Shown here one piece after another: positions 1 through 64,000 of a DNA stretch of 64,000 nucleotides (positions within the stretch are counted from its first letter, which is position 1; each line of letters begins with the position of its first letter). The DNA comes from an uncultured Lentimicrobiaceae bacterium (GTDB taxonomy: Bacteria > Bacteroidota > Bacteroidia > Bacteroidales > WCHB1-69): positions 150,543-214,542 of the forward strand of contig CAZRCF010000001.1 in NCBI GenBank assembly GCA_964598505.1, written 5' to 3'. A model generated the notes under the pieces. It was given only the letters and a program-made list of their open reading frames with translations. It had not been told where the DNA came from and searched no databases. The position numbers and the translations under genes are program-made.

Positions 1-33
1 GGTTTTCCACGACACCAATTCAATTAATGCCAT
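1..33 (-). CDS. hypothetical protein, 5' end only (runs off window)
   Basis: ATG at 33..31 overlaps the upstream stop as TAATG. Reads MALIELVSWKT and then leaves the window. Confidence 0.3.
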   Translation of the reverse strand, partial: MALIELVSWKT

Positions 34-221
34 TAGTTTTCACCTTCTTTCTCTTTTAATATTTCAATTTTTAAATGACCATATTTAAAATCTTTTAAAT
101 GGGATATTACTGTATCAAATATTCTTGCTCTCTTACCAATTTTTACTTCCCAAATTTCTTGTATGAGATTTTCATTATCGGAAAGTACAATTCTTATAGC
201 TTGTTTCATGTGTCGCTCCAA
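33..221 (-). CDS. hypothetical protein (62 aa)
   Basis: ORF track; part of the packed co-directional array. C-terminal KEKEGEN codons carry an extended SD for the next gene. Confidence 0.55.
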   Translation of the reverse strand: MERHMKQAIRIVLSDNENLIQEIWEVKIGKRARIFDTVISHLKDFKYGHLKIEILKEKEGEN

Positions 222-544
222 TTAAATCCTGACTTCAATAAGTATCTACAAGATAAGGTATCATACCAGTTTGACATGAGTTCTATAACTCTATTCACAT
301 GATATGTTATTGGTTCATCACCATCGTTTAATTCTCCAACGCTTTTGATTAATACTATATCTCCAAGAGCTTGAAGAAATTCTTTATCCTTGTAGTCGAA
401 GTTTACTAAACATCTTTTGATTTCGTTAATTATTAGTTGTTGATCTTCAACACAAGAGAAACCTTCGAAATCTTGAAAGTTGCCGGTTCCATACTTCTCA
501 ATCAATGTAGAAACATCTATTTTATTTCCTATGTATGACTCCAT
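206..544 (-). CDS. hypothetical protein (112 aa)
   Basis: ORF track; packed array; no motif recognised. Confidence 0.55.
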   Translation of the reverse strand: MESYIGNKIDVSTLIEKYGTGNFQDFEGFSCVEDQQLIINEIKRCLVNFDYKDKEFLQALGDIVLIKSVGELNDGDEPITYHVNRVIELMSNWYDTLSCRYLLKSGFNWSDT

Positions 545-546
545 TT

Positions 547-735
547 TTATTTTTCTCCTTTATTGTCTGGTTTGAATCTTATAAAAGCTATACTATCAAT
601 ACATATCCAGATTCTACCATCACTGGAGATTTGAATTCCAATATCACAAACCCTGTTTTTAGTTAATTCTCTAATCATATCTAGATTCTCTAGACTTATA
701 TGTCCGGATTGGTGAGTTTCTTTATATTCTTTCAT
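547..735 (-). CDS. hypothetical protein (62 aa)
   Basis: ORF track. The C-terminus ..NKGEK overlaps an AAGGAG SD for the next gene. Confidence 0.55.
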   Translation of the reverse strand: MKEYKETHQSGHISLENLDMIRELTKNRVCDIGIQISSDGRIWICIDSIAFIRFKPDNKGEK

Positions 736-894
736 TTATTCACCTTCTTTCTTAATTGATTTTTTAATGTTGTTAATTTCTTTTTGAATATTTTCGATAA
801 AATTAGGAGGTTCTGGAATGATGTTAAATTTTGGAATTACGTTTTGTATTATAAAATCATCAAAGAATGATTCCTCTGTAATTTCCGTTGCCAT
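736..894 (-). CDS. small hypothetical protein (52 aa, below ORF-track cutoff)
   Basis: Hand translation gives MATEITEESFFDD...SIKKEGE. It fills the gap between neighbours and ends in the same KEGE-stop junction as they do. Confidence 0.4.
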   Translation of the reverse strand: MATEITEESFFDDFIIQNVIPKFNIIPEPPNFIENIQKEINNIKKSIKKEGE

Positions 895-897
895 TTT

Positions 898-1113
898 TTA
901 TTCACCTTCTTTCGTTTCAATAATTATAGGATTATAAAAATCTCTTTCATCAGAAAAATTGGCTGGAATATCTCCTATTGTATCGGTTCCTTTAATAGGT
1001 TCAAGCTCCCCGAAACACCAGGATTGCATTGCTCCTTCTTTAATAATTTCATCTCTTTTAAGTTTTCGATATGGGTTTCCAAATCTCCAATATGTAATCT
1101 CTTTTATTGTCAT
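898..1113 (-). CDS. hypothetical protein (71 aa)
   Basis: ORF track; ends in the ..TKEGE junction motif. Confidence 0.55.
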   Translation of the reverse strand: MTIKEITYWRFGNPYRKLKRDEIIKEGAMQSWCFGELEPIKGTDTIGDIPANFSDERDFYNPIIIETKEGE

Positions 1114-1115
1114 TT

Positions 1116-1802
1116 TTATTCACCTTCTTTCTTGCTGATTATTTCAACATCATCATATCCAATTAACACTGGATGTTTATCCTGAAGAGCTTCAACTCCG
1201 AGTTTATGAATAGCATTTACAACAAATGCTTCACATTCTCCTTTTGCTTCCACAATAGTTTTATCTACTTGTTTTGTAAAAGACTTTTGAAGAAATGGTA
1301 AGTTTTGTTCTACGTTCATTTGAATATGATAAACAAGATCTGCAAGTCGTTGTCGATCTTCTTTTTTAAGAACTCCACTTCCTTTTAGAATAATTCCTAC
1401 TTCCTTTGCTGCATTTTTTGTTAAGTCTGAAATATTTTTAACATCTTTTGCAAATTCAATATCAATTTGTTGTTTCCTATTAATTTCAGGACAACTTTCT
1501 ATTGATTGTGAACCAATGTGCTGTAAAGTAACAGGAACACCATTTCCCATATTCATGCTTGTGATTGCTTCTGCAAACTGAACATCGCTCATAATTACAG
1601 TAATAATACTCTCTTTCCCAAAATACCTATCACGGTGTAAACTTCTAATTCTTTCTGCACGTTTAATAGTTAAACTGATTAAATTCGAATGAGTAACACT
1701 GCTTCCGAAAAGATTAATATTCGGTGAACATGTTTGTCTTGAAATTTCCAATAAGCCAAAACTTTCATGTTCTTCTTTTATATCTTCATCCATTTTATTC
1801 AC
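1116..1802 (-). CDS. hypothetical protein (228 aa)
   Basis: ORF track. AAGGGTGAATAAAATG-type junction upstream; no motif recognised. Confidence 0.6.
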   Translation of the reverse strand: MNKMDEDIKEEHESFGLLEISRQTCSPNINLFGSSVTHSNLISLTIKRAERIRSLHRDRYFGKESIITVIMSDVQFAEAITSMNMGNGVPVTLQHIGSQSIESCPEINRKQQIDIEFAKDVKNISDLTKNAAKEVGIILKGSGVLKKEDRQRLADLVYHIQMNVEQNLPFLQKSFTKQVDKTIVEAKGECEAFVVNAIHKLGVEALQDKHPVLIGYDDVEIISKKEGE

Positions 1803-1815
1803 CCTTATTTCTTGT

Positions 1816-2010
1816 TTAAAATATTATACCATACTTTGGCTCATTATTTTCTGCATCTTCAGTTTTAACAGTTTCCATATCAAACCCAGTTAATTCTAAA
1901 GTAGCATATAAATTTCTTAATGTATGTTTTTCAGTTTCAACCTTTTTTCTTTGAAGTTTTATATTTTCAATTAAATCATATTGTTCTTGAGTTATTTTAA
2001 TTTTATTCAC
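1816..2010 (-). CDS. hypothetical protein (64 aa), GTG start
   Basis: ORF track. The start codon is the GTG inside the GAAGGTGAATAA junction; start uncertain. Confidence 0.45.
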   Translation of the reverse strand: MNKIKITQEQYDLIENIKLQRKKVETEKHTLRNLYATLELTGFDMETVKTEDAENNEPKYGIIF

Positions 2011-2440
2011 CTTCTTTCTCGTTTAATATCGTTATATCTAATTGCCACTGATAATTACTTCGTTTATGCCATATCTCAAATGCTTCAACGATCAAGTCGT
2101 GTGCATCGAATATATTAATGTTATTTATCTTCATAAAGTGATTTCTAGCGCGACCAAAATGACCATCAATTTGAGCTTTACCCATATGTTTTACTTCGTG
2201 ACATTTCGTACACAGGGCTATAATTTTTTCAAGTTTTTGAATGTGTTTTATATCATCAAATGACCAAACTTCGTGACAATCTAACGATCTATTTTCTGCT
2301 ATATCATTACAAATTTCGCAGCGATTATTTGCTTTTCTTAATACTTTATGTCTAATTTCTTCCCATTCATATTTACTTAATATACTTCTTACATTATTAT
2401 AGAAGCTTGTTCTTGGGATTAGTTCAATTGTGAGTTTCAT
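2003..2440 (-). CDS. HNH-like zinc-finger nuclease-family protein (candidate)
   Basis: Motifs CEIC..(x9)..DCHEVW and CTKCHEVKH resemble the CxxC/H..H beta-beta-alpha-Me (HNH) pattern. Confidence 0.45.
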   Translation of the reverse strand: MKLTIELIPRTSFYNNVRSILSKYEWEEIRHKVLRKANNRCEICNDIAENRSLDCHEVWSFDDIKHIQKLEKIIALCTKCHEVKHMGKAQIDGHFGRARNHFMKINNINIFDAHDLIVEAFEIWHKRSNYQWQLDITILNEKEGE

Positions 2441-2441
2441 T

Positions 2442-2705
2442 TTAATATATGTTTAACCTTTTTGCAAGAGCAATTCTTGCCAATCTCTGTAATTTTCCAA
2501 TAGCATCTTTCCAATCAGCAGCGTCTTCATATTCTTTTGCTACTTCAATTGCTAGAGCCTCTAATTCAGGAGCAGCCGCCATTAAAAAAGCATCTTCTCC
2601 CATTCCGGTTTTAATTTCAGCAATTAAGTTTTCTTTATCATCAATAATACCATAATCACCATGACCCATACCTCGATCCTTCCAAGCTACTTTCCAAGAT
2701 TTCAT
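2442..2705 (-). CDS. hypothetical protein (87 aa)
   Basis: ORF track; packed array. Confidence 0.5.
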   Translation of the reverse strand: MKSWKVAWKDRGMGHGDYGIIDDKENLIAEIKTGMGEDAFLMAAAPELEALAIEVAKEYEDAADWKDAIGKLQRLARIALAKRLNIY

Positions 2706-2715
2706 CGTTTTCTCC

Positions 2716-3105
2716 TTATACAGTTGAATAGTTTATTTTAGATTTACAAACAGTACATGTACCACAATTTCTATCATTACAATCTGAAAAGTGAATCAAT
2801 TTTAATTTTTTAATTGCTTCTTCACCTTCTTTAAGTCGATCTTTATACATTTGAATGTCAAGTTTAAGTTCTCTGTTTTCATTTTCAAGATTGGATATTT
2901 GTTCATCTTTTCTTGCGTATAATCCACTAATTCCTAATGCGGCTTCTGTTGTATTAACATCTTCTTTCCAACGTTTATTTTTTGTAATTGCTTCTTCACC
3001 TTCTTTTAATTTGGTGAGAATTATTTTATATATTTCAGCATCAGAATCCCGATAATATCCATCCCCATGTGACTGTAATTCATCCAATAATTCTTCGTTG
3101 CTCAT
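2716..3105 (-). CDS. coiled-coil protein with C-terminal Cys cluster
   Basis: Internal repeat LKEGEEAI occurs twice. The C-terminus is CNDRNCGTCTVCKSK. Confidence 0.55.
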   Translation of the reverse strand: MSNEELLDELQSHGDGYYRDSDAEIYKIILTKLKEGEEAITKNKRWKEDVNTTEAALGISGLYARKDEQISNLENENRELKLDIQMYKDRLKEGEEAIKKLKLIHFSDCNDRNCGTCTVCKSKINYSTV

Positions 3106-3121
3106 ATTATTTTATCCTCCT

Positions 3122-3337
3122 TTATTTTGTTGGAAATGTTTCGTTAATAAATTTCTGAGCTTGAATTCTTTCTGGAAATTCTTTCAATAGAACTTTCTCA
3201 TAACCAATTCTCTTTCGAGCTACTACTTGAAAATTCTGTTTAAGACCTCCAACTACCAATTGAATTTCTGTTAAATCTTTCACAGCATATTTGCTTGTTC
3301 CAGAAATTCCCCATATCCAATGTTTTTTAGCAGCCAT
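3122..3337 (-). CDS. hypothetical protein (71 aa)
   Basis: ORF track; AAGGAG SD upstream. Confidence 0.5.
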   Translation of the reverse strand: MAAKKHWIWGISGTSKYAVKDLTEIQLVVGGLKQNFQVVARKRIGYEKVLLKEFPERIQAQKFINETFPTK

Positions 3338-3506
3338 TGTCTTTCTCCTTAAATTTCTTTAAACAACTAGGACAAACATTTCCTGCTGATTTGTGACCAG
3401 TAATATCTGGTCGCCATTCTGAAGGATTACATTTACTACAAAAAATCTTTGCACAAACTTGACAGATATATTCATCTCTCCCACAACACGCGCTAAAGTG
3501 TGGCAT
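3327..3506 (-). CDS. small Cys-rich zinc-ribbon-like protein (59 aa)
   Basis: Hand translation gives MPHFSACCGRDEYICQVCAKIFCSKCNP...CPSC. GGAGG lies 8 nt upstream of the ATG at 3506. Confidence 0.45.
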   Translation of the reverse strand: MPHFSACCGRDEYICQVCAKIFCSKCNPSEWRPDITGHKSAGNVCPSCLKKFKEKDNGC

Positions 3507-3508
3507 TT

Positions 3509-3820
3509 CTAAACCTCCTCTTTTTCTGATTTTTCATGAGCTTCAACAGCTCGGTTCCATCTTGCGAGATACTCTTTAAACGATGCGAGATTCACATATA
3601 ATAACTCCCCGCTAAAAACACAGGCATCTAATGCATCCATTTCTTCATTTCCAGACATTTTCTTCTCCTCCTTATTTTTAGATCCTATACATGTTGCTAA
3701 TGTGCAACCCATACAAAAACATACCCGACAGTAATTTAATGCATTGCAGTCACTATTTCTTTTACATGAAATAGAAGGGGCAAACTTACAATATTCTACA
3801 CGATGTGTTTCAGTTAACAT
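3509..3820 (-). CDS. Cys-rich hypothetical protein (103 aa)
   Basis: ORF track. AAGGAGAAATAAAAATG start context; multiple Cys pairs. Confidence 0.55.
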   Translation of the reverse strand: MLTETHRVEYCKFAPSISCKRNSDCNALNYCRVCFCMGCTLATCIGSKNKEEKKMSGNEEMDALDACVFSGELLYVNLASFKEYLARWNRAVEAHEKSEKEEV

Positions 3821-3832
3821 TTTTATTTCTCC

Positions 3833-4000
3833 TTATTCTAATTCTGGTAAAATTCTTTCTATCATTGCTTCTTCAACAAAACTTACAAGAGTTCCAGTTT
3901 CGTCTTCGTCTAATTCATCCAGACCTTTGAATTTTATTGAAACCTCTTTTACTTCTTCTCCATCAATATCAATTCCCATAACCATAATTATTCTCTTCAT
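3833..4000 (-). CDS. small acidic hypothetical protein (55 aa)
   Basis: Hand translation gives MKRIIMVMGIDIDGEEV...LPELE. It is the first ORF downstream of the promoter-like motif at 4051-4085. Confidence 0.4.
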   Translation of the reverse strand: MKRIIMVMGIDIDGEEVKEVSIKFKGLDELDEDETGTLVSFVEEAMIERILPELE

Positions 4001-4050
4001 TTATTTTTCCTTTCGAAATTAAAATCTCGTAGCGTAATCGCTAAGAGTTT

Positions 4051-4085
4051 ATTATATAATTTCTATATATATAATTTGATTAATA
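4051..4085 (-). promoter_or_regulatory. promoter-like element with invariant ATATAGAAAT block (copy 1)
   Basis: Minus strand reads ATATAGAAAT-TA-TATAAT. The decamer core is at 4059-4068. It sits between a terminator hairpin and the next gene. Confidence 0.55.
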
Positions 4086-4091
4086 AAAATT

Positions 4092-4122
4092 GCGGCAAGA
4101 CCTCATAAAGAGATCTTGCCGC
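4092..4122 (-). terminator. intrinsic terminator; CGGCAAGA(T/C)CT palindromic element variant
   Basis: 13-bp stem GCGGCAAGACCTC/GAGATCTTGCCGC with one mismatch. Followed on the minus strand by AATTTTTATT. Confidence 0.65.
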
Positions 4123-4129
4123 TTTTAAA

Positions 4130-4357
4130 TTAATCTTTCTTTTCTTTTAAACGCTCAAACGATTTAATAATGATTGAAAATGGCATCCAAATAGGACATG
4201 TTAGAACAGCCCATTTTATCATAAAGAATGAAAAGTAGCACATTGCCGGTATTAATAACCAATAATATAACCACCCTTGTGAGAATACATTCATATCATA
4301 TTGAAACATTTTCCAAAGAAATGATAAATACTCATTAATAATATCTTGATATATCAT
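4130..4357 (-). CDS. small membrane protein (75 aa)
   Basis: Hydrophobic segments WLYYWLLIPAMCYFSFFMIKWAVL. Confidence 0.55.
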   Translation of the reverse strand: MIYQDIINEYLSFLWKMFQYDMNVFSQGWLYYWLLIPAMCYFSFFMIKWAVLTCPIWMPFSIIIKSFERLKEKKD

Positions 4358-5166
4358 GCAATTTCTCGCATATACATAGCTGTGTTACCAACTGTTTCAT
4401 CAACTTCAATTTGTATGTTTCCCTGAGTGATTCCAAAGTTATTTAAACACATGTAGTTAATTTTATTAGCAAATAGGAATGCCATATTTTCCGCAGTCGG
4501 ATCTAATTCAAAAGGCATAATCACAATCTTCTGATTATGTTTCGCCATATCTACTAACATTGGATCTTTACTATTTAAAACAATAGCATGATCCATTTCA
4601 TTTAGATCTTCTTGAAATGTTTTCAAGAGACTAAAATCAACAACCATATTTGGATTTTTCATCTTCTTAATATCTTCAATGAAAATACTAACTCTGACAA
4701 CATAGCTGTGACCATGGATTTTAGAACAAGGGTGTCCTTCTCCCATACACATTAGTCTATGTGAAGATTCAAACTTAAAGCTCTTCGTTATTCCATACAT
4801 TCCTCTTATATCTCCTTGTTGATTTATTAAATTATTTGATTGACATTTATTACATCTTGATATTAATAATTTTAAAGAGTTATTTTTATCAATTTTATGA
4901 TTGATGTAATTACTTGATAGATATGAAAAAACTTGCGTTTCATCAAAATCTAATGGTGAATTATGATTATATCCTCTTTTAATTAATTCATCAGCAAGAA
5001 TATCATGACGATTTTTTAAAGATAATGGTTCTAATAAATCATTATTTATATAACCATCAATATTAATTTGTTTCTTTAAACTTCCAAGAAACATGTGACA
5101 TTCATTATGTTCACCTAAGAGATGTTGTCGGCACATGATTTTTGGTGTACACATCCACAATCTCAT
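4354..5166 (-). CDS. queD: fusion: TIGR02328/pyrimidine-dimer-glycosylase-like N-domain + 6-carboxy-tetrahydropterin synthase QueD
   Basis: N-terminus MRLW..P..QHLLGEHNECH...RGYNH. C-terminal half has the QueD signature C-x3-HGH (CSKIHGHSYVV) and DHAIVLN. An internal AAGGAG lies before Met123 (ATG at 4800). Confidence 0.75.
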   Translation of the reverse strand: MRLWMCTPKIMCRQHLLGEHNECHMFLGSLKKQINIDGYINNDLLEPLSLKNRHDILADELIKRGYNHNSPLDFDETQVFSYLSSNYINHKIDKNNSLKLLISRCNKCQSNNLINQQGDIRGMYGITKSFKFESSHRLMCMGEGHPCSKIHGHSYVVRVSIFIEDIKKMKNPNMVVDFSLLKTFQEDLNEMDHAIVLNSKDPMLVDMAKHNQKIVIMPFELDPTAENMAFLFANKINYMCLNNFGITQGNIQIEVDETVGNTAMYMREIA

Positions 5167-5384
5167 AATTTTACTGAAATTTTAAGAGAATTCATAAGAG
5201 TTTCTTTTTTTCTTTTTTCTAATTCTTCTTTCGATGGAGATCCAGCAATTCCACCTAGAGGAGCATTACTAGCAAAAATATCAACAATCATTAATCCAGT
5301 TTCATCCATAAACTTTTGCATTGCTTCTTTAATGGTTGATTCTAATTGTTCTTTCTTTTCTAATAATTCATTCCTTACTGTCAT
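5163..5384 (-). CDS. hypothetical coiled-coil protein (73 aa; start moved to Met30 of track ORF)
   Basis: ATG at 5384 is preceded by GAGGGAGAA. The longer track ORF has no SD. Confidence 0.45.
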   Translation of the reverse strand: MTVRNELLEKKEQLESTIKEAMQKFMDETGLMIVDIFASNAPLGGIAGSPSKEELEKRKKETLMNSLKISVKL

Positions 5385-5541
5385 CAGTTTCTCCCTCAAG
5401 ATATTCTTCAATTGTATGAACAATAATACTTTCTCCATTAATTTCTTCTGTATCTGAGAACATCTCTTCAAATAAACAAATCAATTCTTTTATTGTCAAT
5501 GTATCTTCTGTTTCAACTTCAAGTACGATTTTGTGTATCAT
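5368..5541 (-). CDS. small acidic hypothetical protein (57 aa)
   Basis: ATGA overlap with the thyX stop suggests translational coupling. Hand translation gives MIHKIVLEVETED... Confidence 0.4.
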   Translation of the reverse strand: MIHKIVLEVETEDTLTIKELICLFEEMFSDTEEINGESIIVHTIEEYLEGETDDSKE

Positions 5542-6428
5542 TCAAACACCTCCGGATATAATTTTTTAAATTCATCATATAAAGGAATCATTAATTCTCT
5601 CATTTGTGGATGCGCCGCTGAAGAAGTTCTTAATTTAAAAATATGTTTCCATTCTTGTAAATCACAAGAAACAACTATTTCTGTTTTAAGAGAATTTGGT
5701 AATATACTTCTTGCTTGTTCTGGTTTCCAACCATCTCTTATTAAACTTGAATAAGCATGTTCTATTTCATAAAGTGATTTAAACCAAAGCCAACCATTTT
5801 TATGATCTGTTTCTCCCAATCCTTTTGGAGCGGTATTCCAACTATACTCACCTTCTTCAATCCAATCCAACCAAGGTGGAATTATATAAGTTATTTGATT
5901 TTGAAATTTATCTTTAGAATAATTACAATATCTTGTTGATTCCTGACTAAATGCTGGAGGTCGATGTCGGACTATTTCGTGACTGACACCTCTATCGCAT
6001 ATAAATTTGACTGTTGCCGAATACATATCCCATCTTTGCATATCATTAATTCTCTTAAACATTTCTAAAGTTGGAACTGAAAATTTATTTTTATTTTCAA
6101 AATTCCATTCTTCAAAAGCTCTTTGATTTCCAGCAACTATTGTTCCACTATAATAAAATGATGTATAGTTAAGAAATTTATATTTTGGAATATTATAAGT
6201 ATCATAATATCTTAATTCCCAACTATGTTCAGTTACAGAATAGTGTCCTCTATTTTTAATCATTTCAATAAATTTAATAGCCGAATCTTTTGTAATTTTA
6301 TCTTCTGATTTATAACAAGTTCTTCCCGAAGCCTCAATCAAATATTCTGGTCGATTATCATAACTATATGGTAAATCAAGCACATCTGAAGCGGCTAAGA
6401 TCTGATAACTTGGTTTTACTAAGAACAT
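5538..6428 (-). CDS. thyX: flavin-dependent thymidylate synthase ThyX
   Basis: ThyX motif RHRxxSxxxxSxR is present as VRHRPPAFSQESTRY. Confidence 0.9.
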   Translation of the reverse strand: MFLVKPSYQILAASDVLDLPYSYDNRPEYLIEASGRTCYKSEDKITKDSAIKFIEMIKNRGHYSVTEHSWELRYYDTYNIPKYKFLNYTSFYYSGTIVAGNQRAFEEWNFENKNKFSVPTLEMFKRINDMQRWDMYSATVKFICDRGVSHEIVRHRPPAFSQESTRYCNYSKDKFQNQITYIIPPWLDWIEEGEYSWNTAPKGLGETDHKNGWLWFKSLYEIEHAYSSLIRDGWKPEQARSILPNSLKTEIVVSCDLQEWKHIFKLRTSSAAHPQMRELMIPLYDEFKKLYPEVFE

Positions 6429-6438
6429 TCATTTCCCC

Positions 6439-6747
6439 CTATTGGATTATTTTTGGCGGTACATTAACATCTAATCCCGTTGTTAATTTAATATATGTTT
6501 TTTGAATTTCCGGTGGAGCATCAGTCATAGCAATTATAAACTTATCAACTGCAAGTTCTTTGATTGATTTAGCATCAAACGGAGCTAATATCGGAATAAT
6601 CATAGACTCAAGTTGTTGTGGATTAGTTCGAGATGGTTGAAAAATAATAGAATACCCTTCTGTTATAAATTGTCCAGTGTCTCGTTGTTCAAGTTTACCA
6701 ACTACTAGATCTCCTGAAATAATTTTACAAATTACGATTTGATACAT
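6439..6747 (-). CDS. hypothetical protein (102 aa)
   Basis: ORF track; packed array. Confidence 0.5.
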   Translation of the reverse strand: MYQIVICKIISGDLVVGKLEQRDTGQFITEGYSIIFQPSRTNPQQLESMIIPILAPFDAKSIKELAVDKFIIAMTDAPPEIQKTYIKLTTGLDVNVPPKIIQ

Positions 6748-6983
6748 GATTTATTTACCGTCCTTTTTAATTTTTTAATAGCTGAATTTTTAGCTATTTC
6801 AAGATCCAAATGATACATATCTTCCTGCATATTAAGAATACAAACTCTACATAAATTAGCGGATACTGAATAATAACTTGAACCATATTTAAATGTTAAA
6901 CAAGTTGTATTCTTCTCTATTTTTCTGCCGCATCCAAGACAACTTCTTGTGCCTTTAGTAATATCTATAATAAATTTTTTCAT
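6732..6983 (-). CDS. zinc-finger-like hypothetical protein (83 aa)
   Basis: CLGCGRK ... CRVC Cys pairs. Confidence 0.5.
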   Translation of the reverse strand: MKKFIIDITKGTRSCLGCGRKIEKNTTCLTFKYGSSYYSVSANLCRVCILNMQEDMYHLDLEIAKNSAIKKLKRTVNKSCIKS

Positions 6984-6988
6984 TTTTA

Positions 6989-7315
6989 TTACTCCCTTTC
7001 CATAGCTTCAATTAATCTTAATGTATCTATAATATTTTCAATATCATGAAGATTTCTAAATACATCATTCTTTATATGATCTAAAATATATTTTCTTCTT
7101 TTTCCTTTAATAATTTGTACTTCTTCTAAACCATCAATGGTTCCAATCAACAGCCCTCCATAAGCATCTTGAAAATCAAGATGAGTATAATTAACCTTAG
7201 TGTGACCAGTGGTTGCAGTAACCAAGCAAATGTCTTCATATTTACGATTATTCGCTCCTTTTCTGTTTATATTTATAACCATTCCAGGTTTTATCTTTGA
7301 CGCTTTTATTTTCAT
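6989..7315 (-). CDS. hypothetical protein (108 aa)
   Basis: ORF track; AGGAGAT SD upstream. Confidence 0.55.
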   Translation of the reverse strand: MKIKASKIKPGMVININRKGANNRKYEDICLVTATTGHTKVNYTHLDFQDAYGGLLIGTIDGLEEVQIIKGKRRKYILDHIKNDVFRNLHDIENIIDTLRLIEAMERE

Positions 7316-7330
7316 TTTTAATCTCCTACT

Positions 7331-7504
7331 TTAATCCCATTTACGATGACGTTTGTGACACGGGCTGCAATTAGTAATATCTTTATCACAATTCATTAAA
7401 TTTTCTATACGACATTCACAAGGTATACGTTGATTTGTATCGTTACATAATCCGTAATATTCGTTCTTTTTTAAATATTCAAGTATGATTTCTTTTACTG
7501 TCAT
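7331..7504 (-). CDS. small Cys-rich hypothetical protein (57 aa)
   Basis: Hand translation gives MTVKEIILEYLKKNEYYGLCND...CSPCHKRHRKWD. AGGAG lies upstream inside the end of queC. Confidence 0.4.
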   Translation of the reverse strand: MTVKEIILEYLKKNEYYGLCNDTNQRIPCECRIENLMNCDKDITNCSPCHKRHRKWD

Positions 7505-7507
7505 TAT

Positions 7508-8182
7508 TTACTCCTGATATTTAATCGGATCTTCTTTTCCAATATTTTTGAAAGCCTCTAGTCGTTCTGTACAAGAACCACATTTACCACAAGATAATTC
7601 ATTACTTGTATAACAAGTTCTTGTGAATTCATATGGAACAGGTTTATCAAAAGCATACCCCATTTTAAGAATACCTGTTTTATCTAAGGTTTGAACAGGT
7701 GTTTTAATGAAAATTTTTCCATCACTACTCCTATAAATTGCTTCACCCATAGCATCAATAAATCCTTGTCGGCAATCTGGGTATATTTCATGATCTCCCA
7801 TATGTGTTCCAACAGCAACAATATTTGCTCCAACTGATTCAGCATAACCTGCCATAATTGAAATGAAAATACTATTTCTTCCTGGAACAACTGTTAATGA
7901 CATATTTGAATCGTTATAATGTCCTTCTGGAATTTCTCCTTGACCATCTAAAAGATTGGATTTAAAGAGCTCGCCAATGAAATTAAGATGAACAATTTTT
8001 AATTCTTCAGTTTCATAATAGTCAGCTAATACTATAGCAGATAGCATTTCCTTATCATTGTGCTTACTACCATAATGAAAAAATAACGGATAAATCTTAT
8101 ATCCTTTATTAGCATAATATCCTAGAACTGTTGCTGAATCCATTCCTCCGCTTAAACCCATTACTACTGTGTTGTTTGACAT
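7508..8182 (-). CDS. queC: 7-cyano-7-deazaguanine synthase QueC
   Basis: PP-loop SGGMDS, plus a C-terminal CGKCGSC zinc motif. Start set at Met14, which has AGGAGG upstream. Confidence 0.88.
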   Translation of the reverse strand: MSNNTVVMGLSGGMDSATVLGYYANKGYKIYPLFFHYGSKHNDKEMLSAIVLADYYETEELKIVHLNFIGELFKSNLLDGQGEIPEGHYNDSNMSLTVVPGRNSIFISIMAGYAESVGANIVAVGTHMGDHEIYPDCRQGFIDAMGEAIYRSSDGKIFIKTPVQTLDKTGILKMGYAFDKPVPYEFTRTCYTSNELSCGKCGSCTERLEAFKNIGKEDPIKYQE

Positions 8183-8406
8183 ATTTCCTCCTTTTGTTTT
8201 GGTTGTTCTACTCTTGGACATAAATCATTTTTAAAATATTCAAATAATTCATTTATTAAATCTTGTTGATTATTATAAAGCAATACAGCCATTGTTGCTA
8301 AAATTGCAGCAATTCTATTATCTCCTAATTCTTTAGCAATATCTAATCCATGTGTTAAATTATTAAATAACTGTTCTGTGAGTAGCATTTCTTTTACGGT
8401 TTCCAT
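8164..8406 (-). CDS. hypothetical protein (80 aa)
   Basis: ORF track. First gene downstream of promoter-like copy 2. Confidence 0.5.
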   Translation of the reverse strand: METVKEMLLTEQLFNNLTHGLDIAKELGDNRIAAILATMAVLLYNNQQDLINELFEYFKNDLCPRVEQPKQKEEICQTTQ

Positions 8407-8442
8407 CTTTTACATCCTTTTTATTAAAATAAAATTTAGATA

Positions 8443-8477
8443 CATATATTATTTCTATATGAAATTTAACAATATTA
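8443..8477 (-). promoter_or_regulatory. promoter-like element with ATATAGAAAT block (copy 2)
   Basis: Minus strand reads ATATAGAAAT-AA-TATATG. The core is at 8451-8460, directly downstream of the terminator at 8480-8516. Confidence 0.55.
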
Positions 8478-8479
8478 AA

Positions 8480-8516
8480 AAATCGGCAAGAGCTTTAAGT
8501 TAGCTCTTGCCGATTT
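8480..8516 (-). terminator. intrinsic terminator; CGGCAAGAGCT palindromic element variant
   Basis: 15-bp stem AAATCGGCAAGAGCT/AGCTCTTGCCGATTT with T-run on the minus strand. Confidence 0.7.
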
Positions 8517-8536
8517 AAAATGTTAATAAATTCTTT

Positions 8537-9040
8537 TTACATTTTACCTTCGTAACACTCGATTGTTTTTTCTAATTTCAAAACGTAATCAATTACAATA
8601 AGATAATTTTCTGTTATTTGTTTAATTGTCCATCCACTAACGTCGGTCGAGTTGGAGACGGGCAATACTTCTCCGTCGGCTTTTGTACTACCGGCATCGA
8701 GCAGGCCACGAGAATTAAAGAAATAAGTAATATCACTAATAGTTTTTTCATCTTTTTCTCCTATGCATTTTGTTGCTTTTATTTTATTAACAGAAATCAT
8801 TATACTAGCTGCATCATTTGTTATTTTCTGTTGTTCCTTTTGTGCCTTTTTTGCCGCTAAAATTGTTGATTTATAATCCGAAATTTGTCCGGTTAAATCA
8901 ACATTAGTTACAGTTAGCGCATTAATTTGTCCTGCTTGTTTAACTACTGTGTTTCGTTGCCATAAATATAATCCCGAAACAATTATAACTACAACAGCTA
9001 AAATCATTAATATAATATTCTTTGGATTAAGATACCACAT
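8537..9040 (-). CDS. N-terminally anchored coiled-coil protein, possible Rz-like i-spanin
   Basis: Single N-terminal TM (IILMILAVVVIIVSGLYLW) followed by a coiled-coil-like region. Lies immediately downstream of the endolysin. Confidence 0.4.
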   Translation of the reverse strand: MWYLNPKNIILMILAVVVIIVSGLYLWQRNTVVKQAGQINALTVTNVDLTGQISDYKSTILAAKKAQKEQQKITNDAASIMISVNKIKATKCIGEKDEKTISDITYFFNSRGLLDAGSTKADGEVLPVSNSTDVSGWTIKQITENYLIVIDYVLKLEKTIECYEGKM

Positions 9041-9052
9041 TGAATCTCCTTT

Positions 9053-9469
9053 CTATGGGTGAAATAAATATATTCTATTTTTTCCTTGTGGTGGTTCAAA
9101 TCTATCAAAATGAAACCAATTGACTTTTGCTTCTATTCGATTAATAAACTTTAATAATGGATTATCTTGATTAGCAAGAACCTTTTGTCTTACTTCTTCT
9201 GGTGTCATATCTTGAACATCAACATCAAATCCTTTTCCTTTGCGATGTGGACTTTTTGGCGCACCAACGGTACACCATCCAGGTCTATATCCTCTAAAAG
9301 AAAATGTACCACCTTCATGCCAGTTATTACAAGTAACTGGGACACCTATAAATTCTCTAAAATCATCTAACATGGTAAGCGCAGTATCATCAAATAATTG
9401 CCAGCATTTTATACCAAATTGATCAAATGTTCTTTTATCTACAATTTCTTCAAGCTTAAAATATTGCAT
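9053..9469 (-). CDS. peptidase M15 family endolysin (L-Ala-D-Glu / D-Ala-D-Ala peptidase fold)
   Basis: SPHRKGKGFDVDV and WFHFD match the H-x6-D ... H zinc triad pattern. Start set at MQYFKLEE (AAGGAG upstream), which avoids overlap with the tRNA. Confidence 0.75.
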   Translation of the reverse strand: MQYFKLEEIVDKRTFDQFGIKCWQLFDDTALTMLDDFREFIGVPVTCNNWHEGGTFSFRGYRPGWCTVGAPKSPHRKGKGFDVDVQDMTPEEVRQKVLANQDNPLLKFINRIEAKVNWFHFDRFEPPQGKNRIYLFHP

Positions 9470-9509
9470 TCCAATCAATCTCCTTATTTTTATTAATATA
9501 TTCTTTAAT

Positions 9510-9597
9510 TGGCGGAGAGAACAGGATTTGAACCTGTGAATCTTTCGATTGCCAGTTTTCAAGACTGGTTCCATAAGCCAAACTCGGACACCTCTCC
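9510..9597 (-). tRNA. tRNA-Ser (anticodon UGA), type II with long variable arm, encoded CCA
   Basis: Hand-folded cloverleaf. Acceptor GGAGAGG/TCTCTCC, anticodon arm CCAGT-CTTGAAA-ACTGG, variable stem AATC-GAAA-GATT, T arm CAGG-TTCAAAT-CCTG. Confidence 0.9.
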
Positions 9598-9604
9598 AAT
9601 TTAT

Positions 9605-10150
9605 TTAAAATACAAATACTGCTGCAGCAACTACAGATGTGTATCCACCATAAACATATGCTGATTGAGTTATATTTCTAGTTTCAACTATTTTTCCACT
9701 TATTTTAAAGATTTCTTTCTTTTCATCCCAACTATCATCAACATTAAATTCAACACCAAGTGTTGTAGCTAACATTCCAGCTGCAAGATCTTCAGCATAA
9801 TCACCTGCTAGTTTTTTAGTTTGACCAAATGAATGATGTTCGCTTATATATCCATATGAATTTCTATCTGTAGGAATTGCACAACCGACAGAGGATACTA
9901 ATAAACGTTTATTTTCATTACTACAATTTCTACTCATAACACAATGAGTTATTGCGCCCGGTATCAATTGTTTTAGTCCTTCTTTTTTAGATATAACTTT
10001 ACAGTTTGGTGGGAAAATACTTGAAACTGTAACAAGATTACATTTTTCAATTCCAGCATTTCGCAATGCTCTTTCGAAAGAATGCAATTCATCTTTATGA
10101 TGTCCAACACCTCTTGTAAAAAATATCTTTTTAGGTACAAATGATTGCAT
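9605..10150 (-). CDS. pdaD: pyruvoyl-dependent arginine decarboxylase
   Basis: Full-length resemblance to the PvlArgDC family: FFTRGVG.H...L.SFE.ALR.AGIEK.NLV.VSSI.PP (self-cleavage VSS site), GY.SEHH, AEDLAA.MLAT. Confidence 0.8.
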
Positions 10151-10167
10151 TGTTGCCTCCTTGATAA

Positions 10168-10773
10168 TTATAATTCTTCTTCATAAATCTTTTCTACATT
10201 ACAAGTTTCAATTTGAACATAATTAGGATAATCTGAAAAAATTTCTAATTCTAGAATTTTATGAGTTTTTTCTTTATCCAATCCACCTGATTCTTGTTCG
10301 TATTCATTAGTCCAATAATTATGACTGCCACTTGGTGGAAAATAAATTCCAGTTTTTCTAATGAATACTTTTCTAACTTTTGATGTTATTCCAACTAGCT
10401 CTTGCCGATATTTAGAAAATATTTTACGTTCTTTACCACCAAATTGTTCAGATTTAAGATATTCATATGCAAGAGCTGAAATAATTTTATTATATGGTCT
10501 TGAATTGTGTCCATTTACAATAATATCTGGAAATAGTGGTGTTCGGTTATAAATTGTTTTATTAAGAAATTCAACAATTTTATTATGATAAAATTCTTTC
10601 ACTTTTTCCATAGCATCATAAATTGACATTGGATACCCAATTCTGATAATTATTTCCGGATTGGTTATTTTTATTATATCACCAACTCTTATGATCTTTG
10701 GATTGAGCTTCTTTTTTTCCTTGAATATTTCTTTAGCCATTATATCTGATGCATGAACGTTAAATTTTGTCAT
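10168..10773 (-). CDS. hypothetical protein (201 aa)
   Basis: ORF track. Lies immediately upstream of, and may be coupled to, the arginine decarboxylase gene. Confidence 0.55.
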
Positions 10774-10778
10774 TTTTG

Positions 10779-10946
10779 TTATTCCATAATAACATCTAAG
10801 TTAGCATTTTCAGACATATCTATTGTTTCTATAATAGAATTTTTTACTATTTTTTCTTTTCCACAGTTTGAGCATTTATATATTATTTGATTTTTTTCTT
10901 CTCGTGAAGATAATACTCCTCCACATTCGCTACATACTTTTACCAT
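10779..10946 (-). CDS. small zinc-ribbon protein (55 aa)
   Basis: Hand translation gives MVKVCSECGG...YKCSNCGKE (two CxxC pairs). GGAGGG lies 5 nt upstream. Confidence 0.5.
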   Translation of the reverse strand: MVKVCSECGGVLSSREEKNQIIYKCSNCGKEKIVKNSIIETIDMSENANLDVIME

Positions 10947-10968
10947 ATAACCCTCCTAAAAATAAAAC

Positions 10969-10998
10969 ATTGGGATAGAGCCGAAGCCCCATCCCAAT
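10969..10998 (-). terminator. intrinsic terminator with UUCG-type loop
   Basis: Minus strand reads ATTGGGATGGGGC-TTCG-GCTCTATCCCAAT followed by GTTTTATTTTT. Confidence 0.75.
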
Positions 10999-11005
10999 TT
11001 AAAAA

Positions 11006-11419
11006 TTAACTCAATACTGTACCAGTCGGTACAAATGGTTTTACTAAATTATCTTCTACAGGTCTAGCATTCAAAATAGAAGCTTCTTTTTTCTCTTTAC
11101 CAGCTTTTCTAATAGTTATAAAAGTTGATTCTTTTTGAGTAACAATCTCTGAGTATTTTGATGGACCAACAGTTTCCATTAACAACTTTAAATCTGTTGT
11201 AGATCGTGAGGTTGTTTGATATGCGGCTTTCCATTTTTCACCATTTGAAAGATCAACGATTTTTTCATTAGTTTGATCTTCATGAAGCATACCAGCAATG
11301 TGCTCTTTAACTTTATCCATCCTATCCTCAATTTCACCTTTTTGACGATTTAATAATCTATATTCATCATAATTTTCCCGATATTGTTTTTCTCTTTCGA
11401 AAGTTTCTTGTTCATTCAT
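11006..11419 (-). CDS. hypothetical protein (137 aa)
   Basis: ORF track; coiled-coil-like N-terminus. Confidence 0.55.
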   Translation of the reverse strand: MNEQETFEREKQYRENYDEYRLLNRQKGEIEDRMDKVKEHIAGMLHEDQTNEKIVDLSNGEKWKAAYQTTSRSTTDLKLLMETVGPSKYSEIVTQKESTFITIRKAGKEKKEASILNARPVEDNLVKPFVPTGTVLS

Positions 11420-11440
11420 ATTTTCTATTTTTCTCCATAT

Positions 11441-11659
11441 TCATTTTGATGGATGATGTGTATCCCACCATTCTTGTAATTCTTCTTTTGAACTGATAGG
11501 ACCATTTGACAAGTTTTCTTTTACGTTTTTCTTTATATCTTTTTCTTTTTGTGAACCTGGTTTTACTCTACCTCCACCAGAATAGGTTTCTGTGACCCCA
11601 TAAACAATGAGACCAAGAACAGCACCTATTATCAATTTTCCAAAAAATTCAAACACCAT
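11441..11659 (-). CDS. small membrane protein (72 aa)
   Basis: N-terminal TM segment LIIGAVLGLIVYGV. Confidence 0.5.
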   Translation of the reverse strand: MVFEFFGKLIIGAVLGLIVYGVTETYSGGGRVKPGSQKEKDIKKNVKENLSNGPISSKEELQEWWDTHHPSK

Positions 11660-11680
11660 TGATTACCTCTCTGTATAGAA

Positions 11681-12325
11681 CTATATAATTCTCCAGAGTA
11701 TTGAATCCATATTCTTAATTAATAAAGGTCTAATATAATTATTTACAAACAATTCTGTATCTCCAAAATCTACAAGCTCCATATAGTATGAGAATTTAAA
11801 CAGAAGTTTCTGGTACATTTCATCTTTTTGAACAGTCAGATCAATTCGCTGGAGTTTTATTAATTCGTCTACGATATTTTTTATTATTTTAACTAAATTG
11901 GCTTTGACTAATGTATAATCACCATGAAATTTATTCTGTATGAGAGAATCAAAACCATCTAGGGTATTGCATTTAGTATGATTTAAAAAATTTGGTATGA
12001 TTGTATTGTAACAATCTACACAAACAAAATTATAAATATGATTTCCGGTTTCTATCAATTTTTGGGGTAATATTGTTGAACTGTCGAGATCTACTATTGA
12101 TAAATAATTATCATTGATATAATTTAACATATTTGCATATATGTTAAATTTAAAAGAATTATCAATATTGTCTATATAATTTATTCCCATATTATTAAAA
12201 TTGATATATTGATCTTTAATAATGTCTTCATTTGTTTCTAATTCTTCGTCATTTATAAAATCGTTAGGAATAATAATTAAATTGTTAATATTATCAATTG
12301 AATTAGTATCAATTGGTTGAATCAT
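11681..12325 (-). CDS. hypothetical protein (214 aa)
   Basis: ORF track; GAGGAGGACC SD upstream. Confidence 0.6.
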   Translation of the reverse strand: MIQPIDTNSIDNINNLIIIPNDFINDEELETNEDIIKDQYINFNNMGINYIDNIDNSFKFNIYANMLNYINDNYLSIVDLDSSTILPQKLIETGNHIYNFVCVDCYNTIIPNFLNHTKCNTLDGFDSLIQNKFHGDYTLVKANLVKIIKNIVDELIKLQRIDLTVQKDEMYQKLLFKFSYYMELVDFGDTELFVNNYIRPLLIKNMDSILWRII

Positions 12326-12343
12326 TTATTGGTCCTCCTCATA

Positions 12344-13222
12344 TTATATTAATATATTACCGCCTGTCGCTACCTCAAGAGACTCAATTACATCTACTTT
12401 GATGAATCCTGTATTGCATGACATTGCGGACACATAAGAACCGTCTAGTTGTTTACCAATAGCAATTTCATAATCTTCTGCTGGTATTGAGAAATATGCA
12501 ATACTTCTCAATGCTAAATCTGCATTCGTTTCATCTAATTTTGTTGCTTTCGTATCACTAATATATTCACTAAACAAATAAATAGCAGTATCTGGAACAT
12601 GAATTGCTTTTAATACATTGTCTTGAATCAAATAATCAATATATGCTGCTTCACTTGCTAATCCCATAATAATATTTCTTGTAGTTTTATCTACTTTAAT
12701 ATTACACAATCCAGTTGTCTGAGATAAATCTGGTAGTTTTACAGCCTCGACCAAACTTTCTATCTGTTTTGGTAGAAATAACTTGATCTCGCCGTTAGTA
12801 ATGATAAATCTTGAATTTTCTATATCATTTAAAATAAAAATATCGTTATTGTTTCTAAATGTCTTAAATAGTTTTAAATACTTTTTGGGATTTATAATTT
12901 GTAGGTCGATTTTCTTTCCTTCAAATATTTCTTCTACATTAGAGCTTATAATAGCTCCGGATATATTTTGTGTTATATTGGATTCTTTAATTATTAAAGA
13001 ATCATTACTTGATTTATCAGATACTAATACTCCAAGAACTTTTAATAAACTATCAAATTTCGCAGGGGAAATTTGACAAACTATTTCATTTTCTTCCATT
13101 GGTTTAAAATTTGATATTGACAATGGTGTGGTATTACTCTGATCTACTGCTCCAAAATCTAATGTTGTAGTTTCTTCAACATTAGATTCTTCAAAAGGAT
13201 TATTCTCAACAAACTCTGCCAT
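12344..13222 (-). CDS. hypothetical protein (292 aa)
   Basis: ORF track; GGAGGC SD upstream; no motif recognised. Confidence 0.6.
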   Translation of the reverse strand: MAEFVENNPFEESNVEETTTLDFGAVDQSNTTPLSISNFKPMEENEIVCQISPAKFDSLLKVLGVLVSDKSSNDSLIIKESNITQNISGAIISSNVEEIFEGKKIDLQIINPKKYLKLFKTFRNNNDIFILNDIENSRFIITNGEIKLFLPKQIESLVEAVKLPDLSQTTGLCNIKVDKTTRNIIMGLASEAAYIDYLIQDNVLKAIHVPDTAIYLFSEYISDTKATKLDETNADLALRSIAYFSIPAEDYEIAIGKQLDGSYVSAMSCNTGFIKVDVIESLEVATGGNILI

Positions 13223-13233
13223 TTTGCCTCCAA

Positions 13234-13704
13234 TTAATATCTTAATGTTACTTGTGAACCATCTGAAGAACTTTCTGTTACGACTATTCTATTATATTTT
13301 TTAGGATCTTCTTTTTTAGATGTTAAATACTCATTTATTGATTTACTCATATTAACATTAAATTCTCCGGTAATGTTACTTTCAGGATCACCATAGAATT
13401 TTTTACAAAGTTCAATAGTTTCAAATCCGATAGTAATTACTCTATCAGGTAAGTTAATATTTTGATAGACTCTTGGAGTCTTGCAATTATTAATGTTTAA
13501 AGTTAAAATTTCAGGTATCCAATCATGTGGAATTGTTTTTAACAATCCTGTGCGCTCATATATTTTTTCAGGATCAATTCCATATTGTTCAAATAATTGC
13601 TCATGAAGCATTTTTACTTTCTTTCTGGGTTGGTCCGGCGACATATTACTTTTGTCGGACATATCCAAACCATCCATACTTGTAATTGTTATATTTTTTG
13701 CCAT
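13234..13704 (-). CDS. hypothetical protein (156 aa)
   Basis: ORF track; AAGGAGAAAAT SD upstream. Confidence 0.6.
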   Translation of the reverse strand: MAKNITITSMDGLDMSDKSNMSPDQPRKKVKMLHEQLFEQYGIDPEKIYERTGLLKTIPHDWIPEILTLNINNCKTPRVYQNINLPDRVITIGFETIELCKKFYGDPESNITGEFNVNMSKSINEYLTSKKEDPKKYNRIVVTESSSDGSQVTLRY

Positions 13705-13735
13705 TATTATATTTTCTCCTTAAGAAAAACAAACT

Positions 13736-13765
13736 AATAGAGGGAAGATTTCTCTCCCCTCTATT
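13736..13765 (-). terminator. intrinsic terminator
   Basis: Stem AATAGAGGG/CCCTCTATT followed on the minus strand by AGTTTGTTTTTC. Confidence 0.65.
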
Positions 13766-13770
13766 TAATT

Positions 13771-14496
13771 TTATTTCGTATCGGCAGCTACACGAGTAGC
13801 TACAAGATTTAAATCAACAGGACATCTATCCATTAATGTTGCACCTAATCTACTAGAAATATCATTTGCTAGAGATGCTTCAACAGGATCTAACATTTCA
13901 AGTCGGGATTTATAGTTAAACTTTTGAACTGGTTTAGTATTCCGGACCTTCCATTTTGAACTTTCAAAAGCTCGATATTCTGTTCGTTTAAAGAAACTTC
14001 CATTAACACAATTCACTACAAATTCTTGAACTGATTTGCCGTTAAAGAAATGGCATCCAGTCGGTTTGTAATTTTCTGTGCCAAATTTATTACAAATATT
14101 TTTTACAGCTTCAGCTGACGCCGAAGTCCTACAACTGTTTGAGATATGAATGTGATTAATATCTTGTGGAGAAACTAAAATTTTCATTTCATCCAGATGA
14201 TTACGAATCATCCAATCTTCAAGATCGAAATTTTCATGAATATTTTCCCGAACATCTTCTAAAAATTGAACTTCTAGAACTCGCTGTCCAGCGAATTTAT
14301 CAATAGTTTCAACACCTTGTTTTGGAATTTTTCCAAATTCTGTTTCTCTAATTTTATTTAATTGTTTTAATATTTCATTATTATCTGGATCTCTAAAATT
14401 AAAAGTTTTTGAAAAATGCTGAAAAACAGCATCCTGTAAGAAACCTGTGTTGTCTCTTGCCACCGTCTTAATCATTAATACATTCAAATCTCTCAT
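13771..14496 (-). CDS. hypothetical protein (241 aa)
   Basis: ORF track; AGGGAGGC SD upstream. Confidence 0.6.
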   Translation of the reverse strand: MRDLNVLMIKTVARDNTGFLQDAVFQHFSKTFNFRDPDNNEILKQLNKIRETEFGKIPKQGVETIDKFAGQRVLEVQFLEDVRENIHENFDLEDWMIRNHLDEMKILVSPQDINHIHISNSCRTSASAEAVKNICNKFGTENYKPTGCHFFNGKSVQEFVVNCVNGSFFKRTEYRAFESSKWKVRNTKPVQKFNYKSRLEMLDPVEASLANDISSRLGATLMDRCPVDLNLVATRVAADTK

Positions 14497-14553
14497 TCTA
14501 CAAATTGCCTCCCTTTCTTAAATTAAAAACTGGTTTAAAAAACCTCAAAATTA

Positions 14554-14576
14554 AAATGATCCACGATAGATCATTT
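14554..14576 (-). promoter_or_regulatory. leader hairpin plus U-tract between promoter copy 3 and gene 13771..14496
   Basis: AAATGATC-TATCGTG-GATCATTT followed by TAATTTTGAGGTTTTTT on the minus strand. Confidence 0.4.
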
Positions 14577-14580
14577 CTTC

Positions 14581-14615
14581 ATTCATATTATTTCTATATA
14601 AAAACCTTGAATATA
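14581..14615 (-). promoter_or_regulatory. promoter-like element with ATATAGAAAT block (copy 3)
   Basis: Minus strand reads TTCAAGGTTTTT-ATATAGAAAT-AA-TATGAA. The core is at 14590-14599. Near-identical to copy 4 over about 28 bp. Confidence 0.55.
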
Positions 14616-14629
14616 AAAAATGATAAATG

Positions 14630-14876
14630 TGAAAAAATTGGACCACGTCTGCCATATCACTGAGACTATATTGATTGCAGTCTACCAAACTCAATCATCC
14701 CACAGACCTTATGCCAATTCTTTCCACATATCAAAATAAGGATAACGACCAATAACACAGTAGGATTTAATACCTACAAGTCGGCGAACCGTCTAAAGAT
14801 GTTACTCACATATAGAGATGCAGCAGAGTTGTTCCATTTCACTGGCTCCACATCAACTCCATGTGTTATTGATCCT
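14630..14876 (-). ncRNA. candidate promoter-driven structured non-coding RNA (about 245 nt)
   Basis: ORF-free and visibly GC-richer than its flanks. It starts just downstream of promoter copy 4. A 10-bp closing helix CAATAACACA/TGTGTTATTG encloses several hairpins (GGAGTTG/CAACTCT, a UUCG loop, GTAGG..CCTAC). Confidence 0.4.
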
Positions 14877-14880
14877 CTCT

Positions 14881-14915
14881 AAAAATATTATTTCTATATA
14901 AAAATCTTGAAAATT
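14881..14915 (-). promoter_or_regulatory. promoter-like element with ATATAGAAAT block (copy 4)
   Basis: Minus strand reads TTCAAGATTTTT-ATATAGAAAT-AA-TATTTT. The core is at 14890-14899. It abuts the stop codon of the beta-like gene. Confidence 0.5.
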
Positions 14916-14919
14916 AAAA

Positions 14920-17900
14920 TTAAGTTATATTCAATCCCATACCTAAAATATATAAATTGAATATGTCTTTTGTTCCACCAGTTTTTGAGGATTCAGGAAT
15001 AGAAGGCATATCTCCTGTTTCCATAATAGAATTATACATTTCTCTTTTTACTCGATGTTCATCACTTCTTGGACCAAGTAATTCAGATATAATATTATTA
15101 GCATTATATGTAAGAAATGAATAAATATCAAGACCCGCAATACTTTGTCCACCACCAACATTTTTTCCTTGGGTTGGTTGACGAGTAAGTCCTGTAAATC
15201 TACCTGTTCCTCTTACATTAGAATACACATCTGAATAATGCTCCAAAAACATATAATATGATATACCTACAGGAACAGGAACGTCTGTCCAACGATCAAT
15301 TTCTGGAATATATACCTTTTCTTCTAAAGGAATCTTTAAGAATTCCGCCGCTGAACGAATGCTCTTAAAATCAATATCTTCAAAAGGTTCTACAATACAA
15401 TATAAATTAATTTTATCATCTTTTATAGCTTGTCTTAATTTATTTCCAGAATAACTATTGACATTTTCTGCAACTTGTTTTGCTATCTTTTTTGGTCCAA
15501 CAATATTGTATAAATCAATAATAAACTTAGCTAATTTATCATTAGGAATTTTTGGATCTTCTGCCATTATTTCGAGCTTTTTATTTGCATTGAAGAATAT
15601 TTTTCCAAGGTATAATTCCTTTATCATTGCTACATTCTTGCGTCCCAAAATTGAAATTGGGGAGATAAAGATATCTATCTTTTCTGTAAATTCTCCTTTC
15701 GGAGCTGGATCAAGAAGTTTACTAAGAACTCCTTTTGCTCCAAAACGATTACTTAGCTTATCACCTATATTAACACTTTTTAATCTCTTAATATAATAAA
15801 CAATTCTAGAACCTACAAAAATATTTCCTTTAAGTTTATGATCACCAATGTTTATAAAACTTAAATCCATATTATCTGTAATTGAAAGTTGTTTATCTTT
15901 ATCTTTTATAACGGATGCGAGCTTTGCAATAACTTGTTTTTGTTCTTTTACAAGATTTGAATGAAATGACATAAGTTGTTTATCAGCAGAATTCTTATTA
16001 TTAATGAATACTTTGATATCAACAATTTCACCCTCTGGAGCTAATAATTTGATACTTTTAGAACCCGTTGAGAAAATGTCTTTTGGGGATTCAGAATCAT
16101 CATCTTCTATATCTAAATTTGTCGAATCAAGATATTCATCCAAACTATCTTCATATGAAAATTCAACTAATATATCCCCACTTTTAACATGTTTACCTTT
16201 TTCTATTTCAAGATTTATAATTTTTGTATTTGGGGGAATAATAGCTTGAACTTCTTCAACACTATCTGTCAGTGTTTGATCTGCAAGTTCTTTTGAAATA
16301 ATATAACTATCTTCATGATTCAATCCCATATAATTAAATAAAGCTATATTAATATTTTTACCGGCACAATATGTTCCAGCTTGATTAAAATTCTTTGTAA
16401 AAGCAATAGGTTGATTTGCTTTAAATTTCTCATCAATTCCAAGAGTATTCATTTCAAGAGAAATGTAAGATCCTCTTTTAGTTCTACTCATTCTTGGAAC
16501 TATATCAAAAATATCAATTGTTCCATCTTTATATTTCACAGTAAGTGTTTTATTTTTATCGACATCTGTGATGATTCCATCTTGTTTTGCTCTATGTATA
16601 AATCTTGGTGATGCTAATTGAGGAACAATAAATTCTGCACCAGTACAAACTAATGGTTGTTCAGAATCACTAATTGGAGTGGTTTGATTTGAATGTGTTC
16701 TTGCAAGAGTAAGACGATCACTATCGACTTGATTTTGAAATGGTGTTAAAGATTCATCTAACGCCAGTGTTTGCCATCCAGATAATTGTGTAATATCTTT
16801 AGCTCCATATGAACCATATTTATTTATTATGACCGGGGTAAGCGTGTGATGTGTAGTAAGTCCGACATCCACATACTCTGGCGTACTGACTGCTCCCATG
16901 GTACCATATTGGCTAGGGTGAATATTACGATGTTCTTTTTTGAAACTTTTTCTTGAAGGTACACCGCCTTTACCACCTTTAGTTACTCTACTACTTAACA
17001 TTATTTCCGTTATAGGAGCAACTGGCTCTGTATTCTGAAGAACCCCAGCATCAGTTAATAAACTATTAATAATATAATCTGGGTCTAAAAATACAGCAGC
17101 TTGAGGATCACCTTCTGTAATACGTTTACGATAAGTATTGTGAGAAAGTTTAATTACTTTATAAACTATATTAAGAATAATTTCACTTAATCTTGTTCTA
17201 TAAATTTTAAGATCAGATAAAGAATTCATTTGTTTATTTAGTAATTGATCAACTGCAACTTTTGAAGAAAGCTCTGTTAAATTTGTTGGCATATTTTCAA
17301 ATTGTAAAAGCTCTTTGGTAATTGGATCAACAAAATTCTCACTATTTAATCTAAGAAGAATAATTGATCTTGTACCATATGTTTGAATAATATAATTATA
17401 GATTTCCTGAGGATCATTTAAATCTTTAATTGGTTCCTTTAGTTTAATAGTTGATAATGCATTAACTATTACTCTTTGTTTTAAATTTTCAGGAGTAATC
17501 TTTAAAAATTTGCCATCGGCTTGAGCTACATAAAAAACTCCAGGTTCTGGAGTATCAGTTTCAACAACTTCATAATTTATACCATAATCATTAAGAGTTG
17601 CTAGAAGACCTTTTTGACTCCAAAGATAAAGTATCAATGGCATTTTTATTGCTCCCATATAAATCCATATATATGGAAGAGCTTTTTTAGTTTTTGTTAA
17701 ATTGTCAACCGGATTAGCTGTATGAATTTTATCTAATATAGTATCAAATAAAAACTCATATTTATTTTGTTTTAATAATTCTTTAGTTTCTACATCTTGT
17801 AATCTACCGGATTCAGTATCTGTAGTTATATTTTTATCTTTAGAACTATAAACGCTCTCGCCGGTAAAATAAATAATACTACCATCATTAAATTCACATG

Positions 17901-19614
17901 AGTTTTCGTCTCGTTTTTTGATAAGTTTTGGATATCTAATTTCAGCATATTTTGTAATTTCTGTAAGATCTGTTGGATTAAATTTTGAATTAGCTAATCC
18001 AACTCTTACAATACCGTAATTAGAAATCATACGAACTTCATTCTTATCTGTTTTTGTTACCGGACGAAGAAACTGTTGATTACTCATTATATATGATTTT
18101 CCATGAAGTTTGAAGTATTTCTCATTGACTGGAGAAGGAACTTTTAATTCGACAACATATGGTTCTTTTTTACCACCATTCATATTTTGAAGAGTAACTT
18201 TATAATTAATAAATCTATTTGAATTATCATCTTCAACGGAAGATTCGATCTTTTTTATTTTAATTGGGTATTCAGTTCCAATGGATTCTAATGAATTAAA
18301 CAGTTTTGATACATTTTCATGAATAGCAGTTTCAAATTCAAATTTCTGACGATGTTGACCAGTTGTGTATTTTAAATCAATAATCTTACTAGGATTAATA
18401 ATATTATTTGATTCGGAAATATTTAAATCATTTTTATAATAATCAATTTGTTTTAATTTATTAAATAATAAATTTGGTTTATGAAGATACTCATCTGGAA
18501 CAATATCTGAACCTGAAATTGAATAATTAATAGCTCTCAATACTAAATCCTCAGCTTGTTCCTGATTTGGTTTAGTTTTATTATTTTCAATATATTTATT
18601 CAAAGCTATTTGAACATTAGCAACAATATCAGGATCTGTAATTTTATGAGATTTTAAAGCTTTTCTTAATTCTTCTTGATTAAGTTTAACTCGAATTCCG
18701 GAAGTATCTGGATCTTTGTCAGCTACTAGAGTTGAAGTTTGAAGTGATTTAACAATTCCAGAAATGAAAGAAGGTTCTTTATTTTCTTCAGTTGTATCTT
18801 CATTTTCTTGTTCATTTTCTGGTTTATTTATTGAACCATCTTCTGTTTCTCCTGCTATAGCATTTTCCTTAGATTTGTTAATATCTTCTATTTCCGTATT
18901 TACTTCAATATATTGTTTTAATTTTAAAAGATTAGCAACAACTAATTGAGTTTCAGATTTATCTATATCAAATATTGGAATAGTTACTTCCTGACAATCT
19001 GATATAAGACTAAATTCATCAAAGAATTTAATAGATTTTAAATCATCAGCTTTGATGAATGATCTAAGATTTAAAAAAATATTATATAATCTTCCACTCT
19101 GGTTCTTAATAAGAAATACCATTTCAACATTGTAATCTTGATTGTTTGATTTAATTTGTTTATATAATGTGGCAAGCTCTTCGAAGAGTTGTCGAACAAC
19201 AGTCTTTTCCGAATATCTTTGCATCATAAATTCTAATGCTTGGCTCCACACTGTTGCATCATAAAAATAATAATTACTTGTTTTATGAGATGTTAATATT
19301 TCTTTCTCAGATTTTTCAATTATTAAACTATTTAAAACTCGTATTTTCTTACCAATTTTTTGATCTGATATATTAGAAGATAGCTTCTTTTTGACATCGA
19401 AAAAGTGAGCTTTGCCGCTAAATTTTCTTTTACCTATTGTAAGAACTTTACTTGGACAAACAAGTCCCATACAATTTGATAATAAGAAATTAGAATTATA
19501 AATTTCTGTAGATATATCAAGATTTGTATCTGGTAACATAATAAATATTGTTTTCTTATCAACATATATTTTTGTTTTTATAACATATGCTGGATGAATT
19601 GAACTATAATTCAT
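14920..19614 (-). CDS. multisubunit RNA polymerase beta-subunit homolog, full-length fused form (1564 aa)
   Basis: Beta motifs in order: IHPSQYG..STPEYVDVGL (CPIETPEG region), TPFQNQVDSDRLTLARTHSNQ (IPFLEHDDANRALMG), NRFGAKGVLSKL (GRHGNKGV), GGGQSIAGLDIYSF (GGQRFGEMEVWAL). Confidence 0.85.
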   Translation of the reverse strand: MNYSSIHPAYVIKTKIYVDKKTIFIMLPDTNLDISTEIYNSNFLLSNCMGLVCPSKVLTIGKRKFSGKAHFFDVKKKLSSNISDQKIGKKIRVLNSLIIEKSEKEILTSHKTSNYYFYDATVWSQALEFMMQRYSEKTVVRQLFEELATLYKQIKSNNQDYNVEMVFLIKNQSGRLYNIFLNLRSFIKADDLKSIKFFDEFSLISDCQEVTIPIFDIDKSETQLVVANLLKLKQYIEVNTEIEDINKSKENAIAGETEDGSINKPENEQENEDTTEENKEPSFISGIVKSLQTSTLVADKDPDTSGIRVKLNQEELRKALKSHKITDPDIVANVQIALNKYIENNKTKPNQEQAEDLVLRAINYSISGSDIVPDEYLHKPNLLFNKLKQIDYYKNDLNISESNNIINPSKIIDLKYTTGQHRQKFEFETAIHENVSKLFNSLESIGTEYPIKIKKIESSVEDDNSNRFINYKVTLQNMNGGKKEPYVVELKVPSPVNEKYFKLHGKSYIMSNQQFLRPVTKTDKNEVRMISNYGIVRVGLANSKFNPTDLTEITKYAEIRYPKLIKKRDENSCEFNDGSIIYFTGESVYSSKDKNITTDTESGRLQDVETKELLKQNKYEFLFDTILDKIHTANPVDNLTKTKKALPYIWIYMGAIKMPLILYLWSQKGLLATLNDYGINYEVVETDTPEPGVFYVAQADGKFLKITPENLKQRVIVNALSTIKLKEPIKDLNDPQEIYNYIIQTYGTRSIILLRLNSENFVDPITKELLQFENMPTNLTELSSKVAVDQLLNKQMNSLSDLKIYRTRLSEIILNIVYKVIKLSHNTYRKRITEGDPQAAVFLDPDYIINSLLTDAGVLQNTEPVAPITEIMLSSRVTKGGKGGVPSRKSFKKEHRNIHPSQYGTMGAVSTPEYVDVGLTTHHTLTPVIINKYGSYGAKDITQLSGWQTLALDESLTPFQNQVDSDRLTLARTHSNQTTPISDSEQPLVCTGAEFIVPQLASPRFIHRAKQDGIITDVDKNKTLTVKYKDGTIDIFDIVPRMSRTKRGSYISLEMNTLGIDEKFKANQPIAFTKNFNQAGTYCAGKNINIALFNYMGLNHEDSYIISKELADQTLTDSVEEVQAIIPPNTKIINLEIEKGKHVKSGDILVEFSYEDSLDEYLDSTNLDIEDDDSESPKDIFSTGSKSIKLLAPEGEIVDIKVFINNKNSADKQLMSFHSNLVKEQKQVIAKLASVIKDKDKQLSITDNMDLSFINIGDHKLKGNIFVGSRIVYYIKRLKSVNIGDKLSNRFGAKGVLSKLLDPAPKGEFTEKIDIFISPISILGRKNVAMIKELYLGKIFFNANKKLEIMAEDPKIPNDKLAKFIIDLYNIVGPKKIAKQVAENVNSYSGNKLRQAIKDDKINLYCIVEPFEDIDFKSIRSAAEFLKIPLEEKVYIPEIDRWTDVPVPVGISYYMFLEHYSDVYSNVRGTGRFTGLTRQPTQGKNVGGGQSIAGLDIYSFLTYNANNIISELLGPRSDEHRVKREMYNSIMETGDMPSIPESSKTGGTKDIFNLYILGMGLNIT

Positions 19615-19633
19615 ATCGTAAATACCTCTCTTG

Positions 19634-19933
19634 TTAATTAAGTGTACGTCCCATTTCTTTTGGATTTAGATTTTTATATACCTCTTGACATACAATTTCG
19701 ATTTTTTCAAGTTCATCTGTGTTATTTTCTAGATATTTTAAAACTGTAAATATTGTTAAAAATATATTATGTAATGATTCATGTTCAATTTGTCCTGTTA
19801 ATTCTATATTTTTTATTAGATTTTCCATAATCTGATTACACTTGCAATTGATATCATTACATTCTGAACATTCACAGTTTTCATCTTCCTGAGATTTATC
19901 TTTAATTTTTTCATTTTCTGTAGTTGTTACCAT
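19634..19933 (-). CDS. Cys-rich hypothetical protein (99 aa)
   Basis: CECSECNDINCKCN cluster; ORF track. Confidence 0.5.
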   Translation of the reverse strand: MVTTTENEKIKDKSQEDENCECSECNDINCKCNQIMENLIKNIELTGQIEHESLHNIFLTIFTVLKYLENNTDELEKIEIVCQEVYKNLNPKEMGRTLN

Positions 19934-19942
19934 GGGTTAATC

Positions 19943-20440
19943 CTACCTATATTCTATGTCTTTGCCGAAAAGATCTAGAAAGTTGAGTTTTATTACATCT
20001 TTAAATATGTAAGTGTATATCCAATTAATATCACCATTTGTTTGATTTGGGATTACAGCTACCGGCACGATCTGTTTAAGTTCTAAATTATAATTAGTAA
20101 ATAGTAATGCTGGTTTATTCTTAAATTGACAAATTAAAAAAATAATCCACTGATTATGTTGTTTTCCTTCAACAGTAGATTTATTAAACCATTCAATGAC
20201 TTTTGTGTATTGCCAAAAACTTGGAGTATGTTGTTCATATCCTGTTTTGGTTTCAATAAGAAATGGAAAATTTGACCAATTAATCTGTGCCATTGGAAAG
20301 ATATCACCACAATAATTATGTTTAATTGCACCGCTAGTTGGTTCTCTTTTTAATGCATGTTCTTCATCGAACATCCATATAGAAAGCGTTTTAGCTGTAT
20401 CTCTTTCCATTTTATTTCCTTTAGCTTTTCCTTGTACCAT
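19943..20440 (-). CDS. PD-(D/E)xK nuclease-like protein (Hjc/RecU-type resolvase candidate)
   Basis: KGNKMERDTAKTLS near the N-terminus, then GDIFP ... FLIETKTG (a D...E-x-K pattern). Start set at MVQGKAKG with AAGGAA upstream. Confidence 0.4.
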   Translation of the reverse strand: MVQGKAKGNKMERDTAKTLSIWMFDEEHALKREPTSGAIKHNYCGDIFPMAQINWSNFPFLIETKTGYEQHTPSFWQYTKVIEWFNKSTVEGKQHNQWIIFLICQFKNKPALLFTNYNLELKQIVPVAVIPNQTNGDINWIYTYIFKDVIKLNFLDLFGKDIEYR

Positions 20441-20475
20441 TTTTTTATTCCTTATTAGATTTTTAAAACAAAAAG

Positions 20476-20503
20476 AAATAACTCCCATTTAAGGGAGTTA
20501 TTT
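20476..20503 (-). terminator. intrinsic terminator
   Basis: Stem AAATAACTCCC/GGGAGTTATTT followed on the minus strand by CTTTTTGTTTT. Confidence 0.7.
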
Positions 20504-20509
20504 TAGAAA

Positions 20510-22288
20510 TTAATGATCTTGAGAATAACGTTCAAGAACAATTTTTTCAATAGGATCTAAAGTTGCATCACGATTATCAATTAATCCAACTTTAACAGCT
20601 CTATTAATATTTTCAAAAATAAGAGAAGATAGCCATGAAAGTATATATGGTAATTTCTTTTGACCTACAATTGTTATATTTTTGTAATTAGTTAATCTAG
20701 CTGGTATGGTTAAATCTTCACTGTCTCTAAACATATTTGAAACAATTGCTTCAATGTGTATCATATCAATTCCAGCTAATTTGTCATGAATTGTCATTGT
20801 TAATACTTCTGGATTAGTGATATATTTTGCGCCGCCCTCGAAGAGCCTATCAACTGTTCTTTCATTAAAAGTATCATCATAATAATCTTGTTTTATAATT
20901 ATTTCACCAGGTTCGTAATTCATAGTTATTATATGACCATCTTCTATGACTTCCGCTGGTTTAAATACGTCAACCATGATTGCAAAAGGTAATGTTATAA
21001 AATTAATATCTGGTGATTCACCATATTGAACAGTTAGTACTCCGATTGTTTGATATTTATCTCCACAATCAATTAATGAAATATCATTATATTCCGTATC
21101 ATCTATAGATATACTACATTGTGTTTTTGCAATTATTTCATTCTTTTTAATTTCAAGAATATTATTAAATTGCTTAATATCAATTCCAGCTTTTTTAATC
21201 ATATCAATAAAATCTACTTCTTTTGTATTTATCGAAGATGATTTGTGTCTCATTTTCATCATCGAATTTATACCAATTTGATTTGCTGCTCCACTTGCCA
21301 GTATTCCAATATTAATTGTGTTTAATGTTTTATAAAGATTGCCATAGCAAGTTGGACAAATGCCGGATTTTGAAATACAATATAATGGAGATCTTAATTT
21401 AATCTTTTTATTAATAATTTGATCTGCGGAAATTATGTTTTTAATTGAACCAGATTGTGATACATAATTTCTTTGCAAAAGAAGATCGGCAAGATCTTCA
21501 GTGATAACTAAATCAAATGTTCTTTTTGTTCCACAATCTTCGTTTTTAACATCTATCTGTAATCCTGCGTTTGCTTGAACCATTTTTCTAGTAAGATATC
21601 CTGGATGTGCTGTTAGAGCAGATCTTATATAAAAGTTTTTACGTGCTTCTGAACCTGCATTATAATAATCTATTTTTCCATAACCAGTGTTTAAACTGGT
21701 TGTAATAGGTCCAAGAAGTTTACCTTCAATATCAATTGCATAACCTTTTGCTACTAATAATGCTCCCCAATCGGAAATAGGATTTCCTTTTGTTCCAGAA
21801 GACATTATATCATTTGCTCTAAATCCTGATTCTTCGAAATATGATAATAACTCTTTTGTAAGTTTTTCAGCTTCTTTTTTAAATTCAACAGGATCAAGTT
21901 TACTTGCTGTTTTTTCAAACTCATCTCGTTTCTTAACCCATTCTGCAGGTGGAACAAACATATCGATTGTAAATGTATTTGGGGAAATACTAGCTAATTT
22001 AAAAGCTTCAGTTTGAAGTTTTGAAACAATATCTACAGCTTCTTCTGTACCATATTTATTATACATTTCAATAATAATTTTATTCATCAGGTTTTGATTA
22101 ACTGGTTCATTTACTAATGGATAATCCGCAGGCAATAATTGATTAAACCATATCCGACCAAGAGTCAGATTAACACTTTTTCCATTAGTCTTTTTTGGAT
22201 GAGAATATGATACTTTTGAAGAAAGTTTTTTCCCATCTTTAATTAAATCATATATATTGTCTGATGTTGAAATTGGTTGTGCCGACAT
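20510..22288 (-). CDS. multisubunit RNA polymerase beta-prime homolog, C-terminal module (bridge helix + trigger loop)
   Basis: SGTKGNPISDWGALLVAKGY (SGARGS..QLAGMRGL), ARKNFYIRSALTAHPGYLTRKMV (bridge helix), EDCGT, GILASGAANQIG..MKMRHKSS (trigger loop region). Confidence 0.8.
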   Translation of the reverse strand: MSAQPISTSDNIYDLIKDGKKLSSKVSYSHPKKTNGKSVNLTLGRIWFNQLLPADYPLVNEPVNQNLMNKIIIEMYNKYGTEEAVDIVSKLQTEAFKLASISPNTFTIDMFVPPAEWVKKRDEFEKTASKLDPVEFKKEAEKLTKELLSYFEESGFRANDIMSSGTKGNPISDWGALLVAKGYAIDIEGKLLGPITTSLNTGYGKIDYYNAGSEARKNFYIRSALTAHPGYLTRKMVQANAGLQIDVKNEDCGTKRTFDLVITEDLADLLLQRNYVSQSGSIKNIISADQIINKKIKLRSPLYCISKSGICPTCYGNLYKTLNTINIGILASGAANQIGINSMMKMRHKSSSINTKEVDFIDMIKKAGIDIKQFNNILEIKKNEIIAKTQCSISIDDTEYNDISLIDCGDKYQTIGVLTVQYGESPDINFITLPFAIMVDVFKPAEVIEDGHIITMNYEPGEIIIKQDYYDDTFNERTVDRLFEGGAKYITNPEVLTMTIHDKLAGIDMIHIEAIVSNMFRDSEDLTIPARLTNYKNITIVGQKKLPYILSWLSSLIFENINRAVKVGLIDNRDATLDPIEKIVLERYSQDH

Positions 22289-22293
22289 AATAA

Positions 22294-22479
22294 TTACCTC
22301 TGTATCTGATTATTAATATTTGATAATTTACTATTCATCTTTTTAATTCTACTAAATGCTCCACGATTAGGGGTTAGTTGAACTCCTGGAAGATTTTTCT
22401 TTTTTGTTCTTACTTTAAACTTGTTTTGTGACGACCACGGAGACATAAAATTTTCGAATAATTCTTTAATCGAAATCAT
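22294..22479 (-). CDS. small basic hypothetical protein (61 aa)
   Basis: Start moved to an ATG overlapping the end of the upstream ORF; basic C-terminus. Confidence 0.4.
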   Translation of the reverse strand: MISIKELFENFMSPWSSQNKFKVRTKKKNLPGVQLTPNRGAFSRIKKMNSKLSNINNQIQR

Positions 22480-22666
22480 AACGATATCCTTTCTTTCCAG
22501 TCGATGGTTTTGAATACGATCCATCAAATTCTGGGGATTGTGAATAAGTATCAGTTTTATTAAGTTCAGATTGATACTTTAAAATTTTTATACAATATTT
22601 GTTTAGATTTATACATTTCTTTTTTGAACGAGTACGAAATTCACATGAGAAACAGGGCGAATCCAT
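22466..22666 (-). CDS. small Cys-containing hypothetical protein (66 aa)
   Basis: Start set at MDSPCFSCEF with AAAGGA upstream. The longer track ORF would start at GTG next to the tRNA. Confidence 0.4.
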   Translation of the reverse strand: MDSPCFSCEFRTRSKKKCINLNKYCIKILKYQSELNKTDTYSQSPEFDGSYSKPSTGKKGYRYDFD

Positions 22667-22690
22667 GATAAATCCTTTCACAAGATAAGA

Positions 22691-22766
22691 TGGAGCTGAT
22701 GGAGGGAGTCGAACCCCCGACAGGTTGATTACAAATCAACTACTCTTCCAACTGAGTTACATCAGC
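22691..22766 (-). tRNA. tRNA-Thr (anticodon UGU), encoded CCA
   Basis: Hand-folded 76-nt cloverleaf. Acceptor GCTGATG/CATCAGC, D arm ACTC-AGTTGGAA-GAGT, anticodon arm GTTGA-TTTGTAA-TCAAC, T arm GGGGG-TTCGACT-CCCTC. Confidence 0.88.
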
Positions 22767-22782
22767 TTTTGTACATTAAATA

Positions 22783-25542
22783 TTATCCACAAGATCCTTG
22801 ATTATAACTACAATTATTACAGAAATAACATGAACCTAATCGTCTCATAGTGTTTCCGCAATTTGGGCATATTGGTCCTAAAATTTCTTTAGAATCAATT
22901 GTTTTTATTTCTTCTTTTTCGAGTAAGATTCCATTTGAATCTGAAGCTTGAATTAATCCCAATTCAATTTGATCTTCTTTTTCAAGAAATTTTAAACCGA
23001 CATATCTTGCAATATAATCTACAATACTATGGGCTATTCTAATATCAGGATTTGAAGTAAAACCATTTGGTTCAAATTTAAGATGTGATAGTTTGCGAAT
23101 TAAATCCTTTAACGGAACACCATATTGTAGGGAAATACTTATTACTGTTGCAAGTGCGTCAGCAAACCCAGATATTACAGATCCTTCTTTTGACACATTT
23201 ACGAAGACCTCGCCGAGTTTATTAGAATTCGCGTATAATCCACACGTGATGTATCCTTCACTACTTCCAATTCTAAACTTATGAGTAATAGACATTCTCT
23301 CGTCTGGGAGTTTCTTTCTTGTTAATTTAGTTGGAATTGTTTCTTTTAATTCTTCTTTTTTAGAAGAATTGTCTGTTGTTGATAATGGTTGAAAATTTTT
23401 ACTTCCATCTCTATAAATTGTAATTCCTTTTAATTCCATTTTCCAAGCTTCAATATAGAGATTATATATTTCATCAACTGTAACATCTTTTGATAAATTA
23501 ATTGTTTTACTGATTGCTCCACTTAAGAATGGTTGAACCGCTGCACACATTTTTACATGTCCCATATAATCTATACAAAGATTGTTTGTATTGGGAGTTG
23601 GTGCAGCTGTTAGAAATACTTCTCTATGTTTCCATTCTTTAAATTTTGTTATTGAATGAGGTTCTTCCCCACTTCCACTAATTAATTCATTTACTAATTC
23701 TGGAATTTCATTTTCAGAATATCCTAAATTCAATAGAGATTCTTCAACTATTGGATTGACTGTTTTTAAAGTTGCCCCATCAGATCCAGCCAATCTTTTA
23801 TATCTTATTAAACTATATTCTGGTTCAATTCCAGTAGTGATTGAATTCATTAGAAAGCTAATTGTTCCAGTTGGAGCTAATAAACTGACTTGAGCATTTC
23901 TAAATTTCTTTCTTTTAATAACTTCTTCCCAGTTGCTGGTACAGAATTTCTTTATTGTTTTTGTATAGAATTCTTCGTTATTAACTTCTTCCCAGTTGCT
24001 GGTACAGAATTTCTTTATTGTTTTTGTATAGAATTCTTCGTTATTAACTTCGAAAAATATAACATCTTTAAATAACTCTTGAACTTTATCATAATGTTGT
24101 TTTAATACTCTTTTAAAGGGTGCGTCATTGGCATCAAATCTATTAAATTCTCCAACTTTATCTGCAAGATCTGCACTTGTATTATATGCTATTCCTGTCA
24201 TAAGAGCAGTTAATCCAGCTGCAACAAATCTTCCTTCATCACTATCATATGGAAGTCCGAGCCACATTAGTAGACCACCAAGATTAGTATATCCAAGGCC
24301 AAGGTTTCTATAAGAAGCTGTTCTTAATCCTATGTCTAGACTTGGGTAACTCGATTTATCGATTAAAATATCTTGTGCAGTAATAACTGTTCTAATTACA
24401 TCTTCAAATGTTGCTATATCAAAAATAATATTATTTTCTTTATTTCTTGAAAAGAATTTTAGTAGGTTAATTGACGCTAGATTACAACTTGTGTTTGCTA
24501 ATGCCGCATATTCACCACATGGGTTGGTTGACTCAATAATACCATCATTTGATACTGTATTCCATTTATTAAAAGCATCATGAAATTGAATACCTGGATC
24601 TGCAATTTTCCAACTCATTTCCGCAATTTTTCTTAATAGAGCTTTTGCTGTATATGTTTTATATGTTGCTTTTGTTTTAACGAATTTAGTATCCCAATGT
24701 TCATCATTTATAACTTTACGCATAAACACATCAGGAATTCTAACTGATATATTTGTGTTTTGAAAATAAACTTCATCGGCAAGATCATATCCCGGTCTAT
24801 TTTTTATACCAGCTTTTCTTAAAACTGCTAATTTTTCTTCTTCATAAAGTTTACAATTAATGAATTCTTCAATATCAGGATGGTTCATATTTAGACAAGC
24901 TAATTTTGCACTTCGTCTTAATGTGCCTCCAGATTTGACTACGCCCGCGAGGGTATCGTGAGCTTTAAGAAAACTGATTGGTCCACTTGCTGTGCCTCCA
25001 CCACTAACTGCTTCCTTAGAACTTCTTAAATTACTTAAATTAGATCCAGCTCCAGAACCTTTCTTAAAAATTTGAGCTTCAAGTTTTCCAAGTTCTGTAA
25101 TTGAATCCATATTATCTTGAACACCAAGAATAAAACAAGCACTTGTTTGAGGTAATTCCTGAACCCCACAGTTGAAATAAACTGGTGAATTAAAAGCAAA
25201 ATATCTGTTCATTTGATAATATTTTAACTTATAGTTAAAATCCCATTTTTCATGATCGGATTCATCCGGATATTTATCAGAAGAATGTTTTCCGAAATAT
25301 TCTTGTTCTACTCCCCAATTAGAAATTGTATCACTAACTCTGTCAATCATTTGTTTAAGAGATGTTTCTTTATATTTTGAATTATTACAGAGATATCTGC
25401 TAGCGACTACTGCAGCAGCGTTATCATCAAAATCTTTAGGAAATTCAATTTTATCACTAAAAACTATATCTCCATTAGGAGATTTAATTTCTACATTTTT
25501 AATTTCAAATTCTATGTCTTTATAAGGATCTTTTGGGTTCAC
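22783..25542 (-). CDS. nrdJ: class II (adenosylcobalamin-dependent) ribonucleotide reductase NrdJ with C-terminal zinc ribbon
   Basis: TNPCGE active-site motif, RNAQVSLLAPTGTISFL, and a C-terminal CPNCG...CYFCNNC. GTG start with GGAGG 8 nt upstream. Confidence 0.88.
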   Translation of the reverse strand: MNPKDPYKDIEFEIKNVEIKSPNGDIVFSDKIEFPKDFDDNAAAVVASRYLCNNSKYKETSLKQMIDRVSDTISNWGVEQEYFGKHSSDKYPDESDHEKWDFNYKLKYYQMNRYFAFNSPVYFNCGVQELPQTSACFILGVQDNMDSITELGKLEAQIFKKGSGAGSNLSNLRSSKEAVSGGGTASGPISFLKAHDTLAGVVKSGGTLRRSAKLACLNMNHPDIEEFINCKLYEEEKLAVLRKAGIKNRPGYDLADEVYFQNTNISVRIPDVFMRKVINDEHWDTKFVKTKATYKTYTAKALLRKIAEMSWKIADPGIQFHDAFNKWNTVSNDGIIESTNPCGEYAALANTSCNLASINLLKFFSRNKENNIIFDIATFEDVIRTVITAQDILIDKSSYPSLDIGLRTASYRNLGLGYTNLGGLLMWLGLPYDSDEGRFVAAGLTALMTGIAYNTSADLADKVGEFNRFDANDAPFKRVLKQHYDKVQELFKDVIFFEVNNEEFYTKTIKKFCTSNWEEVNNEEFYTKTIKKFCTSNWEEVIKRKKFRNAQVSLLAPTGTISFLMNSITTGIEPEYSLIRYKRLAGSDGATLKTVNPIVEESLLNLGYSENEIPELVNELISGSGEEPHSITKFKEWKHREVFLTAAPTPNTNNLCIDYMGHVKMCAAVQPFLSGAISKTINLSKDVTVDEIYNLYIEAWKMELKGITIYRDGSKNFQPLSTTDNSSKKEELKETIPTKLTRKKLPDERMSITHKFRIGSSEGYITCGLYANSNKLGEVFVNVSKEGSVISGFADALATVISISLQYGVPLKDLIRKLSHLKFEPNGFTSNPDIRIAHSIVDYIARYVGLKFLEKEDQIELGLIQASDSNGILLEKEEIKTIDSKEILGPICPNCGNTMRRLGSCYFCNNCSYNQGSCG
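23920..24045. repeat. perfect 63-bp tandem duplication (2 copies, plus 6 bp of a third) inside nrdJ
   Basis: Positions 23920-23982 and 23983-24045 are identical. In-frame, duplicating the 21 aa EVNNEEFYTKTIKKFCTSNWE. Confidence 0.95.
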
Positions 25543-25582
25543 TACTTTGCCTCCATATTATATTTTATTAAAAATAAAAAGC

Positions 25583-25616
25583 GATAAGAGTAATTAAGAA
25601 ATTAATTACTCTTATC
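25583..25616 (-). terminator. terminator-like hairpin located inside the nrdJ leader (possible attenuator)
   Basis: Perfect 15-bp stem GATAAGAGTAATTAA/TTAATTACTCTTATC with a 4-nt loop. Followed on the minus strand by GCTTTTTATTTTT. Lies between promoter copy 5 and the nrdJ SD. Confidence 0.6.
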
Positions 25617-25639
25617 AAAAAGATATGAGAGTATCTTCA

Positions 25640-25668
25640 AGAATAATATTTCTATATAACCCTTGCAA
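25640..25668 (-). promoter_or_regulatory. promoter-like element with ATATAGAAAT block (copy 5)
   Basis: Minus strand reads TTGCAA-GGGTT-ATATAGAAAT-AT-TATTCT (17-nt spacing between hexamers). The core is at 25648-25657. Confidence 0.55.
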
Positions 25669-25818
25669 ATATTAAATTTGTATTTGGTGACACCTATAAA
25701 CACCATTTTTATAAAAGGATGGTCACAAGGACCTCCAACCGACACACAGGTGTATTCCTGGATTCACACATCCAGGGTGGGATTGGGATCGCGCATGAAA
25801 ACAAAGACGCGGAGAGAG
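25669..25818 (-). ncRNA. GC-rich ORF-free structured region (candidate 3'-UTR-derived or independent RNA)
   Basis: Several hairpins: CGCG..CGCG, CTGGAT-GTGTGA-ATCCAG, GGTC-CTTGT-GACC, TGGTG..CACCA. GC is visibly far above the flanks. The only ORF is an implausible plus-strand one. Confidence 0.3.
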
Positions 25819-26322
25819 TTAAATAATTTTAAAGTGATCAGAATTTGTTATCTTAGATTTCTTATATAAGGTCATAAGAAAATTTTCAATATTCTGCCGA
25901 TATTCTAAATCTTTTGTATCTCTATGTTCACAATCAATTAACCAATTATTTGTTTTAATTTGTTTAAAATTTATTTCATCATATGTATTTAAATGATATA
26001 TTGCTAAATCAAACATCACATCTGCAAGATCTATAAACCCCATCCAAATTGTATATGCAATTGAATCGAATACTGTTCTGTCGCAAATTACAATATCATA
26101 AATATTTGTTAATTCAATTTCTGTTCTCATTTGATTTGTAAAAATCCAAAGCTGAGACTCCGCTGTGCCTTTTTTATTATAAAGACCTTTAGGAGCTCTT
26201 GCCGCATTATCATGAAAAACTGTAATGCTTTTGTCTGGATAAGCTAATTTAGCAGCTTTTGCCGAATCAAATACAGAAGTTGTCTTACCAGTTCCTTGTG
26301 TTCCTGTATATGCTATTTTCAA
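25819..26322 (-). CDS. P-loop NTPase (AAA_28 / NadR-kinase-like small kinase candidate), TTG start
   Basis: Walker A GTQGTGKTT and a Walker-B-like IVICDR. TTG start with AAGGAG 10 nt upstream. Confidence 0.55.
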   Translation of the reverse strand: MKIAYTGTQGTGKTTSVFDSAKAAKLAYPDKSITVFHDNAARAPKGLYNKKGTAESQLWIFTNQMRTEIELTNIYDIVICDRTVFDSIAYTIWMGFIDLADVMFDLAIYHLNTYDEINFKQIKTNNWLIDCEHRDTKDLEYRQNIENFLMTLYKKSKITNSDHFKII

Positions 26323-26339
26323 GATTTTATTTCTCCTTA

Positions 26340-28181
26340 TTATTTAAAAAATACATTTAACAATCCTTTTCCTAATCCAATTATATAACTAGTACTAGCT
26401 TCAATTTTTTGAATTTTAGATTTAGGTAATACAAACGGTTCTTCACTAAATCTTGACATATCTCCTGTAAATGCTTGTTCAATCTGACTTACAAATTTTG
26501 GATCAGTAATTATTTCAGCGTATTTATTCATAGTTCTCCCAGTTCTATTAACTAATTGTGTTAGCGATCCTAAATCTGCTTCTTTTTGACTAACTGGGTT
26601 TATAATTGTAGGTATGTACATTTTATCACATGTTATGTTTATTCCTTCTCTGATAGCATCTGTTGCAAGTACTACTTTTATTATTCGAGCAATAAATAAA
26701 TTTTGAATAATTAAAGAATCGTGGATTCTTGCGGATGATAATTCTTCAGGTCTATATAAGTATCCAATTCCATGTCCTGCAGCTCTTCTTAATCTATCAT
26801 CTGTAATATCATTGATACTTCCTGGACTTGTAATTTGTCTGATGTCAGATTTATGATCAAATATTCCACCTTTTTTAGAAGTTTTTAAGTTTCCCTTAGG
26901 ATCAATATATCCTCGATCTTTTGGAGCTATCATATCGATTAAATCATTTATTCTTTGTTTTCCAAAAATTACAAAAACAATTCCTTCTTTATTTCCGCTT
27001 GCTAAATGAGATGATATAATTTGAGCTTGTTTATGTATATCATTTAATCCACTTTGAGGAGTTATTCTAATGTTTGATGGATTTACAGCTGTTGCAGGAG
27101 TTTGATGAGGCATATTATCAAAAGATCTATTATATGCTATATTAAAATAGTGCATAACATTCGCAGCTGTTATAGGATTTACAGATCCACTCAACATCAC
27201 TATTCTTGCATTTTCTCCATTAGTATTATTCAAAACTTCATGAATATTATCCCCAATTTGTTTTGCTCTTTTATCAGCATCTTTATCTCCACCTTGAAGA
27301 CGTTGTCCTTCATCAAAAACAAGTAATTCTAAATTATTCATATCTGAAATTATTCCACTTGCGGATTCGTAAATTGAAATCACAAATGGTTTTGCAAATT
27401 CAGTTTGATTAATTTTAATAGTATTTACTCCTTCTTCTTTACGACCAACTAATGTATTTCTTACATAGTTAACAACTAATTGACCAAGAGAAGTTTTAAA
27501 TTCTGGTACTCTTTGAATTGGAACTCTTCCATCTCCATTTTGATCACGTTGAATTGAAGACAATATTACTCCTGAAATTTGTCCACCATACGTTGCAAAA
27601 TTTTTTATAATACGTTCAAATGTTAGAGACAATCCTTGTCGAGGATCTTTTGGAAATATTATGTCGCCAGTAGTTGTATCTATTGTGCAAGTTTTGTTTA
27701 ATATTTGTAGAATTATTGTCGTAAATCTTTGGGTTTGTTCTTGTTCAAAATTGGCGTTTAAACTTTTTATAGGAACAAGCCATAATACTTTTGGAATATC
27801 TTGTGGTTTTGATATAAGTTTTTCTAAATTTGTTATAGTTGTTGAACTTAATTGTTTTTCTTCAGTATTTATGCCAAGAATTTTATTAACCCAATACCAG
27901 ATTACTGGATATGTTTTACCACTACCTGGTTGAGATAATATATAAACATCTTTTTTCTTTCCAGTGCTTGCGGTTTGTTCAAGCTTATGAACAATTTGTA
28001 GTTGCCAATCCCTTAGTTTATAATCTGCTATTTGAATAGGATTGTTTAAAACATCTAATGTTCCTGGACTAGGAGATGCAAATCCAACTGGTATTGGAAA
28101 ATTTACAGGTGATCCATATCCAGTTCTATCATAACTTTGTTGAGCAAATATACCTTCAAATATTGGTGATATGTATTTCAT
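26340..28181 (-). CDS. superfamily 2 helicase (DExx box)
   Basis: Walker A QPGSGKT, motif II LVFDEGQR, C-terminal helicase motifs TDAIREGINI and NRTGR. Confidence 0.75.
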   Translation of the reverse strand: MKYISPIFEGIFAQQSYDRTGYGSPVNFPIPVGFASPSPGTLDVLNNPIQIADYKLRDWQLQIVHKLEQTASTGKKKDVYILSQPGSGKTYPVIWYWVNKILGINTEEKQLSSTTITNLEKLISKPQDIPKVLWLVPIKSLNANFEQEQTQRFTTIILQILNKTCTIDTTTGDIIFPKDPRQGLSLTFERIIKNFATYGGQISGVILSSIQRDQNGDGRVPIQRVPEFKTSLGQLVVNYVRNTLVGRKEEGVNTIKINQTEFAKPFVISIYESASGIISDMNNLELLVFDEGQRLQGGDKDADKRAKQIGDNIHEVLNNTNGENARIVMLSGSVNPITAANVMHYFNIAYNRSFDNMPHQTPATAVNPSNIRITPQSGLNDIHKQAQIISSHLASGNKEGIVFVIFGKQRINDLIDMIAPKDRGYIDPKGNLKTSKKGGIFDHKSDIRQITSPGSINDITDDRLRRAAGHGIGYLYRPEELSSARIHDSLIIQNLFIARIIKVVLATDAIREGINITCDKMYIPTIINPVSQKEADLGSLTQLVNRTGRTMNKYAEIITDPKFVSQIEQAFTGDMSRFSEEPFVLPKSKIQKIEASTSYIIGLGKGLLNVFFK

Positions 28182-28196
28182 AATGACTCCAAATAT

Positions 28197-29504
28197 TTAT
28201 TTTGTTGCTGCATAAATTGCCGTTAATGCATCATACTTAATTGTATATGGACATTTATTTGCAGACGTTACAGATGTCCACATTGATTTTGCATATTTCG
28301 GATGCATTTTTGTTTTAGCTTCTTCTTGAGCTTCTTTTGTGAATAAGGCCACTACAGCCATTGCGTCACCATCGAAGTCACCACCAACCCTATCAAGATC
28401 TAGTGGATTTAATGACATTGTAATACCTTCTCTTTTAACTCTTACGTTGGCTGCTAGCCATGAGTCTCTATTTTCGACGGGATCGCGTTTGTATATAATA
28501 ACTTTATCTTTAACAATATCTTCGGCTACATGCACAAAATAATCAACCATGTCTTCTGGAATGATTTCAGGTTTGTCTATTGCCGCAGCAAAAAGTTTCT
28601 TTAAATCAATAACATCAATATCAACATCTGATTTTAATAAATATTGAATTGACTTTAACATATTTCTGTCTCTTTTTAAAATATGATTTATTGCGAATGG
28701 TTCAAATAGTTTTAATACAACTGCCCAATGTAATCCAACTGTGCCCAAGGGCAACGTGTTATCCGTTGTAATAATTAATCTTCCAGAGTAGTCAACTACT
28801 TTTCTCATTAACCCACCACGAATCAAACCAGATTTACCTTTAAGACGATTCTTAATCCAATTATTAATTTCTAAAACAGTTTTCTGAATTTGTTCTATAA
28901 TTGGTCTTTTAATTTCATCAGGAAGAGTTTTAAAATCTGATCCAAGTGTATTTGTATGTCTAATTAAATTTGTATATAATTCGGACAGATCTGAAAAATT
29001 AACAAGTGTTTTATTCGTAGTTTTTGAGATAGATAGATCTCTGATTCCTGCCGGTAAAATCAAATATTTATCAATAAATATTTTATCTTTATTGTTTTTT
29101 ATAAAAGCAACATTTTTTGGTCTATTCTTTTTGAAATTATCAAGATCTATTTTCTTAAATATCGATATAAAATAATCTGTTCCTGAAGAACCTTTTTCTG
29201 AATCTTCAATAAGTACACCTTCTTTATTTACAATGTATTGCGCTTTTGATGTTATAAGTTTAGATATTGAAGGATCTAATCCAGTTATAAGTGAATATGC
29301 TTCAGGATGTATAATTGGAACTTTGAGATTTACATATGCAAATCTTTTCCTACGTTCATTTGATCCAAATTTGCCAAAAATTTCCTCTGAGAATAACCCA
29401 TTTGGATCAGTCTTCTCAAGTTTTTCATATAGCCGAATTGTTGATACCGGCTTGAGCTTATTGTCCTCTATATATTTATCAATATTAAGCAATTCAAGTT
29501 TCAT
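28197..29504 (-). CDS. multisubunit RNA polymerase beta-prime homolog, N-terminal catalytic module
   Basis: LKGKSGLIRGGLMRKVVDYSGRLII ([23 protein letters not shown]) and the catalytic GGDFDGDAMAV (NADFDGDQMAV). Confidence 0.85.
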   Translation of the reverse strand: MKLELLNIDKYIEDNKLKPVSTIRLYEKLEKTDPNGLFSEEIFGKFGSNERRKRFAYVNLKVPIIHPEAYSLITGLDPSISKLITSKAQYIVNKEGVLIEDSEKGSSGTDYFISIFKKIDLDNFKKNRPKNVAFIKNNKDKIFIDKYLILPAGIRDLSISKTTNKTLVNFSDLSELYTNLIRHTNTLGSDFKTLPDEIKRPIIEQIQKTVLEINNWIKNRLKGKSGLIRGGLMRKVVDYSGRLIITTDNTLPLGTVGLHWAVVLKLFEPFAINHILKRDRNMLKSIQYLLKSDVDIDVIDLKKLFAAAIDKPEIIPEDMVDYFVHVAEDIVKDKVIIYKRDPVENRDSWLAANVRVKREGITMSLNPLDLDRVGGDFDGDAMAVVALFTKEAQEEAKTKMHPKYAKSMWTSVTSANKCPYTIKYDALTAIYAATK

Positions 29505-29531
29505 AATTATATAACTCCTTAAAATTATTTA

Positions 29532-29831
29532 CTAACTATTTGCAAATGTATCATCACTTCCACTTACTATTGTGCCTACTAAACATCCGGTAACAGTGTC
29601 ATCAATTCTAGCGACACCTATTTCATTAATTTTTACAATATCACTAGCCGAAGAAATAACACCAGTATGTCCACAAGCACCAACAACAATGTCCCCCAAT
29701 CTAGCAACTCCTAGTTCATTTGAATTTACATCTCCACTAGATGTTGTGATCGTTCCAGTCATTGGAATTGGAGTTAAATGACATACACAAACTCCTGCAA
29801 AAAGATCAGTTAATCTAGCAACCTTTCGCAT
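29532..29831 (-). CDS. PAAR-domain protein (spike-tip sharpening protein)
   Basis: Repeated ARLTD / ARLGD / ARIDD motifs with conserved C/H positions, in a 99-aa protein. Confidence 0.7.
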   Translation of the reverse strand: MRKVARLTDLFAGVCVCHLTPIPMTGTITTSSGDVNSNELGVARLGDIVVGACGHTGVISSASDIVKINEIGVARIDDTVTGCLVGTIVSGSDDTFANS

Positions 29832-29851
29832 AATTAATTACCTCTTTAAAT

Positions 29852-30517
29852 TTATTTATAAAGAACGTTTTTGTATACTTGTTTTAATTCATCATAAACA
29901 TTTTGTTCGAAATTATCATTTGTTATATCTAAATCTTCTAAAATTTTCATTAAATAAACATTGTCTTCCTGACCCATCCAAATTTTTTCATATGTTTTTT
30001 GTTTGTAACCATTATCCTGACGAAAACGATTAAGAACATTTTTTCCCATATATAATTTATAAATCTTATTAGTATCCATATTAAGTGTAGAACATAAATC
30101 AATAAAAGATTCAAGATGAAATTTATGATCTCTTAATGTCCAAAATGCTAACATTTCTGTTTCTCTTTGAACATATTTTAGATCAATACCAGCTAATATT
30201 TCAAATTTATCTTTAAAAGCTAAAAATGTATTTTCAACACATTTGTCTATACTAATATAACAAGCTGTCATCATATCCGACATTGCAAAATGCCAAATAT
30301 CAATTAGTTCCATTTCAATATCTTGTAAACTTACATCTTGTTTCTTCCACCATTTCCAATTAGTATAATCTATTAATTCTGCTAATTCTGTCCAAATTGC
30401 TCTATACCATCTAAGGTCTCTATTGGTTTTCCAATCTGGTCCGTTTGTGTGAATATTTAATTCATTTTGTTTCTCAAACATTTTCTTGATTAAAGATTTA
30501 GTTATTTCGTCTGACAT
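29852..30517 (-). CDS. dut: dimeric (all-alpha) dUTPase family NTP pyrophosphatase
   Basis: Pattern Q.ELN...NG.DW....L.W.RAIW.E.AELID...WKWWKK.....D..ME.IDIWHF matches dimeric dUTPases of the Campylobacter type. Confidence 0.7.
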   Translation of the reverse strand: MSDEITKSLIKKMFEKQNELNIHTNGPDWKTNRDLRWYRAIWTELAELIDYTNWKWWKKQDVSLQDIEMELIDIWHFAMSDMMTACYISIDKCVENTFLAFKDKFEILAGIDLKYVQRETEMLAFWTLRDHKFHLESFIDLCSTLNMDTNKIYKLYMGKNVLNRFRQDNGYKQKTYEKIWMGQEDNVYLMKILEDLDITNDNFEQNVYDELKQVYKNVLYK

Positions 30518-30537
30518 TTATGCCTCCAAAAAGATTT

Positions 30538-30572
30538 ATATCGGCAAGATCAAGTTAAGATCTTGCCGATAT
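30538..30572 (-). terminator. terminator; CGGCAAGATC palindromic element
   Basis: 14-bp stem ATATCGGCAAGATC/GATCTTGCCGATAT with loop AAGTTAA. Located downstream of queE. Confidence 0.7.
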
Positions 30573-30579
30573 ATTTAAT

Positions 30580-31458
30580 TTATATAATTGGAATAGAAAC
30601 ACATTTTGATTTTCTTACATCAACATACTCGTCTCTATGCTTGAAGTTATTAAATACCCAAACATGTGCTCGAGGACTAAATACATATCCTTTTCTCATA
30701 CAATAATCAATTGTATCATAACTAGATTTTCTAAAGTCTTCTAGAAATTTCATTTCAGTCTTATATTCCAAATAATCTGGAGTTAAAGGCATTATACAAA
30801 TATTACAAACATAAGGAATGTCTGTAATAAATTTATTAATTAATTCTTCTTCAGCTTTAGAATATACAAATTTCCAAGTAATTGTAGTTGGTGTTTCTTC
30901 TAATATTTTCCGATACGATTCTCTATAATTCTCATCAAATAATGAAATTATATCATCAACTGTTTTAATCTTATCAGACCTATAATAACTAGGATCTAGC
31001 TTAGGGGATATATTAATTTGTATAGTTTTATCCCAATGATAGAAAAGCATTTTGTCAGTATTGCTGTTTAACAATACTCCATTTGTTTCAATTTCAATTT
31101 TAGTAATATTCTTTAAATTGGTGTTTTTGTTATATATTAAACTTCCAATAAATTCTTTATTCATTAGAGGTTCACCACCAGTTAGAAGAATGGTGTTGAT
31201 TTGAAATTTATTCAAGAATTGTTCATTCAGATAATTTATAAAATCATCTATGCTTGTTTCATCAACAGTGAACGGCAAGATCTTATTTCTAGAACTAAAT
31301 TTCTTAACATCTTTAATCTTTAAATTATTTGACCATGAGGTATCACACCATTCACAATCTAAATTACAATTGCCCATTCTAATGAGTAATACTGGTGTTC
31401 CCACGCTAGGACCTTCACCTTGTACCGTAGGAATTAACTGACTAATAATTGTTTTCAT
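30580..31458 (-). CDS. queE: 7-carboxy-7-deazaguanine synthase QueE (radical SAM)
   Basis: TVQGEGPSVGTPVLLIRMGNCNLDCEWCDT matches the QueE N-terminal signature with the CxxxCxxC-type cluster. GGAGG SD upstream. Confidence 0.85.
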   Translation of the reverse strand: MKTIISQLIPTVQGEGPSVGTPVLLIRMGNCNLDCEWCDTSWSNNLKIKDVKKFSSRNKILPFTVDETSIDDFINYLNEQFLNKFQINTILLTGGEPLMNKEFIGSLIYNKNTNLKNITKIEIETNGVLLNSNTDKMLFYHWDKTIQINISPKLDPSYYRSDKIKTVDDIISLFDENYRESYRKILEETPTTITWKFVYSKAEEELINKFITDIPYVCNICIMPLTPDYLEYKTEMKFLEDFRKSSYDTIDYCMRKGYVFSPRAHVWVFNNFKHRDEYVDVRKSKCVSIPII

Positions 31459-31848
31459 TTATATTTTCGCCTCCTCAACTTTAACTTTTATATCTTTTAA
31501 GGATTTTAATTTTCTAATAAATTCAACTGAACTTATTTTCCTAGTCCAATGAAGAATTAAAATGTCAATATTTAAATAAATCCATTTTTGGAGATTTCTT
31601 TTATTTTTTCCCATAATAGATTTATTAACTTTATTTGGTTTTACATCAATAATATCTCCAGATCTATTAAATACTACATCACACATATCATCTAAATTTG
31701 TTTTTGTATTATTTGGTGCTGCTTTTAGTCGAATATCATGTGGGATATGTTTATCATCAGGAACAAATTGAACCCAGATGGTTGTTCCTATTCCAGTTTC
31801 ATCTGGAGGAATATTTGCAAATTCAAATAATTCTGCAACTGGTAACAT
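31459..31848 (-). CDS. hypothetical protein (129 aa)
   Basis: ORF track; GGAGGCGAAATAATG start context. Confidence 0.55.
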   Translation of the reverse strand: MLPVAELFEFANIPPDETGIGTTIWVQFVPDDKHIPHDIRLKAAPNNTKTNLDDMCDVVFNRSGDIIDVKPNKVNKSIMGKNKRNLQKWIYLNIDILILHWTRKISSVEFIRKLKSLKDIKVKVEEAKI

Positions 31849-32033
31849 TATTTCGCCTCCGATCTTTCTTTAGCTTCTCTAATTAGTGTCGAATGAGTTG
31901 TAACTCCTAATTTCTTAAGAATAATATCTAAAATATTGTGATCTAATTTATATTCTGTTAATTTTAAATATCTTATAAGGGTCTGTCGAAGAATTAATAG
32001 CTCTTCACTATTTAATTCTATTACTTTATTCAC
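31848..32033 (-). CDS. hypothetical protein (61 aa)
   Basis: ORF track; GGAGGCGAAGTG context upstream. Confidence 0.5.
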   Translation of the reverse strand: MNKVIELNSEELLILRQTLIRYLKLTEYKLDHNILDIILKKLGVTTHSTLIREAKERSEAK

Positions 32034-32383
32034 TTCGCCTCCTTAAATAACTCTTCTATTTTAAAATCTATTTCTTGTATTATATTATCATTAAATTTGT
32101 CTTGATTAATTCCATGAATCTCAATTTCAAAATCATCTCTCCAATCTAAATAAAGTTCTACATTTTTACATTTATCAAAAGATTCAATAATAATTTTATT
32201 AATCTGTTCTTTAAGTTTTTGACATTTTTTAAACATATCAAAATTATGTTTAATATCTGGATATTCATTTATAAATTTTAATAATTCTTCATCGGTTTTA
32301 AATCCGAAACTACCTATTCCAATAGGTTTATCAAAATTTATTCTTAAAGTTTGTTCGTATCTAAAATCGTGAGCTGGTTCCAT
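32030..32383 (-). CDS. hypothetical protein (117 aa)
   Basis: ORF track; AGAGGAAATGAATG start context. Confidence 0.55.
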   Translation of the reverse strand: MEPAHDFRYEQTLRINFDKPIGIGSFGFKTDEELLKFINEYPDIKHNFDMFKKCQKLKEQINKIIIESFDKCKNVELYLDWRDDFEIEIHGINQDKFNDNIIQEIDFKIEELFKEAK

Positions 32384-32396
32384 TCATTTCCTCTTT

Positions 32397-32570
32397 CTAT
32401 TCACATCTTTTAATTGATTTGACTTTGTGTATTTGCATTTTGATATTCTTGTTGGATTTTATAAATTTTGTCGCTTCTGGTTCATTTTTAAAAATCAAAT
32501 CACAATATTGATTATTTTCATACCAAGCAACAATAAATACATTGACTTCAGTTTCAATTAAATTAGGCAT
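32397..32570 (-). CDS. small hypothetical protein (57 aa)
   Basis: Hand translation gives MPNLIETEVNVFIVAWYENNQ... The ATG overlaps the end of the receiver-domain gene (AATGCCTAA). Confidence 0.35.
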   Translation of the reverse strand: MPNLIETEVNVFIVAWYENNQYCDLIFKNEPEATKFIKSNKNIKMQIHKVKSIKRCE

Positions 32571-32955
32571 TCAATATCTCTCTTATTTTTCGTGATAAAT
32601 CTTCTAATAAAAATGGTTTTTGAATAAATCCATTGTAACCATTTTTCATAATATTATTCACATCAGTTAAACAACATCCGCTCGAAATAATAACTTTAAT
32701 ATTTGGATTAATTTCTCTAAGCATATCAAAGGTATCACTACCAGATAATCCTGGCATAAGCATATCCATAATAACAAGACTTATTTTTTCTTGATTTTCT
32801 ATATAAATATCAAGACCTTCTTGTCCACCATTAGCGGTAAAGACTATATAACCAAGATATTCTAATAAATCTTTATAAAGTTTCGAAGTATTTTTTTCAT
32901 CGTCAATTGTAAGAATTATTATGTCTTTTTTATTAGGTTCTAATGTTGTTCTCAT
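32563..32955 (-). CDS. stand-alone response-regulator receiver (CheY-like REC) domain protein
   Basis: All REC signature positions are present: acidic pair TIDDE, phospho-acceptor Asp in VIMDMLMPG, S in IISSG, K-P in IQKPF. 130 aa with no output domain. Confidence 0.8.
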   Translation of the reverse strand: MRTTLEPNKKDIIILTIDDEKNTSKLYKDLLEYLGYIVFTANGGQEGLDIYIENQEKISLVIMDMLMPGLSGSDTFDMLREINPNIKVIISSGCCLTDVNNIMKNGYNGFIQKPFLLEDLSRKIREILNA

Positions 32956-32974
32956 AATATTGTTCCTCTAATAA

Positions 32975-34525
32975 TTAATTTTGTCGAATTTCTGCAAAAC
33001 TTTTTGCTTTTTCCCAATTATTTTTATTTGTTGTTGAATCGCTAATTGGTTTGGTTTTAAGTCTCTTGCCGATACAAATGTCACATTTACCACATTCTTT
33101 AGTTCTTGTATAGTCGTTAAAATAATCAAGAATTTGTAGCATGCGGCAAGATCTAGTATTACTAACAAATTCGGACATATCAGTAAGAACATCAAATTTA
33201 GCTCTTCTCTTTTCTTCTAGAGTATTAAAATTAAAATATTCATCAAGAGATCTATTATGATCTATTTTATATTTACCTCTTCCAATGGTTTCGATAAAAC
33301 CATTTTCTCTTAATTTGGAAACACATCCACTGGTGTAACAACCTTTCATAAAAGAACTGCATTGTTCTTCCATTTCTTTTTGAGTCATTAATAGCATAGC
33401 ATTATCATCTACATTATCACAACACCATTGCCAAAAAGATCTAATATCTTCATTAGGTGGATATGACATTTCAATAAAGAATTTTTGTAATCCAATGTCT
33501 CTAAAGACATCAAAATATACAATACATTCTGCGCCTTTTCCATCTCTTGAAGCCCGTCCAATTTCCTGATAATAGTTTTCTACACTAGCTGGCATACCAG
33601 CATGAATCACGAAGCGAACGTCTGATTTATCTATTCCCATACCAAATGCAACTGTTGCAACTACAATTCCACCATTTTTAAACCAATTGGTTTGAGTTGA
33701 TTCTCTAGTTTTATCATCTAATCCAGCATGATATAATACAGCTGGAATATTTTCATTTATTAATTTTTCATTTATTTCATCTGCTAATTTTCTAGTAGGT
33801 GCATAAATGATTCCAGTTTTTATTCCAGAGTGAATGTAACCAGATGTTTTCTTTACAATGTGATCAATTTTCGAGGAAGCATTGCAGGTTTTGACTGAAA
33901 GTTCCAGATCTGGCCGGTAAAATCCTTGAATAAATTTCTTAGCTTTTAAAATATTTAATTGTTTACATATGTCTTTTTGAACTCTAGCAGTTGCAGTTGC
34001 TGTTAAAGCTATTACTTGTCTAGGTTCTAAAAATTCAATAGTATCTTTGAGTAATCTATAACTTGGTCTAAAATCGTGACCCCAACTGGAAATACAATGA
34101 GCTTCGTCTACTGCAAATAATTCAATTTTATTTGTCATTTTTAAGGCTTGAGTAAATCTTTGATCACTAAATCTTTCAGGAGCTATATAAAGAAGTTTTA
34201 CTTCTTGTCTTACTAATTTCTGGTGAATTATTTTCTTTTCAAATTCTAGTAGACTTGAATTATAAAATTCAGCAGTAATTCCTTTTGATTTTAAATAATC
34301 AACTTGATCTTTCATTAAACTTATTAGCGGCGAAATCACTATTGATAATCCATCCATGAGTAAAGAAGGAATCTGATATAATAAACTCTTTCCTGCTCCT
34401 GTTGGAAATACTGCTAATACTCCTTTATTTTCAATATCAAATATTGAATCAATAACTTCTGCTTGTGCATCTCTAAATGATTCAAATCCAAATACTTCTT
34501 TTAGAACTGTTTCTTTATCTAACAT
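32975..34525 (-). CDS. recQ: RecQ-family ATP-dependent DNA helicase
   Basis: FGFESFRDAQ, PTGAGKS, DEAHCISSWGHDFRPSY, and a RecQ zinc-binding Cys cluster CRM..L.....CGKCDIC. Confidence 0.9.
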   Translation of the reverse strand: MLDKETVLKEVFGFESFRDAQAEVIDSIFDIENKGVLAVFPTGAGKSLLYQIPSLLMDGLSIVISPLISLMKDQVDYLKSKGITAEFYNSSLLEFEKKIIHQKLVRQEVKLLYIAPERFSDQRFTQALKMTNKIELFAVDEAHCISSWGHDFRPSYRLLKDTIEFLEPRQVIALTATATARVQKDICKQLNILKAKKFIQGFYRPDLELSVKTCNASSKIDHIVKKTSGYIHSGIKTGIIYAPTRKLADEINEKLINENIPAVLYHAGLDDKTRESTQTNWFKNGGIVVATVAFGMGIDKSDVRFVIHAGMPASVENYYQEIGRASRDGKGAECIVYFDVFRDIGLQKFFIEMSYPPNEDIRSFWQWCCDNVDDNAMLLMTQKEMEEQCSSFMKGCYTSGCVSKLRENGFIETIGRGKYKIDHNRSLDEYFNFNTLEEKRRAKFDVLTDMSEFVSNTRSCRMLQILDYFNDYTRTKECGKCDICIGKRLKTKPISDSTTNKNNWEKAKSFAEIRQN

Positions 34526-34542
34526 TTCTTCCCCTTTATATT

Positions 34543-34824
34543 TTAAAGGTTTTTTAAATTTAAGCGAGTATAAAATATAACAGAATCTTCTTCTGAATCA
34601 CCTTCACCATTACAATCGTACCAAGTATTATATCCTGAAAGATGGTAATGTTGTGGATTACTACATTTTGGAAATTCAACTAAAATCGGTCTTAAAACAT
34701 CTTCAAACGCTTCAATTGAAACTACTTTTCCAACTCCAAATTTTTCACTAATTGCAAGATCACCAATATTAATTAGTTTTTTATTTTTATTTAAGACCTG
34801 TGCTTGTTTTGTATAATTTGCCAT
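34543..34824 (-). CDS. hypothetical protein (93 aa)
   Basis: ORF track; packed array. Confidence 0.5.
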   Translation of the reverse strand: MANYTKQAQVLNKNKKLINIGDLAISEKFGVGKVVSIEAFEDVLRPILVEFPKCSNPQHYHLSGYNTWYDCNGEGDSEEDSVIFYTRLNLKNL

Positions 34825-34998
34825 TTAACAAGTTACCTCCTCTAAAGTTTGACAATTGCAACATTTAAAATTATCCCATGATTTACGACAGAAATGAGTA
34901 CCACTAATTGCTCGATAATCATCTCCATCTTCTCGAATATCCCCATATTCATGTTTACACTTTTCAATATGAGAACAATTTAAACAATAATCCTCCAT
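34825..34998 (-). CDS. small Cys-rich protein (57 aa)
   Basis: Start set at MEDYCLNCSHIEKC with AGGAGAA upstream. Contains CxxC, C, and CCNC. Confidence 0.45.
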   Translation of the reverse strand: MEDYCLNCSHIEKCKHEYGDIREDGDDYRAISGTHFCRKSWDNFKCCNCQTLEEVTC

Positions 34999-35008
34999 AT
35001 TAGTTCTC

Positions 35009-35311
35009 CTATTCTGATATTTCGAAACAAATATTATCTTCATTTTGATCACAATATAGTGGTATCCAATTTATCCAAGTTTCAAATATATGATCCCACT
35101 TTTGTATGTAACCAAATGGATCATTTTGAATTGTATATTGCACTTTATCTAACTCGTGAAAATTAATTTGTTGTTTGAAATTTAATCTAATTTCTGTAGA
35201 GGGCATTAGATCTTTTGCTTGTTCATTTGTTTTAACATTTAACCATGTTCTTATAATTTTAGAGCAATATGTTGAGAATATAATATCACCGATTTGAAGT
35301 TTGTCCACCAT
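35009..35311 (-). CDS. hypothetical protein (100 aa)
   Basis: Start set at MVDKLQIGD with AGGAGG just upstream, avoiding a 38-nt overlap with the dpdA-like gene. Confidence 0.5.
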   Translation of the reverse strand: MVDKLQIGDIIFSTYCSKIIRTWLNVKTNEQAKDLMPSTEIRLNFKQQINFHELDKVQYTIQNDPFGYIQKWDHIFETWINWIPLYCDQNEDNICFEISE

Positions 35312-35318
35312 TTGCCTC

Positions 35319-36629
35319 CTATTCATTAAGATCGAATGGAAAACCAATCCGTTCAATGAATTTCTCCATTAGTTTTTCAAATTTATCACTATTATAATTC
35401 ATGTAAGCTTCGTGAAAAACGAAACAGTATTGAAAATTTATTAAATTCTTTTTTGTTCTATTGCCGAATATTAAAGGATATTTATATTCTAATTCTCTTA
35501 ATATCGGCGAGATCTTATTCTTGAATGTATTAAAGTTACTTGTTTCAAGAAACAAATTAACTATATTATTCTTATCAATTTCTTCATCAATAATTTTATC
35601 AATTGTTGTTTGGGCAATAACATTTAATAAACTTGCCATGCGAGTTTCTTCTACGTTTTTACCGTCTCGAACACATTGTAAATCTCTACAAACTGTTTCT
35701 AAGACTTCTTTATTATCAATTACTAAATGCATCTTGTCCATAAGATCGTGTGCATATCCACAGGTGTAAGTTCCATTGGGTTCTGGAATAAACATAATCT
35801 GTTCTTTGAGCTTATACAAACCACTTAATGAATAATTTACAGTATCATATGTAACCTGAACTTTGCATTTTCTATCTTTCAAATAATGTTGATTAAATAG
35901 TTTATGTAAGAAACTCATAATCATTCTATCATGTAAATGATATACTCCTAAAATATGAATAATACTTGTGTAATCAAGATTCTTATCATTGATTAATTTT
36001 AAGATCTTATATGTTATTCCTATAAAGGGACTGAATTTGATTCCAGTTATTCCTCTTAAAGAAACTAATCCTCCGACGGCAAAATTCTTCAAATTATTAT
36101 TATCGGCAAAATTCTCTTGATATACTTGTTTCCAAATATTATATTGCTTCAACAATTTAAACTGCCAAACAAAAGTATATTTATCATATAATTTTGGATT
36201 CTTTTCTAGAATTTTTACTGCTGTCGAAATAGATCTAGAATTAGCTTCTAGAATTGTTTTTATATTATTATTTTCTGGATATTTTAAAAAGATCGGAATA
36301 TCTAATGAAAATATATAATCGCAATTATCTGGTGCGTCTCTTTCCAGAAACATGTTGTAACATTCCGTAAATTTTCCAACATCTCTTGGGGAAACATCGC
36401 CTGCTATGATACTATATCCACCGGAGTCGACGAAGAATTTTCTACCATTATCCAGCACTTGCCGGTATTGTTTAATTTCTTCCGTAACACGATGAAGAGT
36501 ATCAAATCCGAAATTCCCCTGCCTCATTCCCTTAATTAAACTGAATAAGTAATTATTAACGTATTTATCAATTAATTTGAGTTGGTTCGATTCTATCACG
36601 TCGCCAGTCGTGTGTACGTATTGAAACAT
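35319..36629 (-). CDS. dpdA: DpdA-like tRNA-guanine-transglycosylase-superfamily protein (candidate 7-deazaguanine DNA transglycosylase)
   Basis: FFVDSGGYSI resembles the TGT/DpdA DSGGF(Q/S) substrate-pocket motif. About 430 aa in size. Co-occurs with folE2, queC, queD and queE. Confidence 0.6.
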   Translation of the reverse strand: MFQYVHTTGDVIESNQLKLIDKYVNNYLFSLIKGMRQGNFGFDTLHRVTEEIKQYRQVLDNGRKFFVDSGGYSIIAGDVSPRDVGKFTECYNMFLERDAPDNCDYIFSLDIPIFLKYPENNNIKTILEANSRSISTAVKILEKNPKLYDKYTFVWQFKLLKQYNIWKQVYQENFADNNNLKNFAVGGLVSLRGITGIKFSPFIGITYKILKLINDKNLDYTSIIHILGVYHLHDRMIMSFLHKLFNQHYLKDRKCKVQVTYDTVNYSLSGLYKLKEQIMFIPEPNGTYTCGYAHDLMDKMHLVIDNKEVLETVCRDLQCVRDGKNVEETRMASLLNVIAQTTIDKIIDEEIDKNNIVNLFLETSNFNTFKNKISPILRELEYKYPLIFGNRTKKNLINFQYCFVFHEAYMNYNSDKFEKLMEKFIERIGFPFDLNE

Positions 36630-36992
36630 TTATTTTTCCTTTTCTTTTATTAAATGTATTTGCTTCAGTTGACCATCAACAAAATAAGATGAGAACTCAA
36701 TCCAATTTTCATTATGACCTACATAAAATCTAATCTCACCTATGAAATCATTAACAAATTCCCATCGAGAATTTACTTTAGTTATACTGCCTATAAATTT
36801 CATAACACCTTCTCCATTTGGATCACTATGATCTTCTATATCATATTCTTCATGCCACAATGTTCCATCTTCTCGAATCTCATACATATCACAAAATTGA
36901 GATGGTGTATCTTTTGTTTGAAAAACTACATCTTTTAAATCAATATCTGTTGGCAATGTATATTTACATTTTAAGTTATCAAACATTCCCAT
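36630..36992 (-). CDS. hypothetical protein (120 aa)
   Basis: ORF track; AAGGAGTAAAATATG start context. Confidence 0.55.
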   Translation of the reverse strand: MGMFDNLKCKYTLPTDIDLKDVVFQTKDTPSQFCDMYEIREDGTLWHEEYDIEDHSDPNGEGVMKFIGSITKVNSRWEFVNDFIGEIRFYVGHNENWIEFSSYFVDGQLKQIHLIKEKEK

Positions 36993-36995
36993 ATT

Positions 36996-37250
36996 TTACT
37001 CCTTATCAGATCTTATTTTTAGGACTTTAAAATCTATATTATGATCATATAATATTGGCGCTATTTCTCCATTATTTGATCTTTTAATTGCTAATTTAAA
37101 AGTTTGTCTAAGTTGTTCTGATAAATTTATATACATTTCTTGATTTATTTTAGTATTTACTTGACATAATAATATATCACCATTTTCCAATACTAAATCA
37201 TCATCTTGAATTATATTTCCATCCTTATCATTTATCTGGAGTTTGATCAT
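36996..37250 (-). CDS. hypothetical protein (84 aa)
   Basis: ORF track. Confidence 0.5.
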   Translation of the reverse strand: MIKLQINDKDGNIIQDDDLVLENGDILLCQVNTKINQEMYINLSEQLRQTFKLAIKRSNNGEIAPILYDHNIDFKVLKIRSDKE

Positions 37251-37263
37251 TTTTATGTTTCCT

Positions 37264-37674
37264 TTAATATAGGATTTCTACTAAATTAGCTAAATCAATA
37301 TCTAATTTTTCTTCTGTTCCATCGTGTATTTGAATGTGCATTTTAGTTTCACAATGATTTGATTTATACATTTTTTCGGCGCGAGCTGCAACGTCTCGGT
37401 ATCCAGGTTTAGATCCAGCATATTGTTTTGCTCTAATTCTTGCTGCGTATATTAATGCACAATCAGGCTTACCTGTATCTGGGTTTACTACTGGGAATTT
37501 TAATTGGTCAGGAAGTAAGAAAGCGTGTTTGCCATATTTCTCAAGCATTAGTTGTCGATTTTTTCTACTTGATAATTTAGCTTTTGTAGAATTTGGAATA
37601 AGTTTTTTAATAGCTTCTGTTAATACATCATCCGTAGTTTCGTCTGTATAGAATTGTTGTTCATTAATTAACAT
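37264..37674 (-). CDS. hypothetical protein (136 aa)
   Basis: Start moved to the second ATG (MLINEQ) because GGAGG lies 8 nt upstream of it. Confidence 0.55.
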   Translation of the reverse strand: MLINEQQFYTDETTDDVLTEAIKKLIPNSTKAKLSSRKNRQLMLEKYGKHAFLLPDQLKFPVVNPDTGKPDCALIYAARIRAKQYAGSKPGYRDVAARAEKMYKSNHCETKMHIQIHDGTEEKLDIDLANLVEILY

Positions 37675-37697
37675 TTTAAGAACCTCCATAAAAATAT

Positions 37698-37737
37698 AAG
37701 CTAACCAAAACTCTAATTAAAGAATTTTGGTTAGCTT
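37698..37737 (-). terminator. intrinsic terminator
   Basis: 13-bp stem AAGCTAACCAAAA/TTTTGGTTAGCTT followed on the minus strand by ATATTTTTAT. Confidence 0.7.
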
Positions 37738-37747
37738 TTGTTACTAA

Positions 37748-38467
37748 TTAAAATGGTACATCGTCGCTAAAGTTATTGAATGCATTTGAGAAATTTCCAG
37801 CAACACCTGCTGCTCCAGGATTTGGAGCATTACCACCAAATGGAGTAGGATTAACTCCTGAAGACGGAACTGGATCTGCAAATCCTGTTGGATTTGGGTT
37901 TTCATAAACTCCAGTTTGAGCTCCAGCTGGACCTCTTAAAATTTCAAGTTTATCACAATGTTCTGACATTGCTTGTAATTTATCAGCTATTGCTAATGCT
38001 CTATATGGAGTCATAGAATATCCTAATGCTTGATTACTTCCTACTTTGAAGAAGAATGTAACTTGAGGAGCATTATTCTGTTTTTGATTCTGTGTTTTCT
38101 GAATCATTAAAGATTTGCCTGTTCCACCTTGTGCTCCTCCACCATATGCGGATTTACCAGAATCAACATAAATTGAATGAGGACCAAGTTGAGCTTCTTG
38201 TCCACGTGCAAATGCTCTTAATGCATGAGCAAGTTCATCAATTTGATAACTATCAACTTTCATTGTAACTCTATTATTGAAATCAAATGTTCTCCCACCT
38301 TGTTGACTCTGAACTCCTGGAGCTAGTGTAATAAAGAAGAAGAATTGTTTTTTGTAACTTTGTTCCGATTCCTGCTTCACAATCGAAAATTGAAGAAGAT
38401 GATTTGCTGGAAACGAAGTTGAAAATATGTTTTCTAATTTTGATTGTCCTTGTGGTGCATTTGCCAT
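37748..38467 (-). CDS. candidate non-canonical ssDNA-binding protein with SSB-type acidic C-terminal tip
   Basis: Structured N-domain, then a G/P/N/Q-rich disordered tail ending FSDDVPF (compare bacterial SSB DDDIPF). GGAGG SD upstream. Confidence 0.45.
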   Translation of the reverse strand: MANAPQGQSKLENIFSTSFPANHLLQFSIVKQESEQSYKKQFFFFITLAPGVQSQQGGRTFDFNNRVTMKVDSYQIDELAHALRAFARGQEAQLGPHSIYVDSGKSAYGGGAQGGTGKSLMIQKTQNQKQNNAPQVTFFFKVGSNQALGYSMTPYRALAIADKLQAMSEHCDKLEILRGPAGAQTGVYENPNPTGFADPVPSSGVNPTPFGGNAPNPGAAGVAGNFSNAFNNFSDDVPF

Positions 38468-38483
38468 TTAGTTGTTGCCTCCA

Positions 38484-38654
38484 TTATTGTTTTATTGGTT
38501 TTTCTATTGGATAAATATCTGGAAATGTATCAATATCTAATCCTTCTGGTTTATTAGGAAAATTTTTTATAATTGGTAATTCCACAATTATTTTTTCATC
38601 ATCCTTTACAGGGTGACTATATGCCTCAAGTCTATCTCTAATAGGATCTATCAT
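38484..38654 (-). CDS. small hypothetical protein (56 aa)
   Basis: Hand translation gives MIDPIRDRLEAYSHP... GAGGTG upstream. Fills an otherwise empty 190-bp gap. Confidence 0.4.
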   Translation of the reverse strand: MIDPIRDRLEAYSHPVKDDEKIIVELPIIKNFPNKPEGLDIDTFPDIYPIEKPIKQ

Positions 38655-38656
38655 AG

Positions 38657-39376
38657 TTATGACACCTCAATTAAAAGATCTGGTGGAATCGTATCAAGAA
38701 CAGCTTGCGCATTATCTATAAGTGTCTGCCCTTCTGTTTGCAACTTATCGTAATTCAAATTTAAAGCTCCAAATGGAGTTGCTAAGTTTTCAAATTTTGA
38801 TCGCATTGCCGCTATCCAAAGTTTTGTATGACCAAGACACATAGGTTTAAAAGCTCTATGATATAAATCTGGTCTAATAGTATCTAATGTGATATGTGGA
38901 CGATTATATATAACAACACATGAATAAATCTCTTTATCAAATATCATTATATTTGGTGGTACAAATTCCCAGGTTTGTCTAGTTTGCATAGATCTAACTG
39001 CGTCAATATATGCGTTTGAAATTACAAGATCCATAGCGGCTTGAGCATTAATAATAGCTCCACCATACATATCCACAACTGAAACTTCCTTAGTTGGCAT
39101 AGCTTCAAGAATATCCACAATATACGTTCCTTCTGGAACTGGTATTGTATACATAAATCTTGGAGAACCTGATGCACCATTTATTTGATTTGCACCAGTA
39201 ATAAAAGCATAATCTTTAGCTGGGGCATATTGTGAAAATGCTGAAAGAGTATGTTCTCTCAAATTTAATATAAGTTCGTCATCTGGTATTTCTAATAAAT
39301 TTATTGGAACTCCAAGATTAATTTTAATATAGCTTAAAATATTATTCCAATGTTGTGCTGGTTGAGTATCTGTCAT
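38657..39376 (-). CDS. hypothetical protein (239 aa)
   Basis: Start moved to MTDTQPAQ (AAGGAG upstream) so the CDS does not read through the palindromic hairpin. Confidence 0.6.
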   Translation of the reverse strand: MTDTQPAQHWNNILSYIKINLGVPINLLEIPDDELILNLREHTLSAFSQYAPAKDYAFITGANQINGASGSPRFMYTIPVPEGTYIVDILEAMPTKEVSVVDMYGGAIINAQAAMDLVISNAYIDAVRSMQTRQTWEFVPPNIMIFDKEIYSCVVIYNRPHITLDTIRPDLYHRAFKPMCLGHTKLWIAAMRSKFENLATPFGALNLNYDKLQTEGQTLIDNAQAVLDTIPPDLLIEVS

Positions 39377-39391
39377 AATTAACTCCTTGAC

Positions 39392-39425
39392 TATCGGCAA
39401 GATCTTTAACTAGATCTTGCCGATA
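39392..39425 (-). terminator. terminator; 28-bp CGGCAAGATCT palindromic element, inverted copy
   Basis: CGGCAAGATCTTTAACTAGATCTTGCCG is the exact reverse complement of the cores at 45338 and 53651. Confidence 0.7.
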
Positions 39426-39436
39426 AAATATAAAAA

Positions 39437-39832
39437 TTATTTTATAATTTCATTAAATAATTCATTTGAAACATCTGCAATAAGACCGGTTTTTGCAATA
39501 GATGAGGCTTTAACAGCTCCTTCATCACTAAGACGCTCAACAAGTACTTTCTTACATGATGCTAAAAATTCATGATTTGTTTTTTCAATGAATTTTGCAA
39601 GTTCTACAGGAGCTTCTTGAGGAACAATAACAACATTAAAATTATAACCCATATTCTGGATTAATCTTTGAAGCGGTTTAAGACCAAAATCTGCTCCTTT
39701 AAGGAAACCTTCGAATTGTGGTTCGTTTTGTGCTCCTAAAGTTAATCCACAAACATGTCTCTTTTTAGCTCCACCATCAATTATTTCTTGAAATACTTCT
39801 CTTAAAGCTCCATTAATATTTTCGACTTTCAT
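39437..39832 (-). CDS. hypothetical protein (131 aa)
   Basis: ORF track; GGAGGTAAAATG start context. Confidence 0.55.
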   Translation of the reverse strand: MKVENINGALREVFQEIIDGGAKKRHVCGLTLGAQNEPQFEGFLKGADFGLKPLQRLIQNMGYNFNVVIVPQEAPVELAKFIEKTNHEFLASCKKVLVERLSDEGAVKASSIAKTGLIADVSNELFNEIIK

Positions 39833-40044
39833 TTTACCTCCATATTGATTTTATTACATGTTACTGTAGTTATTGATATTATATTTCCATATGAGTTATT
39901 ACTTTTAATTGCAGCATAACATATTCCATATCTGTCTTTGAAATAACTAAGATCATTTGAAAGAGTTTCTACTTTTTCTGGTTTGTCAGTAACTGTGCAT
40001 CCTAATATGATAAATAATATAAATATAAATATTATTTTCTTCAT
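39829..40044 (-). CDS. small lipoprotein (71 aa)
   Basis: Signal peptide with lipobox: MKKIIFIFILFIILGC. Confidence 0.6.
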   Translation of the reverse strand: MKKIIFIFILFIILGCTVTDKPEKVETLSNDLSYFKDRYGICYAAIKSNNSYGNIISITTVTCNKINMEVK

Positions 40045-41078
40045 TTTACCTCCATGTTGGTTTCTTGTTTTATAAATACTTGTTTTGGTATTCGTTTAAG
40101 TTGTTCTTCAAATGATATTAATTTATAGTTCTTATTAATCATTTCAAAATTATCTTTAATAATATCTGGCATCGTATTAAGTTTCCATTTAAGTTCTTCT
40201 GCCGATATAGGAATTGAATGATTTATAATTAAATCAATTGCTTTTGTTGGACCAATTCCTCTTATTCCAGGAACACCATCTGCTTTATCTCCACCGATTG
40301 CCAAAATCATAGGGATATATTCCGCAGTTAATATTCCTCTTTTAAATTTCTTATTAATGTAACTTATTGCATTTTCATTATCATAAGCATCAAACTGAAT
40401 TACATATCCTCCCTTATTTCTATTTGGGTTTTGAATAAAAGAGGTTACACATTGTATTGTATTTGTAAATTTACAACATTGTAATAAGTCTTTATCAACG
40501 GACAAGATTACATTTAACACATCAGATTGATCTGAATCGAATAAACCATTTACAATACAATAGTGAGGAATTAAATCAGCTTCATACTCTTTAAGATAAT
40601 AAACTTTTGAAATATCTTTTTTAGTAAACATTTGTTCAATTTTTTGATAGTAATATTTTTTTATTTCTCGGAATAATTGAACTTGTTCATCATTATCAAT
40701 TATTAAATTTAAAGTTGATCTTCCAGATTTATATGAACTATCAATTATTTTTTGTTGAGCACAATATCCATCATCATATGAAATTACAAAAAATGGATCA
40801 TATGCCTTAAATTGGGTATATAATCCATTTAGAAATTCTCTTAGTTCTTGCACTAAAATATCGCTGACTTTTCCTTCAGTAGCGTATCTTCCAAGTTCGA
40901 CTAAAATGACATCCTTATTATAGAAGCCTTTTGCGATCGATTGAAGATCGATAAAAAAGTTAATTCGTTTCTTACTTAATTTTTGAAGAATCTCTACAAT
41001 TAGAGAATATTTAATCTGATATTTTATATAGTATTTAATAGCTTTTCCACTCCTTTCAAAAAATAAAAATAGAAACAT
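40041..41078 (-). CDS. flap endonuclease / 5'-3' exonuclease (T4 RNase H-like, PIN + H3TH)
   Basis: INFFIDLQSIA (T4 RNase H ICLIDFSQIA), YEADLIPHY, GGDKADGVPGIRGIGPTKA (H3TH). The start is uncertain: the ATG lies only 23 nt from the promoter core, and an AAGGAG lies further inside. Confidence 0.75.
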   Translation of the reverse strand: MFLFLFFERSGKAIKYYIKYQIKYSLIVEILQKLSKKRINFFIDLQSIAKGFYNKDVILVELGRYATEGKVSDILVQELREFLNGLYTQFKAYDPFFVISYDDGYCAQQKIIDSSYKSGRSTLNLIIDNDEQVQLFREIKKYYYQKIEQMFTKKDISKVYYLKEYEADLIPHYCIVNGLFDSDQSDVLNVILSVDKDLLQCCKFTNTIQCVTSFIQNPNRNKGGYVIQFDAYDNENAISYINKKFKRGILTAEYIPMILAIGGDKADGVPGIRGIGPTKAIDLIINHSIPISAEELKWKLNTMPDIIKDNFEMINKNYKLISFEEQLKRIPKQVFIKQETNMEVK

Positions 41079-41092
41079 TTATCTGATTTCTA

Positions 41093-41127
41093 AATATATA
41101 ATTTCTATATGAAAATTGAAAATATAA
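41093..41127 (-). promoter_or_regulatory. promoter-like element with ATATAGAAAT block (copy 6)
   Basis: Minus strand reads TTTCAA-TTTTC-ATATAGAAAT-TA-TATATT. The core is at 41101-41110. Confidence 0.5.
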
Positions 41128-41144
41128 AAATGTGAGTGTTTGTT

Positions 41145-42890
41145 TTATTTTGGTGAAAGTGGTTCTGGTTCAAATCCTTTAGGTGGTAAAGGTTCTGATT
41201 GTGATACTGTCTCTTTTTTTGGTTTAATCAATCTTAACATTGCATATTTATTAATGCACTCAAGAGTAGCATCTTTTAGCTGTCGCCGCTTAAAAATATT
41301 AGCAATATAAACTGGAGTATGAATATAATCATTTGTATTAATTCCGGTTTTTGGATCTTTTTCCAGATTATATAATTTTCCAAATTGCAACCAAATTGGA
41401 GTAGTATTTGTTGTTTCATATAATTCAATTTTGTCTATATGTTCTCTGAATATTCCAATATTGTCCATAATTCTTTGTTCAGCAGGTTTTATATCATCAG
41501 GGACATAAATTCTTAAAGATGTCATTCTTGAATCTTGAGTTTCAGATGTATTATCTGCCATTAATGTTTTCGGAAGTGTTCCTAATTTTTTTAATGTTTG
41601 TGTCATATTTGTTTTTATAAAATTAATTACGGCATTTGGTCGATCAAGAATTGATTCTGTATCGGCAAATGGTTGTGAATCTATACGATGAGTAAATGTA
41701 GTAATATTTGCATCTTTTGAAATATCAACTTTTTCAAAAGTTTTATAACAATTGAAGAAATTAATTAGTATAGCCCATATTGGAATTTTTCCATTAATAG
41801 GTTTTGAATCTTTATCATAATCTCCAAAATTAAAACTATCAAAAAACCAAAAACTTGGTGTACTAAATGGCTTATATGTATTATTAATATATTCTGGAAC
41901 ATTAATTTCTGGAATTGTTGGAGGAATTGTTATCTGTTCATAATGATGTAAATTTACTGTACTCTTATCTGCTAACACAATTTGTTTAATATTTTTTGAA
42001 TTTCCAGCGTATTTCTTTATCATGTAATCTGTGAATGAGCTCATTTGTGATGTTTTTATTTGAGGATTAAAACTATTATTTATTATTGTTTCCAAAGCAA
42101 TCAACTCTGGATTCTGAGAAGAATTGGTATCCGTTTTAGTATAAGGTGTAAATACGACATTAAATCCTGTATTTACTGACATTTGCCATGCTATTGGATT
42201 CTCAAGAACAATTCTACATGGAATTGCTCCTTCTGCAGTTGTTCTATCAGTTGTTGTTTTGTCTTTTTGACGCTCACACACTCTAATCACAACAAATGAT
42301 GAATATAATTTTAATTTAATATTGTCATCGGCTTCATTCGATTTATCGATATCTTTTATTTGATGACATGTTAATTCATATTCTGGAAATTTTTTTTGAC
42401 TTAATTCAACTTCGATAGCATCCAAAGTGGCATTTGGTATCATTGCTTCCATATCTATAAGTACACCTTGTTTTTTAATAGGATCTCTTATAAATGCGAT
42501 ATATTGAAAATCTGTTATGTGTGGAAGGGATTTATCTAATATATTTGTGCGTGATAGAATAAATTCATATACAGCTGTTGTTGTATCATCTTTAGTGGCA
42601 TTTTGTTTATTTGATGTTGTAACTTCGGATACAGAAGCTTTTACATTAGAGACAATCTTATCTGCACTTGTTATAGTTGTTGATAATGCTTTTTTAGCAT
42701 CAGATGATATAGAATCTAGTTTTGCTTGGGCACCAGGAATTGATGTTGATATATCTTTCTTTGCACTAGAAATTATATCTGCAACTGTTCCTAATGCGTC
42801 AGAATTTGTTCCAGCCGATGCTGCTTCAATTTTTGCAACTGTACCTTTCATATCTTCTTTTACTTTTGCAAGAACACTCATCGCGTCCAT
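41145..42890 (-). CDS. large hypothetical protein (581 aa), possibly structural
   Basis: Start moved to MDAMSVLAKV (GGAGAT 8 nt upstream), downstream of the hairpin. No motif recognised. Confidence 0.6.
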   Translation of the reverse strand: MDAMSVLAKVKEDMKGTVAKIEAASAGTNSDALGTVADIISSAKKDISTSIPGAQAKLDSISSDAKKALSTTITSADKIVSNVKASVSEVTTSNKQNATKDDTTTAVYEFILSRTNILDKSLPHITDFQYIAFIRDPIKKQGVLIDMEAMIPNATLDAIEVELSQKKFPEYELTCHQIKDIDKSNEADDNIKLKLYSSFVVIRVCERQKDKTTTDRTTAEGAIPCRIVLENPIAWQMSVNTGFNVVFTPYTKTDTNSSQNPELIALETIINNSFNPQIKTSQMSSFTDYMIKKYAGNSKNIKQIVLADKSTVNLHHYEQITIPPTIPEINVPEYINNTYKPFSTPSFWFFDSFNFGDYDKDSKPINGKIPIWAILINFFNCYKTFEKVDISKDANITTFTHRIDSQPFADTESILDRPNAVINFIKTNMTQTLKKLGTLPKTLMADNTSETQDSRMTSLRIYVPDDIKPAEQRIMDNIGIFREHIDKIELYETTNTTPIWLQFGKLYNLEKDPKTGINTNDYIHTPVYIANIFKRRQLKDATLECINKYAMLRLIKPKKETVSQSEPLPPKGFEPEPLSPK

Positions 42891-42916
42891 ATTATTATCT
42901 CCAAAATTGATTATTA

Positions 42917-42939
42917 GCAAGATCACTAATAGATCTTGC
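42917..42939 (-). terminator. degenerate copy of the CGGCAAGATCT palindromic element
   Basis: The right arm AGATCTTGCCGATA is intact. The left arm has decayed to TTAGCAAGATCA, leaving the 8-bp stem GCAAGATC/GATCTTGC. Confidence 0.45.
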
Positions 42940-42957
42940 CGATACATTTATTAAGTT

Positions 42958-43284
42958 TTATATTTTACGTTCCTGATAATCTCCAAAGATTTTATTTATC
43001 TTATTTTTTGCTTCTATTCTCATTTTATTTATATCTCTTATTTGTAAAGCTCTTTTGCCTACTTCTTCTAACGGCATATCTTTTCCATTTCTAATATCCG
43101 CTTCTAAAATCCATATCTTTGAGTTAGCTTCTATAAGATCAGCCATACTATCAAAAATTCCGGTATCATAACGTTCTATCTCTTTTTTAATTTCAATATA
43201 TTCATCTCCAATATTATCTAATACTCTTGCTTTCATTCTTAAAATAGACCATTTGTCAAATATGTCACCTACTGTCATTTTCAT
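42958..43284 (-). CDS. DUF4254-like protein (family often linked to glycosyltransferase loci)
   Basis: Pattern DKWSILRMK ... NSKIWILEADIR ... IRDINKMRIEAKNKIN resembles DUF4254. Weak, by eye only. Confidence 0.35.
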   Translation of the reverse strand: MKMTVGDIFDKWSILRMKARVLDNIGDEYIEIKKEIERYDTGIFDSMADLIEANSKIWILEADIRNGKDMPLEEVGKRALQIRDINKMRIEAKNKINKIFGDYQERKI

Positions 43285-43291
43285 AAAGTTA

Positions 43292-43858
43292 TTATTTCCT
43301 CCATGCCGTAAAGGTAGTTCTTGAATCATCTTGAAAAGTTAATGTTACGTTTTCAAGACGATTCATAAACTTTTCCATTGTAATTCTATCTGTTTTATCT
43401 GCATGCCATTCTATTGCCCATTTTCGAATTTTTAGTAATTCGTCGTCTGATAATTCAGGTAAGAAATCTTTTTCAGTTCCTTCACAATCTATTTTTAGGA
43501 AATCTATCTTTTCTAAATTATTAAGAATGCTTTTAAAACTAATAAAATCAACTTCCTCTGGAACTCCTCTTGTTAAATAAATTCCACTACTAGGTGTATC
43601 GTTTATGTCAAAATATATATTTCCTTTTCCATTATTTAAACAAACTGCAGCTTTTGTTAATTCTACTTCTTTAATTAATTTGCATATTTTGAATAATTTA
43701 TTGCATGGTTCAAACGCTATAATTCTTCCTGCTTTTTTAGATTTAGCATAATATATAAACTCTCCAACATGTGCACCAATGTCAACTACTATATCTCCTT
43801 CTTCAACATCACAATTTGGGGTTATATACGTATTAATATCTGTTACTGGATTAATCAT
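43292..43858 (-). CDS. FkbM-family SAM-dependent methyltransferase
   Basis: VVDIGAHVGEFIYYA ... IIAFEPC matches the FkbM (TIGR01444) N-terminal signature. ATGA overlap with the upstream gene. Confidence 0.7.
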   Translation of the reverse strand: MINPVTDINTYITPNCDVEEGDIVVDIGAHVGEFIYYAKSKKAGRIIAFEPCNKLFKICKLIKEVELTKAAVCLNNGKGNIYFDINDTPSSGIYLTRGVPEEVDFISFKSILNNLEKIDFLKIDCEGTEKDFLPELSDDELLKIRKWAIEWHADKTDRITMEKFMNRLENVTLTFQDDSRTTFTAWRK

Positions 43859-45300
43859 ATTCGACTCATTTCTGGTGTGCGAGCAAAACACATCTTACAT
43901 ATATTTGGAAAATCGTGATTAAGAAGTTGTTTTCTCCACAAATTCCACCTACTTAAAAATTTATCATATCCATCACGAATATCACCAATGTACATTTCAG
44001 ATTGCCAATCTCCACAACATACATGTCCTTTACCACAATAATCTACAATCAATTCCCAATTAGGTCTACCACATCTTTCGATATTATTACCTTCTATCTG
44101 TTGTATTCTTCCGTCCAGAGCACCTTGTTGAAACCTTATATTTTTACAAGTGTCTGAAAGAATATTGAGTGCAGTAGTATTTGTTTCTGGATAAATTGTA
44201 ACCATAACATCTGTAAATCTTTTTATAAGAAATTTGTCTTCGATTGATAAATTTATTCCGTTTGTCCACAGTGAGTATTTTGCTTCTGGAACAGCCTCTA
44301 TTATCTCAATTAGTTTATCTTTTGACAATAGGGGTTCATTATAATAATGAACATTAACAAGACCATCAAATCCTCGATTTATACAATGGTGAAGAAATCC
44401 GATAATATCTTTTGTTTCAAGTGGATTTCCTATTAGTTTTCGAGTGTTTCTTGGACATTCTTTATGTAAATTAGTAAGTTGACATTCATCGTTTATCTCA
44501 AATGCAAGATGTTTAAGAAAGTGAAGATCAATATGTGTATCCAGAATTGGTAATACCATATCGTTTTTGTGGGAATTACATGCAAGTACAATATCATTTT
44601 TTGTTACTGTGAAATGTTGATATCCATATCCTTTTTCCTTATTTTCTTTACTAAATCGTTTCTTGCGAAGAAGTCTTCTTGAAATTGCTAATGATGGATC
44701 TGCCATTTGCCAATGAACACCACTATATCTTTCTGCACAAAGATTGAACTCCTTTTCTAATTCGTGATTTCCAGGTTTAAATTGAATACCTATTCCTGGT
44801 CTAATAACAATAGGTTTTACATAATATATATTTGCAGCAGTATGTTCTGACTGCCAAGTTGATAGTCGATCGGGATCGCCATGTAATCTTTGTGGAACAG
44901 GTAAATCATTATAATCAAGATCTTTGTCGTCTTTATGCCGATATACTTGATATAACCATGCTAATATTATATCTCCTTCTTGGCGTTTTAAGAACTCTTT
45001 AGAATTTTCCCATGAAGCTGGAAATATAAATTCGTCCGGGTCAACAACATAGACCCAATCACATTTTATTAAGTTAAGTTGTTCATTTATTATTCGTACT
45101 TTTTGTGAATCATCAAGTCCTTCTTCTATATGACATGGAATTATTTTAATATTATTATATGATAAAAGAATACTCTCTGTTTTATCATCTGTATCAGTTT
45201 CTAGAAGGACCCTAATTTCGTCAACATCTTTATAATGATTACAAAAAAAATGAGCCATTTGCTCTTCATTATACATCATCGTAATGATTCCAATTCGCAT
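43855..45300 (-). CDS. two-domain protein: GT2-like glycosyltransferase N-domain + Cys-rich radical-SAM/SPASM-like C-domain
   Basis: N-terminus MRIGIITMMYNEE... is GT-A-like. C-terminus has VHYYNEPLL, WTNG, CGRPNWELIVDYCGKGHVCCGDW...IGDI...CKMCF (SPASM/twitch-like). No canonical CxxxCxxC motif was seen. Confidence 0.4.
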   Translation of the reverse strand: MRIGIITMMYNEEQMAHFFCNHYKDVDEIRVLLETDTDDKTESILLSYNNIKIIPCHIEEGLDDSQKVRIINEQLNLIKCDWVYVVDPDEFIFPASWENSKEFLKRQEGDIILAWLYQVYRHKDDKDLDYNDLPVPQRLHGDPDRLSTWQSEHTAANIYYVKPIVIRPGIGIQFKPGNHELEKEFNLCAERYSGVHWQMADPSLAISRRLLRKKRFSKENKEKGYGYQHFTVTKNDIVLACNSHKNDMVLPILDTHIDLHFLKHLAFEINDECQLTNLHKECPRNTRKLIGNPLETKDIIGFLHHCINRGFDGLVNVHYYNEPLLSKDKLIEIIEAVPEAKYSLWTNGINLSIEDKFLIKRFTDVMVTIYPETNTTALNILSDTCKNIRFQQGALDGRIQQIEGNNIERCGRPNWELIVDYCGKGHVCCGDWQSEMYIGDIRDGYDKFLSRWNLWRKQLLNHDFPNICKMCFARTPEMSRI

Positions 45301-45334
45301 AGATTTCCTTTCTTTTTAATTCTAAAAAAATTGT

Positions 45335-45370
45335 TTATCGGCAAGATCTAGTTAAAGATCTTGCCGATAA
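45335..45370 (-). terminator. terminator; 28-bp CGGCAAGATCT palindromic element
   Basis: 15-bp stem TTATCGGCAAGATCT/AGATCTTGCCGATAA with loop AGTTAA. Confidence 0.7.
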
Positions 45371-45372
45371 AT

Positions 45373-45549
45373 TTATTTATTCTCAAGTTTAATTAATTGT
45401 AAATCATATCCAGCCTTATTGATATATTCGAGAATTTCAATACATAAACATTTATTTGTTGTTGTGCCGTTCTTTGGTTTTTCATTCCAAAATCCATCAC
45501 CAAATTTAGTAATACATTTGTATACGATTTTCATATCAGAAGCTTTCAT
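45373..45549 (-). CDS. small hypothetical protein (58 aa), paralog of the C-terminal part of 45546..45842
   Basis: ATGA overlap with the upstream stop. Shares the ..KAGY(D/N)L(Q/K)LIK.. segment with the neighbouring ORF. Confidence 0.4.
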   Translation of the reverse strand: MKASDMKIVYKCITKFGDGFWNEKPKNGTTTNKCLCIEILEYINKAGYDLQLIKLENK

Positions 45550-45842
45550 TTTATATTCTCCAATTCTTGTGAGATAACTTTTAATAAGCTTTTAATAATA
45601 TGTGGATGATTCTTTATTTTAAATTCTAAAGTAGCATCTCGAATAACTGAATTTTCCTTACCGATATCTACATTTAATACAATTTGGTTATCTATATATT
45701 TTTCTGGATTCTCTCCAATTTTAATTAATTTTAAATTATATCCAGCTTTATGTAAACAATTTACAACATCATTACTTACTTTTCCTGGCTGGTTTAAATC
45801 AACATCTATTATATTTTTAAATAGAGTTTCATCAAGATTCAT
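45546..45842 (-). CDS. hypothetical protein (98 aa)
   Basis: ORF track; overlaps the end of ligA by 4 nt. Confidence 0.5.
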   Translation of the reverse strand: MNLDETLFKNIIDVDLNQPGKVSNDVVNCLHKAGYNLKLIKIGENPEKYIDNQIVLNVDIGKENSVIRDATLEFKIKNHPHIIKSLLKVISQELENIK

Positions 45843-47740
45843 TTTTTATTTTCCTTTATCAAAGATATTAATTCTGTTTCCGTTATAACTTTAACACCTC
45901 TTTCAACTGCTTTTTTGAATTTACTTGAATCACTCGGAGTATTACAAATTAAATAATCACATGATGATATACTTGAATTTGTCCCTCCAAACTTTTCAAT
46001 TATTTGTTCATAAGCTTTTCTTGGCTTACTTAAACTTCCAGTTATACAAAAGCTTTTGCCGGTTAAAGGACCTTTTACAGATACAAAATTTATACCAGTA
46101 TCCATTAATTTCTTTAATAATTCTTTATTCTCTTTTAATCCTTTAATAACTGAAGTTACTTTTATTTCTCCAAGTCCTTTGACTTGAATTAATTTAGTAA
46201 TCATAGTTTTTAACAAATCTTGGTTATCAAGAGCATTAATAATGTCTTGCGGTGAAAAGTTTTCCAAAATTAATTTAGATGTTGTATTTCCTAAATTATC
46301 AATTCCAAAAGCGGCAAGAATCTTTTCAGGTCTTGCTTTTTTAGTTTGTTCAATTCGATTTAAAAAATCATCAGTTGATGTTTCTGCCCAACCATCTAAT
46401 TTTAAAATATCTTCTCTCTTTAAATTATAAATATCAATAACGGTTTTACAACCTAAACTTGTAATCATCTTCTCACTAAAGTTTTCAAGTCCAAGCTTCT
46501 CAAAGAAATATGCTATTCCTTTTTGAGTTTGTGCAGGACAATTTTGGTTAGTGCAATATAAATGTGTTTTGGTATCATCGGTTTCTAACGGATGATGTTT
46601 ACAAGTTGGACACGCTATTAATCCACCAACATTTTCAGATGCTTTAATTACATTTTCAATATATGGAATAACATCTCCAGATCGAACAATCTTAATGATT
46701 GCTCCTGGTCCGATGTTATTATCATAAATGAATTTTGCATGAAATCCTGTTGCTCTCTTAATTGTTACTCCACCCAAGTTAACTGGTTTAATTTTCACCA
46801 CTGGAATAATTTTTCCAGTTCGAGAAGTATTCCATTCAACTTCTTCAACTTTCGCTTCTATTGCCATTTTATTAAACTTAAATGCTATTTTCTTTTCGGG
46901 AAGTTTAATATTTTCAACTGCTGAACTATTAACTGTTACAACAATCCCATCTTTATCATATTGAGTTGTTTGTTCAAATAATTTTTTAGCAACTTCAATC
47001 ACTATTGTTTTAGTATCTGCGTGAGCAAAATTAACTACTGAATTGTTTAAAATTCCAAATGTTTCTTGCATATACTTCATGCGTCCAAGTTCATTAGTTT
47101 CAAGATCAGTTGGTATAAATTGATTTGGAACATATGTATGAAATATAACATAAAGATGTTGTAATTTACTATGATCATCTCTATTAATTATTCCCGCTGC
47201 AGCATTACGTTTAGTCTTATATGGAGTTCCATCATCTCTCTTAATCGATTCTGGTTCACAATTTAAGAGAATTTCACCTTTAAAATATTGTTTACCAAGT
47301 GGTTGAGACCGAATACAACTATGAGTAGGAGTAAATTTAAGAGCCTTAGCTGTAATATTTTCACCCACATAATGATCACCTCTTAACCAAGCTCCTGTTA
47401 AAGTACCATCCGTGTATTCACATTCAATTGCAACTCCATCAAGTTTATGAGATAGAACAAATCCACTTCCATTGTCATTTTTATCTAACCAAGCTTGAAT
47501 ATCATCTTCAAATTTATTCGTTAAGCTACCTAAAATAAATGGTAATGTTTCTTTATTCTTTTTAGGTTTATTTCCTATCTTTAATAAGAATTTACTATTT
47601 GGTCTTAATTGTTGTAAAATTCTTTTATAATGATCATATTCATTATCTGGAATTTTTATTTCTCCAATTTCATAAGCTTCTAAACAAGATTCTAATTCTT
47701 GTTCAAGTCTGTCTAAGTCTTCAGTTGTATACTCTTCCAT
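45839..47740 (-). CDS. ligA: NAD-dependent DNA ligase LigA
   Basis: Adenylation motif KLDGVA, Zn finger CPTC...C.NQNCPAQ, HhH region, C-terminal BRCT-like GKSFCITGSL. Confidence 0.9.
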   Translation of the reverse strand: MEEYTTEDLDRLEQELESCLEAYEIGEIKIPDNEYDHYKRILQQLRPNSKFLLKIGNKPKKNKETLPFILGSLTNKFEDDIQAWLDKNDNGSGFVLSHKLDGVAIECEYTDGTLTGAWLRGDHYVGENITAKALKFTPTHSCIRSQPLGKQYFKGEILLNCEPESIKRDDGTPYKTKRNAAAGIINRDDHSKLQHLYVIFHTYVPNQFIPTDLETNELGRMKYMQETFGILNNSVVNFAHADTKTIVIEVAKKLFEQTTQYDKDGIVVTVNSSAVENIKLPEKKIAFKFNKMAIEAKVEEVEWNTSRTGKIIPVVKIKPVNLGGVTIKRATGFHAKFIYDNNIGPGAIIKIVRSGDVIPYIENVIKASENVGGLIACPTCKHHPLETDDTKTHLYCTNQNCPAQTQKGIAYFFEKLGLENFSEKMITSLGCKTVIDIYNLKREDILKLDGWAETSTDDFLNRIEQTKKARPEKILAAFGIDNLGNTTSKLILENFSPQDIINALDNQDLLKTMITKLIQVKGLGEIKVTSVIKGLKENKELLKKLMDTGINFVSVKGPLTGKSFCITGSLSKPRKAYEQIIEKFGGTNSSISSCDYLICNTPSDSSKFKKAVERGVKVITETELISLIKENKK

Positions 47741-47753
47741 TTTTTATTTTCCT

Positions 47754-48662
47754 TTATTTAAATTCTAATATAAGATCTAAATAATCTTCTCTCCAGTATG
47801 GGTATATTTCTCCATTTAATGCTCTCAAAAGATTTTCTGCCGATAAACATTTTACTAATTCATTTTCACCATTTACATGCAAGTGAACATTTTGAGGATA
47901 TAGGTACGACATTCCTCCGAAATCATTAATATTACCATTTGGTTTTGGAAGATAAAATCTATCTAAAGATGGTTTATCTGTAATAATAATTCCTTTAACG
48001 TCTAGAGCTGCAGCGATATGCATTGGTCCAGAATCTATTCCTATAAAATATTCAAATGTTGCAAATCTTTTTATCATTTCTTCAGTAGGTAAACTAAAGT
48101 ACTCCACATTCTTTAAGTGTGGAGTACTTTGTTTAGCAAACGTTTCAACAAAATGAAATTTATTATTGTTATTATCTACAAATTTTTGAATAAGAGGAGT
48201 TATGATATCTGTTAGATAATGAAATGAATGCCCTTCTATATTAATAAGAATTGTATTCGGAATTTTATTACATCTGAAATTAATATATGGTTTTGGTTTA
48301 ATATCTATTTCAAAATCCATTGCTCTGCTTTGAACTTGTAACCAATGGCCATTTCCAGCATCTATATCATACAATTGACATATTGCATTATATTTTGATA
48401 GATCTAATTCATCTTCCGAAATATAATAATCATTAAAAACCATTAAAGGTTCAAAAAATGTGCTTTGACTAAATATATGAACTTCCCGATTTGCTTTAAA
48501 AGCTTTTTTTGGTATGATTGATAAAAAAGCTGTATCTCCGAAATTCCAAGAAGTATTAGTCCAATTCATAGCATAATCAATAAATTTTATTTTTCGATCT
48601 GTTGGAAATTGTTTATTAACTTTCTTGATCATTGAAAGAATATCATCTTTTGTATATATCAT
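47754..48662 (-). CDS. glycosyltransferase family 9 (heptosyltransferase-like)
   Basis: IGIDSGPMHIAAALDVKGIII matches the GT9 D(S/T)GxxHLAAA motif. Confidence 0.65.
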   Translation of the reverse strand: MIYTKDDILSMIKKVNKQFPTDRKIKFIDYAMNWTNTSWNFGDTAFLSIIPKKAFKANREVHIFSQSTFFEPLMVFNDYYISEDELDLSKYNAICQLYDIDAGNGHWLQVQSRAMDFEIDIKPKPYINFRCNKIPNTILINIEGHSFHYLTDIITPLIQKFVDNNNNKFHFVETFAKQSTPHLKNVEYFSLPTEEMIKRFATFEYFIGIDSGPMHIAAALDVKGIIITDKPSLDRFYLPKPNGNINDFGGMSYLYPQNVHLHVNGENELVKCLSAENLLRALNGEIYPYWREDYLDLILEFK

Positions 48663-49075
48663 ATTTCTTCTAAAATTTGATTAATTTGTGTATTTGTTAA
48701 TCCACAAGATGCAGATTTATTCAAAATTCTTAATACCACTTCTACGGTTTCAGGATCAGATGATGAAATCTTTTCTAAGAAAGATTTCTCTTCATCTGAT
48801 ACATCTCCAGTTTTTGAATTTAAATAATCTAACATTTCAAAAATTCCATTAACATGTTGATTCTCTGCGGCTGCAGTATCATCAAAATATACACAGTAAT
48901 TGATTTTTGTTAGTCTAAATGAATATTTTGGATCTATTATATATGTTAAAACTTTTCTCAAAGTTTGACCAAATATTGGATCTTTTAGATGTTTTCTTAA
49001 TACTTCTTCTTTATTCATTTGTGAATGATTTATATTCTCTAGTATTTCATATATAACTTTTAAGCTTATTAACAT
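48659..49075 (-). CDS. hypothetical protein (138 aa)
   Basis: ORF track. TAATG overlap with the beta N-module gene. Confidence 0.5.
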   Translation of the reverse strand: MLISLKVIYEILENINHSQMNKEEVLRKHLKDPIFGQTLRKVLTYIIDPKYSFRLTKINYCVYFDDTAAAENQHVNGIFEMLDYLNSKTGDVSDEEKSFLEKISSSDPETVEVVLRILNKSASCGLTNTQINQILEEI

Positions 49076-50241
49076 TAGTATACCTCATCAACGAATTGTC
49101 CAAACATATCTAATTTTGTTTCTGCAATTATATAAATTGTTTCTCCTGGATTTTGTGAACTAACACTTGTTGGACATATCTTTTGAAAATGTGTTGGATG
49201 TAAATTAGCTATCATACTTGGCGCTTGTTCTGCATTTGGGCTTAACATGTAAGCTTTATGTTGTAGCATTGTATCATATGCATTTACATTATCATAAATA
49301 AATTTATTGTGTAAACTTGTATAGAAATTCTTAACAATCTCCATTTGATCCATTTGAATTTCATTAATATAAAATCCTCTTGAAGCTCTTGAAGCTGTTT
49401 GGGCAATACGTTTAAATATTGGCCAAAGTAGTATTTCAAGAAATACAAGTCTTTTTTGTGTAAGATCAATAAACGAATCATCGGTCATTGTCTTATTTAA
49501 ATCAACAACAATTTTTAATAGTGTTTGAATGTTTAAATCTTTCTCATCTATATTATAACATTGTTTATATAGTAATTTTGAATAATCATCAAAAAATATG
49601 TCGTGGAAATGTTTTTGTATTGTAGCTCTGTCCGGATCACATTTGAATAGATTACTAAAATAACTTAATAAATCTTGCTCAGATATTTGAGTTGTTGTTA
49701 TTTTAAATTCCTTTATAAATTCTTGTTTTGTTGCGGCTTGATCTGGAATATTATCTGATAAGAATATATTCAAAAAGTATATTGCCGGCATATTATTACC
49801 CATAAATGTTATCAATTTATCATATATCGTAATCGAATTAAATGTGCCCGATAGTTTAACTGATTTCTTTTTAATAACAATGGGTTTATCTAATACATAC
49901 AATGTTGGTACAAAGTTATTCCCATTAAGAATAAAGAAACAATCATCAATTAATGTCGGAATAAGAAATTTCATAAATATCTTATTTGTAGCAACATTTT
50001 GATTCATAAAATTTATTTCAACAGTTACTTGTGTGAGAGAACTATTATATATCCCATTATATGTTTGTAATTCTCTAATAGTTATATTATGAACTGTTAG
50101 ATAATTTTTATTCTGTTTGGATATATATTCAACACACAAGTTCATAAAATAGTTGATAAGACTATATTGGGCAGATCTGAAGCTACCGATTGTAAAATAA
50201 TTACTTTCGGCAACTTCAGATACTTTGGTTAGAAGATTCAA
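49075..50241 (-). CDS. multisubunit RNA polymerase beta homolog, N-terminal module (split gene), TTG start
   Basis: The C-terminal end HFQKICPTSVSSQNPGETIYIIAETKLDMFGQF aligns with beta HYGRICPIETPEGPNIGLI..YA..N.YGF. AGGAGG lies 6 nt before the TTG. Confidence 0.7.
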   Translation of the reverse strand: MNLLTKVSEVAESNYFTIGSFRSAQYSLINYFMNLCVEYISKQNKNYLTVHNITIRELQTYNGIYNSSLTQVTVEINFMNQNVATNKIFMKFLIPTLIDDCFFILNGNNFVPTLYVLDKPIVIKKKSVKLSGTFNSITIYDKLITFMGNNMPAIYFLNIFLSDNIPDQAATKQEFIKEFKITTTQISEQDLLSYFSNLFKCDPDRATIQKHFHDIFFDDYSKLLYKQCYNIDEKDLNIQTLLKIVVDLNKTMTDDSFIDLTQKRLVFLEILLWPIFKRIAQTASRASRGFYINEIQMDQMEIVKNFYTSLHNKFIYDNVNAYDTMLQHKAYMLSPNAEQAPSMIANLHPTHFQKICPTSVSSQNPGETIYIIAETKLDMFGQFVDEVY

Positions 50242-50256
50242 TATCTTCCTCCTTTA

Positions 50257-50664
50257 TTAGCTTTCTGTTGTTTCTGTTACTGGTTGTTCTGTTGCTGGTT
50301 GAGGATCATTAGATGTAAGTGGTGTTCTATTTACTTTATCTAACATTCTAAGATCATATGCTATAATTTCGTATGCTTTACGTTTTGTCCCAGGATTTGC
50401 TGTATCTTCATATTCCCGAGATTGAATCTTTCCTTCCACATATACATGTGAACCTTTTTTAAGATAATTACTAGCAATTTCAGCAAGACGCCTCCAGAAA
50501 ACTACTCTGTGCCATTCTGTGCGTTTTTGTTCATTACCTTTCTGATCTTTCCAAGTTTCAGATGTTGCAATACTAAGATTACAAACAGATGTACCATCTA
50601 CAGTGTGTCTGAGTTCTGGATCTTGTCCAAGCCAACCGATTAGAATAACTTTATTAATACTCAT
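50257..50664 (-). CDS. ssb: single-stranded DNA-binding protein (OB-fold SSB), lacks acidic C-terminal tip
   Basis: MSINKVILIGWLGQDPELRHT..G..V....IA....W.D..G....RTEWHRVV.W..LAE canonical SSB signature. Ends ..TETTES. Confidence 0.88.
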   Translation of the reverse strand: MSINKVILIGWLGQDPELRHTVDGTSVCNLSIATSETWKDQKGNEQKRTEWHRVVFWRRLAEIASNYLKKGSHVYVEGKIQSREYEDTANPGTKRKAYEIIAYDLRMLDKVNRTPLTSNDPQPATEQPVTETTES

Positions 50665-50699
50665 GTTCTTTTCTCCTTAATTCGTAGTTTGTTTTTTAG

Positions 50700-52658
50700 T
50701 TAAGATTTCAAAAATTGAAGACTCACATCCACCACCTGTTTGGTTCGACTTTTAATCGGTCGATTTTCTGGAAGATCATATTTACCATCCACTACAAGTT
50801 GTCTAACTAAATCTTTCTTTCCAGCTGTCCAATCACTTTTTACAGATAAAATTTCTTTGACTGCTAGATCACACCCGTGTGCTAACATACTTTCTAACTC
50901 CATTTGACCAACTCTACTTCCACCACCTCTTGCTCTACCTTTGGTTGGTTGTTTAGTTATACTTTTGACACTACCAAAATCTCGAGCATTTATAATTTTA
51001 GAAACTAATTTTGATAATTTCTGAATATAAATCGGGGCACATAGGATATTTTTTAAATAAACATCTTCATCTGGAAATTGTGTTTCTAATTTTAATTTTT
51101 GTTTGATAAATTTAATCGTTTCTTTTTTAATTAAAACTGTCTCTTTATAATTGATTGTATTTTTTACTAATGTTTTTATGTCAACTTCTGCAAAAGAAGG
51201 AGATTCCACAAATAAATTTGATTGATTGATATTTTCAACAAATTGATTTCTAAATTCATCATTATCTAAATTATCAATAATTTCATTTTTGACTCTTAAA
51301 TAATATTTATCATCAATATGTTTTAAAACAGATTCGTTTAACCAAGTTATTATTTCTTTTGAATTTTCGGGATTTGTTCTAATATGTTCGTCACAATACA
51401 TAACTGATTTTCCAACTAATGCTTCCAATAGTTGCCCAAGATTCTGCCGACTAAATACACTAAAAGGATTATAAATTAAATCAATTTGTTTATTTGAAGT
51501 TGTTGCAATTGGTCGCAATTCATCTGGAAGAATCAAACTGACTATTCCTTTTGCAGCATATCTGTTTGCAATTTTGTCACCGATTACTGTTGGACAATCT
51601 TTTGATATTTCTAATTCAATAAGGTAACATAAATTATTAAGTCCTATTTCTCCTCTTGATCCTTTTGTTTTTTCAATATACATATAATATTTTTGAAGAA
51701 TATATCCAACATATTGTGAATTAAAACATTTTAGAAGATCACTTCTTGTTTGTACAACAAAAGTTCCATATTTTAAATATAATTGATCCATCATATTTTC
51801 TAATTTTTGATCGATCATTACTTGTGTTCCTAGTTTTTTGAATTTATGAATTTTGATACCTGAAATAGTACCATTTTCAACTTTTGTTTTAATTTTATCA
51901 ATTGCAAATTTACCATCTCCACAGAATCCCATATTCAATAAATCTGATAATGACATATTCTTCAATGACATTTGAACTTTATTTTTTAGATCTGAATAAT
52001 TTGCTGTCGAACTATCTCTTGGAGCAATCAAACAACATACTATATCATCCTTAATTTTTTGTCCAATTGCAGGAAAATATACATATGAATCTTGATAATC
52101 TTTATAAAATTCTTGCATTAATGTATATTCATATATCGGAATATACACTTTATCAACTTGTGAATATCTAGCTTTGTCCGCTAAACTTTCAGAAATCGTA
52201 ATAGCGTCCTCGTGATTGTATCCGAAAAATGGCATGTATGCTGTAAAAACATTATATCCATAGCTCGGAACATGACCTATGAAACAATCATAATTTGCTA
52301 AAATATCCCCTCTTTTAAATTTAGATTTATTTGGAATCACATATCTCAGTTTTGTTCCAAAAGAACCTGTTGTCTTTTTTATCGGCGGAAGACTTATATC
52401 GACAACTTTATTAAGATTTGAATATTGAACAATTAATAAATCTTGATTTTTATATAATACCTCTCCATCATCCTTAGCTAATACCACTCCCATCTTAGAG
52501 GAATTTGTTACAGTATAATAATCAGATCCAATAACATATGGAATTTCAGTATTCAAGCTTGTTAATGCTTGTTGAATTTGTTTCGCACTCATCGAAGCTC
52601 TTGTACTGTCAGTTGAGCTAAGAAATGGAATAGTATTTAAATTTACACTTACAATCAT
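50700..52658 (-). CDS. multisubunit RNA polymerase beta homolog, C-terminal module (split gene)
   Basis: Begins IVSVNLNTIPFLSSTDSTRASMSAKQIQQA ([30 protein letters not shown]). Also NRYAAKGIVS and GGGSRVGQMELESMLAHGC. Confidence 0.85.
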   Translation of the reverse strand: MIVSVNLNTIPFLSSTDSTRASMSAKQIQQALTSLNTEIPYVIGSDYYTVTNSSKMGVVLAKDDGEVLYKNQDLLIVQYSNLNKVVDISLPPIKKTTGSFGTKLRYVIPNKSKFKRGDILANYDCFIGHVPSYGYNVFTAYMPFFGYNHEDAITISESLADKARYSQVDKVYIPIYEYTLMQEFYKDYQDSYVYFPAIGQKIKDDIVCCLIAPRDSSTANYSDLKNKVQMSLKNMSLSDLLNMGFCGDGKFAIDKIKTKVENGTISGIKIHKFKKLGTQVMIDQKLENMMDQLYLKYGTFVVQTRSDLLKCFNSQYVGYILQKYYMYIEKTKGSRGEIGLNNLCYLIELEISKDCPTVIGDKIANRYAAKGIVSLILPDELRPIATTSNKQIDLIYNPFSVFSRQNLGQLLEALVGKSVMYCDEHIRTNPENSKEIITWLNESVLKHIDDKYYLRVKNEIIDNLDNDEFRNQFVENINQSNLFVESPSFAEVDIKTLVKNTINYKETVLIKKETIKFIKQKLKLETQFPDEDVYLKNILCAPIYIQKLSKLVSKIINARDFGSVKSITKQPTKGRARGGGSRVGQMELESMLAHGCDLAVKEILSVKSDWTAGKKDLVRQLVVDGKYDLPENRPIKSRTKQVVDVSLQFLKS

Positions 52659-52894
52659 TCTTCCTCCTTATAAAACACTTCAAGTATTGGAAGTGACAAA
52701 TTAATAGAAATAATTTGAGGAGTTTTTTCTTTTGCCCAGTCATTTAATTTATCTATTAATAATTGTTCCGCAACAGTTACAAGTGGCATATCATAGGAAG
52801 ATATATGATTACCATCACTATCATATGCTCTACTATAACATTTTTCTTGTTGTTCTTCATAAGATAATTGAAAAACAAGTCTTCCGATTTTCAT
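52655..52894 (-). CDS. hypothetical protein (79 aa)
   Basis: ORF track. 4-nt overlap with the beta C-module gene. Confidence 0.5.
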   Translation of the reverse strand: MKIGRLVFQLSYEEQQEKCYSRAYDSDGNHISSYDMPLVTVAEQLLIDKLNDWAKEKTPQIISINLSLPILEVFYKEEE

Positions 52895-52910
52895 TCTTGC
52901 CTCCAGTTAG

Positions 52911-53315
52911 TTATACATTTCTATTAGGTATTTCGTCAGCTTTTTCATATGGAAATACTATCCAGTCATTTGTTTCTTCAGCATAATATGTTGGTTTTAT
53001 AATTGATCTTGGTTTATAATATACTGTTGCCATATCACTATTAAGATGTTTATAATTTTCTAATGTAAGTCCAGTATCTGCAATATCATCTGCTAATAGA
53101 ATGTTCTTATTTGTTCCAAATAGTTCTAAATCAATATCAGTTATGAGAGGAATTTCTAATTTATGACTTATCCAAACAGATACAATTAACCCACCTCTTG
53201 GAACTCCATAAACATATTTATATTTATCTTTATGGGGTCTAATTAATTCAATTAATTTTTCAATAGATTTAGCAAATTGATCATTCGATATAAGTATTTT
53301 ATTCCATTCTTCCAT
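52911..53315 (-). CDS. type I phosphoribosyltransferase, xanthine-guanine PRT (Gpt)-like
   Basis: VYGVPRGGL, PRPP loop ILLADDIADTGLTL, and C-terminal ..DWIVFPYE like Gpt ..TWIEQPWD. 134 aa. Confidence 0.7.
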   Translation of the reverse strand: MEEWNKILISNDQFAKSIEKLIELIRPHKDKYKYVYGVPRGGLIVSVWISHKLEIPLITDIDLELFGTNKNILLADDIADTGLTLENYKHLNSDMATVYYKPRSIIKPTYYAEETNDWIVFPYEKADEIPNRNV

Positions 53316-53362
53316 TTTTCGTTCTCCTTTTTATTTATGAGCTTAATAAAAAATAATTAGTA

Positions 53363-53391
53363 ATTATACTATTTCTATATATAAATTGTAA
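53363..53391 (-). promoter_or_regulatory. promoter-like element with ATATAGAAAT block (copy 7), best sigma-70-like fit
   Basis: Minus strand reads TTACAA-(17 nt including ATATAGAAAT)-TATAAT. The core is at 53371-53380. Confidence 0.6.
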
Positions 53392-53417
53392 TTATTAGAA
53401 ATTACTTTATTGAAATT

Positions 53418-53633
53418 TTACCAATTATCCGTATCTGTTATATCAATTTGTTTTCCACAAGCGCATTCAACGACTATAATTACTCCTAATCCAGTTGGTG
53501 TAAATCTATATGATATTCTACCACCAATAGCACCGGGTGTATTAATATTGGCTTTTTTATATTTACATGTTTTATCATGTTTCATTAACCATTTTTTTGC
53601 CTCTAATTTTTCTTTTTCATTTAGAGTAAACAT
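53418..53633 (-). CDS. small hypothetical protein (71 aa)
   Basis: Start moved to MFTLNEKEK (AAGGGAGAA upstream), downstream of the palindromic hairpin. Confidence 0.5.
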   Translation of the reverse strand: MFTLNEKEKLEAKKWLMKHDKTCKYKKANINTPGAIGGRISYRFTPTGLGVIIVVECACGKQIDITDTDNW

Positions 53634-53647
53634 TAGTTCTCCCTTAA

Positions 53648-53683
53648 AATCCGGCAAGATCTAGTTAAAGATCTTGCCGGATT
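53648..53683 (-). terminator. terminator; 28-bp CGGCAAGATCT palindromic element
   Basis: 15-bp stem AATCCGGCAAGATCT/AGATCTTGCCGGATT with loop AGTTAA. The core is identical to the one at 45338. Confidence 0.7.
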
Positions 53684-53687
53684 ACAT

Positions 53688-54002
53688 TTAAATTAATCCT
53701 TGTTTATGTAATTCACAACCATCAAGTAACGGAGCGCCTTTTTCTGGATAACCTTTACAAACTTCAGGTCTATAGTCATAAATTAGACATCCTTCTACAG
53801 AGTCTAAATTTGGACAAGGAAGATTAAATTCAATAAAGGTTAATGTTTCCCCATGTAGTGTTCTTTCACTTACTTTCGCTCCACGAGCCTCATAAAATTC
53901 TTTTATATCTGGTGTATATGGATAAGCTGAATATACTCCAACAGTTTTGCAACAAATTTGACAGTTAATACAAATCTTAGATAGTTCTTTATTATTTTCC
54001 AT
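53688..54002 (-). CDS. YkgJ/UPF0153-family CxxCxxCC zinc/iron-binding protein
   Basis: CINCQICCK ... C.IYDYRPEVCKGYP matches the family signature. Confidence 0.6.
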   Translation of the reverse strand: MENNKELSKICINCQICCKTVGVYSAYPYTPDIKEFYEARGAKVSERTLHGETLTFIEFNLPCPNLDSVEGCLIYDYRPEVCKGYPEKGAPLLDGCELHKQGLI

Positions 54003-54011
54003 TTATTTCTC

Positions 54012-54254
54012 CTAGTACAAATCTTCACTATATAATTTATTTTTTAATTTTCCAGATACACTTACTTGACCACTATCAATGAAATGCTTTAAAGCGTCTA
54101 TTCTATTGAGAAATTCACCAGTGTCTGTTACAAATCCTTGAATCTCAGTTTCATTCCAGATAAATCCTTTAAGTCTCATATCCGATATAATATTATGGTG
54201 TCTACGACCGGTATGAACTATTCCATCTTGTTTAATCGCCGCTGAAACTATCAT
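54012..54254 (-). CDS. hypothetical protein (80 aa)
   Basis: ORF track. Confidence 0.5.
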   Translation of the reverse strand: MIVSAAIKQDGIVHTGRRHHNIISDMRLKGFIWNETEIQGFVTDTGEFLNRIDALKHFIDSGQVSVSGKLKNKLYSEDLY

Positions 54255-54955
54255 TGTAGTCTCACTTTTAGATCATATATTTTGCCTTTATATATCATAG
54301 CACTAAGTAACTCAGTATTCTGATCCATTCTATATTCATATATTCTAGTAGTTATATAACTGCCTAAAACTATACCTATCAATACATATATCATAGCTAC
54401 AAACATTTGAGCTTTAACTTTAATCCACCATACACTATTCCACCAATGGCTTCCGCTTATTGCGTATTGTTCTAAATTTGACAATGCATCATGAGACATT
54501 TTTGCAGCTAATAAAGCTACTTTTTCAAATGGAACAATAATTTTATCTTTAATAAATACTTTATCTTCAGATGCTATTTCATTAACTATATCTTTGACTA
54601 TTTCAATTGCAGCTTCATCAGTTTTACTAGCAACATGAGTATTGATTACATCTATTACTTCCTGAACTTTATTTTGAACTTCAACCATAGGATGATCTAT
54701 TTCCGTTTTAGGTTTTGGTTCTGGTTCTGGGATTTCTGGTTCTTGAGGTTTTTCTTCACTTACTACTGGTTCTTGCGCAATAGATTCAGTTATAATTTGT
54801 TCGGATAATTTTGGTTCAGACATAATACTTGAAATTACTTCTTCAAATTTAATATCTTTATTTTCTTCTGGTTTAATTATTACAGATTCTGTAATAATAG
54901 ATAATTCTATATTTTCTGGTATTATTTCATTTTGAGGATTATTTACTGTTGTCAT
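54251..54955 (-). CDS. acidic Pro/Glu-rich protein with C-terminal TM segment
   Basis: EPEIPEPEPKPK low-complexity region and a C-terminal TM segment FVAMIYVLIGIVLGSYI. Confidence 0.55.
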   Translation of the reverse strand: MTTVNNPQNEIIPENIELSIITESVIIKPEENKDIKFEEVISSIMSEPKLSEQIITESIAQEPVVSEEKPQEPEIPEPEPKPKTEIDHPMVEVQNKVQEVIDVINTHVASKTDEAAIEIVKDIVNEIASEDKVFIKDKIIVPFEKVALLAAKMSHDALSNLEQYAISGSHWWNSVWWIKVKAQMFVAMIYVLIGIVLGSYITTRIYEYRMDQNTELLSAMIYKGKIYDLKVRLQ

Positions 54956-55517
54956 TTTTTCTCCTTACAGTGTCTAGTTTAATTTTTAAATTTTCTAATC
55001 GTTGTATTACATCGTTAGCTTGTCCTGTTGCTATTATAATACCTTCTGGTGTGACTCCTCCTTTATAATAAATAAGAGCTTGTTTTAAATCACCACGAGA
55101 CATTCTTAATTTTTGTTGTAAAATTCTAGCTCCATGTAATACATCAACATCTGCAAATTCATATGTAGCTGTAGGTGTTTGCATTAATCCTTTGTAATTA
55201 GCGGAAGATACGGCTTTATAATCGAAGTTAGATTCAGTTTTAAGTAATGTAGCTATTAATAATGGAGAAATATCAGTAAGCTGTGCTGCATTATTAATAG
55301 CTTTAGATATTGCGTCCAACTTATCAGTTGGGCATTGTAATATCTGTAATGCTAAATATACATCCGATTTTTTCTTAGGATCGAGCTGAATTGGCATAGG
55401 TAAAACATTGTGAAAATTAAATACGATTATTAATATCAGACATATCAAACTAATATACATTATACCTACCATGTGTGACTTGAATGATTTAAACAATGTG
55501 CTTCTAAAGAAAAACAT
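54939..55517 (-). CDS. membrane-anchored lytic transglycosylase (SLT domain)
   Basis: N-terminal TM, then LLKTESNFDYKAVSSANYKGLMQ (catalytic ES, then GLMQ). Confidence 0.75.
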   Translation of the reverse strand: MFFFRSTLFKSFKSHMVGIMYISLICLILIIVFNFHNVLPMPIQLDPKKKSDVYLALQILQCPTDKLDAISKAINNAAQLTDISPLLIATLLKTESNFDYKAVSSANYKGLMQTPTATYEFADVDVLHGARILQQKLRMSRGDLKQALIYYKGGVTPEGIIIATGQANDVIQRLENLKIKLDTVRRKNDNSK

Positions 55518-55529
55518 TTTTTAATCCTT

Positions 55530-55721
55530 TCATTTTTTAGTAGAGTATTTAAGTAATAAATAAACTCCTATTGAAAATACAATTAATACCATTATTGATA
55601 TATAGATGTGATGAATAAGTGATAAAACGATAAAACTTACAATTGAGATTAATATTAAAACTATTCCAACTAATTGTTTGTCTTTCCAAAATTCTTTTAA
55701 CATATCAAGTATTTTGTTCAT
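55530..55721 (-). CDS. small two-TM membrane protein (holin-like candidate)
   Basis: 63 aa with two hydrophobic helices and a basic C-terminus (KYSTKK). Lies directly upstream of the SLT gene. Confidence 0.4.
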   Translation of the reverse strand: MNKILDMLKEFWKDKQLVGIVLILISIVSFIVLSLIHHIYISIMVLIVFSIGVYLLLKYSTKK

Positions 55722-55752
55722 TTAAACGCCTCCTTTATTTATTTTAAATTGG

Positions 55753-55857
55753 GGCAGAGGCAGGGGTTGATACCTACAAGTATTAAACTTTATTATAATT
55801 TAATACATCTAGCCCACTAATTATCTACCTTAAGTTAGATTAGTCTGCCACTCTGCC
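55753..55857 (-). ncRNA. candidate structured RNA (about 105 nt)
   Basis: ORF-free. Terminal helix GGCAGAG(T)GCAG / CTGC-CTCTGCC encloses two hairpins (ACTAAT..ATTAGT and TATTAAA..TTTAATA). Shares the 12-mer ACTTGTAGGTAT with the 14.7-kb candidate RNA. Confidence 0.35.
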
Positions 55858-55864
55858 ATGAATT

Positions 55865-56539
55865 TTATTTATCTAACATTCTTTGATTGAGATCTCTTAA
55901 ATCCTGTCCAAGTGATTCACCACTTTCACCTGCTACTCCATTTTTCCCGGAATCTCCAATAAATCCTTCTATAATATTATATCCACCAATAGCGTTTGCT
56001 CCACCTATTTCTGGTTTTAGTTTTTCTTTAACTTTTATACAATAATCTCTACCTTCTTGTAACGCTTCAATAAAGTTATTGATGTGTTCTGGGTCAGTTA
56101 AAAGAAAGTCACCATGTAACTTGATCTTGCCGGTAAAGGCTAATATAATTGCTTTCTTCCATCTATAAAGAAATCTTCTAAACCAATTAAATTTAAAGAA
56201 TCCATATTCTGGATATCTCCAATGATCAAATCTAACCTCTTTATAAAAATGAAGTTGTATTAACCCAAATTCATTATCACATTCGATTTCAACTATCGAA
56301 CCACATTCGTTATCTCCACATTCACATTGTACTGAATACCAAAGAGATTTATCAAATTTATGTATTAATGAAACTCCTTTTTTAAATTTACTTTGAAATT
56401 CCATTTTATCGGCTTGAGTCATTTGTTGTTTCTCCTTAAATTGTTTAGCGTCATCAGATAAATGCCACTTAGATGAAGTGGATTCAAAACAGTTTGGGCA
56501 GATATATGTGCAGATAATTTTACAAGTTGGACATATCAT
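55865..56539 (-). CDS. hypothetical protein with N-terminal zinc ribbon (224 aa)
   Basis: MICPTCKIICTYICPNC. Confidence 0.55.
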   Translation of the reverse strand: MICPTCKIICTYICPNCFESTSSKWHLSDDAKQFKEKQQMTQADKMEFQSKFKKGVSLIHKFDKSLWYSVQCECGDNECGSIVEIECDNEFGLIQLHFYKEVRFDHWRYPEYGFFKFNWFRRFLYRWKKAIILAFTGKIKLHGDFLLTDPEHINNFIEALQEGRDYCIKVKEKLKPEIGGANAIGGYNIIEGFIGDSGKNGVAGESGESLGQDLRDLNQRMLDK

Positions 56540-56548
56540 TTAATCCTC

Positions 56549-56755
56549 CTATATGTATATAACATTGACTGCCATTGATTCGTCTATTCCATCTTCTTCA
56601 ACAATACCATCCCAATACATACCATCTTTTTTATAAAAAACTAATGGAGTTATACAATCAATATCTCTACTTCCCATATGATTATAATCGTCAGTAATAA
56701 CAAATGCTTCTTGATCATGTTTAGATAATATTTCTATTAGTTCTTTTACTTTCAT
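56549..56755 (-). CDS. hypothetical protein (68 aa)
   Basis: ORF track. Confidence 0.5.
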   Translation of the reverse strand: MKVKELIEILSKHDQEAFVITDDYNHMGSRDIDCITPLVFYKKDGMYWDGIVEEDGIDESMAVNVIYI

Positions 56756-56758
56756 TTA

Positions 56759-57076
56759 TTAATCCTCTATTTGATATTTGTTTTTATGCTCTTGAATTAT
56801 AATAGTTTCATTAATTATATCTGTTTTTATTGGTTCATCAGAATCATGTAATGCAACCATAAGATTTAATAATGGAAACATACTAAAATCTAAACTGTAT
56901 CCACATACATTTTTATCTGTTATTGTTTTATCTTTTATAGATTTATCAAAACTACTAATAATAGTTATTTTTTGTTTTCGATATCTTTTATTAAACATTA
57001 CAGTAAAATCATGTAAATATTGACATGTCTTTAGTAATTCAGCTTTTTCTTTTTCATCATTTACTATTATTTTCAT
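56759..57076 (-). CDS. hypothetical protein (105 aa)
   Basis: ORF track. Confidence 0.5.
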   Translation of the reverse strand: MKIIVNDEKEKAELLKTCQYLHDFTVMFNKRYRKQKITIISSFDKSIKDKTITDKNVCGYSLDFSMFPLLNLMVALHDSDEPIKTDIINETIIIQEHKNKYQIED

Positions 57077-57087
57077 TTAAGCCTCTT

Positions 57088-57876
57088 TTAATAATTTGTC
57101 ATTATTGCTACTGCATTGTGAGCGTGAATTGATTCATCGGATTCTACACTTACTTTAAATTTCTCAACATCTTCCATTTTATCTAATTTATCATATACGG
57201 CGCGAGCTATATCTTCGACAAACATTGGACTATTGTATGCTCTTTCTGTAACTACTTTTTCATCAATTCTCTTAAGTACTGAAAATATTTCACAAGATGA
57301 AGATGATTCTGCCGCTTCAATAAGGGATTCAATCCAAATAAATGAATTCTCTTTTCCTTGAACTACCATATCAATTAATACTTTCTGATTGTGTGCTCCA
57401 TATTCAGATATTTCTTTTGAGCAAGGACATAGAGATGTTGCTAATACTTTGACACCCAATCTAAATATGAAATTGTCTTTTGTTTTAATTCCAGTAAAAG
57501 AAATATGATATGGAAGTATACCAGGTTCCTGAGAAGCTGGAGCTAACTTCTGAACAAAATATGGAAACGAATAACTTATTTCACAAGTATCCGCTTCCGC
57601 TGAAATTCTTATATTTTCTGCAATTGAACTAATTAGTTTACCATTAAGTTGTTGTCCAACAAATTTCTGTAAACCAATTATTAATCTACTCATATTTGTT
57701 CCTTTAAGATTAGCAGCGAGATCTACATAACAATCAACTTTAGCAACTGAATGTTGTACTCCTCCGTTCTTCATTGAAACAAAAATAGGAAGTTCAACAG
57801 AATTGATACCAACTCTATTGATCCTAATTTCATGTACTGGTAATGTGTATTGCATATCCGGTAAGTTTTCTGACAT
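57088..57876 (-). CDS. folE2: GTP cyclohydrolase IB (FolE2 / GCYH-IB)
   Basis: N-terminal LPDMQ, RVGIN..ELPI, and SLCPCSKEIS..GAHNQ metal-site motif. AGGAGA SD upstream. Confidence 0.85.
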   Translation of the reverse strand: MSENLPDMQYTLPVHEIRINRVGINSVELPIFVSMKNGGVQHSVAKVDCYVDLAANLKGTNMSRLIIGLQKFVGQQLNGKLISSIAENIRISAEADTCEISYSFPYFVQKLAPASQEPGILPYHISFTGIKTKDNFIFRLGVKVLATSLCPCSKEISEYGAHNQKVLIDMVVQGKENSFIWIESLIEAAESSSSCEIFSVLKRIDEKVVTERAYNSPMFVEDIARAVYDKLDKMEDVEKFKVSVESDESIHAHNAVAIMTNY

Positions 57877-57899
57877 TTAACTTTATCTCCTCTTTCTTA

Positions 57900-58178
57900 T
57901 TAATTTCCGTATGGATTCTTAAATATTGGAATAGGATTGTCAATTTCTTTATCAATTTCTTCCATAGCTTTTTCTGTCCAACTGTGTGTTTCTTCCATAG
58001 ATGAATCTATCGGATCTGGAAAATCTATTTTCTTTATTTCCTGTCCAGAAATTGATATATCATATATATTTTCTGGAAAAAATAATTCTGTGATATGTTC
58101 CATTAATCCATCTATAAAATTACCAGCGTCTACATTGTCTGGTAGTGCCAAAGTAAGTTTATGATTAATTATTTGCAT
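57900..58178 (-). CDS. acidic hypothetical protein (92 aa)
   Basis: ORF track. Confidence 0.5.
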   Translation of the reverse strand: MQIINHKLTLALPDNVDAGNFIDGLMEHITELFFPENIYDISISGQEIKKIDFPDPIDSSMEETHSWTEKAMEEIDKEIDNPIPIFKNPYGN

Positions 58179-58626
58179 TTATATCTCCTCTTAAAACTTC
58201 AACTAAAAAATTCTTTACTTTCTCGAAAATACCTGGATTGGTACTTTCCCGATTTCCACTAACATTTAAAATTACAATATTGTTCCAGTTAATCCATCTA
58301 AGAAATGATTCTTTTGTAGGATTAATAATATATGGTTTTCCAAATTGTTTGCAACTATTAATTGTTAATTTTCCACCTGGACTAGATTCGTTCCCGAACC
58401 AGATAGTAGCAGAAGAATTTTTAACATTTTCAATTGTTCTTGTTCTATAATTAGGACTTCCACTTTCTGTTATCCCATACAATTCTTTAAGAGCAGGATT
58501 AAAACCAGTTTCTGTTTTAAAACCTTTAGGTGCTATTCCTCCCGTCTCGAGCTTTAAAATTTTACCAGCCTCTAACCCCGCTTGATCAGCTCCAGTTTGA
58601 GCTCCTGATATTATTTTAGTGATCAT
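58165..58626 (-). CDS. YpsA-like SLOG-superfamily nucleotide-binding protein
   Basis: IISGAQTGADQAGLEAGKILKLETGGIAPKG matches the YpsA / putative molybdenum carrier GGQTGADRAAL...GG.CPKG signature. The ATG at 58626 is preferred over the upstream TTG. Confidence 0.6.
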   Translation of the reverse strand: MITKIISGAQTGADQAGLEAGKILKLETGGIAPKGFKTETGFNPALKELYGITESGSPNYRTRTIENVKNSSATIWFGNESSPGGKLTINSCKQFGKPYIINPTKESFLRWINWNNIVILNVSGNRESTNPGIFEKVKNFLVEVLRGDINANN

Positions 58627-58798
58627 TTTTAATATCCCATAATATAAGTCGTACAAACTCTTCTAATTTATTATGTACGTCACACATATCCTCTCCTTTT
58701 TGAATAACTATTTCTCTTGTCCAATCTTTGTCATTTTGTATTCTTAAATGATAATTTTTCTCATTTTCAAAAGCACATAAATCTTTAAGTTTATTCAT
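58616..58798 (-). CDS. hypothetical protein (60 aa)
   Basis: ORF track. Confidence 0.45.
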   Translation of the reverse strand: MNKLKDLCAFENEKNYHLRIQNDKDWTREIVIQKGEDMCDVHNKLEEFVRLILWDIKNDH

Positions 58799-59048
58799 TT
58801 ATTCTCTCCTCTATTTTTATATATTCACCTAATAATTTTTTAACACAATATTGACAGAGATCTAATTTCATTTGTGATTCATCTCCAAAAATAGACCCAT
58901 AACCATTTGTTTTATCAATGCTTATAAATTCTTCAATTTCCATAACATCTTTTGATCTATTATCATTTTCATAAACAGTTTTACAACAATCACAAACAAT
59001 TTGATCTAATACTTTCCGAGTATATGCTTCTTCTATGTAATTCTTCAT
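58791..59048 (-). CDS. Cys-containing hypothetical protein (85 aa)
   Basis: CDCC ... CQYC pairs. First gene downstream of promoter copy 8; AAGGAGAAGAAAATG start context. Confidence 0.55.
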   Translation of the reverse strand: MKNYIEEAYTRKVLDQIVCDCCKTVYENDNRSKDVMEIEEFISIDKTNGYGSIFGDESQMKLDLCQYCVKKLLGEYIKIEERINE

Positions 59049-59096
59049 TTTCTTCTCCTTTTAGAAATAAAAAACAAACGATTTGAGGTCGTTATA

Positions 59097-59130
59097 AGAA
59101 TATAATTTCTATATGAAATATGAAAATAAA
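59097..59130 (-). promoter_or_regulatory. promoter-like element with ATATAGAAAT block (copy 8)
   Basis: Minus strand reads ATATAGAAAT-TA-TATTCT. The core is at 59105-59114. Downstream of the terminator at 59141-59171. A small leader hairpin AACGA..TCGTT plus T-run follows. Confidence 0.55.
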
Positions 59131-59140
59131 AAAATTGCAA

Positions 59141-59171
59141 AGCTAGAGAGAAGTGTTAATTCTCTCTAGCT
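59141..59171 (-). terminator. intrinsic terminator (divergent relative of the palindromic element)
   Basis: 12-bp stem AGCTAGAGAGAA/TTCTCTCTAGCT, flanked by TTGCAA / CTTGCCAA remnants. Confidence 0.6.
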
Positions 59172-59182
59172 CTTGCCAATAT

Positions 59183-59722
59183 TCAATCCCATAAATTTCC
59201 AAAGTTTTTTCTTAACAAAGTAAACATTTTGTCTACTTTTATATCATACTCTTCTCTTGTTAATTTATCAAATCCTTCTTCGAATTCCATAATTTTGTTA
59301 TATTCTTCGAATTCCTTAGCTATTTCTTTTAAAGTTTTATCCCATTCTTCTGGAGATGAATCACATGGATAACCATGTGTAGTTTTAGAAAGATGTAAAC
59401 ACCCCTTAGAAATTATTTCTGCTAAATAACTATCAAAACTCCAAACATCAAAGTCTGAATAACCTCTCCAACCTCTTTGACAAAACCATTTGATTCTTTT
59501 TGGAATCATAAAGACTTCATTATTAAAAAATCTATAAAGTATATAATAAAACTCACGTAAAATATATAGAATTGGATGTTTTGCTTTCCATTCTTTCTCA
59601 ATTCTTTTCCACTCTTCCATTGATTTAAATTCAAATAAAGCTTTATTAAATTTTCTAAACGTACGTATTTTGTCTAATATGGATTTAAGAGTTTTCATTG
59701 GGTTAGGATCTCTAAACATCAT
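59183..59722 (-). CDS. hypothetical protein (179 aa)
   Basis: ORF track. Confidence 0.55.
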   Translation of the reverse strand: MMFRDPNPMKTLKSILDKIRTFRKFNKALFEFKSMEEWKRIEKEWKAKHPILYILREFYYILYRFFNNEVFMIPKRIKWFCQRGWRGYSDFDVWSFDSYLAEIISKGCLHLSKTTHGYPCDSSPEEWDKTLKEIAKEFEEYNKIMEFEEGFDKLTREEYDIKVDKMFTLLRKNFGNLWD

Positions 59723-59925
59723 TTTGAAAAATCCTCCGGTTTATTCTTAATCACTAATCTTAAACCTATAATAAGAGTTATTATTGAAAATATTGTAACA
59801 GATGTCATTAAAAATAATCCAAATATAATTAAGAACCATATAGACGCTACAATAAGAGAACAACCTACTCCAAATTTATCAGCCCACATTCTTTTATAAC
59901 ATTCTATAAAATCTTTAAAACTCAT
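59719..59925 (-). CDS. small membrane protein (68 aa)
   Basis: Two hydrophobic helices (SLIVASIWFLIIFGLFL and IFSIITLIIGL). Confidence 0.5.
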   Translation of the reverse strand: MSFKDFIECYKRMWADKFGVGCSLIVASIWFLIIFGLFLMTSVTIFSIITLIIGLRLVIKNKPEDFSK

Positions 59926-60143
59926 TTTTCAATCTCCTTCGTTAATATTAATTTATCATTAATATTATATTTTCCACATTTATCCATTATAATAGTGTCA
60001 AATGGTTTCGCAGGAACAGTATATAAACACCTTCCTTCTTTTAATTGTGATCCTATTATCTCTGTAACTACAAGGTTGTCTGTATCTACAATATCCGAGC
60101 ACCCAACAAATAATAAACATATTAATATTATTAATTTTTTCAT
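59922..60143 (-). CDS. small lipoprotein (73 aa)
   Basis: MKKLIILICLLFVGC lipobox. Confidence 0.6.
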   Translation of the reverse strand: MKKLIILICLLFVGCSDIVDTDNLVVTEIIGSQLKEGRCLYTVPAKPFDTIIMDKCGKYNINDKLILTKEIEK

Positions 60144-60166
60144 TTAGTAATCACCTCACTTTTCTA

Positions 60167-60502
60167 TTATCGTTCTAATATAATTAAACTGCCAAAAAGC
60201 ATCACATCTGTAAGTTTTGGATTATCATATTTTGTAATTATAGCTTGTTCTAATCTTTCTAAATCATTTTCTGTTTTAACCGGAAAGTTAACTTTGATAC
60301 TAGCTGGTCTTATTCCACCTTTTTCTTGTAAATAGAAAGTTGCATAAGTTATATATCTAGTATGCTCTTTAATAGTGTGAAAACTTATTGAAACTATTAT
60401 ACCCATTATGAATCCAAATACAATCAAATGGCTTTTCATATATTTTAAATAAAATTCAATCCAGCGAAATACTAAATTATCTTCTCTCCTATAAAATTTC
60501 AT
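60167..60502 (-). CDS. membrane protein (111 aa)
   Basis: TM segment HLIVFGFIMGIIVSISF. Confidence 0.5.
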   Translation of the reverse strand: MKFYRREDNLVFRWIEFYLKYMKSHLIVFGFIMGIIVSISFHTIKEHTRYITYATFYLQEKGGIRPASIKVNFPVKTENDLERLEQAIITKYDNPKLTDVMLFGSLIILER

Positions 60503-60708
60503 TCTAATTTTCCTTTCTGATTAAGCAAATCATTTTTAACTTCTGGAGCTTTAAACGAGAAACCAAAGTAAAGTATTGCAAGAATTAAATTCGGAATAGC
60601 ACTCCAATAAGCTATTTTCCCGAAATCATTTGCTACGATAAAACATAAACATACCAATAAATTAAGTATTGTCCACAAATAATAATGAGTTTTATTCATT
60701 TCTTGCAT
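60499..60708 (-). CDS. small membrane protein (69 aa)
   Basis: Two TM helices. Confidence 0.5.
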   Translation of the reverse strand: MQEMNKTHYYLWTILNLLVCLCFIVANDFGKIAYWSAIPNLILAILYFGFSFKAPEVKNDLLNQKGKLE

Positions 60709-60935
60709 CCTCCTTTATTAATTCTTGAGTGGGAAGCCCATTTAGCTTTTTTAATTTGTTGTGTTAATATCACAGATTCTCTTGATATTGGAGTTTCATT
60801 ACAATAATGATATCGACTATTTAATATCCAAGGTTTTTTCTGAATCGTTTCAATCAATTCATCTGCCTTGCCTTTTCCGACTGTTTTTATCTTACCACCT
60901 CTTGCTAAAAATTCTTCTACGGTTTCGTTTCCCAT
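60696..60935 (-). CDS. hypothetical protein (79 aa)
   Basis: ORF track. Confidence 0.5.
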   Translation of the reverse strand: MGNETVEEFLARGGKIKTVGKGKADELIETIQKKPWILNSRYHYCNETPISRESVILTQQIKKAKWASHSRINKGGCKK

Positions 60936-60939
60936 TGTA

Positions 60940-61143
60940 TCACCTCTTTATATCAATTAGTTTTTCGTGATACGAACAACTGCAATATTTTGTAGGTCCG
61001 TACCACGTTTTTTGAAGTTGACAAATTATTTTTTGATGATAACATATTATAATTGGTATATTATTATGTTCTTTAGTATTTATTTTAATTTCTTTAGTTC
61101 GGTCAATATTACAATTGTTTTGACCTTTGCAACACTCGTGCAT
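60940..61143 (-). CDS. Cys/His-rich small protein (67 aa)
   Basis: MHECCKGQNNC ... CYHQKIIC ... CSCSYH. Confidence 0.45.
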   Translation of the reverse strand: MHECCKGQNNCNIDRTKEIKINTKEHNNIPIIICYHQKIICQLQKTWYGPTKYCSCSYHEKLIDIKR

Positions 61144-61151
61144 ATAATCTC

Positions 61152-61700
61152 CTACTTTTTAAATTCAGGATAAATCATTGTAATATTCTTAGTTGGTTCT
61201 GTAATGTCGAATACAACAATTTGTTCAGAAGAATCTCCTTCAACTTTTGAATCTTTAATACATCTCATTATTTTATCTGCTATATAATTTACAACTTCAA
61301 TATTGATTGGTATATTAAAATCAAAATTAGTATATTGTTCTTCGATCATATCAATAAAGTCAAAATAAATTATTCCATCATATGGGTTTTTAACAATCTC
61401 TCGAATTAATGCATCTTTAAAATTTATTCCAACTAAACTATTGTCCCAAGTTTGTATTCCTTTATTGTGTACCCCGATCCAGAGAAAAATTCTTTTATTT
61501 TTATCGGCAAGCTCTGGTAAAGTGAAATCGAATCTTATTCCTGTTTTATATGTGTTTGATTCTTTAATGATATCAGCAATAACTGCTTCCCATTGATTTG
61601 GTGCTTCATCAGTAGTAAGATTTTCATACATACTTTTGAATACTATCATTTTATTTGTTAATTCACGTCTTACTTCCATTAAATCTTCATTTGTATTCAT
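61152..61700 (-). CDS. hypothetical protein (182 aa)
   Basis: ORF track. Confidence 0.55.
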   Translation of the reverse strand: MNTNEDLMEVRRELTNKMIVFKSMYENLTTDEAPNQWEAVIADIIKESNTYKTGIRFDFTLPELADKNKRIFLWIGVHNKGIQTWDNSLVGINFKDALIREIVKNPYDGIIYFDFIDMIEEQYTNFDFNIPINIEVVNYIADKIMRCIKDSKVEGDSSEQIVVFDITEPTKNITMIYPEFKK

Positions 61701-61939
61701 CCGTGTTTCTCCTTTTTTTGTTTATCAGATTCAATTGATTTTATATATCTATGATGTTTCTCATTTAATTCTTTTATTACTTCTTCTGGTTTTTTATTTG
61801 CAGTTTTTGAAAATCTCAATTCACACTCTTTATCCCAACATTTTTGACAAACTTGTTTTTCTTTTCCTTGATCAAGAAATAATCTAACACAGGATTCATC
61901 TATTTTACTTAGACATTTATAACACAACACTTCAGTCAT
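61697..61939 (-). CDS. zinc-ribbon-like small protein (80 aa)
   Basis: CYKC ... CQKC pairs. Confidence 0.5.
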   Translation of the reverse strand: MTEVLCYKCLSKIDESCVRLFLDQGKEKQVCQKCWDKECELRFSKTANKKPEEVIKELNEKHHRYIKSIESDKQKKEKHG

Positions 61940-61961
61940 TTAAATTCTCCTTAAAAGTTAT

Positions 61962-62309
61962 TTAATCAGCATCTTCATAAGATGAATTTTTCCTACTAGC
62001 TGTACAACTTGGACACAATCTTATAAATTTACTTTCAGACCAAAATTTATATGGTGTTGAATGATTTGATCCCAAACATTCCACTTTTACTAGTTTGTTT
62101 GATTTTTTGCGAACTCTATAATCATTTCGATCTTGTTTGTTTAAAGTAAGAGTTCCTTTACAACCATCTTTAACCCATTGTCTAATTATTGTTGCATGTC
62201 TTCTGCTTATTGATACTTGTTTTAGGCTTTCAGTAATAGTTGTTTTTATATCTTTTTTAAAAAGATTAATCAGTTTACGTATCTTTACATTATCTTCTTT
62301 GTCTGGCAT
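61962..62309 (-). CDS. basic hypothetical protein with C-terminal Cys pair (115 aa)
   Basis: ORF track; CLG ... CPSC. Confidence 0.5.
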   Translation of the reverse strand: MPDKEDNVKIRKLINLFKKDIKTTITESLKQVSISRRHATIIRQWVKDGCKGTLTLNKQDRNDYRVRKKSNKLVKVECLGSNHSTPYKFWSESKFIRLCPSCTASRKNSSYEDAD

Positions 62310-62343
62310 TATTTGTATCTCCTACATTTTGTTGAATAAAAGT

Positions 62344-62376
62344 GACTGGAACACTATATAATTATAGTGCCCAGTC
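62344..62376 (-). terminator. intrinsic terminator downstream of beta-prime fragment
   Basis: Stem GACTGG-AA-CACTATA / TATAGTG-C-CCAGTC followed on the minus strand by ACTTTTATTC. Confidence 0.65.
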
Positions 62377-62384
62377 TAGTAATT

Positions 62385-63383
62385 TTATACTTGTCCTAAG
62401 AAAATTTTCTCATAAATTGTCAAATTCTCAAGATCGATATTATCAAGTTCCTCTAAATCCACTTTTTCAATAGTTTCTTTGTTTGGTTGATATAATAATC
62501 CAATTCGGCTAGATATAAAACTTGCCATCATTTTGTCACCAAGTTTATATGTCGGTGGCAGATCTTGCCGATATCTCCAGAATTCTTTTTTATCATAATC
62601 TGTTATAAACATGTTTGCAAATAATATTTCAACAAAGGAACTGTATAAATTTCCAACTGTTAATAAAGCAGTCATCAATTCTATATAGTAAGGTACAACT
62701 GAAGTTGTAACTGGTCCTTGTCTTAATATGGATTTAATATTGTTAACAACCGAGATTACATCCTGATTGTAGACTATATGATGATCTTCACCATATATAA
62801 GAGTTTTACCTTTGACTTCTTTTAATCCATATACTTGTTGTGTAGATGAAGAAACTATTAATTGAATTGGAAATTGATCTGTATCGAATTCTAATGTAGT
62901 TTCCTCTTGATTATTAATAATATCTGTTTTCACATTTATTAAATGTTCTTCAAAAAATTTAACAATTTCAGAATCAACTGGTAGAGTTGCCCGCCCAGAC
63001 TCGTGAAAAGTTCTCAATGTTAGCTGCGTTAGCCGCTCTGTTATTAATTGCCCAGCTACAATACCAGCATATTTCGTTGTTAATCTTTTTGCACCAAAAC
63101 ACTTGTTGCAAATTTTGAAATTATGATTCACACAAGTCATCGGGGAACGAACACAAATCTTTTTATTTATATAGCTCTTTGCCGTTATAGAATCTAATAT
63201 TTTCCAATCAGGAAATGTCTCTAATTCTTTAGGGTCACAATAATATTTTCCAATTAATGTTGAAGCATGATCCTTAGACATTACAATAAATTCTAAATGA
63301 TTGTTCGTTTCACAATCTTCGAGATCAAATTCAATCATTGACAGGGCCATTACAAGAGTACGTTCTAAATCAGAAATATTCAA
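62385..63383 (-). CDS. multisubunit RNA polymerase beta-prime homolog fragment (second half of bridge helix through trigger loop); probable downstream exon
   Basis: [25 protein letters not shown] aligns with [43 protein letters not shown] aligns with [45 protein letters not shown] is the trigger loop. The ORF opens with TTG right after an in-frame TAG and has no SD. Confidence 0.75.
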   Translation of the reverse strand: [332 protein letters not shown]

Positions 63384-64000
63384 CTAGAATCGCTATTTCT
63401 AGTTCTGTCTCAAAAGAGACAGCTGCATATTACTATGCAGCTTAGACTATATCTTCACTCTAAATTTTTAAATTGTTACATGTTTCCAGGTTTTTCCATT
63501 ATCAATACACCATATTGCAGTTACAGACGTATTAAACTGTTTCGCAATTGCATGTTGTGATATTCCATTCTTCAATAACTGTTTAATTTGTTTTACTTGT
63601 TGAATTGTAAATTTATCATGTATAATTTTTCTTTTAATATCTGATAACGATATATTTTGATTTAGTTGAGATGTTATGTGAGTCCACGCATTTCCGTTTA
63701 ATATATTTATAATAGGAATTCGAGAAATTTTATATATTTCAGTAATATGTTTTACAGATAATAATTCACCAGACCAAATTCTATTTAACATTTCTTTAAC
63801 TTGTTCATCTGTTAAGATTGAACCACCATGTCTTGATCCAATTGTATTTCTTCCTTTTTGTTTTGCGTCCTTATTATTGTCATCATATGTTCCTAAGAAC
63901 AAATGATCAGGATTACAACAAGATGGATTATCACATTTATGACACACTAATAATCCAGTTGGAATATATCCATTAAAGAACTCCCAAGAGAGTCTATGAA
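63384..64000 (-). mobile_element. candidate group I-type intron (3' part) carrying an HNH homing-endonuclease ORF, inserted in a beta-prime gene; continues beyond window
   Basis: An HNH ORF is followed by an 84-nt non-coding tail. The tail has three consecutive perfect hairpins (63384-63402, 63405-63422, 63422-63441) and ends ...CTAG directly at the start of the beta-prime reading frame. Confidence 0.45.
63468..64000 (-). CDS. HNH homing endonuclease (HNH_3-type with C-terminal helix-turn-helix-like repeats), 5' end outside window
   Basis: The reading frame is open to the window edge: ..HRLSWEFFNGYIPTGLLVCHKCDNPSCCNPDHLFLGT, the classic HNH_3 motif. The GTG in the ORF track is internal. Confidence 0.8.
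   Translation of the reverse strand, partial: HRLSWEFFNGYIPTGLLVCHKCDNPSCCNPDHLFLGTYDDNNKDAKQKGRNTIGSRHGGSILTDEQVKEMLNRIWSGELLSVKHITEIYKISRIPIINILNGNAWTHITSQLNQNISLSDIKRKIIHDKFTIQQVKQIKQLLKNGISQHAIAKQFNTSVTAIWCIDNGKTWKHVTI

Follow-up and report, generated by a model that had tools for sequence, protein, structure and literature searches.

A stand-alone receiver domain downstream of recQ in an uncultured jumbo phage and its possible role in host phosphotransfer signalling

Results

Genes and features at the recQ locus

The stretch of DNA analysed here (64 kb, referred to as the window) comes from the genome of an uncultured jumbo phage of roughly 256 kb, which is rich in AT (29% GC). Every long ORF lies on one strand, and the genes identified through PHROGs include split phage-type RNA polymerase β/β′ genes, a ribonucleotide reductase and an NAD-dependent ligase; phage encoding, as proposed in the first-pass annotation, is borne out by the split polymerase, the one-strand layout and the base composition. 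The receiver protein described below also occurs, identical, on a 256,708-bp metagenomic contig. We rejected an assignment to an already-known phage: a megablast search of INPHARED with 7 kb of the region gave no match, and the protein-level relatives of an RNA polymerase subunit (in Fusobacterium JD-Fnp phages, Listeria LPJP1, Staphylococcus S6 and Yersinia phiR1-37) are just 22–26% identical and gave no indication of the host.

On the minus strand a RecQ-family helicase gene (32975..34525; 516 aa, with DEAD, Helicase_C and RecQ_Zn_bind domains in Pfam and 397.8 bits against the NCBIfam recQ_fam model TIGR00614, cut-off 219.8) stands directly upstream of an ATG-initiated ORF (32563..32955, minus strand) which by the ORF list, Pfam and alignment encodes a single-domain receiver of 130 aa, hereafter REC. 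Between the RecQ stop codon TAA (32977-32975) and the REC ATG (32955-32953) lies a 19-nt spacer (32974-32956), and within it a Shine-Dalgarno-like AGAGGAA (32963..32969, minus strand) 7 nt upstream of the ATG. Direct reading of the sequence thus confirmed both the spacing and the separate ribosome-binding site that had been reported. The frames of the two ORFs differ, which rules out a RecQ-REC fusion via read-through. The position of REC permits co-expression with recQ. Next comes a 57-aa orphan ORF (32397..32570, minus strand), with an 8-nt overlap between its ATG and the stop codon of REC (ATGCCTAA).

The order of genes on this strand is RecQ, REC, small ORFs and a QueE-like radical-SAM gene, together a DNA-metabolism block. 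After the QueE-like gene a consensus scan found a terminator-like hairpin with a 15-bp stem (30537..30573, minus strand), which is conserved in two related phages, L004 and L005. It is the first such site downstream, the scan finding none between 34525 and 30573, and it probably ends the unit in which recQ, REC and the small ORFs are transcribed. Sites resembling σ70 promoters were not enriched (51 found against 56±8 expected in shuffled sequence).

REC belongs to a strain-specific cassette

Both L004 (88% identical) and L005 (72% identical) are syntenic with the window and carry recQ orthologues, at ~89% nucleotide identity in L004 and 70% amino acid identity in L005, and both lack REC together with the 57-aa ORF. 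In L005 the QueE-like gene follows RecQ directly. In blastn comparison with L004 the aligned blocks stop at window position 32981 and restart at 32388, while L004 continues from 11542 to 11558. This delimits a strain-specific cassette of ~590 bp (32389..32980, minus strand) that holds REC and the 57-aa ORF, with ~15 bp of intergenic DNA in its place in L004; recQ, being kept in related phages, is a flank of the cassette and lies outside the cassette proper. The placement of REC downstream of recQ is therefore correct for this phage, but the linkage is not conserved, and the survey of related phages that had been proposed as a check went against a shared REC, the cassette being absent from both syntenic relatives. 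The same slot holds further orphan ORFs, which differ from one relative to the next.

Since neither of the two closest relatives carries REC, the lineage can do without the gene, which might then be no more than a neutral passenger, a reading to which we return below. The gene was found on four contigs and is identical over the stretches compared (three contigs); these contigs may stem from the same or related samples, so that they offer no population evidence of selection.

REC is a canonical receiver domain

Receiver domains are among the commonest domain families in bacteria. The 130-aa protein is a canonical member, with a full active site and without an output domain. PF00072 (Response_reg) matches it at E 1.7e-19 and 70.5 bits (cut-off 30.2) over residues 14-124, corresponding to profile positions 1-110 of 111, and Pfam revealed no second domain or output domain in the protein. 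In alignments to E. coli CheY and B. subtilis Spo0F, read out directly, D18/D19 are equivalent to CheY D12/D13, S92 (within ISSG) to T87, the aromatic switch residue F110 to Y106 and K113-P114 (within QKPF) to K109-P110, and the predicted phospho-acceptor D64 (within IMDMLMPG) falls on CheY D57. The active-site quintet is complete: the acidic pair follows β1, the Asp ends β3, the Ser/Thr ends β4 and the Lys ends β5. The AlphaFold2 model (mean pLDDT 90.9, pTM 0.86) consists of five strand-helix units in a (βα)5 fold. Foldseek returned 581 matches to this model in the PDB at E ≤ 1e-3, the best 50 of which are nearly all receiver domains or response regulators, with 3jte on top (TM 0.85, 40% identity). 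Profile and fold comparison therefore agree on the family, and the earlier description of a receiver with every signature residue intact and no output domain stands, at a level well beyond coincidence.

REC is closest to the C-terminal receivers of hybrid kinases

To find relatives of REC, 1.84 billion protein representatives were searched exhaustively with phmmer, and the best 150 were examined. Among these 150, 129 have a length of 400 aa or more and a matching receiver that ends at most 30 residues from the C-terminus, and just one is short and free-standing. Closest to REC are receivers at the C-terminus of PAS hybrid histidine kinases (50–61% identity, 115–135 bits); a PAS, HisKA, HATPase_c and REC architecture was verified in the four closest, and the best NCBIfam match of REC is the C-terminal receiver of CckA. 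Judged by sequence similarity, the phage protein belongs to the C-terminal receiver subfamily of PAS-HisKA-HATPase_c-REC hybrid kinases. In four such kinases of the JGI 'CckA' type (P0040, P0044, P0047 and P0048) the receivers are 57–61% identical to REC over the whole domain. They share with it the stretches MPG(L/I)SGSDTFD, INP..KV and NGFIQKPF..E(L/D)LS.K(I/L)RE, an equal domain length and identical active-site residues. In contrast to them the phage protein is free-standing: its ORF is bounded by the RecQ stop and its own stop in a frame unlike that of RecQ, and the conserved GxET linker of the hybrid kinases is replaced by a new N-terminus, whose 13 residues bear no relation to the kinase linker in the subfamily consensus.

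The label 'CheY-like' given at first pass is consequently right at the superfamily level and misses the closer kinship, since CheY and Spo0F score only 41–45 bits against the values for hybrid-kinase receivers. We rejected CheY proper as an identity for REC (45.2 bits to NF041367, the best CheY model, cut-off 200; 23% identity to E. coli CheY), and the window contains no che genes or CheA-like ORF. A place in a Spo0F-type sporulation phosphorelay was also rejected, B. subtilis Spo0F being 27% identical and Spo0F chains scoring ~41 bits. None of the NCBIfam CheY, Spo0F and CpdR models matched at cut-off and the Spo0A model fell far below its own. REC resembles the cellular single-domain regulators CheY, Spo0F, DivK, CpdR, MrrA, EpsW and Osp in consisting of a receiver alone, without a DNA-binding output, and the structures of Spo0F, DivK and CheY match its model at Foldseek TM 0.79–0.83; unlike them it is virus-encoded and che, spo and cell-cycle genes are not nearby. 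The kinase family from which REC would derive is annotated mainly in Syntrophales/Desulfobacterota metagenome-assembled genomes, and the analysis gave no support to the sporulation or chemotaxis pathways or the low-GC host that had been suggested, or to a Firmicute as host.

Conservation, origin and the possibility of a passenger gene

In the subfamily 62 positions are conserved at 80% or more; REC retains 47 of them and deviates at 15. Two of the deviations concern residues that are otherwise invariant, Y94 at T+2 (99%) and C107 in RGC.GF (100%), which are C94 and Y107 in the phage protein, a reciprocal swap. Further changes are D59S, L63M, I66L and L90I, so that Y94C lies at T+2 and I66L at D+2, positions that tune the kinetics of phosphorylation and autodephosphorylation in receivers. 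Together the conserved positions, the swap and the D+2/T+2 changes may be signs of a retained or retuned function. The branch leading to REC is long (0.27 against a median of 0.14), and this and the 15 deviations could also reflect relaxed constraint.

No orthologue above ~61% identity was found in word-index, phmmer or JGI metagenome searches. The word-index search returned REC itself, then at most 53% identity at full length and 61% for one 78-aa fragment. A scan of IMG/VR gave six loci, the best being a full-length hybrid kinase (39% identity) on a 358-kb contig, and the JGI metagenomes held nothing above 49% in that scan, with a 792-aa kinase ORF as the best match. The gene closest to REC is the 3′ end of P0044, which encodes a 662-aa hybrid kinase on a contig of 25.6% GC; the identity is 59% in amino acids and 75% in nucleotides over 351 bp. 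REC has the GC3 of the phage (0.145 against 0.167±0.041) and its codon fit (0.371 against 0.315±0.07), and the P0044 gene fits phage codon usage as well (0.448). The match of REC to phage codon usage therefore suggests either that the gene has long resided in the phage without losing its open frame or that the donor had the same codon bias. The P0044 contigs are at most 3.8 kb long. P0044 has no relative in IMG/VR, its best match among GTDB genomes is just 47–50% identical, and none closer than 60% was present among the best 120 of 8000 matches. P0044 may itself be phage-borne, in which case this phage group would carry two-component parts of its own.

These data bear on whether REC is a neutral or decaying passenger, that is, a hybrid-kinase fragment which illegitimate recombination placed in a variable intergenic slot and which plays no part in infection. 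The absence of REC from both syntenic relatives, the want of a close orthologue, the variable orphan ORFs of the slot, the long branch and the 15 deviations, two of them at otherwise invariant residues, all fit such a fate. However, the frame is intact, with all catalytic residues, a proper start codon and a Shine-Dalgarno sequence, codon usage fully matches that of the phage, the Y94/C107 changes are reciprocal and not random, and the fold is predicted with high confidence. We regard the passenger reading as rather unlikely.

Candidate partners of REC

Domains that could exchange phosphate with REC were searched for in the window and ~8 kb on each side of it, leaving ~175 kb of the roughly 256-kb genome outside this reach, and no HisKA, HATPase_c, Hpt or second REC domain was found there. 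In the window the Pfam scan covered ORFs of at least 55 aa other than six large ones already identified through PHROGs (RNA polymerase subunits, ribonucleotide reductase and NAD-dependent ligase). Kinase fragments, EnvZ and CheA used as phmmer queries had no match among all window ORFs, and precomputed Pfam matches for the ~8 kb past each window end included no partner domain.

The 57-aa ORF, co-inserted with REC, would encode a candidate partner protein. It is called as a gene in three assemblies. A search of 5.8 billion proteins returned only the self-match, and the family databases searched gave no match. Single-sequence AlphaFold2 prediction (pLDDT 78) yields a β3-α-β2 fold, for which Foldseek found no significant structural match (top rows Dmd and p56, E ≥ 0.29).

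One reading in which this protein would matter is that REC is a phospho-switch adaptor, which receives its phosphate from a host kinase or from acetyl phosphate and then binds a specific protein and controls it in the manner of CheY, DivK, CpdR or EpsW. Candidates for the bound protein are the 57-aa product, co-inserted and translationally coupled, and any other protein of phage or host; the phage would in this way read the physiological state of its host to time its programme. The switch residue F110 and S92 are kept, the two overlapping genes are present or absent jointly, as a functional pair would be, and the small protein is predicted with moderate confidence to form a folded domain; single-domain regulators that act through protein binding are well documented, for instance EpsW (PMC12802240) and MrrA (PMC5964349). 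Against this, the lack of a homologue or significant structural match leaves the reality of the 57-aa ORF as a gene unproven, nothing ties the receiver to an output, and its nearest relatives are phosphorelay intermediates, which normally pass phosphate on and do not bind effectors. Such an adaptor role is possible, but we think it improbable.

Comparison with the Detocs defence system

Detocs consists of a kinase, a stand-alone receiver acting as 'buffer' and a receiver-effector (bioRxiv 10.1101/2023.01.24.525353). Its stand-alone receiver, DtcB, is a proposed phosphate buffer, and mutation of the buffer aspartate makes the system toxic, indicating that a free receiver can restrain Detocs (bioRxiv 10.1101/2023.01.24.525353). 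DtcB is like REC in being a receiver only, and the phosphate soaking proposed for it is, by description, the mechanism that we propose for REC below. The two differ in that DtcB is host-encoded within a dtcA-dtcB-dtcC operon, whereas REC is phage-encoded and has no such operon: the window holds neither a kinase gene (dtcA) nor a receiver-effector gene (dtcC). In PADLOC, REC had a chance-level JetC match and nothing significant, and we dropped membership of a defence system on this basis; the result was obtained with PADLOC 2.0.0, for which the inclusion of Detocs models is unconfirmed.

Counter-defence genes are often found in strain-specific cassettes at variable slots of phage genomes. It is conceivable that free REC mimics DtcB and intercepts phosphate in a Detocs-type system, so that the effector regulator is never activated. 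The toxicity of the buffer mutant (bioRxiv 10.1101/2023.01.24.525353) supports the principle that a free receiver can hold the system off, and the D+2 and T+2 changes would suit a fast sink. However, PADLOC gives REC no significant match, the proteins closest to it are PAS sensor kinases with the usual architecture of signalling proteins and not Detocs components, and our literature search found no phage receiver that inhibits Detocs. We consider this anti-defence role very doubtful.

Receivers in other viruses

REC-containing families are present in PHROGs (phrog_731, 5982, 20458 and 37855), 27 viral structures in BFVD match the REC model at E ≤ 1e-3 and 13 INPHARED records match REC at E ≤ 1e-5. 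As the BFVD and INPHARED matches number no more than these, the viral receiver class is rare. A few of the other virus-encoded receivers are, like REC, receiver-only and of similar size, and their TM to the REC model is 0.76–0.82. They are just 16–26% identical to REC in sequence and are thus independent acquisitions. Receiver-only proteins in a few other phage genomes, uncharacterised, were thus already known, and what is new is the present example. No published study of the PT11-V22 receiver protein was found, and our literature search returned no characterised phage single-domain receiver or anti-Detocs receiver. We know of no characterised viral receiver.

Jumbo phages in particular have been reported to encode cRec proteins, divergent receivers that keep the catalytic aspartates and are never linked to histidine kinases (PMC7824862). 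These always stand beside NAD+/ADP-ribose-processing genes and a role in processing cyclic phosphate or ADP-ribose-derived nucleotides has been proposed (PMC7824862; Iyer et al. 2021). With a jumbo phage as its source and its aspartates in place, REC might be taken for such an enzyme-like, non-signalling receiver. However, REC is a high-scoring classical PF00072 domain whose closest relatives are kinase-fused, an assignment that effectively refutes the cRec reading. Its neighbours, moreover, are RecQ, orphan ORFs and a QueE-like gene and not NAD+/ADP-ribose-processing genes, and the one BFVD protein named cRec matches its model poorly (E 7e-3, TM 0.57) where classical receivers reach TM ~0.8. 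We give the cRec alternative hardly any credence.

Discussion

We infer that REC most reasonably works by tapping into the phosphotransfer signalling of the host or by draining it. Its best explanation in our view, advanced tentatively and at somewhat short of an even chance, is capture of a receiver from a hybrid kinase followed by use as a free decoy in a host phosphorelay. The 3′, receiver-coding end of a hybrid-kinase gene would have been captured from an equally AT-rich genome, and the captured receiver would have gained a start codon and 13 N-terminal residues, both new, together with a ribosome-binding site of its own. In infection the free receiver may then act as a decoy in a host hybrid-kinase phosphorelay (His to Asp to His to Asp), by either of two routes. 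REC could serve as a sink, taking the phosphoryl group from the phospho-histidine of the kinase or from an Hpt and then autodephosphorylating, or it could act as a block by occupying the docking surface of the transmitter or the Hpt. Either route would leave the terminal response regulator under-phosphorylated and the adaptive response of the host blunted.

Support for the decoy mechanism comes from three precedents, DtcB, Osp and PIT4. Osp is a single-domain regulator that attaches to the transmitter of CckA, a hybrid kinase which it inhibits (PMC9430884). PIT4, an early protein of Pseudomonas phage LSL4, binds the histidine-kinase domains of several host kinases and so interferes with two-component signalling (PMC10714779); it is by description a functional analogue and not a homologue, acting through kinase binding with no phosphotransfer, and is not described as a receiver (PMC10714779).

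A more specific proposal goes further than capture and decoy: a purpose-evolved viral decoy, cut from a hybrid kinase and retuned at D+2/T+2, which together with its small partner short-circuits a host phosphorelay or a Detocs-type system. We hold this version to be quite unlikely. If it were true, REC would be the first inhibitor of the 'phosphate sink' type in a virus.

As matters stand, REC is one further accessory gene that an uncultured jumbo phage has taken from a host. Should the decoy reading prove true, it would mean that phages can disable His-Asp signalling by borrowing the intermediate module of the pathway and not by inventing an inhibitor, and it would provide a 130-aa reagent, with a D64A control, for the study of hybrid-kinase relays in poorly studied anaerobes.

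Results

The window derives from an uncultured AT-rich jumbo phage. Its GC content is 26–32% throughout, every ORF of at least 120 aa except one lies on the minus strand, and its genes include several phage-type multisubunit RNA polymerase fragments, a ribonucleotide reductase and an NAD-dependent ligase. The single-domain receiver (REC) protein studied here is on record, identical, on a 256,708-bp contig, and is also found on 205-kb ENA, 8.9-kb Logan and 8.6-kb JGI contigs, all three being 100% identical to the window over the compared parts. No close cultured phage was found, megablast giving no match, and an RNA polymerase subunit is 22–26% identical to its counterparts in Fusobacterium, Listeria, Staphylococcus and Yersinia jumbo phages. 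Two tRNA genes, Ser-UGA (9510–9597) and Thr-UGU (22691–22766), lie on the coding (minus) strand. An HNH_3/HTH_7 endonuclease gene is located between two RNA polymerase beta' homologue fragments with Rpb1_2 and Rpb1_5 domains (62385–63383 and 63468–64000, minus strand, running on past the window end at 6259–9316 of the continuing locus L105), and a homing endonuclease may have caused, or exploited, this split. The phage also encodes a pyruvoyl-dependent arginine decarboxylase (PvlArgDC, E = 1.2e-59; 9605–10150, minus strand), an unusual auxiliary gene with a possible part in making polyamines or modifying bases.

On the minus strand the 516-aa RecQ ORF (32975–34525) is followed directly by the 130-aa REC ORF (32563–32955). 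Reading the sequence directly, we find the RecQ stop codon at 32977–32975 and the REC ATG at 32955, with 19 bases between them; an AGAGGAA motif sits in this spacer at 32969–32963, 7 nt ahead of the ATG. The spacing and the receiver gene's own AGAGGAA are thus as described in the first-pass annotation. The two ORFs are in different frames and so encode two separate proteins. The upstream gene, which had been called recQ, encodes a RecQ-family helicase, with DEAD, Helicase_C and RecQ_Zn_bind domains and a TIGR00614 score above the cut-off, and the name stands. By consensus scan, no terminator-like site lies between recQ and a strong hairpin at 30537–30573, so the REC gene and the DNA-metabolism genes around it probably share a transcript. 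The hairpin has a perfect 15-bp stem (TATATCGGCAAGATC...GATCTTGCCGATATA), follows a QueE-like gene and is kept in two syntenic relatives carrying recQ (L004 and L005). A 92%-identical copy occupies another intergenic gap, at about 39392–39428, and the element is probably a shared terminator or regulatory repeat.

A full set of genes for preQ0 (7-deazaguanine) synthesis is scattered through the window, all on the minus strand: a FolE2-type GTP cyclohydrolase (GCHY-1; 57088–57876), a 270-aa protein with Pyr_excise and PTPS/QueD domains (4354–5166), QueC (7508–8221) and the QueE-like radical-SAM enzyme (30580–31458). This set suggests that the phage DNA carries a 7-deazaguanine modification; no DpdA/TGT-like transglycosylase was recognised in the window. 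Because the preQ0 genes are present, a 436-aa ORF (35319–36629, minus strand) could encode a DNA-modifying enzyme that has escaped recognition. It is kept in L004 and L005 at ~81–88% nucleotide identity, gave no match in Pfam, PHROG and PDB sequence searches, and is separated from recQ, which lies downstream of it, by between two and four small ORFs according to which gene caller is used. With 7-deazaguanine genes close by, it is tempting to name RecQ DpdF, but this is unproven: PADLOC 'DpdF' models match it at E = 2e-135, but it scores 183.6 bits against the cut-off of 550 for the NCBIfam DpdF equivalog, and the recQ family model passes. The PADLOC match most likely reflects generic RecQ similarity.

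Pfam assigns the REC protein to Response_reg along the full length of the profile (E = 1.7e-19; 70.5 bits, cut-off 30.2), and no second domain is present. Aligned to E. coli CheY and B. subtilis Spo0F, it has the acidic pair (D18/D19), the phospho-acceptor (D64), the Thr/Ser position (S92), the aromatic switch residue (F110) and the Lys-cisPro pair (K113-P114). An AlphaFold2 model built with 20 homologues as input (mean pLDDT 90.9) has five strand-helix units, and its Foldseek matches are nearly all receiver domains (top match 3jte, TM 0.85). Hence the earlier description of a 130-aa protein with all receiver signature residues intact and lacking an output domain is upheld by Pfam and the alignments, and the non-REC flavodoxin-like family considered at that stage as the contrary outcome did not emerge, the profile search returning Response_reg at full length. 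Together with the published description of cRec (PMC7824862) and the phmmer relatives described next, this match effectively excludes a cRec-like enzyme.

Relatives were collected with phmmer, run exhaustively against 1.84 billion cluster representatives, which gave 264,745 matches at E ≤ 1e-3. Among the 150 best, 129 are 400 aa or longer and have a matching receiver that ends at most 30 residues from the C-terminus; a further 10 are long proteins with an internal receiver, 10 are of mid-length, the majority of these having a C-terminal receiver, and just one is a short stand-alone protein. The four nearest (57–61% identity) are PAS-HisKA-HATPase_c-REC hybrid kinases, and the top NCBIfam match is the CckA C-terminal receiver (68.5 bits). 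CheY, Spo0A and CpdR models reach 40–45 bits, far under their cut-offs, and PDB chains of CheY and Spo0F 41–45 bits. The label 'CheY-like' therefore applies at superfamily level and no closer. Judged by these relatives, the protein is an orphaned hybrid-kinase receiver.

The gene nearest to it is that of P0044, a complete 662-aa kinase of this architecture (253–2241 of L016, a 2.3-kb contig, ENA ERZ27313067 k141_11608), whose own relatives are annotated mainly in Syntrophales/Desulfobacterota metagenome-assembled genomes. The REC gene and the 3' end of the P0044 gene share 75% DNA and 59% protein identity over 351 bp, starting at residue 14 of the REC protein. Ahead of strand 1 the kinases have a conserved GxET linker; the REC protein has an unrelated 13-residue N-terminus instead. 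GC3 (0.145) and codon fit (0.371) of the REC gene are within the phage's own range (0.167 ± 0.041 and 0.315 ± 0.07). The P0044 gene also fits phage usage (0.448), unlike receiver regions from GC-richer relatives (−0.08 to −0.69). The simplest reading of these comparisons is that the receiver-coding end of a hybrid-kinase gene was captured from an equally AT-rich genome, which could be that of the host or of another phage of the same gene pool. The P0044 contigs (2.3–3.8 kb, 25.6% GC) are tightly packed with orphan ORFs, and P0044 may be a phage-borne sensor kinase. On a longer contig, the second gene downstream belongs to Methyltransf_21, a family that this phage and L004 have too. A 358-kb contig classed as viral (L010, IMGVR_UViG_3300017963_000188) encodes, at 3402–5357, a PAS hybrid kinase of 651 aa whose receiver is C-terminal.

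The first-pass annotation had proposed looking at distribution among related phages, and here recQ proves to be kept without the REC gene. L004, a 16-kb contig encoding a 90%-cluster mate of RecQ, is syntenic to the window at ~88% DNA identity; its RecQ gene is followed directly by a 117-aa gene and then the QueE-like gene. Between blastn blocks the window runs from 32981 to 32388 and L004 moves just from 11542 to 11558, so that ~15 bp there stand opposite ~590 bp of the window, which hold REC and a 57-aa ORF (32397–32570); the ATG of the latter and the REC stop overlap by 8 nt. In the more distant L005 (IMG/VR, ~72% DNA identity) the QueE-like gene directly follows RecQ and all five small genes of the interval are missing. 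The same slot has a second indel (31456–32017, minus strand): here two orphan ORFs, of 61 aa and 129 aa, lie between the 117-aa and QueE-like genes and are missing in L004. The RecQ–QueE interval is an accessory-gene hot spot. Within it, REC is a strain-specific cassette and no conserved partner of recQ; it is dispensable for the lineage, gain and loss alike fitting the three genomes.

Pfam on nearly all window ORFs and phmmer with kinase queries detected no HisKA, HATPase_c, Hpt, CheA-like or second REC domain, and no kinase, Hpt or REC domain is on record ~8 kb past each window end. The 57-aa ORF has no homologue or family match; its model (pLDDT 78, moderate confidence) forms a beta3-alpha-beta2 unit, for which no significant structural neighbour was found. 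That the receiver is a phospho-switch adaptor, possibly working with this overlapping 57-aa protein, seems doubtful to us.

Discussion

The phage encodes a complete receiver of hybrid-kinase ancestry, with no output domain and no kinase nearby. Across the 70 nearest receivers, 62 positions show conservation of 80% or more; the phage protein keeps 47 of them, including the whole active site. The 15 deviations include a reciprocal exchange, Tyr94 (99% conserved) and Cys107 (100%) becoming C94 and Y107, a pattern that looks more like compensation than decay. Positions 94 and 66 (the latter Ile to Leu) are T+2 and D+2, respectively; these positions tune autophosphorylation and autodephosphorylation rates in receivers. 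The branch of the phage protein is roughly double the median in length, which adaptation to a new role or a relaxation of constraint could each explain. We consider it unlikely that REC is a neutral passenger.

We infer that the protein can be phosphorylated and acts on host phosphotransfer. Hybrid-kinase receivers dock on the DHp domain of the kinase and on Hpt proteins, and a free receiver produced abundantly in infected cells should compete for the two. Such a receiver could be a sink, draining phosphate, or a blocker, covering docking surfaces. We tentatively favour such a decoy receiver, at close to an even chance. Both modes have cellular precedents: Detocs DtcB is a proposed phosphate buffer (bioRxiv 10.1101/2023.01.24.525353), and Osp inhibits the hybrid kinase CckA stoichiometrically, binding its transmitter (PMC9430884). 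A decoy directed specifically against Detocs-type systems, the setting of the DtcB precedent, is improbable. Phage proteins unrelated to REC, PIT4 among them, are known to target host kinases (PMC10714779).

Receiver domains rank among the commonest in bacteria. Virus-encoded receivers exist but are rare. At E ≤ 1e-3, only 27 BFVD structures match the REC model, the majority being kinases from giant viruses and phaeoviruses; phage proteins of 125–153 aa account for a few, for example one from Alteromonas phage vB_AmeM_PT11-V22. Thirteen INPHARED records match the protein at E ≤ 1e-5. Our literature search found no published characterisation of a phage receiver protein of this kind. The phage REC is an independent acquisition within a known but unstudied group; what is informative about it is its clear descent from a hybrid kinase and its being carried as a cassette.

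Follow-up and report, generated by a model that had tools for sequence, protein, structure and literature searches.

The gene at positions 37748..38467 (minus strand) of the window (i.e. the whole 64-kb stretch of DNA analysed here) encodes a protein that carries a conserved acidic tip of the bacterial SSB type at the end of a disordered tail, and whose core is predicted to belong to the Whirly/PUR fold class. On balance, we consider it probable that this protein is a hub on the bacterial SSB plan, in which the Whirly core would bind single-stranded nucleic acid and peptides of the tail would recruit partners. Its closest characterised analogue is ChmC/Imp6.

Gene product and core fold

According to the ORF list and its translation, the gene has an ATG start and a stop codon at 37748-37750, and its product of 239 aa has the C-terminus ...NFSNAFNNFSDDVPF (also given as ...GVAGNFSNAFNNFSDDVPF). 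The plus-strand frame at 37748-38467 is riddled with stops, which rules out a plus-strand reading and places the gene on the minus strand. The original prediction had both the coordinates and the FSDDVPF ending right, and missed the strand. The core has a pI of 9.35 and a charge of +4.8, and the tail has a net charge of -4.2 with no Lys or Arg.

The basic Whirly/PUR-like core (aa 8-178; 37934..38446, minus strand) was delimited with AF2 and Foldseek and consists of two halves, each a beta-sheet followed by a helix. The AF2 pLDDT is mostly >85 across aa 10-178, and DSSP assignment of the model gives strands at 11-20, 23-32, 42-53, 59-61 and 67-71 followed by a helix at 73-87 in the first half, and strands at 98-101, 118-127, 133-142 and 148-152 followed by a helix at 154-177 in the second, i.e. 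a tandem beta-beta-beta-beta-alpha repeat that is present twice. The best nine Foldseek matches of the model in the PDB are all Whirly (4koo, 1l3a, 4kop and 3r9z) or Pur-alpha (3k44) proteins, with a probability of 1.00, E-values of 4e-4 to 4e-3 and TM scores of 0.47-0.60 normalised to the target; beyond these nine, the matches fall to a probability of at most 0.2. These E-values are modest. Judged from the model, the N-terminal ∼175 residues adopt a Whirly/PUR fold, and an OB fold is excluded.

Five basic residues (K39, R59, K70, K105 and K118) are invariant in the alignment of the 38 close homologs, and K70 and K118 are conserved at at least 90% among 135 diverse family members. In the AF2 model, the conserved Lys and Arg residues of the core sit on or beside strands. 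Pfam and PHROG searches with the window protein gave zero matches, including to the Pfam families of OB-fold SSB (PF00436), Whirly (PF08536) and PurA (PF04845); PDB sequence searches with two profiles gave no match, and none was found by tblastn across 50,697 phage records. Meaningful Pfam matches are likewise absent among the 135 family members, one of which has a weak match to PurA (E 0.008). Because neither the Pfam Whirly and PurA models nor the KGKAAL motif of plant Whirlies is matched by the 239-aa sequence, the protein shares the fold class of the plant Whirlies without belonging to their sequence family. The original prediction had called the protein non-OB-looking, which agrees with the lack of Pfam and PHROG matches and with the Whirly/PUR model, and the structure prediction that it suggested has now returned a confident core with Whirly and Pur-alpha proteins as the best PDB matches. 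Its proposal of a novel ssDNA-binding protein stands in so far as this is a classical fold class for binding single-stranded nucleic acids; as to the ligand, the closest analogue, ChmC/Imp6, favours RNA.

Besides the 38 close homologs, a deep profile search (E<=1e-3) retrieves a family that forms 220 clusters when grouped at 50% identity, and a word-indexed search with the 135-sequence alignment returned no named relatives. Relatives that lack the tail share operons with RecD2 helicases on conjugative elements. The association of this plasmid branch with RecD2 represents an ssDNA context and suggests another unrecognised ssDNA-binding protein of conjugative elements; a PLSDB search for a member of the branch gave no match.

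Tail and terminal peptide

The tail (aa 179-239) is composed of 16% G, 16% P, 15% N, 13% A and 10% F, so the G/P/N/Q-rich tail described in the original prediction is indeed rich in G, P and N, with A in the place of Q. Its first part is a disordered linker (aa 179-220, GPAGAQTGVYENPNPTGFADPVPSSGVNPTPFGGNAPNPGAA; 37808..37933, minus strand), recognised by pLDDT and by variation among homologs: the AF2 pLDDT is <50 for aa 183-224, and the linker differs in both length and sequence from one to another of the 38 close homologs. The linker is followed by a second conserved tail motif (aa 221-233, GVAGNFSNAFNNF; 37769..37807, minus strand), identified from conservation and AF2, which may form a short amphipathic helix. 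V222, F226 and F230 are conserved at at least 90% in the close homologs, and the AF2 model has helices, of low confidence, at 221-229 and 231-234. A regular expression for this motif matches 78 of 171 family members versus 1 of 77 window ORFs, and distant members without a PF tip often retain it in the version F-[SG]-x-M-L.

The tail ends in an acidic tip (aa 234-239, SDDVPF-COOH; 37751..37768, minus strand), defined by conservation of the last residues. In bacteria, the SSB tip acts as the universal docking peptide for genome maintenance, and the last seven residues of the window protein (F-S-D-D-V-P-F) correspond to F-D-D-D-I-P-F in E. coli SSB, with Phe at -7 in both. In the close homologs F239 is invariant and P238 is conserved at at least 90%. 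Loss of the tail in homologs had been named in the original prediction as one possible refutation; they keep it, with PF at the C-terminus of 36 of the 38. The tip is retained by homologs as distant as 37% identity and by most of the 220-cluster family: a disordered tail of ∼59 aa (also the mean tail length across the family) with a P-[FWY] end is present in 113 of the 172 members with a full core, and about one third of the family has other endings. Among the PF-ending members (n=91), D or E occupies position -4 in 78% and position -5 in 62%, position -3 is V, I, T or A, and F is present at -7 in 27%. From the amino-acid composition of the window, a [DE][DE]xPF C-terminus is expected at a frequency of ∼3e-5, and the Whirly-tip gene is the sole PF-ending ORF among the 77 window ORFs of at least 100 aa. 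The SSB-type tip is not a product of chance, and position-specific conservation of the last six residues rules out that the tail is mere low complexity.

Genome context

The window has a GC content of 29%, contains five or more split RNA polymerase (RNAP) beta/beta-prime genes and derives from a jumbo phage with split multisubunit RNA polymerases; it probably represents 64 kb of a phage genome of >200 kb. This context was overlooked in the original prediction, as was the parallel with ChmC. By RNAP beta, the closest phages in culture are of the AR9/PBS1 type (22-24% identity). The Whirly-tip gene lies in a one-strand module together with genes for SSB, NAD-ligase (45839-47740), FEN (40041-41078) and RecQ (32975-34525). 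The SSB of this module (50257..50664, minus strand; 135 aa) is a canonical OB-fold protein (PF00436, E 3e-36; phrog_44, E 8e-46) whose C-terminus (...PVTETTES) has no acidic-aromatic tip, just as had been noted earlier. Its counterpart in the related contig L005 is likewise tipless (...KKDSTEET), and at the distant locus L003 no SSB was found within 10 kb of the Whirly gene.

Immediately upstream of the Whirly-tip gene is a gene (38657..39400, minus strand) for a 247-aa protein of phrog_18911, annotated as 'virion structural protein' (E 2e-17). A phrog_18911-type gene also lies immediately upstream of the Whirly gene in L003, and L005 and L002 have genes of 236-237 aa in the same position, that of L002 with a faint match to PF26809 (Phage_T4_gp13). 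A cultured carrier sought through the phrog_18911 link was rejected, as no Whirly-tip gene was found near this gene in Staphylococcus jumbo phages. The downstream neighbour (37264..37689, minus strand; 141 aa) matches neither Pfam nor PHROG and is 37-67% identical to its counterparts in L003, L005 and L020, each of which directly follows the Whirly gene; by this identity to relatives, it is part of a conserved three-gene cassette. An RNAP beta-prime piece (28197..29504, minus strand; PF00623, E 2e-14; phrog_2986, E 1e-54) is located ∼8 kb downstream of the Whirly-tip gene. Its orthologs in distant relatives directly follow the cassette, such that the Whirly gene of L003 and L020 is two genes upstream of the RNAP beta-prime piece, to which the window piece is 32% (L003) and 42% (L020) identical.

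Synteny with phiKZ was examined and rejected: the neighbours belong to different PHROGs, and when phiKZ gp54-gp82 were compared with the window ORFs by BLASTP, there was one match only, to an RNAP piece, and none for gp54. No homolog of chimallin, PhuZ or Imp1 was found in the 64-kb window, and a 600-aa window ORF considered as a candidate chimallin has no PDB sequence match; with 64 kb visible and divergence extreme, the chimallin search is uninformative.

Candidate functions and comparison with known systems

In the reading that we favour, (i) the basic two-lobed beta-sheet core probably oligomerises, by analogy with Whirly proteins and ChmC, and would bind ssDNA and/or RNA; (ii) the Gly/Pro/Asn-rich linker of ∼40 residues would display two short peptides, i.e. 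NFxxxFxxF and the terminal DDVPF-COOH, both of which may be docking and/or self-association elements; and (iii) through these peptides, partners would be brought to the coated strand, or the protein would be kept in a condensate. The protein would operate as part of the replication-transcription module in an uncultured jumbo phage that encodes multisubunit RNA polymerases. Its function would be equivalent to that of ChmC/Imp6, and a very remote homology between the two is possible. Should this phage form a nucleus, the place where the protein works may be closed to host SSB partners, which weighs against the favoured reading.

ChmC/Imp6 of the Chimalliviridae (i.e. PhiPA3 gp61, phiKZ gp67 and Goslar gp176) is a Whirly homotetramer that binds ssRNA with a Kd of 58 nM versus 184 nM for ssDNA, and its disordered C-tail of 50-70 aa is required for condensates (Enustun et al. 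NAR 2024, PMC11077065). Rather than being a decoy, it serves the phage nucleus in the export of mRNA and the import of proteins, its direct partner is the phage protein Imp1/PicA, and its gene adjoins nvRNAP genes in phiKZ. ChmC/Imp6 is essential for phage nuclei by a mechanism that is unclear, and its tail has so far been handled as a bulk low-complexity region. The window protein and ChmC have in common a Whirly-type core of ∼180-200 aa, a disordered G/N-rich tail of 50-70 aa, an acidic end whose last residue is aromatic, a total length of ∼240-250 aa, and a gene near RNAP genes in a jumbo-phage genome with multisubunit RNAPs. They differ in that the tail of the window protein is richer in Pro and Ala and has the extra NFxxxFxxF motif, and that its model has ∼4 strands per half versus 3 in ChmC. 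True ChmC proteins end in GDFADDLPF (Erwinia phage RAY gp240), AFDTDIPF, SEDLPF, FDDDIPDF or GDDDFPF, and in RAY, FLC9 and SNUABM_54 the last residues are the exact SSB tip. In the ChmC/Imp6 papers and reviews that we searched, we found no mention of this SSB-like tip and no test of the tip alone; the only truncation seen there took off the whole tail.

Links between the window family and ChmC come from shared structural neighbours and from the synteny with RNAP genes, and at the sequence level homology of the cores is not demonstrable. The hhalign comparison of the window family with ChmC is collinear but weak (E 4.6e-3, probability 7.5%); with the cores only, 151 columns are collinear (E 1.2e-3, probability 19%), and with a broader ChmC profile the values are E 0.027 and 1.8% (E 0.33 for the reversed control). 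HMMER, run in both directions, connected the tails alone. Among the structural neighbours, A0A5P8D5W3 and I1VXI4 match the ChmC model at 1e-15 and 1e-10 and rank 9 and 11 with the window model (5e-3 and 8e-3), and A0A8S5UTR0 is matched by both models at ∼1e-4, in each case with disordered tails included in the alignments. The window protein does not match the ChmC PHROG (phrog_3284). The hhalign E-values for the cores range from 1e-3 to 3e-2. Across single-sequence, profile-profile, core-only, broadened-profile and HMMER comparisons, the best value (1.2e-3 at 19%) became worse with more ChmC diversity, and we therefore do not claim homology to ChmC.

These results bear on the reading that the phage forms a nucleus and that the window protein is its ChmC/Imp6 in the strict sense of orthology, although very divergent. 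It would then act at the nuclear shell as a chaperone of mRNA and a cofactor of import, and its acidic end would be an 'electronegative cluster' for the tuning of RNA binding and condensation instead of a docking peptide. We regard such orthology as rather unlikely, if well worth considering. Architecture, tail chemistry, tip and structural neighbours are all alike, the genome encodes multisubunit RNAPs with the Whirly gene of relatives close to RNAP genes, the 151-column alignment is collinear, and acidic C-terminal tails are reported to autoregulate RNA chaperones such as Hfq (PMC5606850). However, the profile-profile probability is low and falls with the better ChmC profile, phrog_3284 is unmatched, neither chimallin nor Imp1 was found in the 64-kb window, phages of the AR9/PBS1 type are the closest in culture by RNAP beta, and the number of strands per half differs. 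Moreover, the RecD2-linked plasmid branch indicates DNA rather than mRNA export, and a strict terminal Pro-Phe exceeds what a charge cluster needs.

Alternatively, the protein could be a putative decoy or hijacker of the host SSB interactome (e.g. ExoI, RecQ, PriA, chi and Ung) that titrates these proteins or recruits them to phage nucleic acid. The resemblance to the E. coli SSB ending, down to Phe -7, and the tipless OB-SSB of the phage itself are consistent with this, as is Bas52_0087, an SSB-like protein of a BASEL phage that triggers DRT10, has a disordered C-terminus ending in FDDDIPF and is genetically linked to host ExoI, with a proposed interface with host SSB partners such as ExoI (bioRxiv 10.64898/2026.04.29.721553). 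Yet a well-folded, basic and conserved Whirly core speaks against a protein that is a peptide decoy and nothing else, the phage RecQ, FEN and ligase encoded nearby are equally plausible targets, and the direct partner known for ChmC is a phage protein, Imp1; we therefore think a decoy improbable.

Still less likely, in our estimate, is a putative division of labour in which the Whirly protein co-coats ssDNA with the tipless OB-SSB, or binds it, and supplies the tip in trans, the two together being the replicative SSB of the phage. The presence of both genes in one module in the window and in L005, surrounded by replication and repair genes, fits such an arrangement, but their co-occurrence was seen in two related genomes only, and no SSB is found within 10 kb at L003. 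That the tip is a chance low-complexity C-terminus without function, on a spurious or structural ORF, has a negligible likelihood and is effectively refuted by the conservation data: low-complexity tails are common and 'virion structural protein' is the label of the PHROG matched by the gene upstream, but there are 220 homologous clusters with a confident fold and conserved synteny, and the terminal Phe is invariant across variable linkers, against a chance expectation of ∼3e-5.

The recruitment hub on a Whirly core would have wider consequences. Its strictly conserved tip on a non-OB fold across hundreds of phage lineages would mean that the hub design was rebuilt on, or transplanted onto, a Whirly scaffold. 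We tentatively suggest, as a possibility, that there is a large unannotated family of Whirly proteins in jumbo phages with multisubunit RNAPs, with ChmC/Imp6 as its characterised edge, that carries the full SSB recruitment module and represents a non-OB 'SSB' hub. If so, (i) the hub would plug phage RNA or ssDNA into tip-reading enzymes of the host, or of the phage itself (e.g. RecQ or Imp1), in replication compartments; (ii) the OB-SSB of such phages would have given up its own tip; and (iii) a tail-less version of the core would serve RecD2 helicases on conjugative plasmids. Since the family has no Pfam or PHROG annotation, many jumbo-phage genomes may contain an unrecognised single-strand-binding hub. 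The SSB-type tip also gives a testable handle on the docking of ChmC/Imp6, for which the candidates are Imp1/PicA, RNAP, helicases and the SSB partners of the host.

Plant Whirly proteins (WHY1/WHY2, StWhy2 and PBF-2/p24) and Pur-alpha are of the PC4-like fold class (review PMC7549692). They are the best structural matches of the window protein, with which they share a repeat that forms a single-strand-binding beta surface, at a sequence identity of 8-12%. To our knowledge, plant Whirlies have no SSB-like tail, unlike the phage family. Bas52_0087, which is also a precedent for the favoured hub, has the tip, but on two OB folds and in another type of phage. T7 gp2.5 is, like the window protein, a phage protein with an acidic C-tail ending in Phe (...EEADEDGDF), and is an ssDNA-binding protein; its tail docks on the polymerase and the helicase of the phage itself, and is a competitor of ssDNA in the binding cleft. 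By analogy, this tail may show how a tip can act on phage partners and in autoregulation, although the fold of gp2.5 is OB-like and the protein lacks both Pro-Phe and a long G/P/N linker.

The plan as a whole is that of bacterial SSB (PF00436), exemplified by E. coli SSB with its OB tetramer, disordered linker and C-terminus ...DFDDDIPF. Both proteins have a basic core (nucleic-acid-binding in SSB and predicted to be so here), a disordered G/P/N(Q)-rich linker of ∼50-60 aa and an acidic tip of the form [DE][DE]-hydrophobic-Pro-Phe-COOH with Phe at -7, whereas the cores, OB in SSB and Whirly/PUR in the window protein model, have no sequence relationship.

A basic core joined to an acidic, SSB-tipped tail

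The coordinates 37748–38467 are correct and the gene (hereafter the Whirly gene) lies on the minus strand; a plus-strand reading is ruled out because that frame is riddled with stops. From an ATG start it encodes the 239-aa Whirly-tip protein, which ends in ...GVAGNFSNAFNNFSDDVPF, a tip identical in pattern to that of SSB. The amino-acid composition of the window gives an expectation of ~3e-5 per protein for a C-terminal [DE][DE]xPF, and the Whirly-tip protein is the sole PF-ending product among window ORFs of at least 100 aa (1/77). Residues 1–178 are basic (pI 9.35, charge +4.8), while the tail (aa 179–239) is rich in G/P/N/A (16/16/15/13%) and Phe (10%), contains no Lys or Arg and has a net charge of −4.2. 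The protein belongs to no Pfam or PHROG family, and a tblastn search of 50,697 phage records gave no match.

An AlphaFold2 model built from a 38-sequence alignment has a confident core of two beta-sheet-plus-helix halves (pLDDT mostly >85 over aa 10–178) and a tail that is disordered from residue 183 on. The top nine Foldseek matches in the PDB are exclusively plant Whirly proteins (i.e. WHY1 4koo, PBF-2/p24 1l3a, WHY2 4kop and StWhy2 3r9z) and Drosophila Pur-alpha (3k44), with probability 1.00, E-values of 4e-4 to 4e-3 and modest target-normalised TM scores of 0.47–0.60; other matches are noise, and the structural evidence consists of predicted models throughout. These matches suggest that the protein, described as non-OB-looking in the original prediction, is indeed non-OB, yet has a classical single-strand-binding fold. 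It shares this fold class with plant Whirly proteins and Pur-alpha but is not a member of the Whirly or PurA families by sequence, and a sequence search found no solved relative. The canonical OB-fold SSB of the window (50257–50664, minus strand; PF00436 E 3e-36, phrog_44 E 8e-46), which had been claimed to lack an acidic-Phe tip, does end in ...PVTETTES without any acidic-aromatic tip, and the SSB in a related contig is likewise tipless.

Genomic setting of the Whirly gene

The window has a GC content of 29% and carries all its genes on the same strand. Its split genes for RNA polymerase beta/beta-prime number at least five (14920–19614, 20510–22288, 28197–29504, 50700–52658 and 62385–63383, all on the minus strand), a gene set that is a hallmark of phiKZ/AR9-type jumbo phages; one of them encodes a beta-like protein of 1564 aa that is extended by a long N-terminal stretch. 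These genes imply that the lineage has two sets of RNAP, one virion and one non-virion. Its closest cultured relatives by RNAP beta, PBS1/AR9 and jumbo phages of Staphylococcus or Listeria, share no more than 22–24% identity with it.

The Whirly gene sits in the replication–transcription module of this msRNAP jumbo phage, together with the tipless SSB, an NAD-ligase, a FEN-type exonuclease and RecQ, in a gene order kept in related contigs. A three-gene cassette is kept even in distant relatives: a phrog_18911-like gene, the Whirly-tip gene and a gene for 137–176 aa. In the window, the first is a phrog_18911 'virion structural' gene (38657–39400, minus strand); this assignment was confirmed in the distant locus L003, the corresponding genes in L005 and L002 were matched by size alone, and one relative's copy has a faint T4 gp13-like Pfam match. 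The third, downstream of the Whirly gene, encodes a 141-aa protein (37264–37689, minus strand) that matches no family and is 37–67% identical to its counterparts in L003, L005 and L020. In distant relatives the cassette is followed by an ortholog of the RNAP beta-prime piece at 28197–29504.

Several further genes were observed. Two glycosyltransferase-like genes (43855–45300 and 47754–48662, both minus; GT2 and a weak GT9 heptosyltransferase match) sit in the replication module amid ligase, SSB and FEN, and are absent at the corresponding site of L005. Phage tRNAs for Ser(TGA) and Thr(TGT) lie at 9510–9597 and 22691–22766 (both minus), the former overlapping the 3' end of the ORF listed at 9053–9574. 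A conserved 436-aa ORF (35319–36629) matches no family. The window also encodes a near-complete 7-deazaguanine (preQ0) pathway (57088–57876, 4354–5166, 7508–8221 and 30580–31458, all minus), listed respectively as a FolE2-type GTP cyclohydrolase (PF02649 E 2e-77), QueD/PTPS, QueC (E 3e-55) and a radical-SAM QueE-like enzyme, a sign that the DNA of this 29%-GC phage may carry deazaguanine; the window yielded no DpdA/TGT. The 4354–5166 product joins its QueD domain (aa 126–267) to a pyrimidine-dimer DNA glycosylase domain at the N-terminus (PF03013, aa 1–72, E 3e-14), an unusual union of a repair glycosylase fold and a deazaguanine-synthesis enzyme.

Distribution of the tail within the family

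The Whirly-tip protein has 38 metagenomic homologs, and a deep profile search retrieved 220 clusters (50% identity), 177 of them with E≤1e-10. In the close set the linker differs in length and sequence, while F239 is invariant, P238 is at least 90% conserved and 36 of 38 sequences end in PF. Among the 172 members with a complete core, 113 have a ~59-aa tail (N/P/Q/G/S-rich, 4% K+R) with P-[FWY] within the final three residues, 17 terminate in a different aromatic residue, 34 end otherwise, and in about a dozen the tail is absent or short and basic. The 91 PF-ending members match the pattern of the E. coli SSB tip, FDDDIPF: D/E occupies −4 in 78% and −5 in 62%, V/I/T/A occupies −3, and Phe is at −7 in 27%. 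A second tail motif (NFxxxFxxF in the window protein, F-[SG]-x-M-L in distant members) occurs in 78/171 members versus 1/77 window ORFs. The tail is therefore clearly conserved in homologs, contrary to the finding that the original prediction had named as evidence against it. Many distant members without the PF tip share a recurring end, ...[DQ]xF[SG]xML(x)2-5, that resembles the internal NFSNAFNNF of the window protein; the family tail therefore seems, from its sequences, to hold two short linear motifs that are separable and differ in phylogenetic spread.

Three tail-less distant members (P0115, P0107 and P0118; profile E 1e-25 to 1e-29 across the whole core) are encoded directly upstream of, and abutting or overlapping, a ~740-aa RecD2-type helicase gene, with which they make up a conserved two-gene unit. 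Their contigs carry F-type Tra genes (TrbC, TraF, TraL, TraE, TraK and TraW-like), ParA, Ros/MucR and toxin–antitoxin pairs; PLSDB gave no match for these relatives, which form one compact cluster in a rough NJ tree. Such surroundings on conjugative elements suggest that the core handles ssDNA, and they show the tail and tip to be an addition characteristic of the phage branch. For plasmid RecD2 helicases, the tail-less core may be an ssDNA-binding partner that has gone unrecognised.

Proposed mode of action and comparison with ChmC

The basic Whirly-type core would oligomerise and bind ssDNA and/or RNA, while the tip and NFxxxF motif of the acidic, disordered tail, with its two conserved short motifs, may dock partner proteins. 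Alternatively, or in addition, both motifs may fold back onto basic Whirly surfaces, giving regulated self-association as proposed for ChmC condensates. E. coli SSB and T7 gp2.5 (the latter with a tail ending in ...DEDGDF) behave likewise. Candidate partners come from the phage module (RecQ, FEN, RNAP and the 141-aa product of the conserved neighbouring gene) or are host proteins that interact with SSB; a precedent exists in an OB-type, SSB-like phage protein that ends in FDDDIPF and has been linked to host ExoI (bioRxiv 10.64898/2026.04.29.721553). A pure decoy of host SSB interactions is the least supported reading because the folded basic core is conserved as strongly as the tip. Overall, the original observation stands, and its interpretation as a novel ssDNA-binding protein or a decoy or adaptor is partly supported.

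In nucleus-forming jumbo phages, ChmC assembles into a homotetramer with a Whirly fold and binds ssRNA (Kd 58 nM) and ssDNA (184 nM); its disordered C-tail of 50–70 residues (an N/G-rich part, then an S/D/E-rich part) is required for RNA condensates, and both mRNA export and phage yield depend on the protein (Enustun et al., NAR 2024, PMC11077065). It is identical to Imp6, which binds the import factor Imp1/PicA directly, and its gene adjoins nvRNAP genes. True ChmCs end in ...SAFDEDMPSF (phiKZ), ...GGGDFADDLPF (Erwinia phage RAY gp240), ...AFDTDIPF (SNUABM_54), ...DDGSEDLPF (Burkholderia phage FLC9) and, in metagenomes, ...GFDDDIPDF, ...FDEDIPNF and ...GDDDFPF, so ChmC itself carries an SSB-type tip behind a G/N-rich linker. 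The word 'SSB' is absent from the main text of the ChmC paper (PMC11077065) and of two recent reviews, so we found no sign there that this tip has been noted. The SNUABM_54 ortholog (L009:40-1452, Erwinia phage pEa_SNUABM_54, QXO11112.1; 470 aa) contains the Whirly core as a tandem duplication; its long tail is rich in Q/G/N and finishes with AFDTDIPF.

The window family resembles ChmC in architecture, tail chemistry, tip, genome type and nearness to RNAP genes. In a viral-library structure search, the window model retrieves A0A5P8D5W3 and I1VXI4, which the ChmC model matches at 1e-15 and 1e-10, and both models match A0A8S5UTR0 at ~1e-4. Core sequence homology could not be shown: hhalign gave a collinear but weak alignment (E 4.6e-3, probability 7.5%; cores only E 1.2e-3, 19%) that weakened with a more diverse ChmC profile (E 0.027, probability 1.8%; reversed control E 0.33), and HMMER connects the families through their tails only. 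No chimallin or Imp1 homolog was detectable within the 64-kb window, a search that is uninformative at such divergence. Therefore, 'works like ChmC/SSB' is better supported than ChmC membership. What is most useful here is a hypothesis open to testing: the terminal DDxPF of these proteins, including that of ChmC from RAY, FLC9 and SNUABM_54, would be a docking peptide. In brief, the Whirly-tip protein belongs to a large, unannotated family joining a Whirly/PUR core to an SSB linker-plus-tip module, and is closest in kind to ChmC/Imp6.

Follow-up and report, generated by a model that had tools for sequence, protein, structure and literature searches.

A conserved phage gene cassette for putative glycan assembly on both sides of ligA, with a BtrN-like domain carrying a His-for-Cys cluster motif

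The window, a 64-kb stretch of DNA (64,000 nucleotides), derives from a giant bacteriophage with a 256-kb genome and its own multisubunit RNA polymerases. On its minus strand, where all features described here are located, a gene for a GT9-like glycosyltransferase is followed by ligA, two small ORFs, a terminator-like hairpin and genes for a fusion protein, an FkbM-family methyltransferase and a 108-residue protein. A sequence-only reading had placed LigA and the two small ORFs between the last three genes and the GT9 gene; all genes were found at these positions and, in profile and fold searches, most of the proposed family assignments held. Database homologues scored far above chance for every cassette gene. 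Overlapping stop and start codons (ATGA) occur at four junctions, fusion/FkbM, 138-residue ORF/GT9, LigA/98-residue ORF and 98-residue/58-residue ORF. The proposed coupling of the fusion, FkbM and 108-residue genes by such overlaps is thus correct for the first pair, but the second is separated by a 7-nt gap.

LigA, an NAD-dependent DNA ligase of 633 residues (45839..47740), had been recognized correctly, as seen from its Pfam domains (adenylation, OB, Zn-finger, HhH and BRCT) and its match to phrog_3869 (E=5e-121). Its gene separates the two cassette parts and is no glycosylation gene itself. The two small ORFs (45373..45842) encode 98 residues (45546-45842) and 58 residues (45373-45549) and are coupled by ATGA overlaps to ligA and to each other. 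They had been called paralogous, and they indeed have an 18-residue stretch in common with 44% identity (pairwise E=4e-4), but their similarity is limited to that stretch. Among these two ORFs there is also a weak match to LPD26 (E=2.9e-4).

Between the stop codon of the 58-residue ORF and the start codon of the fusion, a terminator scan identified a hairpin (45334..45371) with a perfect 16-bp stem and a 6-nt loop, followed by CAATTTTTTT. Its predicted RNA fold has an energy of -26.4 kcal/mol (z=-6.7), which none of 200 shuffled sequences equalled, and the stem is conserved in a relative of the phage (L003). The GT9-like gene and ligA thus belong to one unit, and the fusion, FkbM and 108-residue genes to another. 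Because the hairpin separates them, we infer a joint function of the GT9-like gene and the other three only via their co-occurrence elsewhere.

The fusion protein (481 residues, 43855..45300) consists of a GT-A domain of the GT2 type and a BtrN-like domain. The GT-A domain (residues 1 to ∼250, 44551..45300) matches PF13704 with E=4.4e-7 and 30.7 bits (gathering score 27.5), contains an intact DxD motif in VVDPDEF (D87-P-D89-E90) and, in Foldseek searches, has SunS/ThuS, TarS, TarP and SpsA as fold matches, in agreement with its earlier description as GT2-like. Its nearest relatives, with 45–50% sequence identity, are the glycosyltransferase domains of cellular proteins in which the transferase is fused to a methyltransferase (PF13578 or class I), encoded in Wzm/Wzt polysaccharide loci, of which one includes Wzt_C and another has genes for rhamnose and mannose synthesis. 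In concept, we take these fusions to resemble chain-modifying enzymes of the WsaE/WbdD type. The phage genes retain the pairing of transferase and methyltransferase, but with FkbM encoded separately and a BtrN-like domain as the fusion partner; transporter genes are absent.

The C-terminal part of the fusion (residues ∼262–481 and the stop codon, 43855..44517) had been described as a SPASM/twitch-like domain without an obvious CxxxCxxC. Along its entire length, it proved to be a homologue of BtrN (4M7T, 4M7S), the 2-deoxy-scyllo-inosamine dehydrogenase of butirosin biosynthesis, which combines a radical-SAM and a twitch domain and is of similar size (∼230–250 residues). A profile comparison against PDB yielded E=4e-9 for 4m7t, and Foldseek E=3.3e-11 with TM-scores of 0.69–0.73. 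The two have the motifs H-F/Y-Y-G/N-E-P-L-L and Y/W-T-N-G in common, which read H-Y-Y-N-E-P-L-L and W-T-N-G in the phage, and an arginine (LDxR) aligns with one in BtrN (LSNR). Further, C410, C428/C429, C468 and C471 align with four cysteines of the BtrN twitch domain, presumably the ligands of its auxiliary [4Fe-4S] cluster. The major difference is in the cluster motif, C16-x3-C20-x2-C23 in BtrN, which is replaced by C-x5-H-x2-C-P (C273-QLTNL-H279-KE-C282-P283, 44452..44484), with histidine in place of the middle cysteine and a two-residue insertion.

This motif is invariant in seven homologues of the fusion and, in the wider family of this Fe-S domain, which comprises at least 1,512 clusters, 145 of the 149 best representatives have it, the aligned stretch being absent from the other four. 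None of the Pfam and NCBIfam models reached its cut-off on family members. GT-A-type domains are found in eight of ten sampled multidomain members; an Anaerotruncus member is a GT2 fusion, Planctomycetia members adjoin GT6 and a galactosyltransferase-like gene, and clostridial members lie within NRPS clusters with UDPGT and a carbamoyltransferase. The fusion had been considered unusual. This is true for the exact GT-A/BtrN-like arrangement, of which we found only about seven cluster representatives, but fusion or adjacency of the Fe-S domain to GT-A domains is recurrent in metagenomes. The unusual features are rather the histidine that invariably replaces a cysteine in the motif and the lack of any curated family, and the variant marks a large, uncharted enzyme family that is repeatedly fused or adjacent to glycosyltransferases.

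The methyltransferase (188 residues, 43292..43858), whose start codon overlaps the stop codon of the fusion, was assigned with confidence to the SAM-dependent FkbM family, as anticipated, by PF05050 (E=1.1e-11), TIGR01444 (E=1.9e-17; 64 bits, cut-off 37.7) and phrog_8156. Its stop codon is followed after a 7-nt spacer by the gene for the 108-residue helical protein (42958..43284), which has GGAGG upstream of its ATG. The DUF4254-like nature proposed for this protein is without direct Pfam support, as it had no match at E≤0.1 and only one of four close homologues reached E=0.034; the relationship, to DUF4254/DUF6165, is transitive, via annotations of PF14063 or PF19662 among the 85 homologues obtained in a profile search. 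No relative was found in PDB. In L001, L002, L003, L005–8 and L032, an FkbM or radical-SAM gene directly precedes the homologue, and the protein thus travels with SAM-using enzymes.

The GT9-like glycosyltransferase (302 residues, 47754..48662), whose start overlaps the stop codon of an upstream 138-residue ORF, had been proposed to be heptosyltransferase-like. This was supported by a match to PF01075 (E=1.2e-5; 25.2 bits, gathering score 22), which covers only 32 residues (194–225) but is carried by about 30 homologues. An AF2 model (pLDDT 94, pTM 0.92) has a GT-B fold, with TibC, WaaC, WaaF and a Veillonella GT9 protein as top PDB matches in Foldseek. The GT9 assignment is based on the 32-residue Pfam match and on the moderate TM-scores (∼0.5) of these fold matches. 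The enzyme has in common with WaaC, WaaF and TibC, besides the fold, the C-terminal donor-binding motif G-x-D-S-G-P-M-H-x-A-A-A-L, but it is shorter and similar in sequence over only ∼32 residues; ADP-heptose is a possible donor. All Pfam, NCBIfam and PDB-profile matches were within residues ∼183–241, with no GT9 sequence similarity in the N-terminal acceptor domain.

Parts of the cassette recur in other phages. The fusion and the 108-residue protein co-occur in the window, L001, L002, L003, L032 and L033, at GC contents of 29–53%; in L032, L033 and L037 the GT-A and BtrN-like portions are encoded by two neighbouring ORFs. The window, L003 and L007/8 have FkbM immediately upstream of the gene for the small protein; in L005/6 a radical-SAM gene takes its place and two FkbM genes lie further upstream. 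Homologues of the GT9-like enzyme adjoin FkbM genes in the large phages L009 and L011. Replication and nucleotide-metabolism genes, rather than structural genes, surround the cassette genes in the window, L001, L009 and L011. The podovirus fragment L002, by contrast, has an enlarged cassette (fusion 70%, small protein 69% identical) between an SU10-type major capsid gene and a putative portal gene, so called because annotated portal proteins are matched by its L032 homologue.

The sugar-transfer and methylation set that had been proposed is thus present, with a GT-A and a GT-B glycosyltransferase, FkbM and a BtrN-like Fe-S domain of sugar type, and it recurs in unrelated phages. We consider it probable that the segment is a conserved phage cassette by which a short glycan is built and tailored in the host cytoplasm from host nucleotide sugars; in a Pfam scan of the ORFs of at least 200 residues in the 64-kb window, no genes for nucleotide-sugar synthesis were recognized. 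The glycosyltransferases would attach one or more sugars to the acceptor, the Fe-S domain may work on a sugar C-H or C-OH, in analogy to BtrN, which oxidizes a cyclitol hydroxyl, to yield a keto-sugar, an epimer or a similar product, FkbM would O-methylate the sugar, and the 108-residue protein may help the SAM-using enzymes. BtrN has a sugar-like substrate and the Fe-S family occurs in sugar gene contexts, but the phage domain is fused or adjacent to glycosyltransferases and is known here from its sequence and predicted fold. Since it lacks the middle cysteine, which is required in canonical radical-SAM enzymes, radical chemistry by this domain is not assured. A catalytically dead relic, serving as a structural, Fe-S-binding or sugar-binding module on an active glycosyltransferase, is a possibility that we consider the less probable one; it concerns this domain only, is compatible with any target, and would reduce the chemistry to plain glycosyl transfer and methylation. 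CX3CX2C is missing from every family member examined and NCBIfam has a precedent for such loss in the ‘pseudo-SAM/SPASM’ family TIGR04347, radical-SAM/SPASM homologues without the canonical motif, which matches members weakly (29.5 bits against a cut-off of 525, SPASM-like part only). Unlike that family, however, the Fe-S family has retained a strictly conserved C/H/C motif, held with its proline by purifying selection in all representatives with an aligned stretch, alongside H-Y-Y-N-E-P, W-T-N-G, D-x-R and all four twitch cysteines. Moreover, the histidine is exactly three residues ahead of the last cysteine, the second-cysteine position of CX2C, and conserved histidines are competent Fe-S ligands in other enzymes.

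As acceptor of the glycan, a virion protein is most likely, followed by a host polysaccharide, with DNA least likely. The virion is favoured because the 70%-identical cassette of L002 sits between portal and capsid genes; moreover, TibC, which the GT9-like enzyme matches best in fold, is a protein heptosyltransferase. The non-structural neighbours in the window, L001, L009 and L011 count against it. Virus-encoded glycosylation of virions has precedents in the capsid and tail-tube glycosyltransferases of mycobacteriophages and in the chlorovirus PBCV-1 protein A064R (GT-GT-methyltransferase), which likewise involve cytoplasmic GT-A enzymes, methyltransferases and host sugar nucleotides; to our knowledge, none of these systems has an Fe-S domain. 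Many GT2 proteins of phages and giant viruses are among the fold matches in BFVD. Alternatively, the cassette could cap or alter a cytoplasmically assembled host polysaccharide (O-antigen, S-layer or wall glycan, by the ABC-transporter route), changing the receptor and blocking superinfection, or interfering with export. The relatives of the GT-A domain beside Wzm/Wzt, Wzt_C and rhamnose/mannose synthesis genes, and the WaaC/WaaF fold matches, would suit this, LPS cores being the classical substrates of GT9 enzymes, as would an integrase fragment in L001, compatible with a seroconverting temperate phage. Nevertheless, we consider it improbable, given the size of the phage, its own RNA polymerases, the lack of a recognized integrase or lysogeny gene in the 64-kb window and the position of the L002 cassette; also, the cassette is 70% identical in phages whose GC contents differ widely, which makes different hosts and surface glycans probable. 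Still less likely is that the enzymes decorate a modified base of the phage DNA, such as a hydroxymethyl-pyrimidine or 7-deazaguanine derivative, against host nucleases, as the earlier reading had considered plausible. In phage DNA-hypermodification clusters, a 5mYOX/ThyS-like enzyme is combined with a GT-A (TarP/JGT-like folds are among those known) or GT-B glycosyltransferase, sometimes with further sugar-tailoring genes and often near replication genes (bioRxiv 10.1101/2023.12.21.572611). The window resembles them in having both folds near ligA, a FEN-like exonuclease, SSB, helicases and RNR, with replication modules also surrounding the cassette in L001, L009 and L011; it further encodes FolE2, QueD, QueC and a QueE-like radical-SAM protein, and the range of GC contents would fit a universal acceptor. 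However, its ORFs of at least 200 residues include no ThyA-like hydroxymethylase, TET/5mYOX, C5-methyltransferase or DpdA by Pfam, the GT-A relatives belong to polysaccharide loci, the GT-B enzyme is similar to GT9/TibC, with T4 beta-GT not among the 50 fold matches listed, and the L002 cassette belongs to a head-morphogenesis module. Neither radical-SAM nor FkbM components are mentioned in the phage DNA-glycosylation literature examined, including the clusters reported in bioRxiv 10.1101/2023.12.21.572611. The 64-kb window offers no support for DNA glycosylation.

Downstream of the 108-residue gene, after a 10-nt spacer, lies a gene for a 600-residue protein of unassigned function (41145..42947), without Pfam, PHROG or NCBIfam matches, which we include tentatively. 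Its link to the cassette is seen only in the close relative L003, where an 82%-identical homologue occupies the same position. The N-terminal 150 residues of the protein contain 22% serine and threonine.

The 481-residue protein encoded at 43855-45300, the fusion, joins an N-terminal glycosyltransferase of the GT-A/GT2 type to a C-terminal Cys-rich domain that is most similar to BtrN. In a search of PDB with a profile of seven full-length fusion homologues, BtrN was the sole match and covered the entire domain (E=4e-9); it was also the top fold match of the fusion AF2 model (pLDDT 94, E=3e-11, TM 0.69-0.73 normalised to BtrN). The domain has a partial TIM-barrel homologous to that of BtrN, with the GGE-like and the downstream SAM-binding motifs: H-F-Y-G-E-P-L-L of BtrN corresponds to H-Y-Y-N-E-P-L-L, Y-T-N-G to W-T-N-G, and L-S-N-R to L-D-x-R. 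BtrN reportedly oxidises a cyclitol hydroxyl, and its arginine is said to have a substrate-side role.

The domain differs from BtrN in the cluster motif. Canonical radical-SAM enzymes have a CX3CX2C (or other three-Cys) motif after β-strand 1, which ligates the SAM-binding [4Fe-4S] cluster, and to our knowledge the well-studied ones all hold the catalytic cluster by three cysteines. In the fusion this motif has two cysteines only: as the sequence-only reading had noted, there is no CxxxCxxC, and C273-x5-H279-x2-C282-P takes its place. The alignment of C-N-R-T-C-W-Y-C-P in BtrN with C273-QLTNL-H279-KE-C282-P283 shows two extra residues after the first cysteine and places the histidine three residues ahead of the last cysteine, at the position of the middle cysteine of CX2C. 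The Pfam radical-SAM model (PF04055) did not match the domain. Of the earlier SPASM/twitch-like assignment, the twitch part holds, with C410, C428/C429, C468 and C471 invariant and aligned to four cysteines of the BtrN twitch domain, which we take to be the ligands of its auxiliary [4Fe-4S] cluster. The SPASM part is weaker, the Pfam model matching only four of the seven fusion homologues (best E=0.006), although it exceeds the cut-off in other relatives of the domain. Since the cysteine set fits one cluster, the domain appears to be twitch-like rather than a full SPASM domain. Judged from its sequence, the His-substituted BtrN-like domain would be a new variant of the radical-SAM/twitch architecture.

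The homologues of this domain, here called the Fe-S family, form a large, uncurated and sugar-associated group, so that the fusion domain is no isolated, degenerate case. We used the domain profile in an exhaustive HMMER search, which gave 1,512 cluster representatives at E<=1e-3; 426 of them reach E<=1e-10 and 75 reach E<=1e-30. Among the best 149 representatives, C...H...C-P occupies the aligned columns in 145 and the other four lack the aligned stretch; 11 of the 149 have a CX3CX2C string elsewhere in the protein, but none has it in the motif columns. Near-invariance extends to E17, F60, G62, H67, Y69, E71, P72, W94, T95, N96, G97, D145, R147 and the twitch cysteines, among other positions. 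Of these 149 members, 97 consist of the domain alone, with about 250 residues, and 48 are longer than 450 residues. GT-A-type domains (Glyco_tranf_2_4, GT2, Glyco_transf_7C) were found, on either side of the Fe-S domain, in eight of ten long members scanned, and some long members also carry a sulfotransferase or phosphoribosyltransferase domain.

With a bacterial sub-alignment as query, the family was found in reference genomes of Planctomycetia, Acidobacteriota, Dehalococcoidia, Opitutaceae, Parcubacteria, Clostridia, Halanaerobiales and Synergistaceae; the same scan with a phage-only alignment found nothing. In Planctomycetia, where we examined one locus, the family gene lies next to GT6 and galactosyltransferase-like genes, and an Anaerotruncus member is fused to GT2. 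Searches of Pfam with the domain of the fusion homologues yielded no model beyond the weak SPASM matches, and searches of NCBIfam with ten diverse family members yielded none near its cut-off, the best being weak matches to spiro-SPASM, 'pseudo-SAM/SPASM' and twitch families. A full-text literature search for the CX5HX2C motif and for BtrN together with glycosyltransferases found nothing relevant.

Stand-alone CX5HX2C genes also occur, at about 6900-8750, in three loci from Lachnospiraceae (L019), Zhenhengia (L021) and Halanaerobiales (L022), directly upstream of an ORF of 2,300-2,380 residues, which in L021 is a confirmed NRPS. L022 has two such genes in tandem. In L019 the neighbours include genes for a UDPGT-type glycosyltransferase and for a carbamoyltransferase, and in L021 they include an SHMT-like gene and a further radical-SAM gene. 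These loci look like uncharacterised, probably glycosylated, natural-product clusters.

The GT2-like assignment of the N-terminal part of the fusion was borne out by a match to PF13704 (Glyco_tranf_2_4) of 30.7 bits, against a gathering score of 27.5. This part has a GT-A Rossmann-like fold and keeps the DxD metal/nucleotide-sugar motif in VVDPDEF, with D87-P-D89-E90 invariant; its Foldseek matches are SunS/ThuS, TarS, TarP and SpsA. Its nearest relatives, with 45-50% identity across the entire domain, are cellular proteins that combine the glycosyltransferase with a Methyltransf_24 or class I methyltransferase domain. We examined two genes of this kind, and both belong to polysaccharide loci that include Wzm/Wzt ABC-transporter genes, together with Wzt_C and a sulfotransferase in one (P0017) and with rhamnose and mannose nucleotide-sugar genes and further GT2s in the other (P0018). 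Because these nearest relatives are glycosyltransferase-methyltransferase fusions in polysaccharide loci, the GT-A domain derives from enzymes whose substrates are growing glycans and whose action is coupled to a methyltransferase.

The second glycosyltransferase, encoded beyond ligA at 47754-48662, had been called GT9-like. It matches PF01075 with 25.2 bits (gathering score 22), but only over residues 194-225, a stretch of 32 residues that corresponds to the donor-binding 'GIDSGPMHIAAAL'; about 30 of its 58 database homologues were already annotated with PF01075. As a PDB sequence-profile search with the family was not significant (E=0.2), we relied on fold comparison. The AF2 model (pLDDT 94, pTM 0.92) has a GT-B fold closest to GT9 structures, with TibC, WaaC, WaaF and a Veillonella GT9 (3TOV) as the best PDB matches (TM ~0.5), which agrees with the earlier call. 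We saw no ADP-heptose synthesis genes in the window.

Between the fusion and a gene for a 108-residue protein (42958-43284) lies the FkbM methyltransferase gene (43292-43858), whose assignment is secure: TIGR01444 matches with 64 bits against a cut-off of 37.7, PF05050 with E=1e-11 and 45.6 bits against a gathering score of 22.7, and the SAM-binding motif D-x-G-A-x-x-G is present as VVDIGAHVGEF. LigA is likewise, as proposed, a complete NAD-dependent ligase, with the Pfam series of adenylation, OB, Zn-finger, HhH and BRCT domains, a match to phrog_3869 (E=5e-121) and K-L-D-G (KxDG) in the translation. All ORFs of the island are present where the sequence-only reading had placed them, and that reading was real and largely right, with three details to correct: the junctions, the paralogy of the small ORFs and a DUF4254 label. 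The proposed coupling of the first three genes by ATGA overlaps applies to the fusion and FkbM; a 7-nt gap lies between FkbM and the 108-residue gene, whose ATG is preceded by GGAGG. Further ATGA overlaps join LigA to a 98-residue ORF, this ORF to a 58-residue one, and a 138-residue ORF to the GT9-like gene. The 58- and 98-residue ORFs, described as paralogous, share an 18-residue motif only.

A terminator-like hairpin (45334-45371, minus strand), with a perfect 16-bp stem followed by a T-run and a predicted RNA fold of -26.4 kcal/mol (z=-6.7), lies between the 58-residue ORF and the fusion gene. Since it separates the two, the island probably comprises two transcription units, 138aa-GT9-ligA-98-58 and fusion-FkbM-108aa(-600aa). 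We therefore dropped ligA as a functional part of the glycan pathway, which simply flanks it; the terminator-like hairpin follows the ligA unit. The stem is kept in L003, an 82%-identical relative (L003 1-40), where the 6-nt loop is reverse-complemented (TTAACT versus AGTTAA) and the contig terminates within the stem; this difference could reflect an inverted loop or an assembly that broke at the palindrome.

Two further ORFs of the island deserve mention. The 138-residue ORF (48659-49075, minus strand) shows similarity to ATP-dependent DNA ligases, in their DNA-binding N-terminal region (phrog_114, E=1.5e-7; weak PF04675). It is a free-standing ORF, with the GT9-like gene between it and the NAD-dependent ligase gene downstream. 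Directly downstream of the cassette, a 600-residue protein (41145-42947, minus strand) without family match has 22% Ser+Thr in its N-terminal 150 residues, which are also rich in Ala and Lys, and occupies the same position in L003; as a speculation, it is a candidate acceptor.

For the 108-residue protein, the DUF4254-like label fails in a direct Pfam scan (no match at E<=0.1) and survives by transitive homology only. One of four close homologues matches PF14063 (E=0.034), and a profile of the protein and its relatives retrieves 85 proteins, of which two are annotated as PF14063 (DUF4254) and three as PF19662 (DUF6165), at E of about 1e-14 to 1e-21. A PDB profile search gave coiled-coil noise only, and a literature search for DUF4254 and DUF6165 found nothing relevant. 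The small protein is present in six of the seven phage loci with a BtrN-like domain, counting L003 and L004 as one, and missing from all four loci that have a GT-A homologue only. It also occurs in large glycan islands that lack the fusion.

Although the exact fusion is rare, with seven cluster representatives, the parts of the cassette travel together. L003 and L004 (82% identical) have the same order as the window, fusion-FkbM-108aa-600aa. In L002, where the fusion is 70% and the small protein 69% identical, the order is fusion, radical SAM, TylF-like methyltransferase, hexapeptide acyltransferase, GT2, class I methyltransferase, B12-radical SAM, small protein, double GT2 with TPR, a 119-residue protein (Thr/Ser-rich by eye), a 311-residue protein and an SU10-type major capsid protein; the homologue, in L032, of the gene upstream of this cassette matches annotated portal proteins. 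In the more distant L001 (42-43% identical), genes for the fusion, a methyltransferase, a B12-radical SAM protein and the small protein follow those for helicases and a primase-polymerase, and an integrase fragment lies at the contig end. The IMG/VR loci L032, L033 and L037 encode the GT-A part and the BtrN-like part in two adjacent ORFs, a Rosetta-stone relation. One homologue of the GT9-like gene overlaps a 546-residue FkbM-containing gene in a 256-kb phage contig (L009), another, in L011, has an epimerase/dehydratase gene and an FkbM gene close by, and some are fused to methyltransferase domains. The cassette-related loci range from 26 to 53% GC.

The glycan islands without the fusion are each one locus assembled in two samples (L005/L006 and L007/L008), on contigs of 42-175 kb that may come from a huge phage or a giant virus. 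Their genes include DegT aminotransferase, acetyltransferase, UDP-GlcNAc 2-epimerase, NTP-transferase, UDP-galactopyranose mutase and GT1/GT4/GT6/GT7C, with Cpn10 and ClpP (L005/L006) or an RyR domain (L007/L008) as neighbours. Both contain FkbM gene(s) and the small protein, which directly follows FkbM in L007/L008 and a radical-SAM gene in L005/L006.

The cassette thus comprises two glycosyltransferases, one SAM-dependent methyltransferase, one BtrN-like Fe-S domain and one conserved small protein, and we recognised no nucleotide-sugar synthesis gene among the ORFs of at least 200 residues in the window. The glycosyltransferase(s) would transfer NDP-sugars of the host; the Fe-S domain, by analogy to BtrN and from its consistent sugar context, may modify a sugar carbon; FkbM, whose family methylates hydroxyls on sugars, would methylate a hydroxyl; and the 108-residue protein may serve as a conserved helper. 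As a phage cassette for glycosylation and methylation, it is a further member of an emerging kind. A more far-reaching proposal, which we consider possible but rather doubtful, is that the C-x5-H-x2-C-P domain functions as an Fe-S enzyme, with Cys-His-Cys ligating the SAM-binding cluster. Its family would then be an unrecognised radical-SAM subclass of at least 1,500 sequence clusters, dedicated to glycan or sugar tailoring, and the phage fusion would decorate the virion or DNA with a non-standard sugar that is first oxidised, epimerised or C-modified and then O-methylated.

As acceptor we favour a virion protein, because the cassette of L002 and L032 lies in a head module, because the top fold match of the GT9-like enzyme, TibC, is a protein glycosyltransferase, and because glycosylation of virions by viral enzymes has precedents in mycobacteriophages and giant viruses (chloroviruses). 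The ancestry of the GT-A domain speaks for a host polysaccharide, which is a possible acceptor. DNA, also proposed from the sequence, is the least supported of the three: the location of the cassette in a replication module and its spread over phages of differing GC would fit, but the GT-B enzyme is not β-GT-like, and among the ORFs of at least 200 residues in the 64-kb window of the 256-kb genome we found no acceptor-base enzyme (dCMP/dUMP hydroxymethylase, or C5-MT with TET/5mYOX) and no DpdA. A comparison of ten further unannotated window ORFs with PHROGs revealed no DpdA or other base-modification gene either. Moreover, a study of phage DNA glycosylation (bioRxiv 10.1101/2023.12.21.572611) describes no radical-SAM or FkbM component.

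A large family that has strictly exchanged the middle cysteine for histidine and retains all other hallmarks would either extend the known modes of radical-SAM cluster ligation or represent a new use of the fold. A 256-kb phage that encodes its own multisubunit RNA polymerases shares the cassette with a small podovirus, at about 70% protein identity, which points to a portable decoration module. Such a module could affect adsorption, evasion of immunity or defence, or particle stability, and the set of GT, Fe-S, FkbM and 108-residue protein is small enough for heterologous expression.

The exact match to the fusion protein is on a 256,708-bp metagenomic contig. The window has 29% GC, all long ORFs examined are on the minus strand, and its genes include class II RNR, ThyX, dUTPase, RecQ and DEAD helicases, SSB, a FEN-like exonuclease and LigA. 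Among cultured phages, RNA polymerase β places PBS1/AR9 and Staphylococcus jumbo phages nearest, with identities of only 22-24%, and in searches of phage records the cassette is absent from cultured relatives: the region 42000-49500 had no blastn match in 50,697 phage records, the fusion and the GT9-like protein had no tblastn match in phages, and a protein-to-phage search with FkbM gave three weak phage matches only. A sigma-70 promoter scan was uninformative (74 sites versus 72.8 expected), the phage encoding its own polymerases. RNA polymerase fragments, split and β- or β'-like, lie on the minus strand at 14920-19614, 20510-22288, 28197-29504, 50700-52658 and 62385-63383 and include a 1,564-residue protein with Rpb2 domains; their sequences suggest two multisubunit sets, as in PBS1/AR9-type jumbo phages.

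The window also encodes 7-deazaguanine precursor enzymes, all on the minus strand: FolE2 (57088-57876; PF02649, E=2e-77), QueD (4354-5166) and QueC (7508-8221; E=3e-55), together with a QueE-like radical-SAM protein of 292 residues (30580-31458), probably QueE. The protein at 4354-5166 carries, N-terminal to its QueD (PTPS) domain, a pyrimidine-dimer DNA glycosylase domain (Pyr_excise, E=3e-14); to combine a DNA-repair glycosylase and a deazaguanine-pathway enzyme in one protein is unusual. An HNH/HTH homing-endonuclease-like ORF lies at the window edge (63468-63947, minus strand), and there are two tRNA genes, Thr-TGT (22691-22766) and Ser-TGA (9510-9597), the latter overlapping the start of the ORF 9053-9574.
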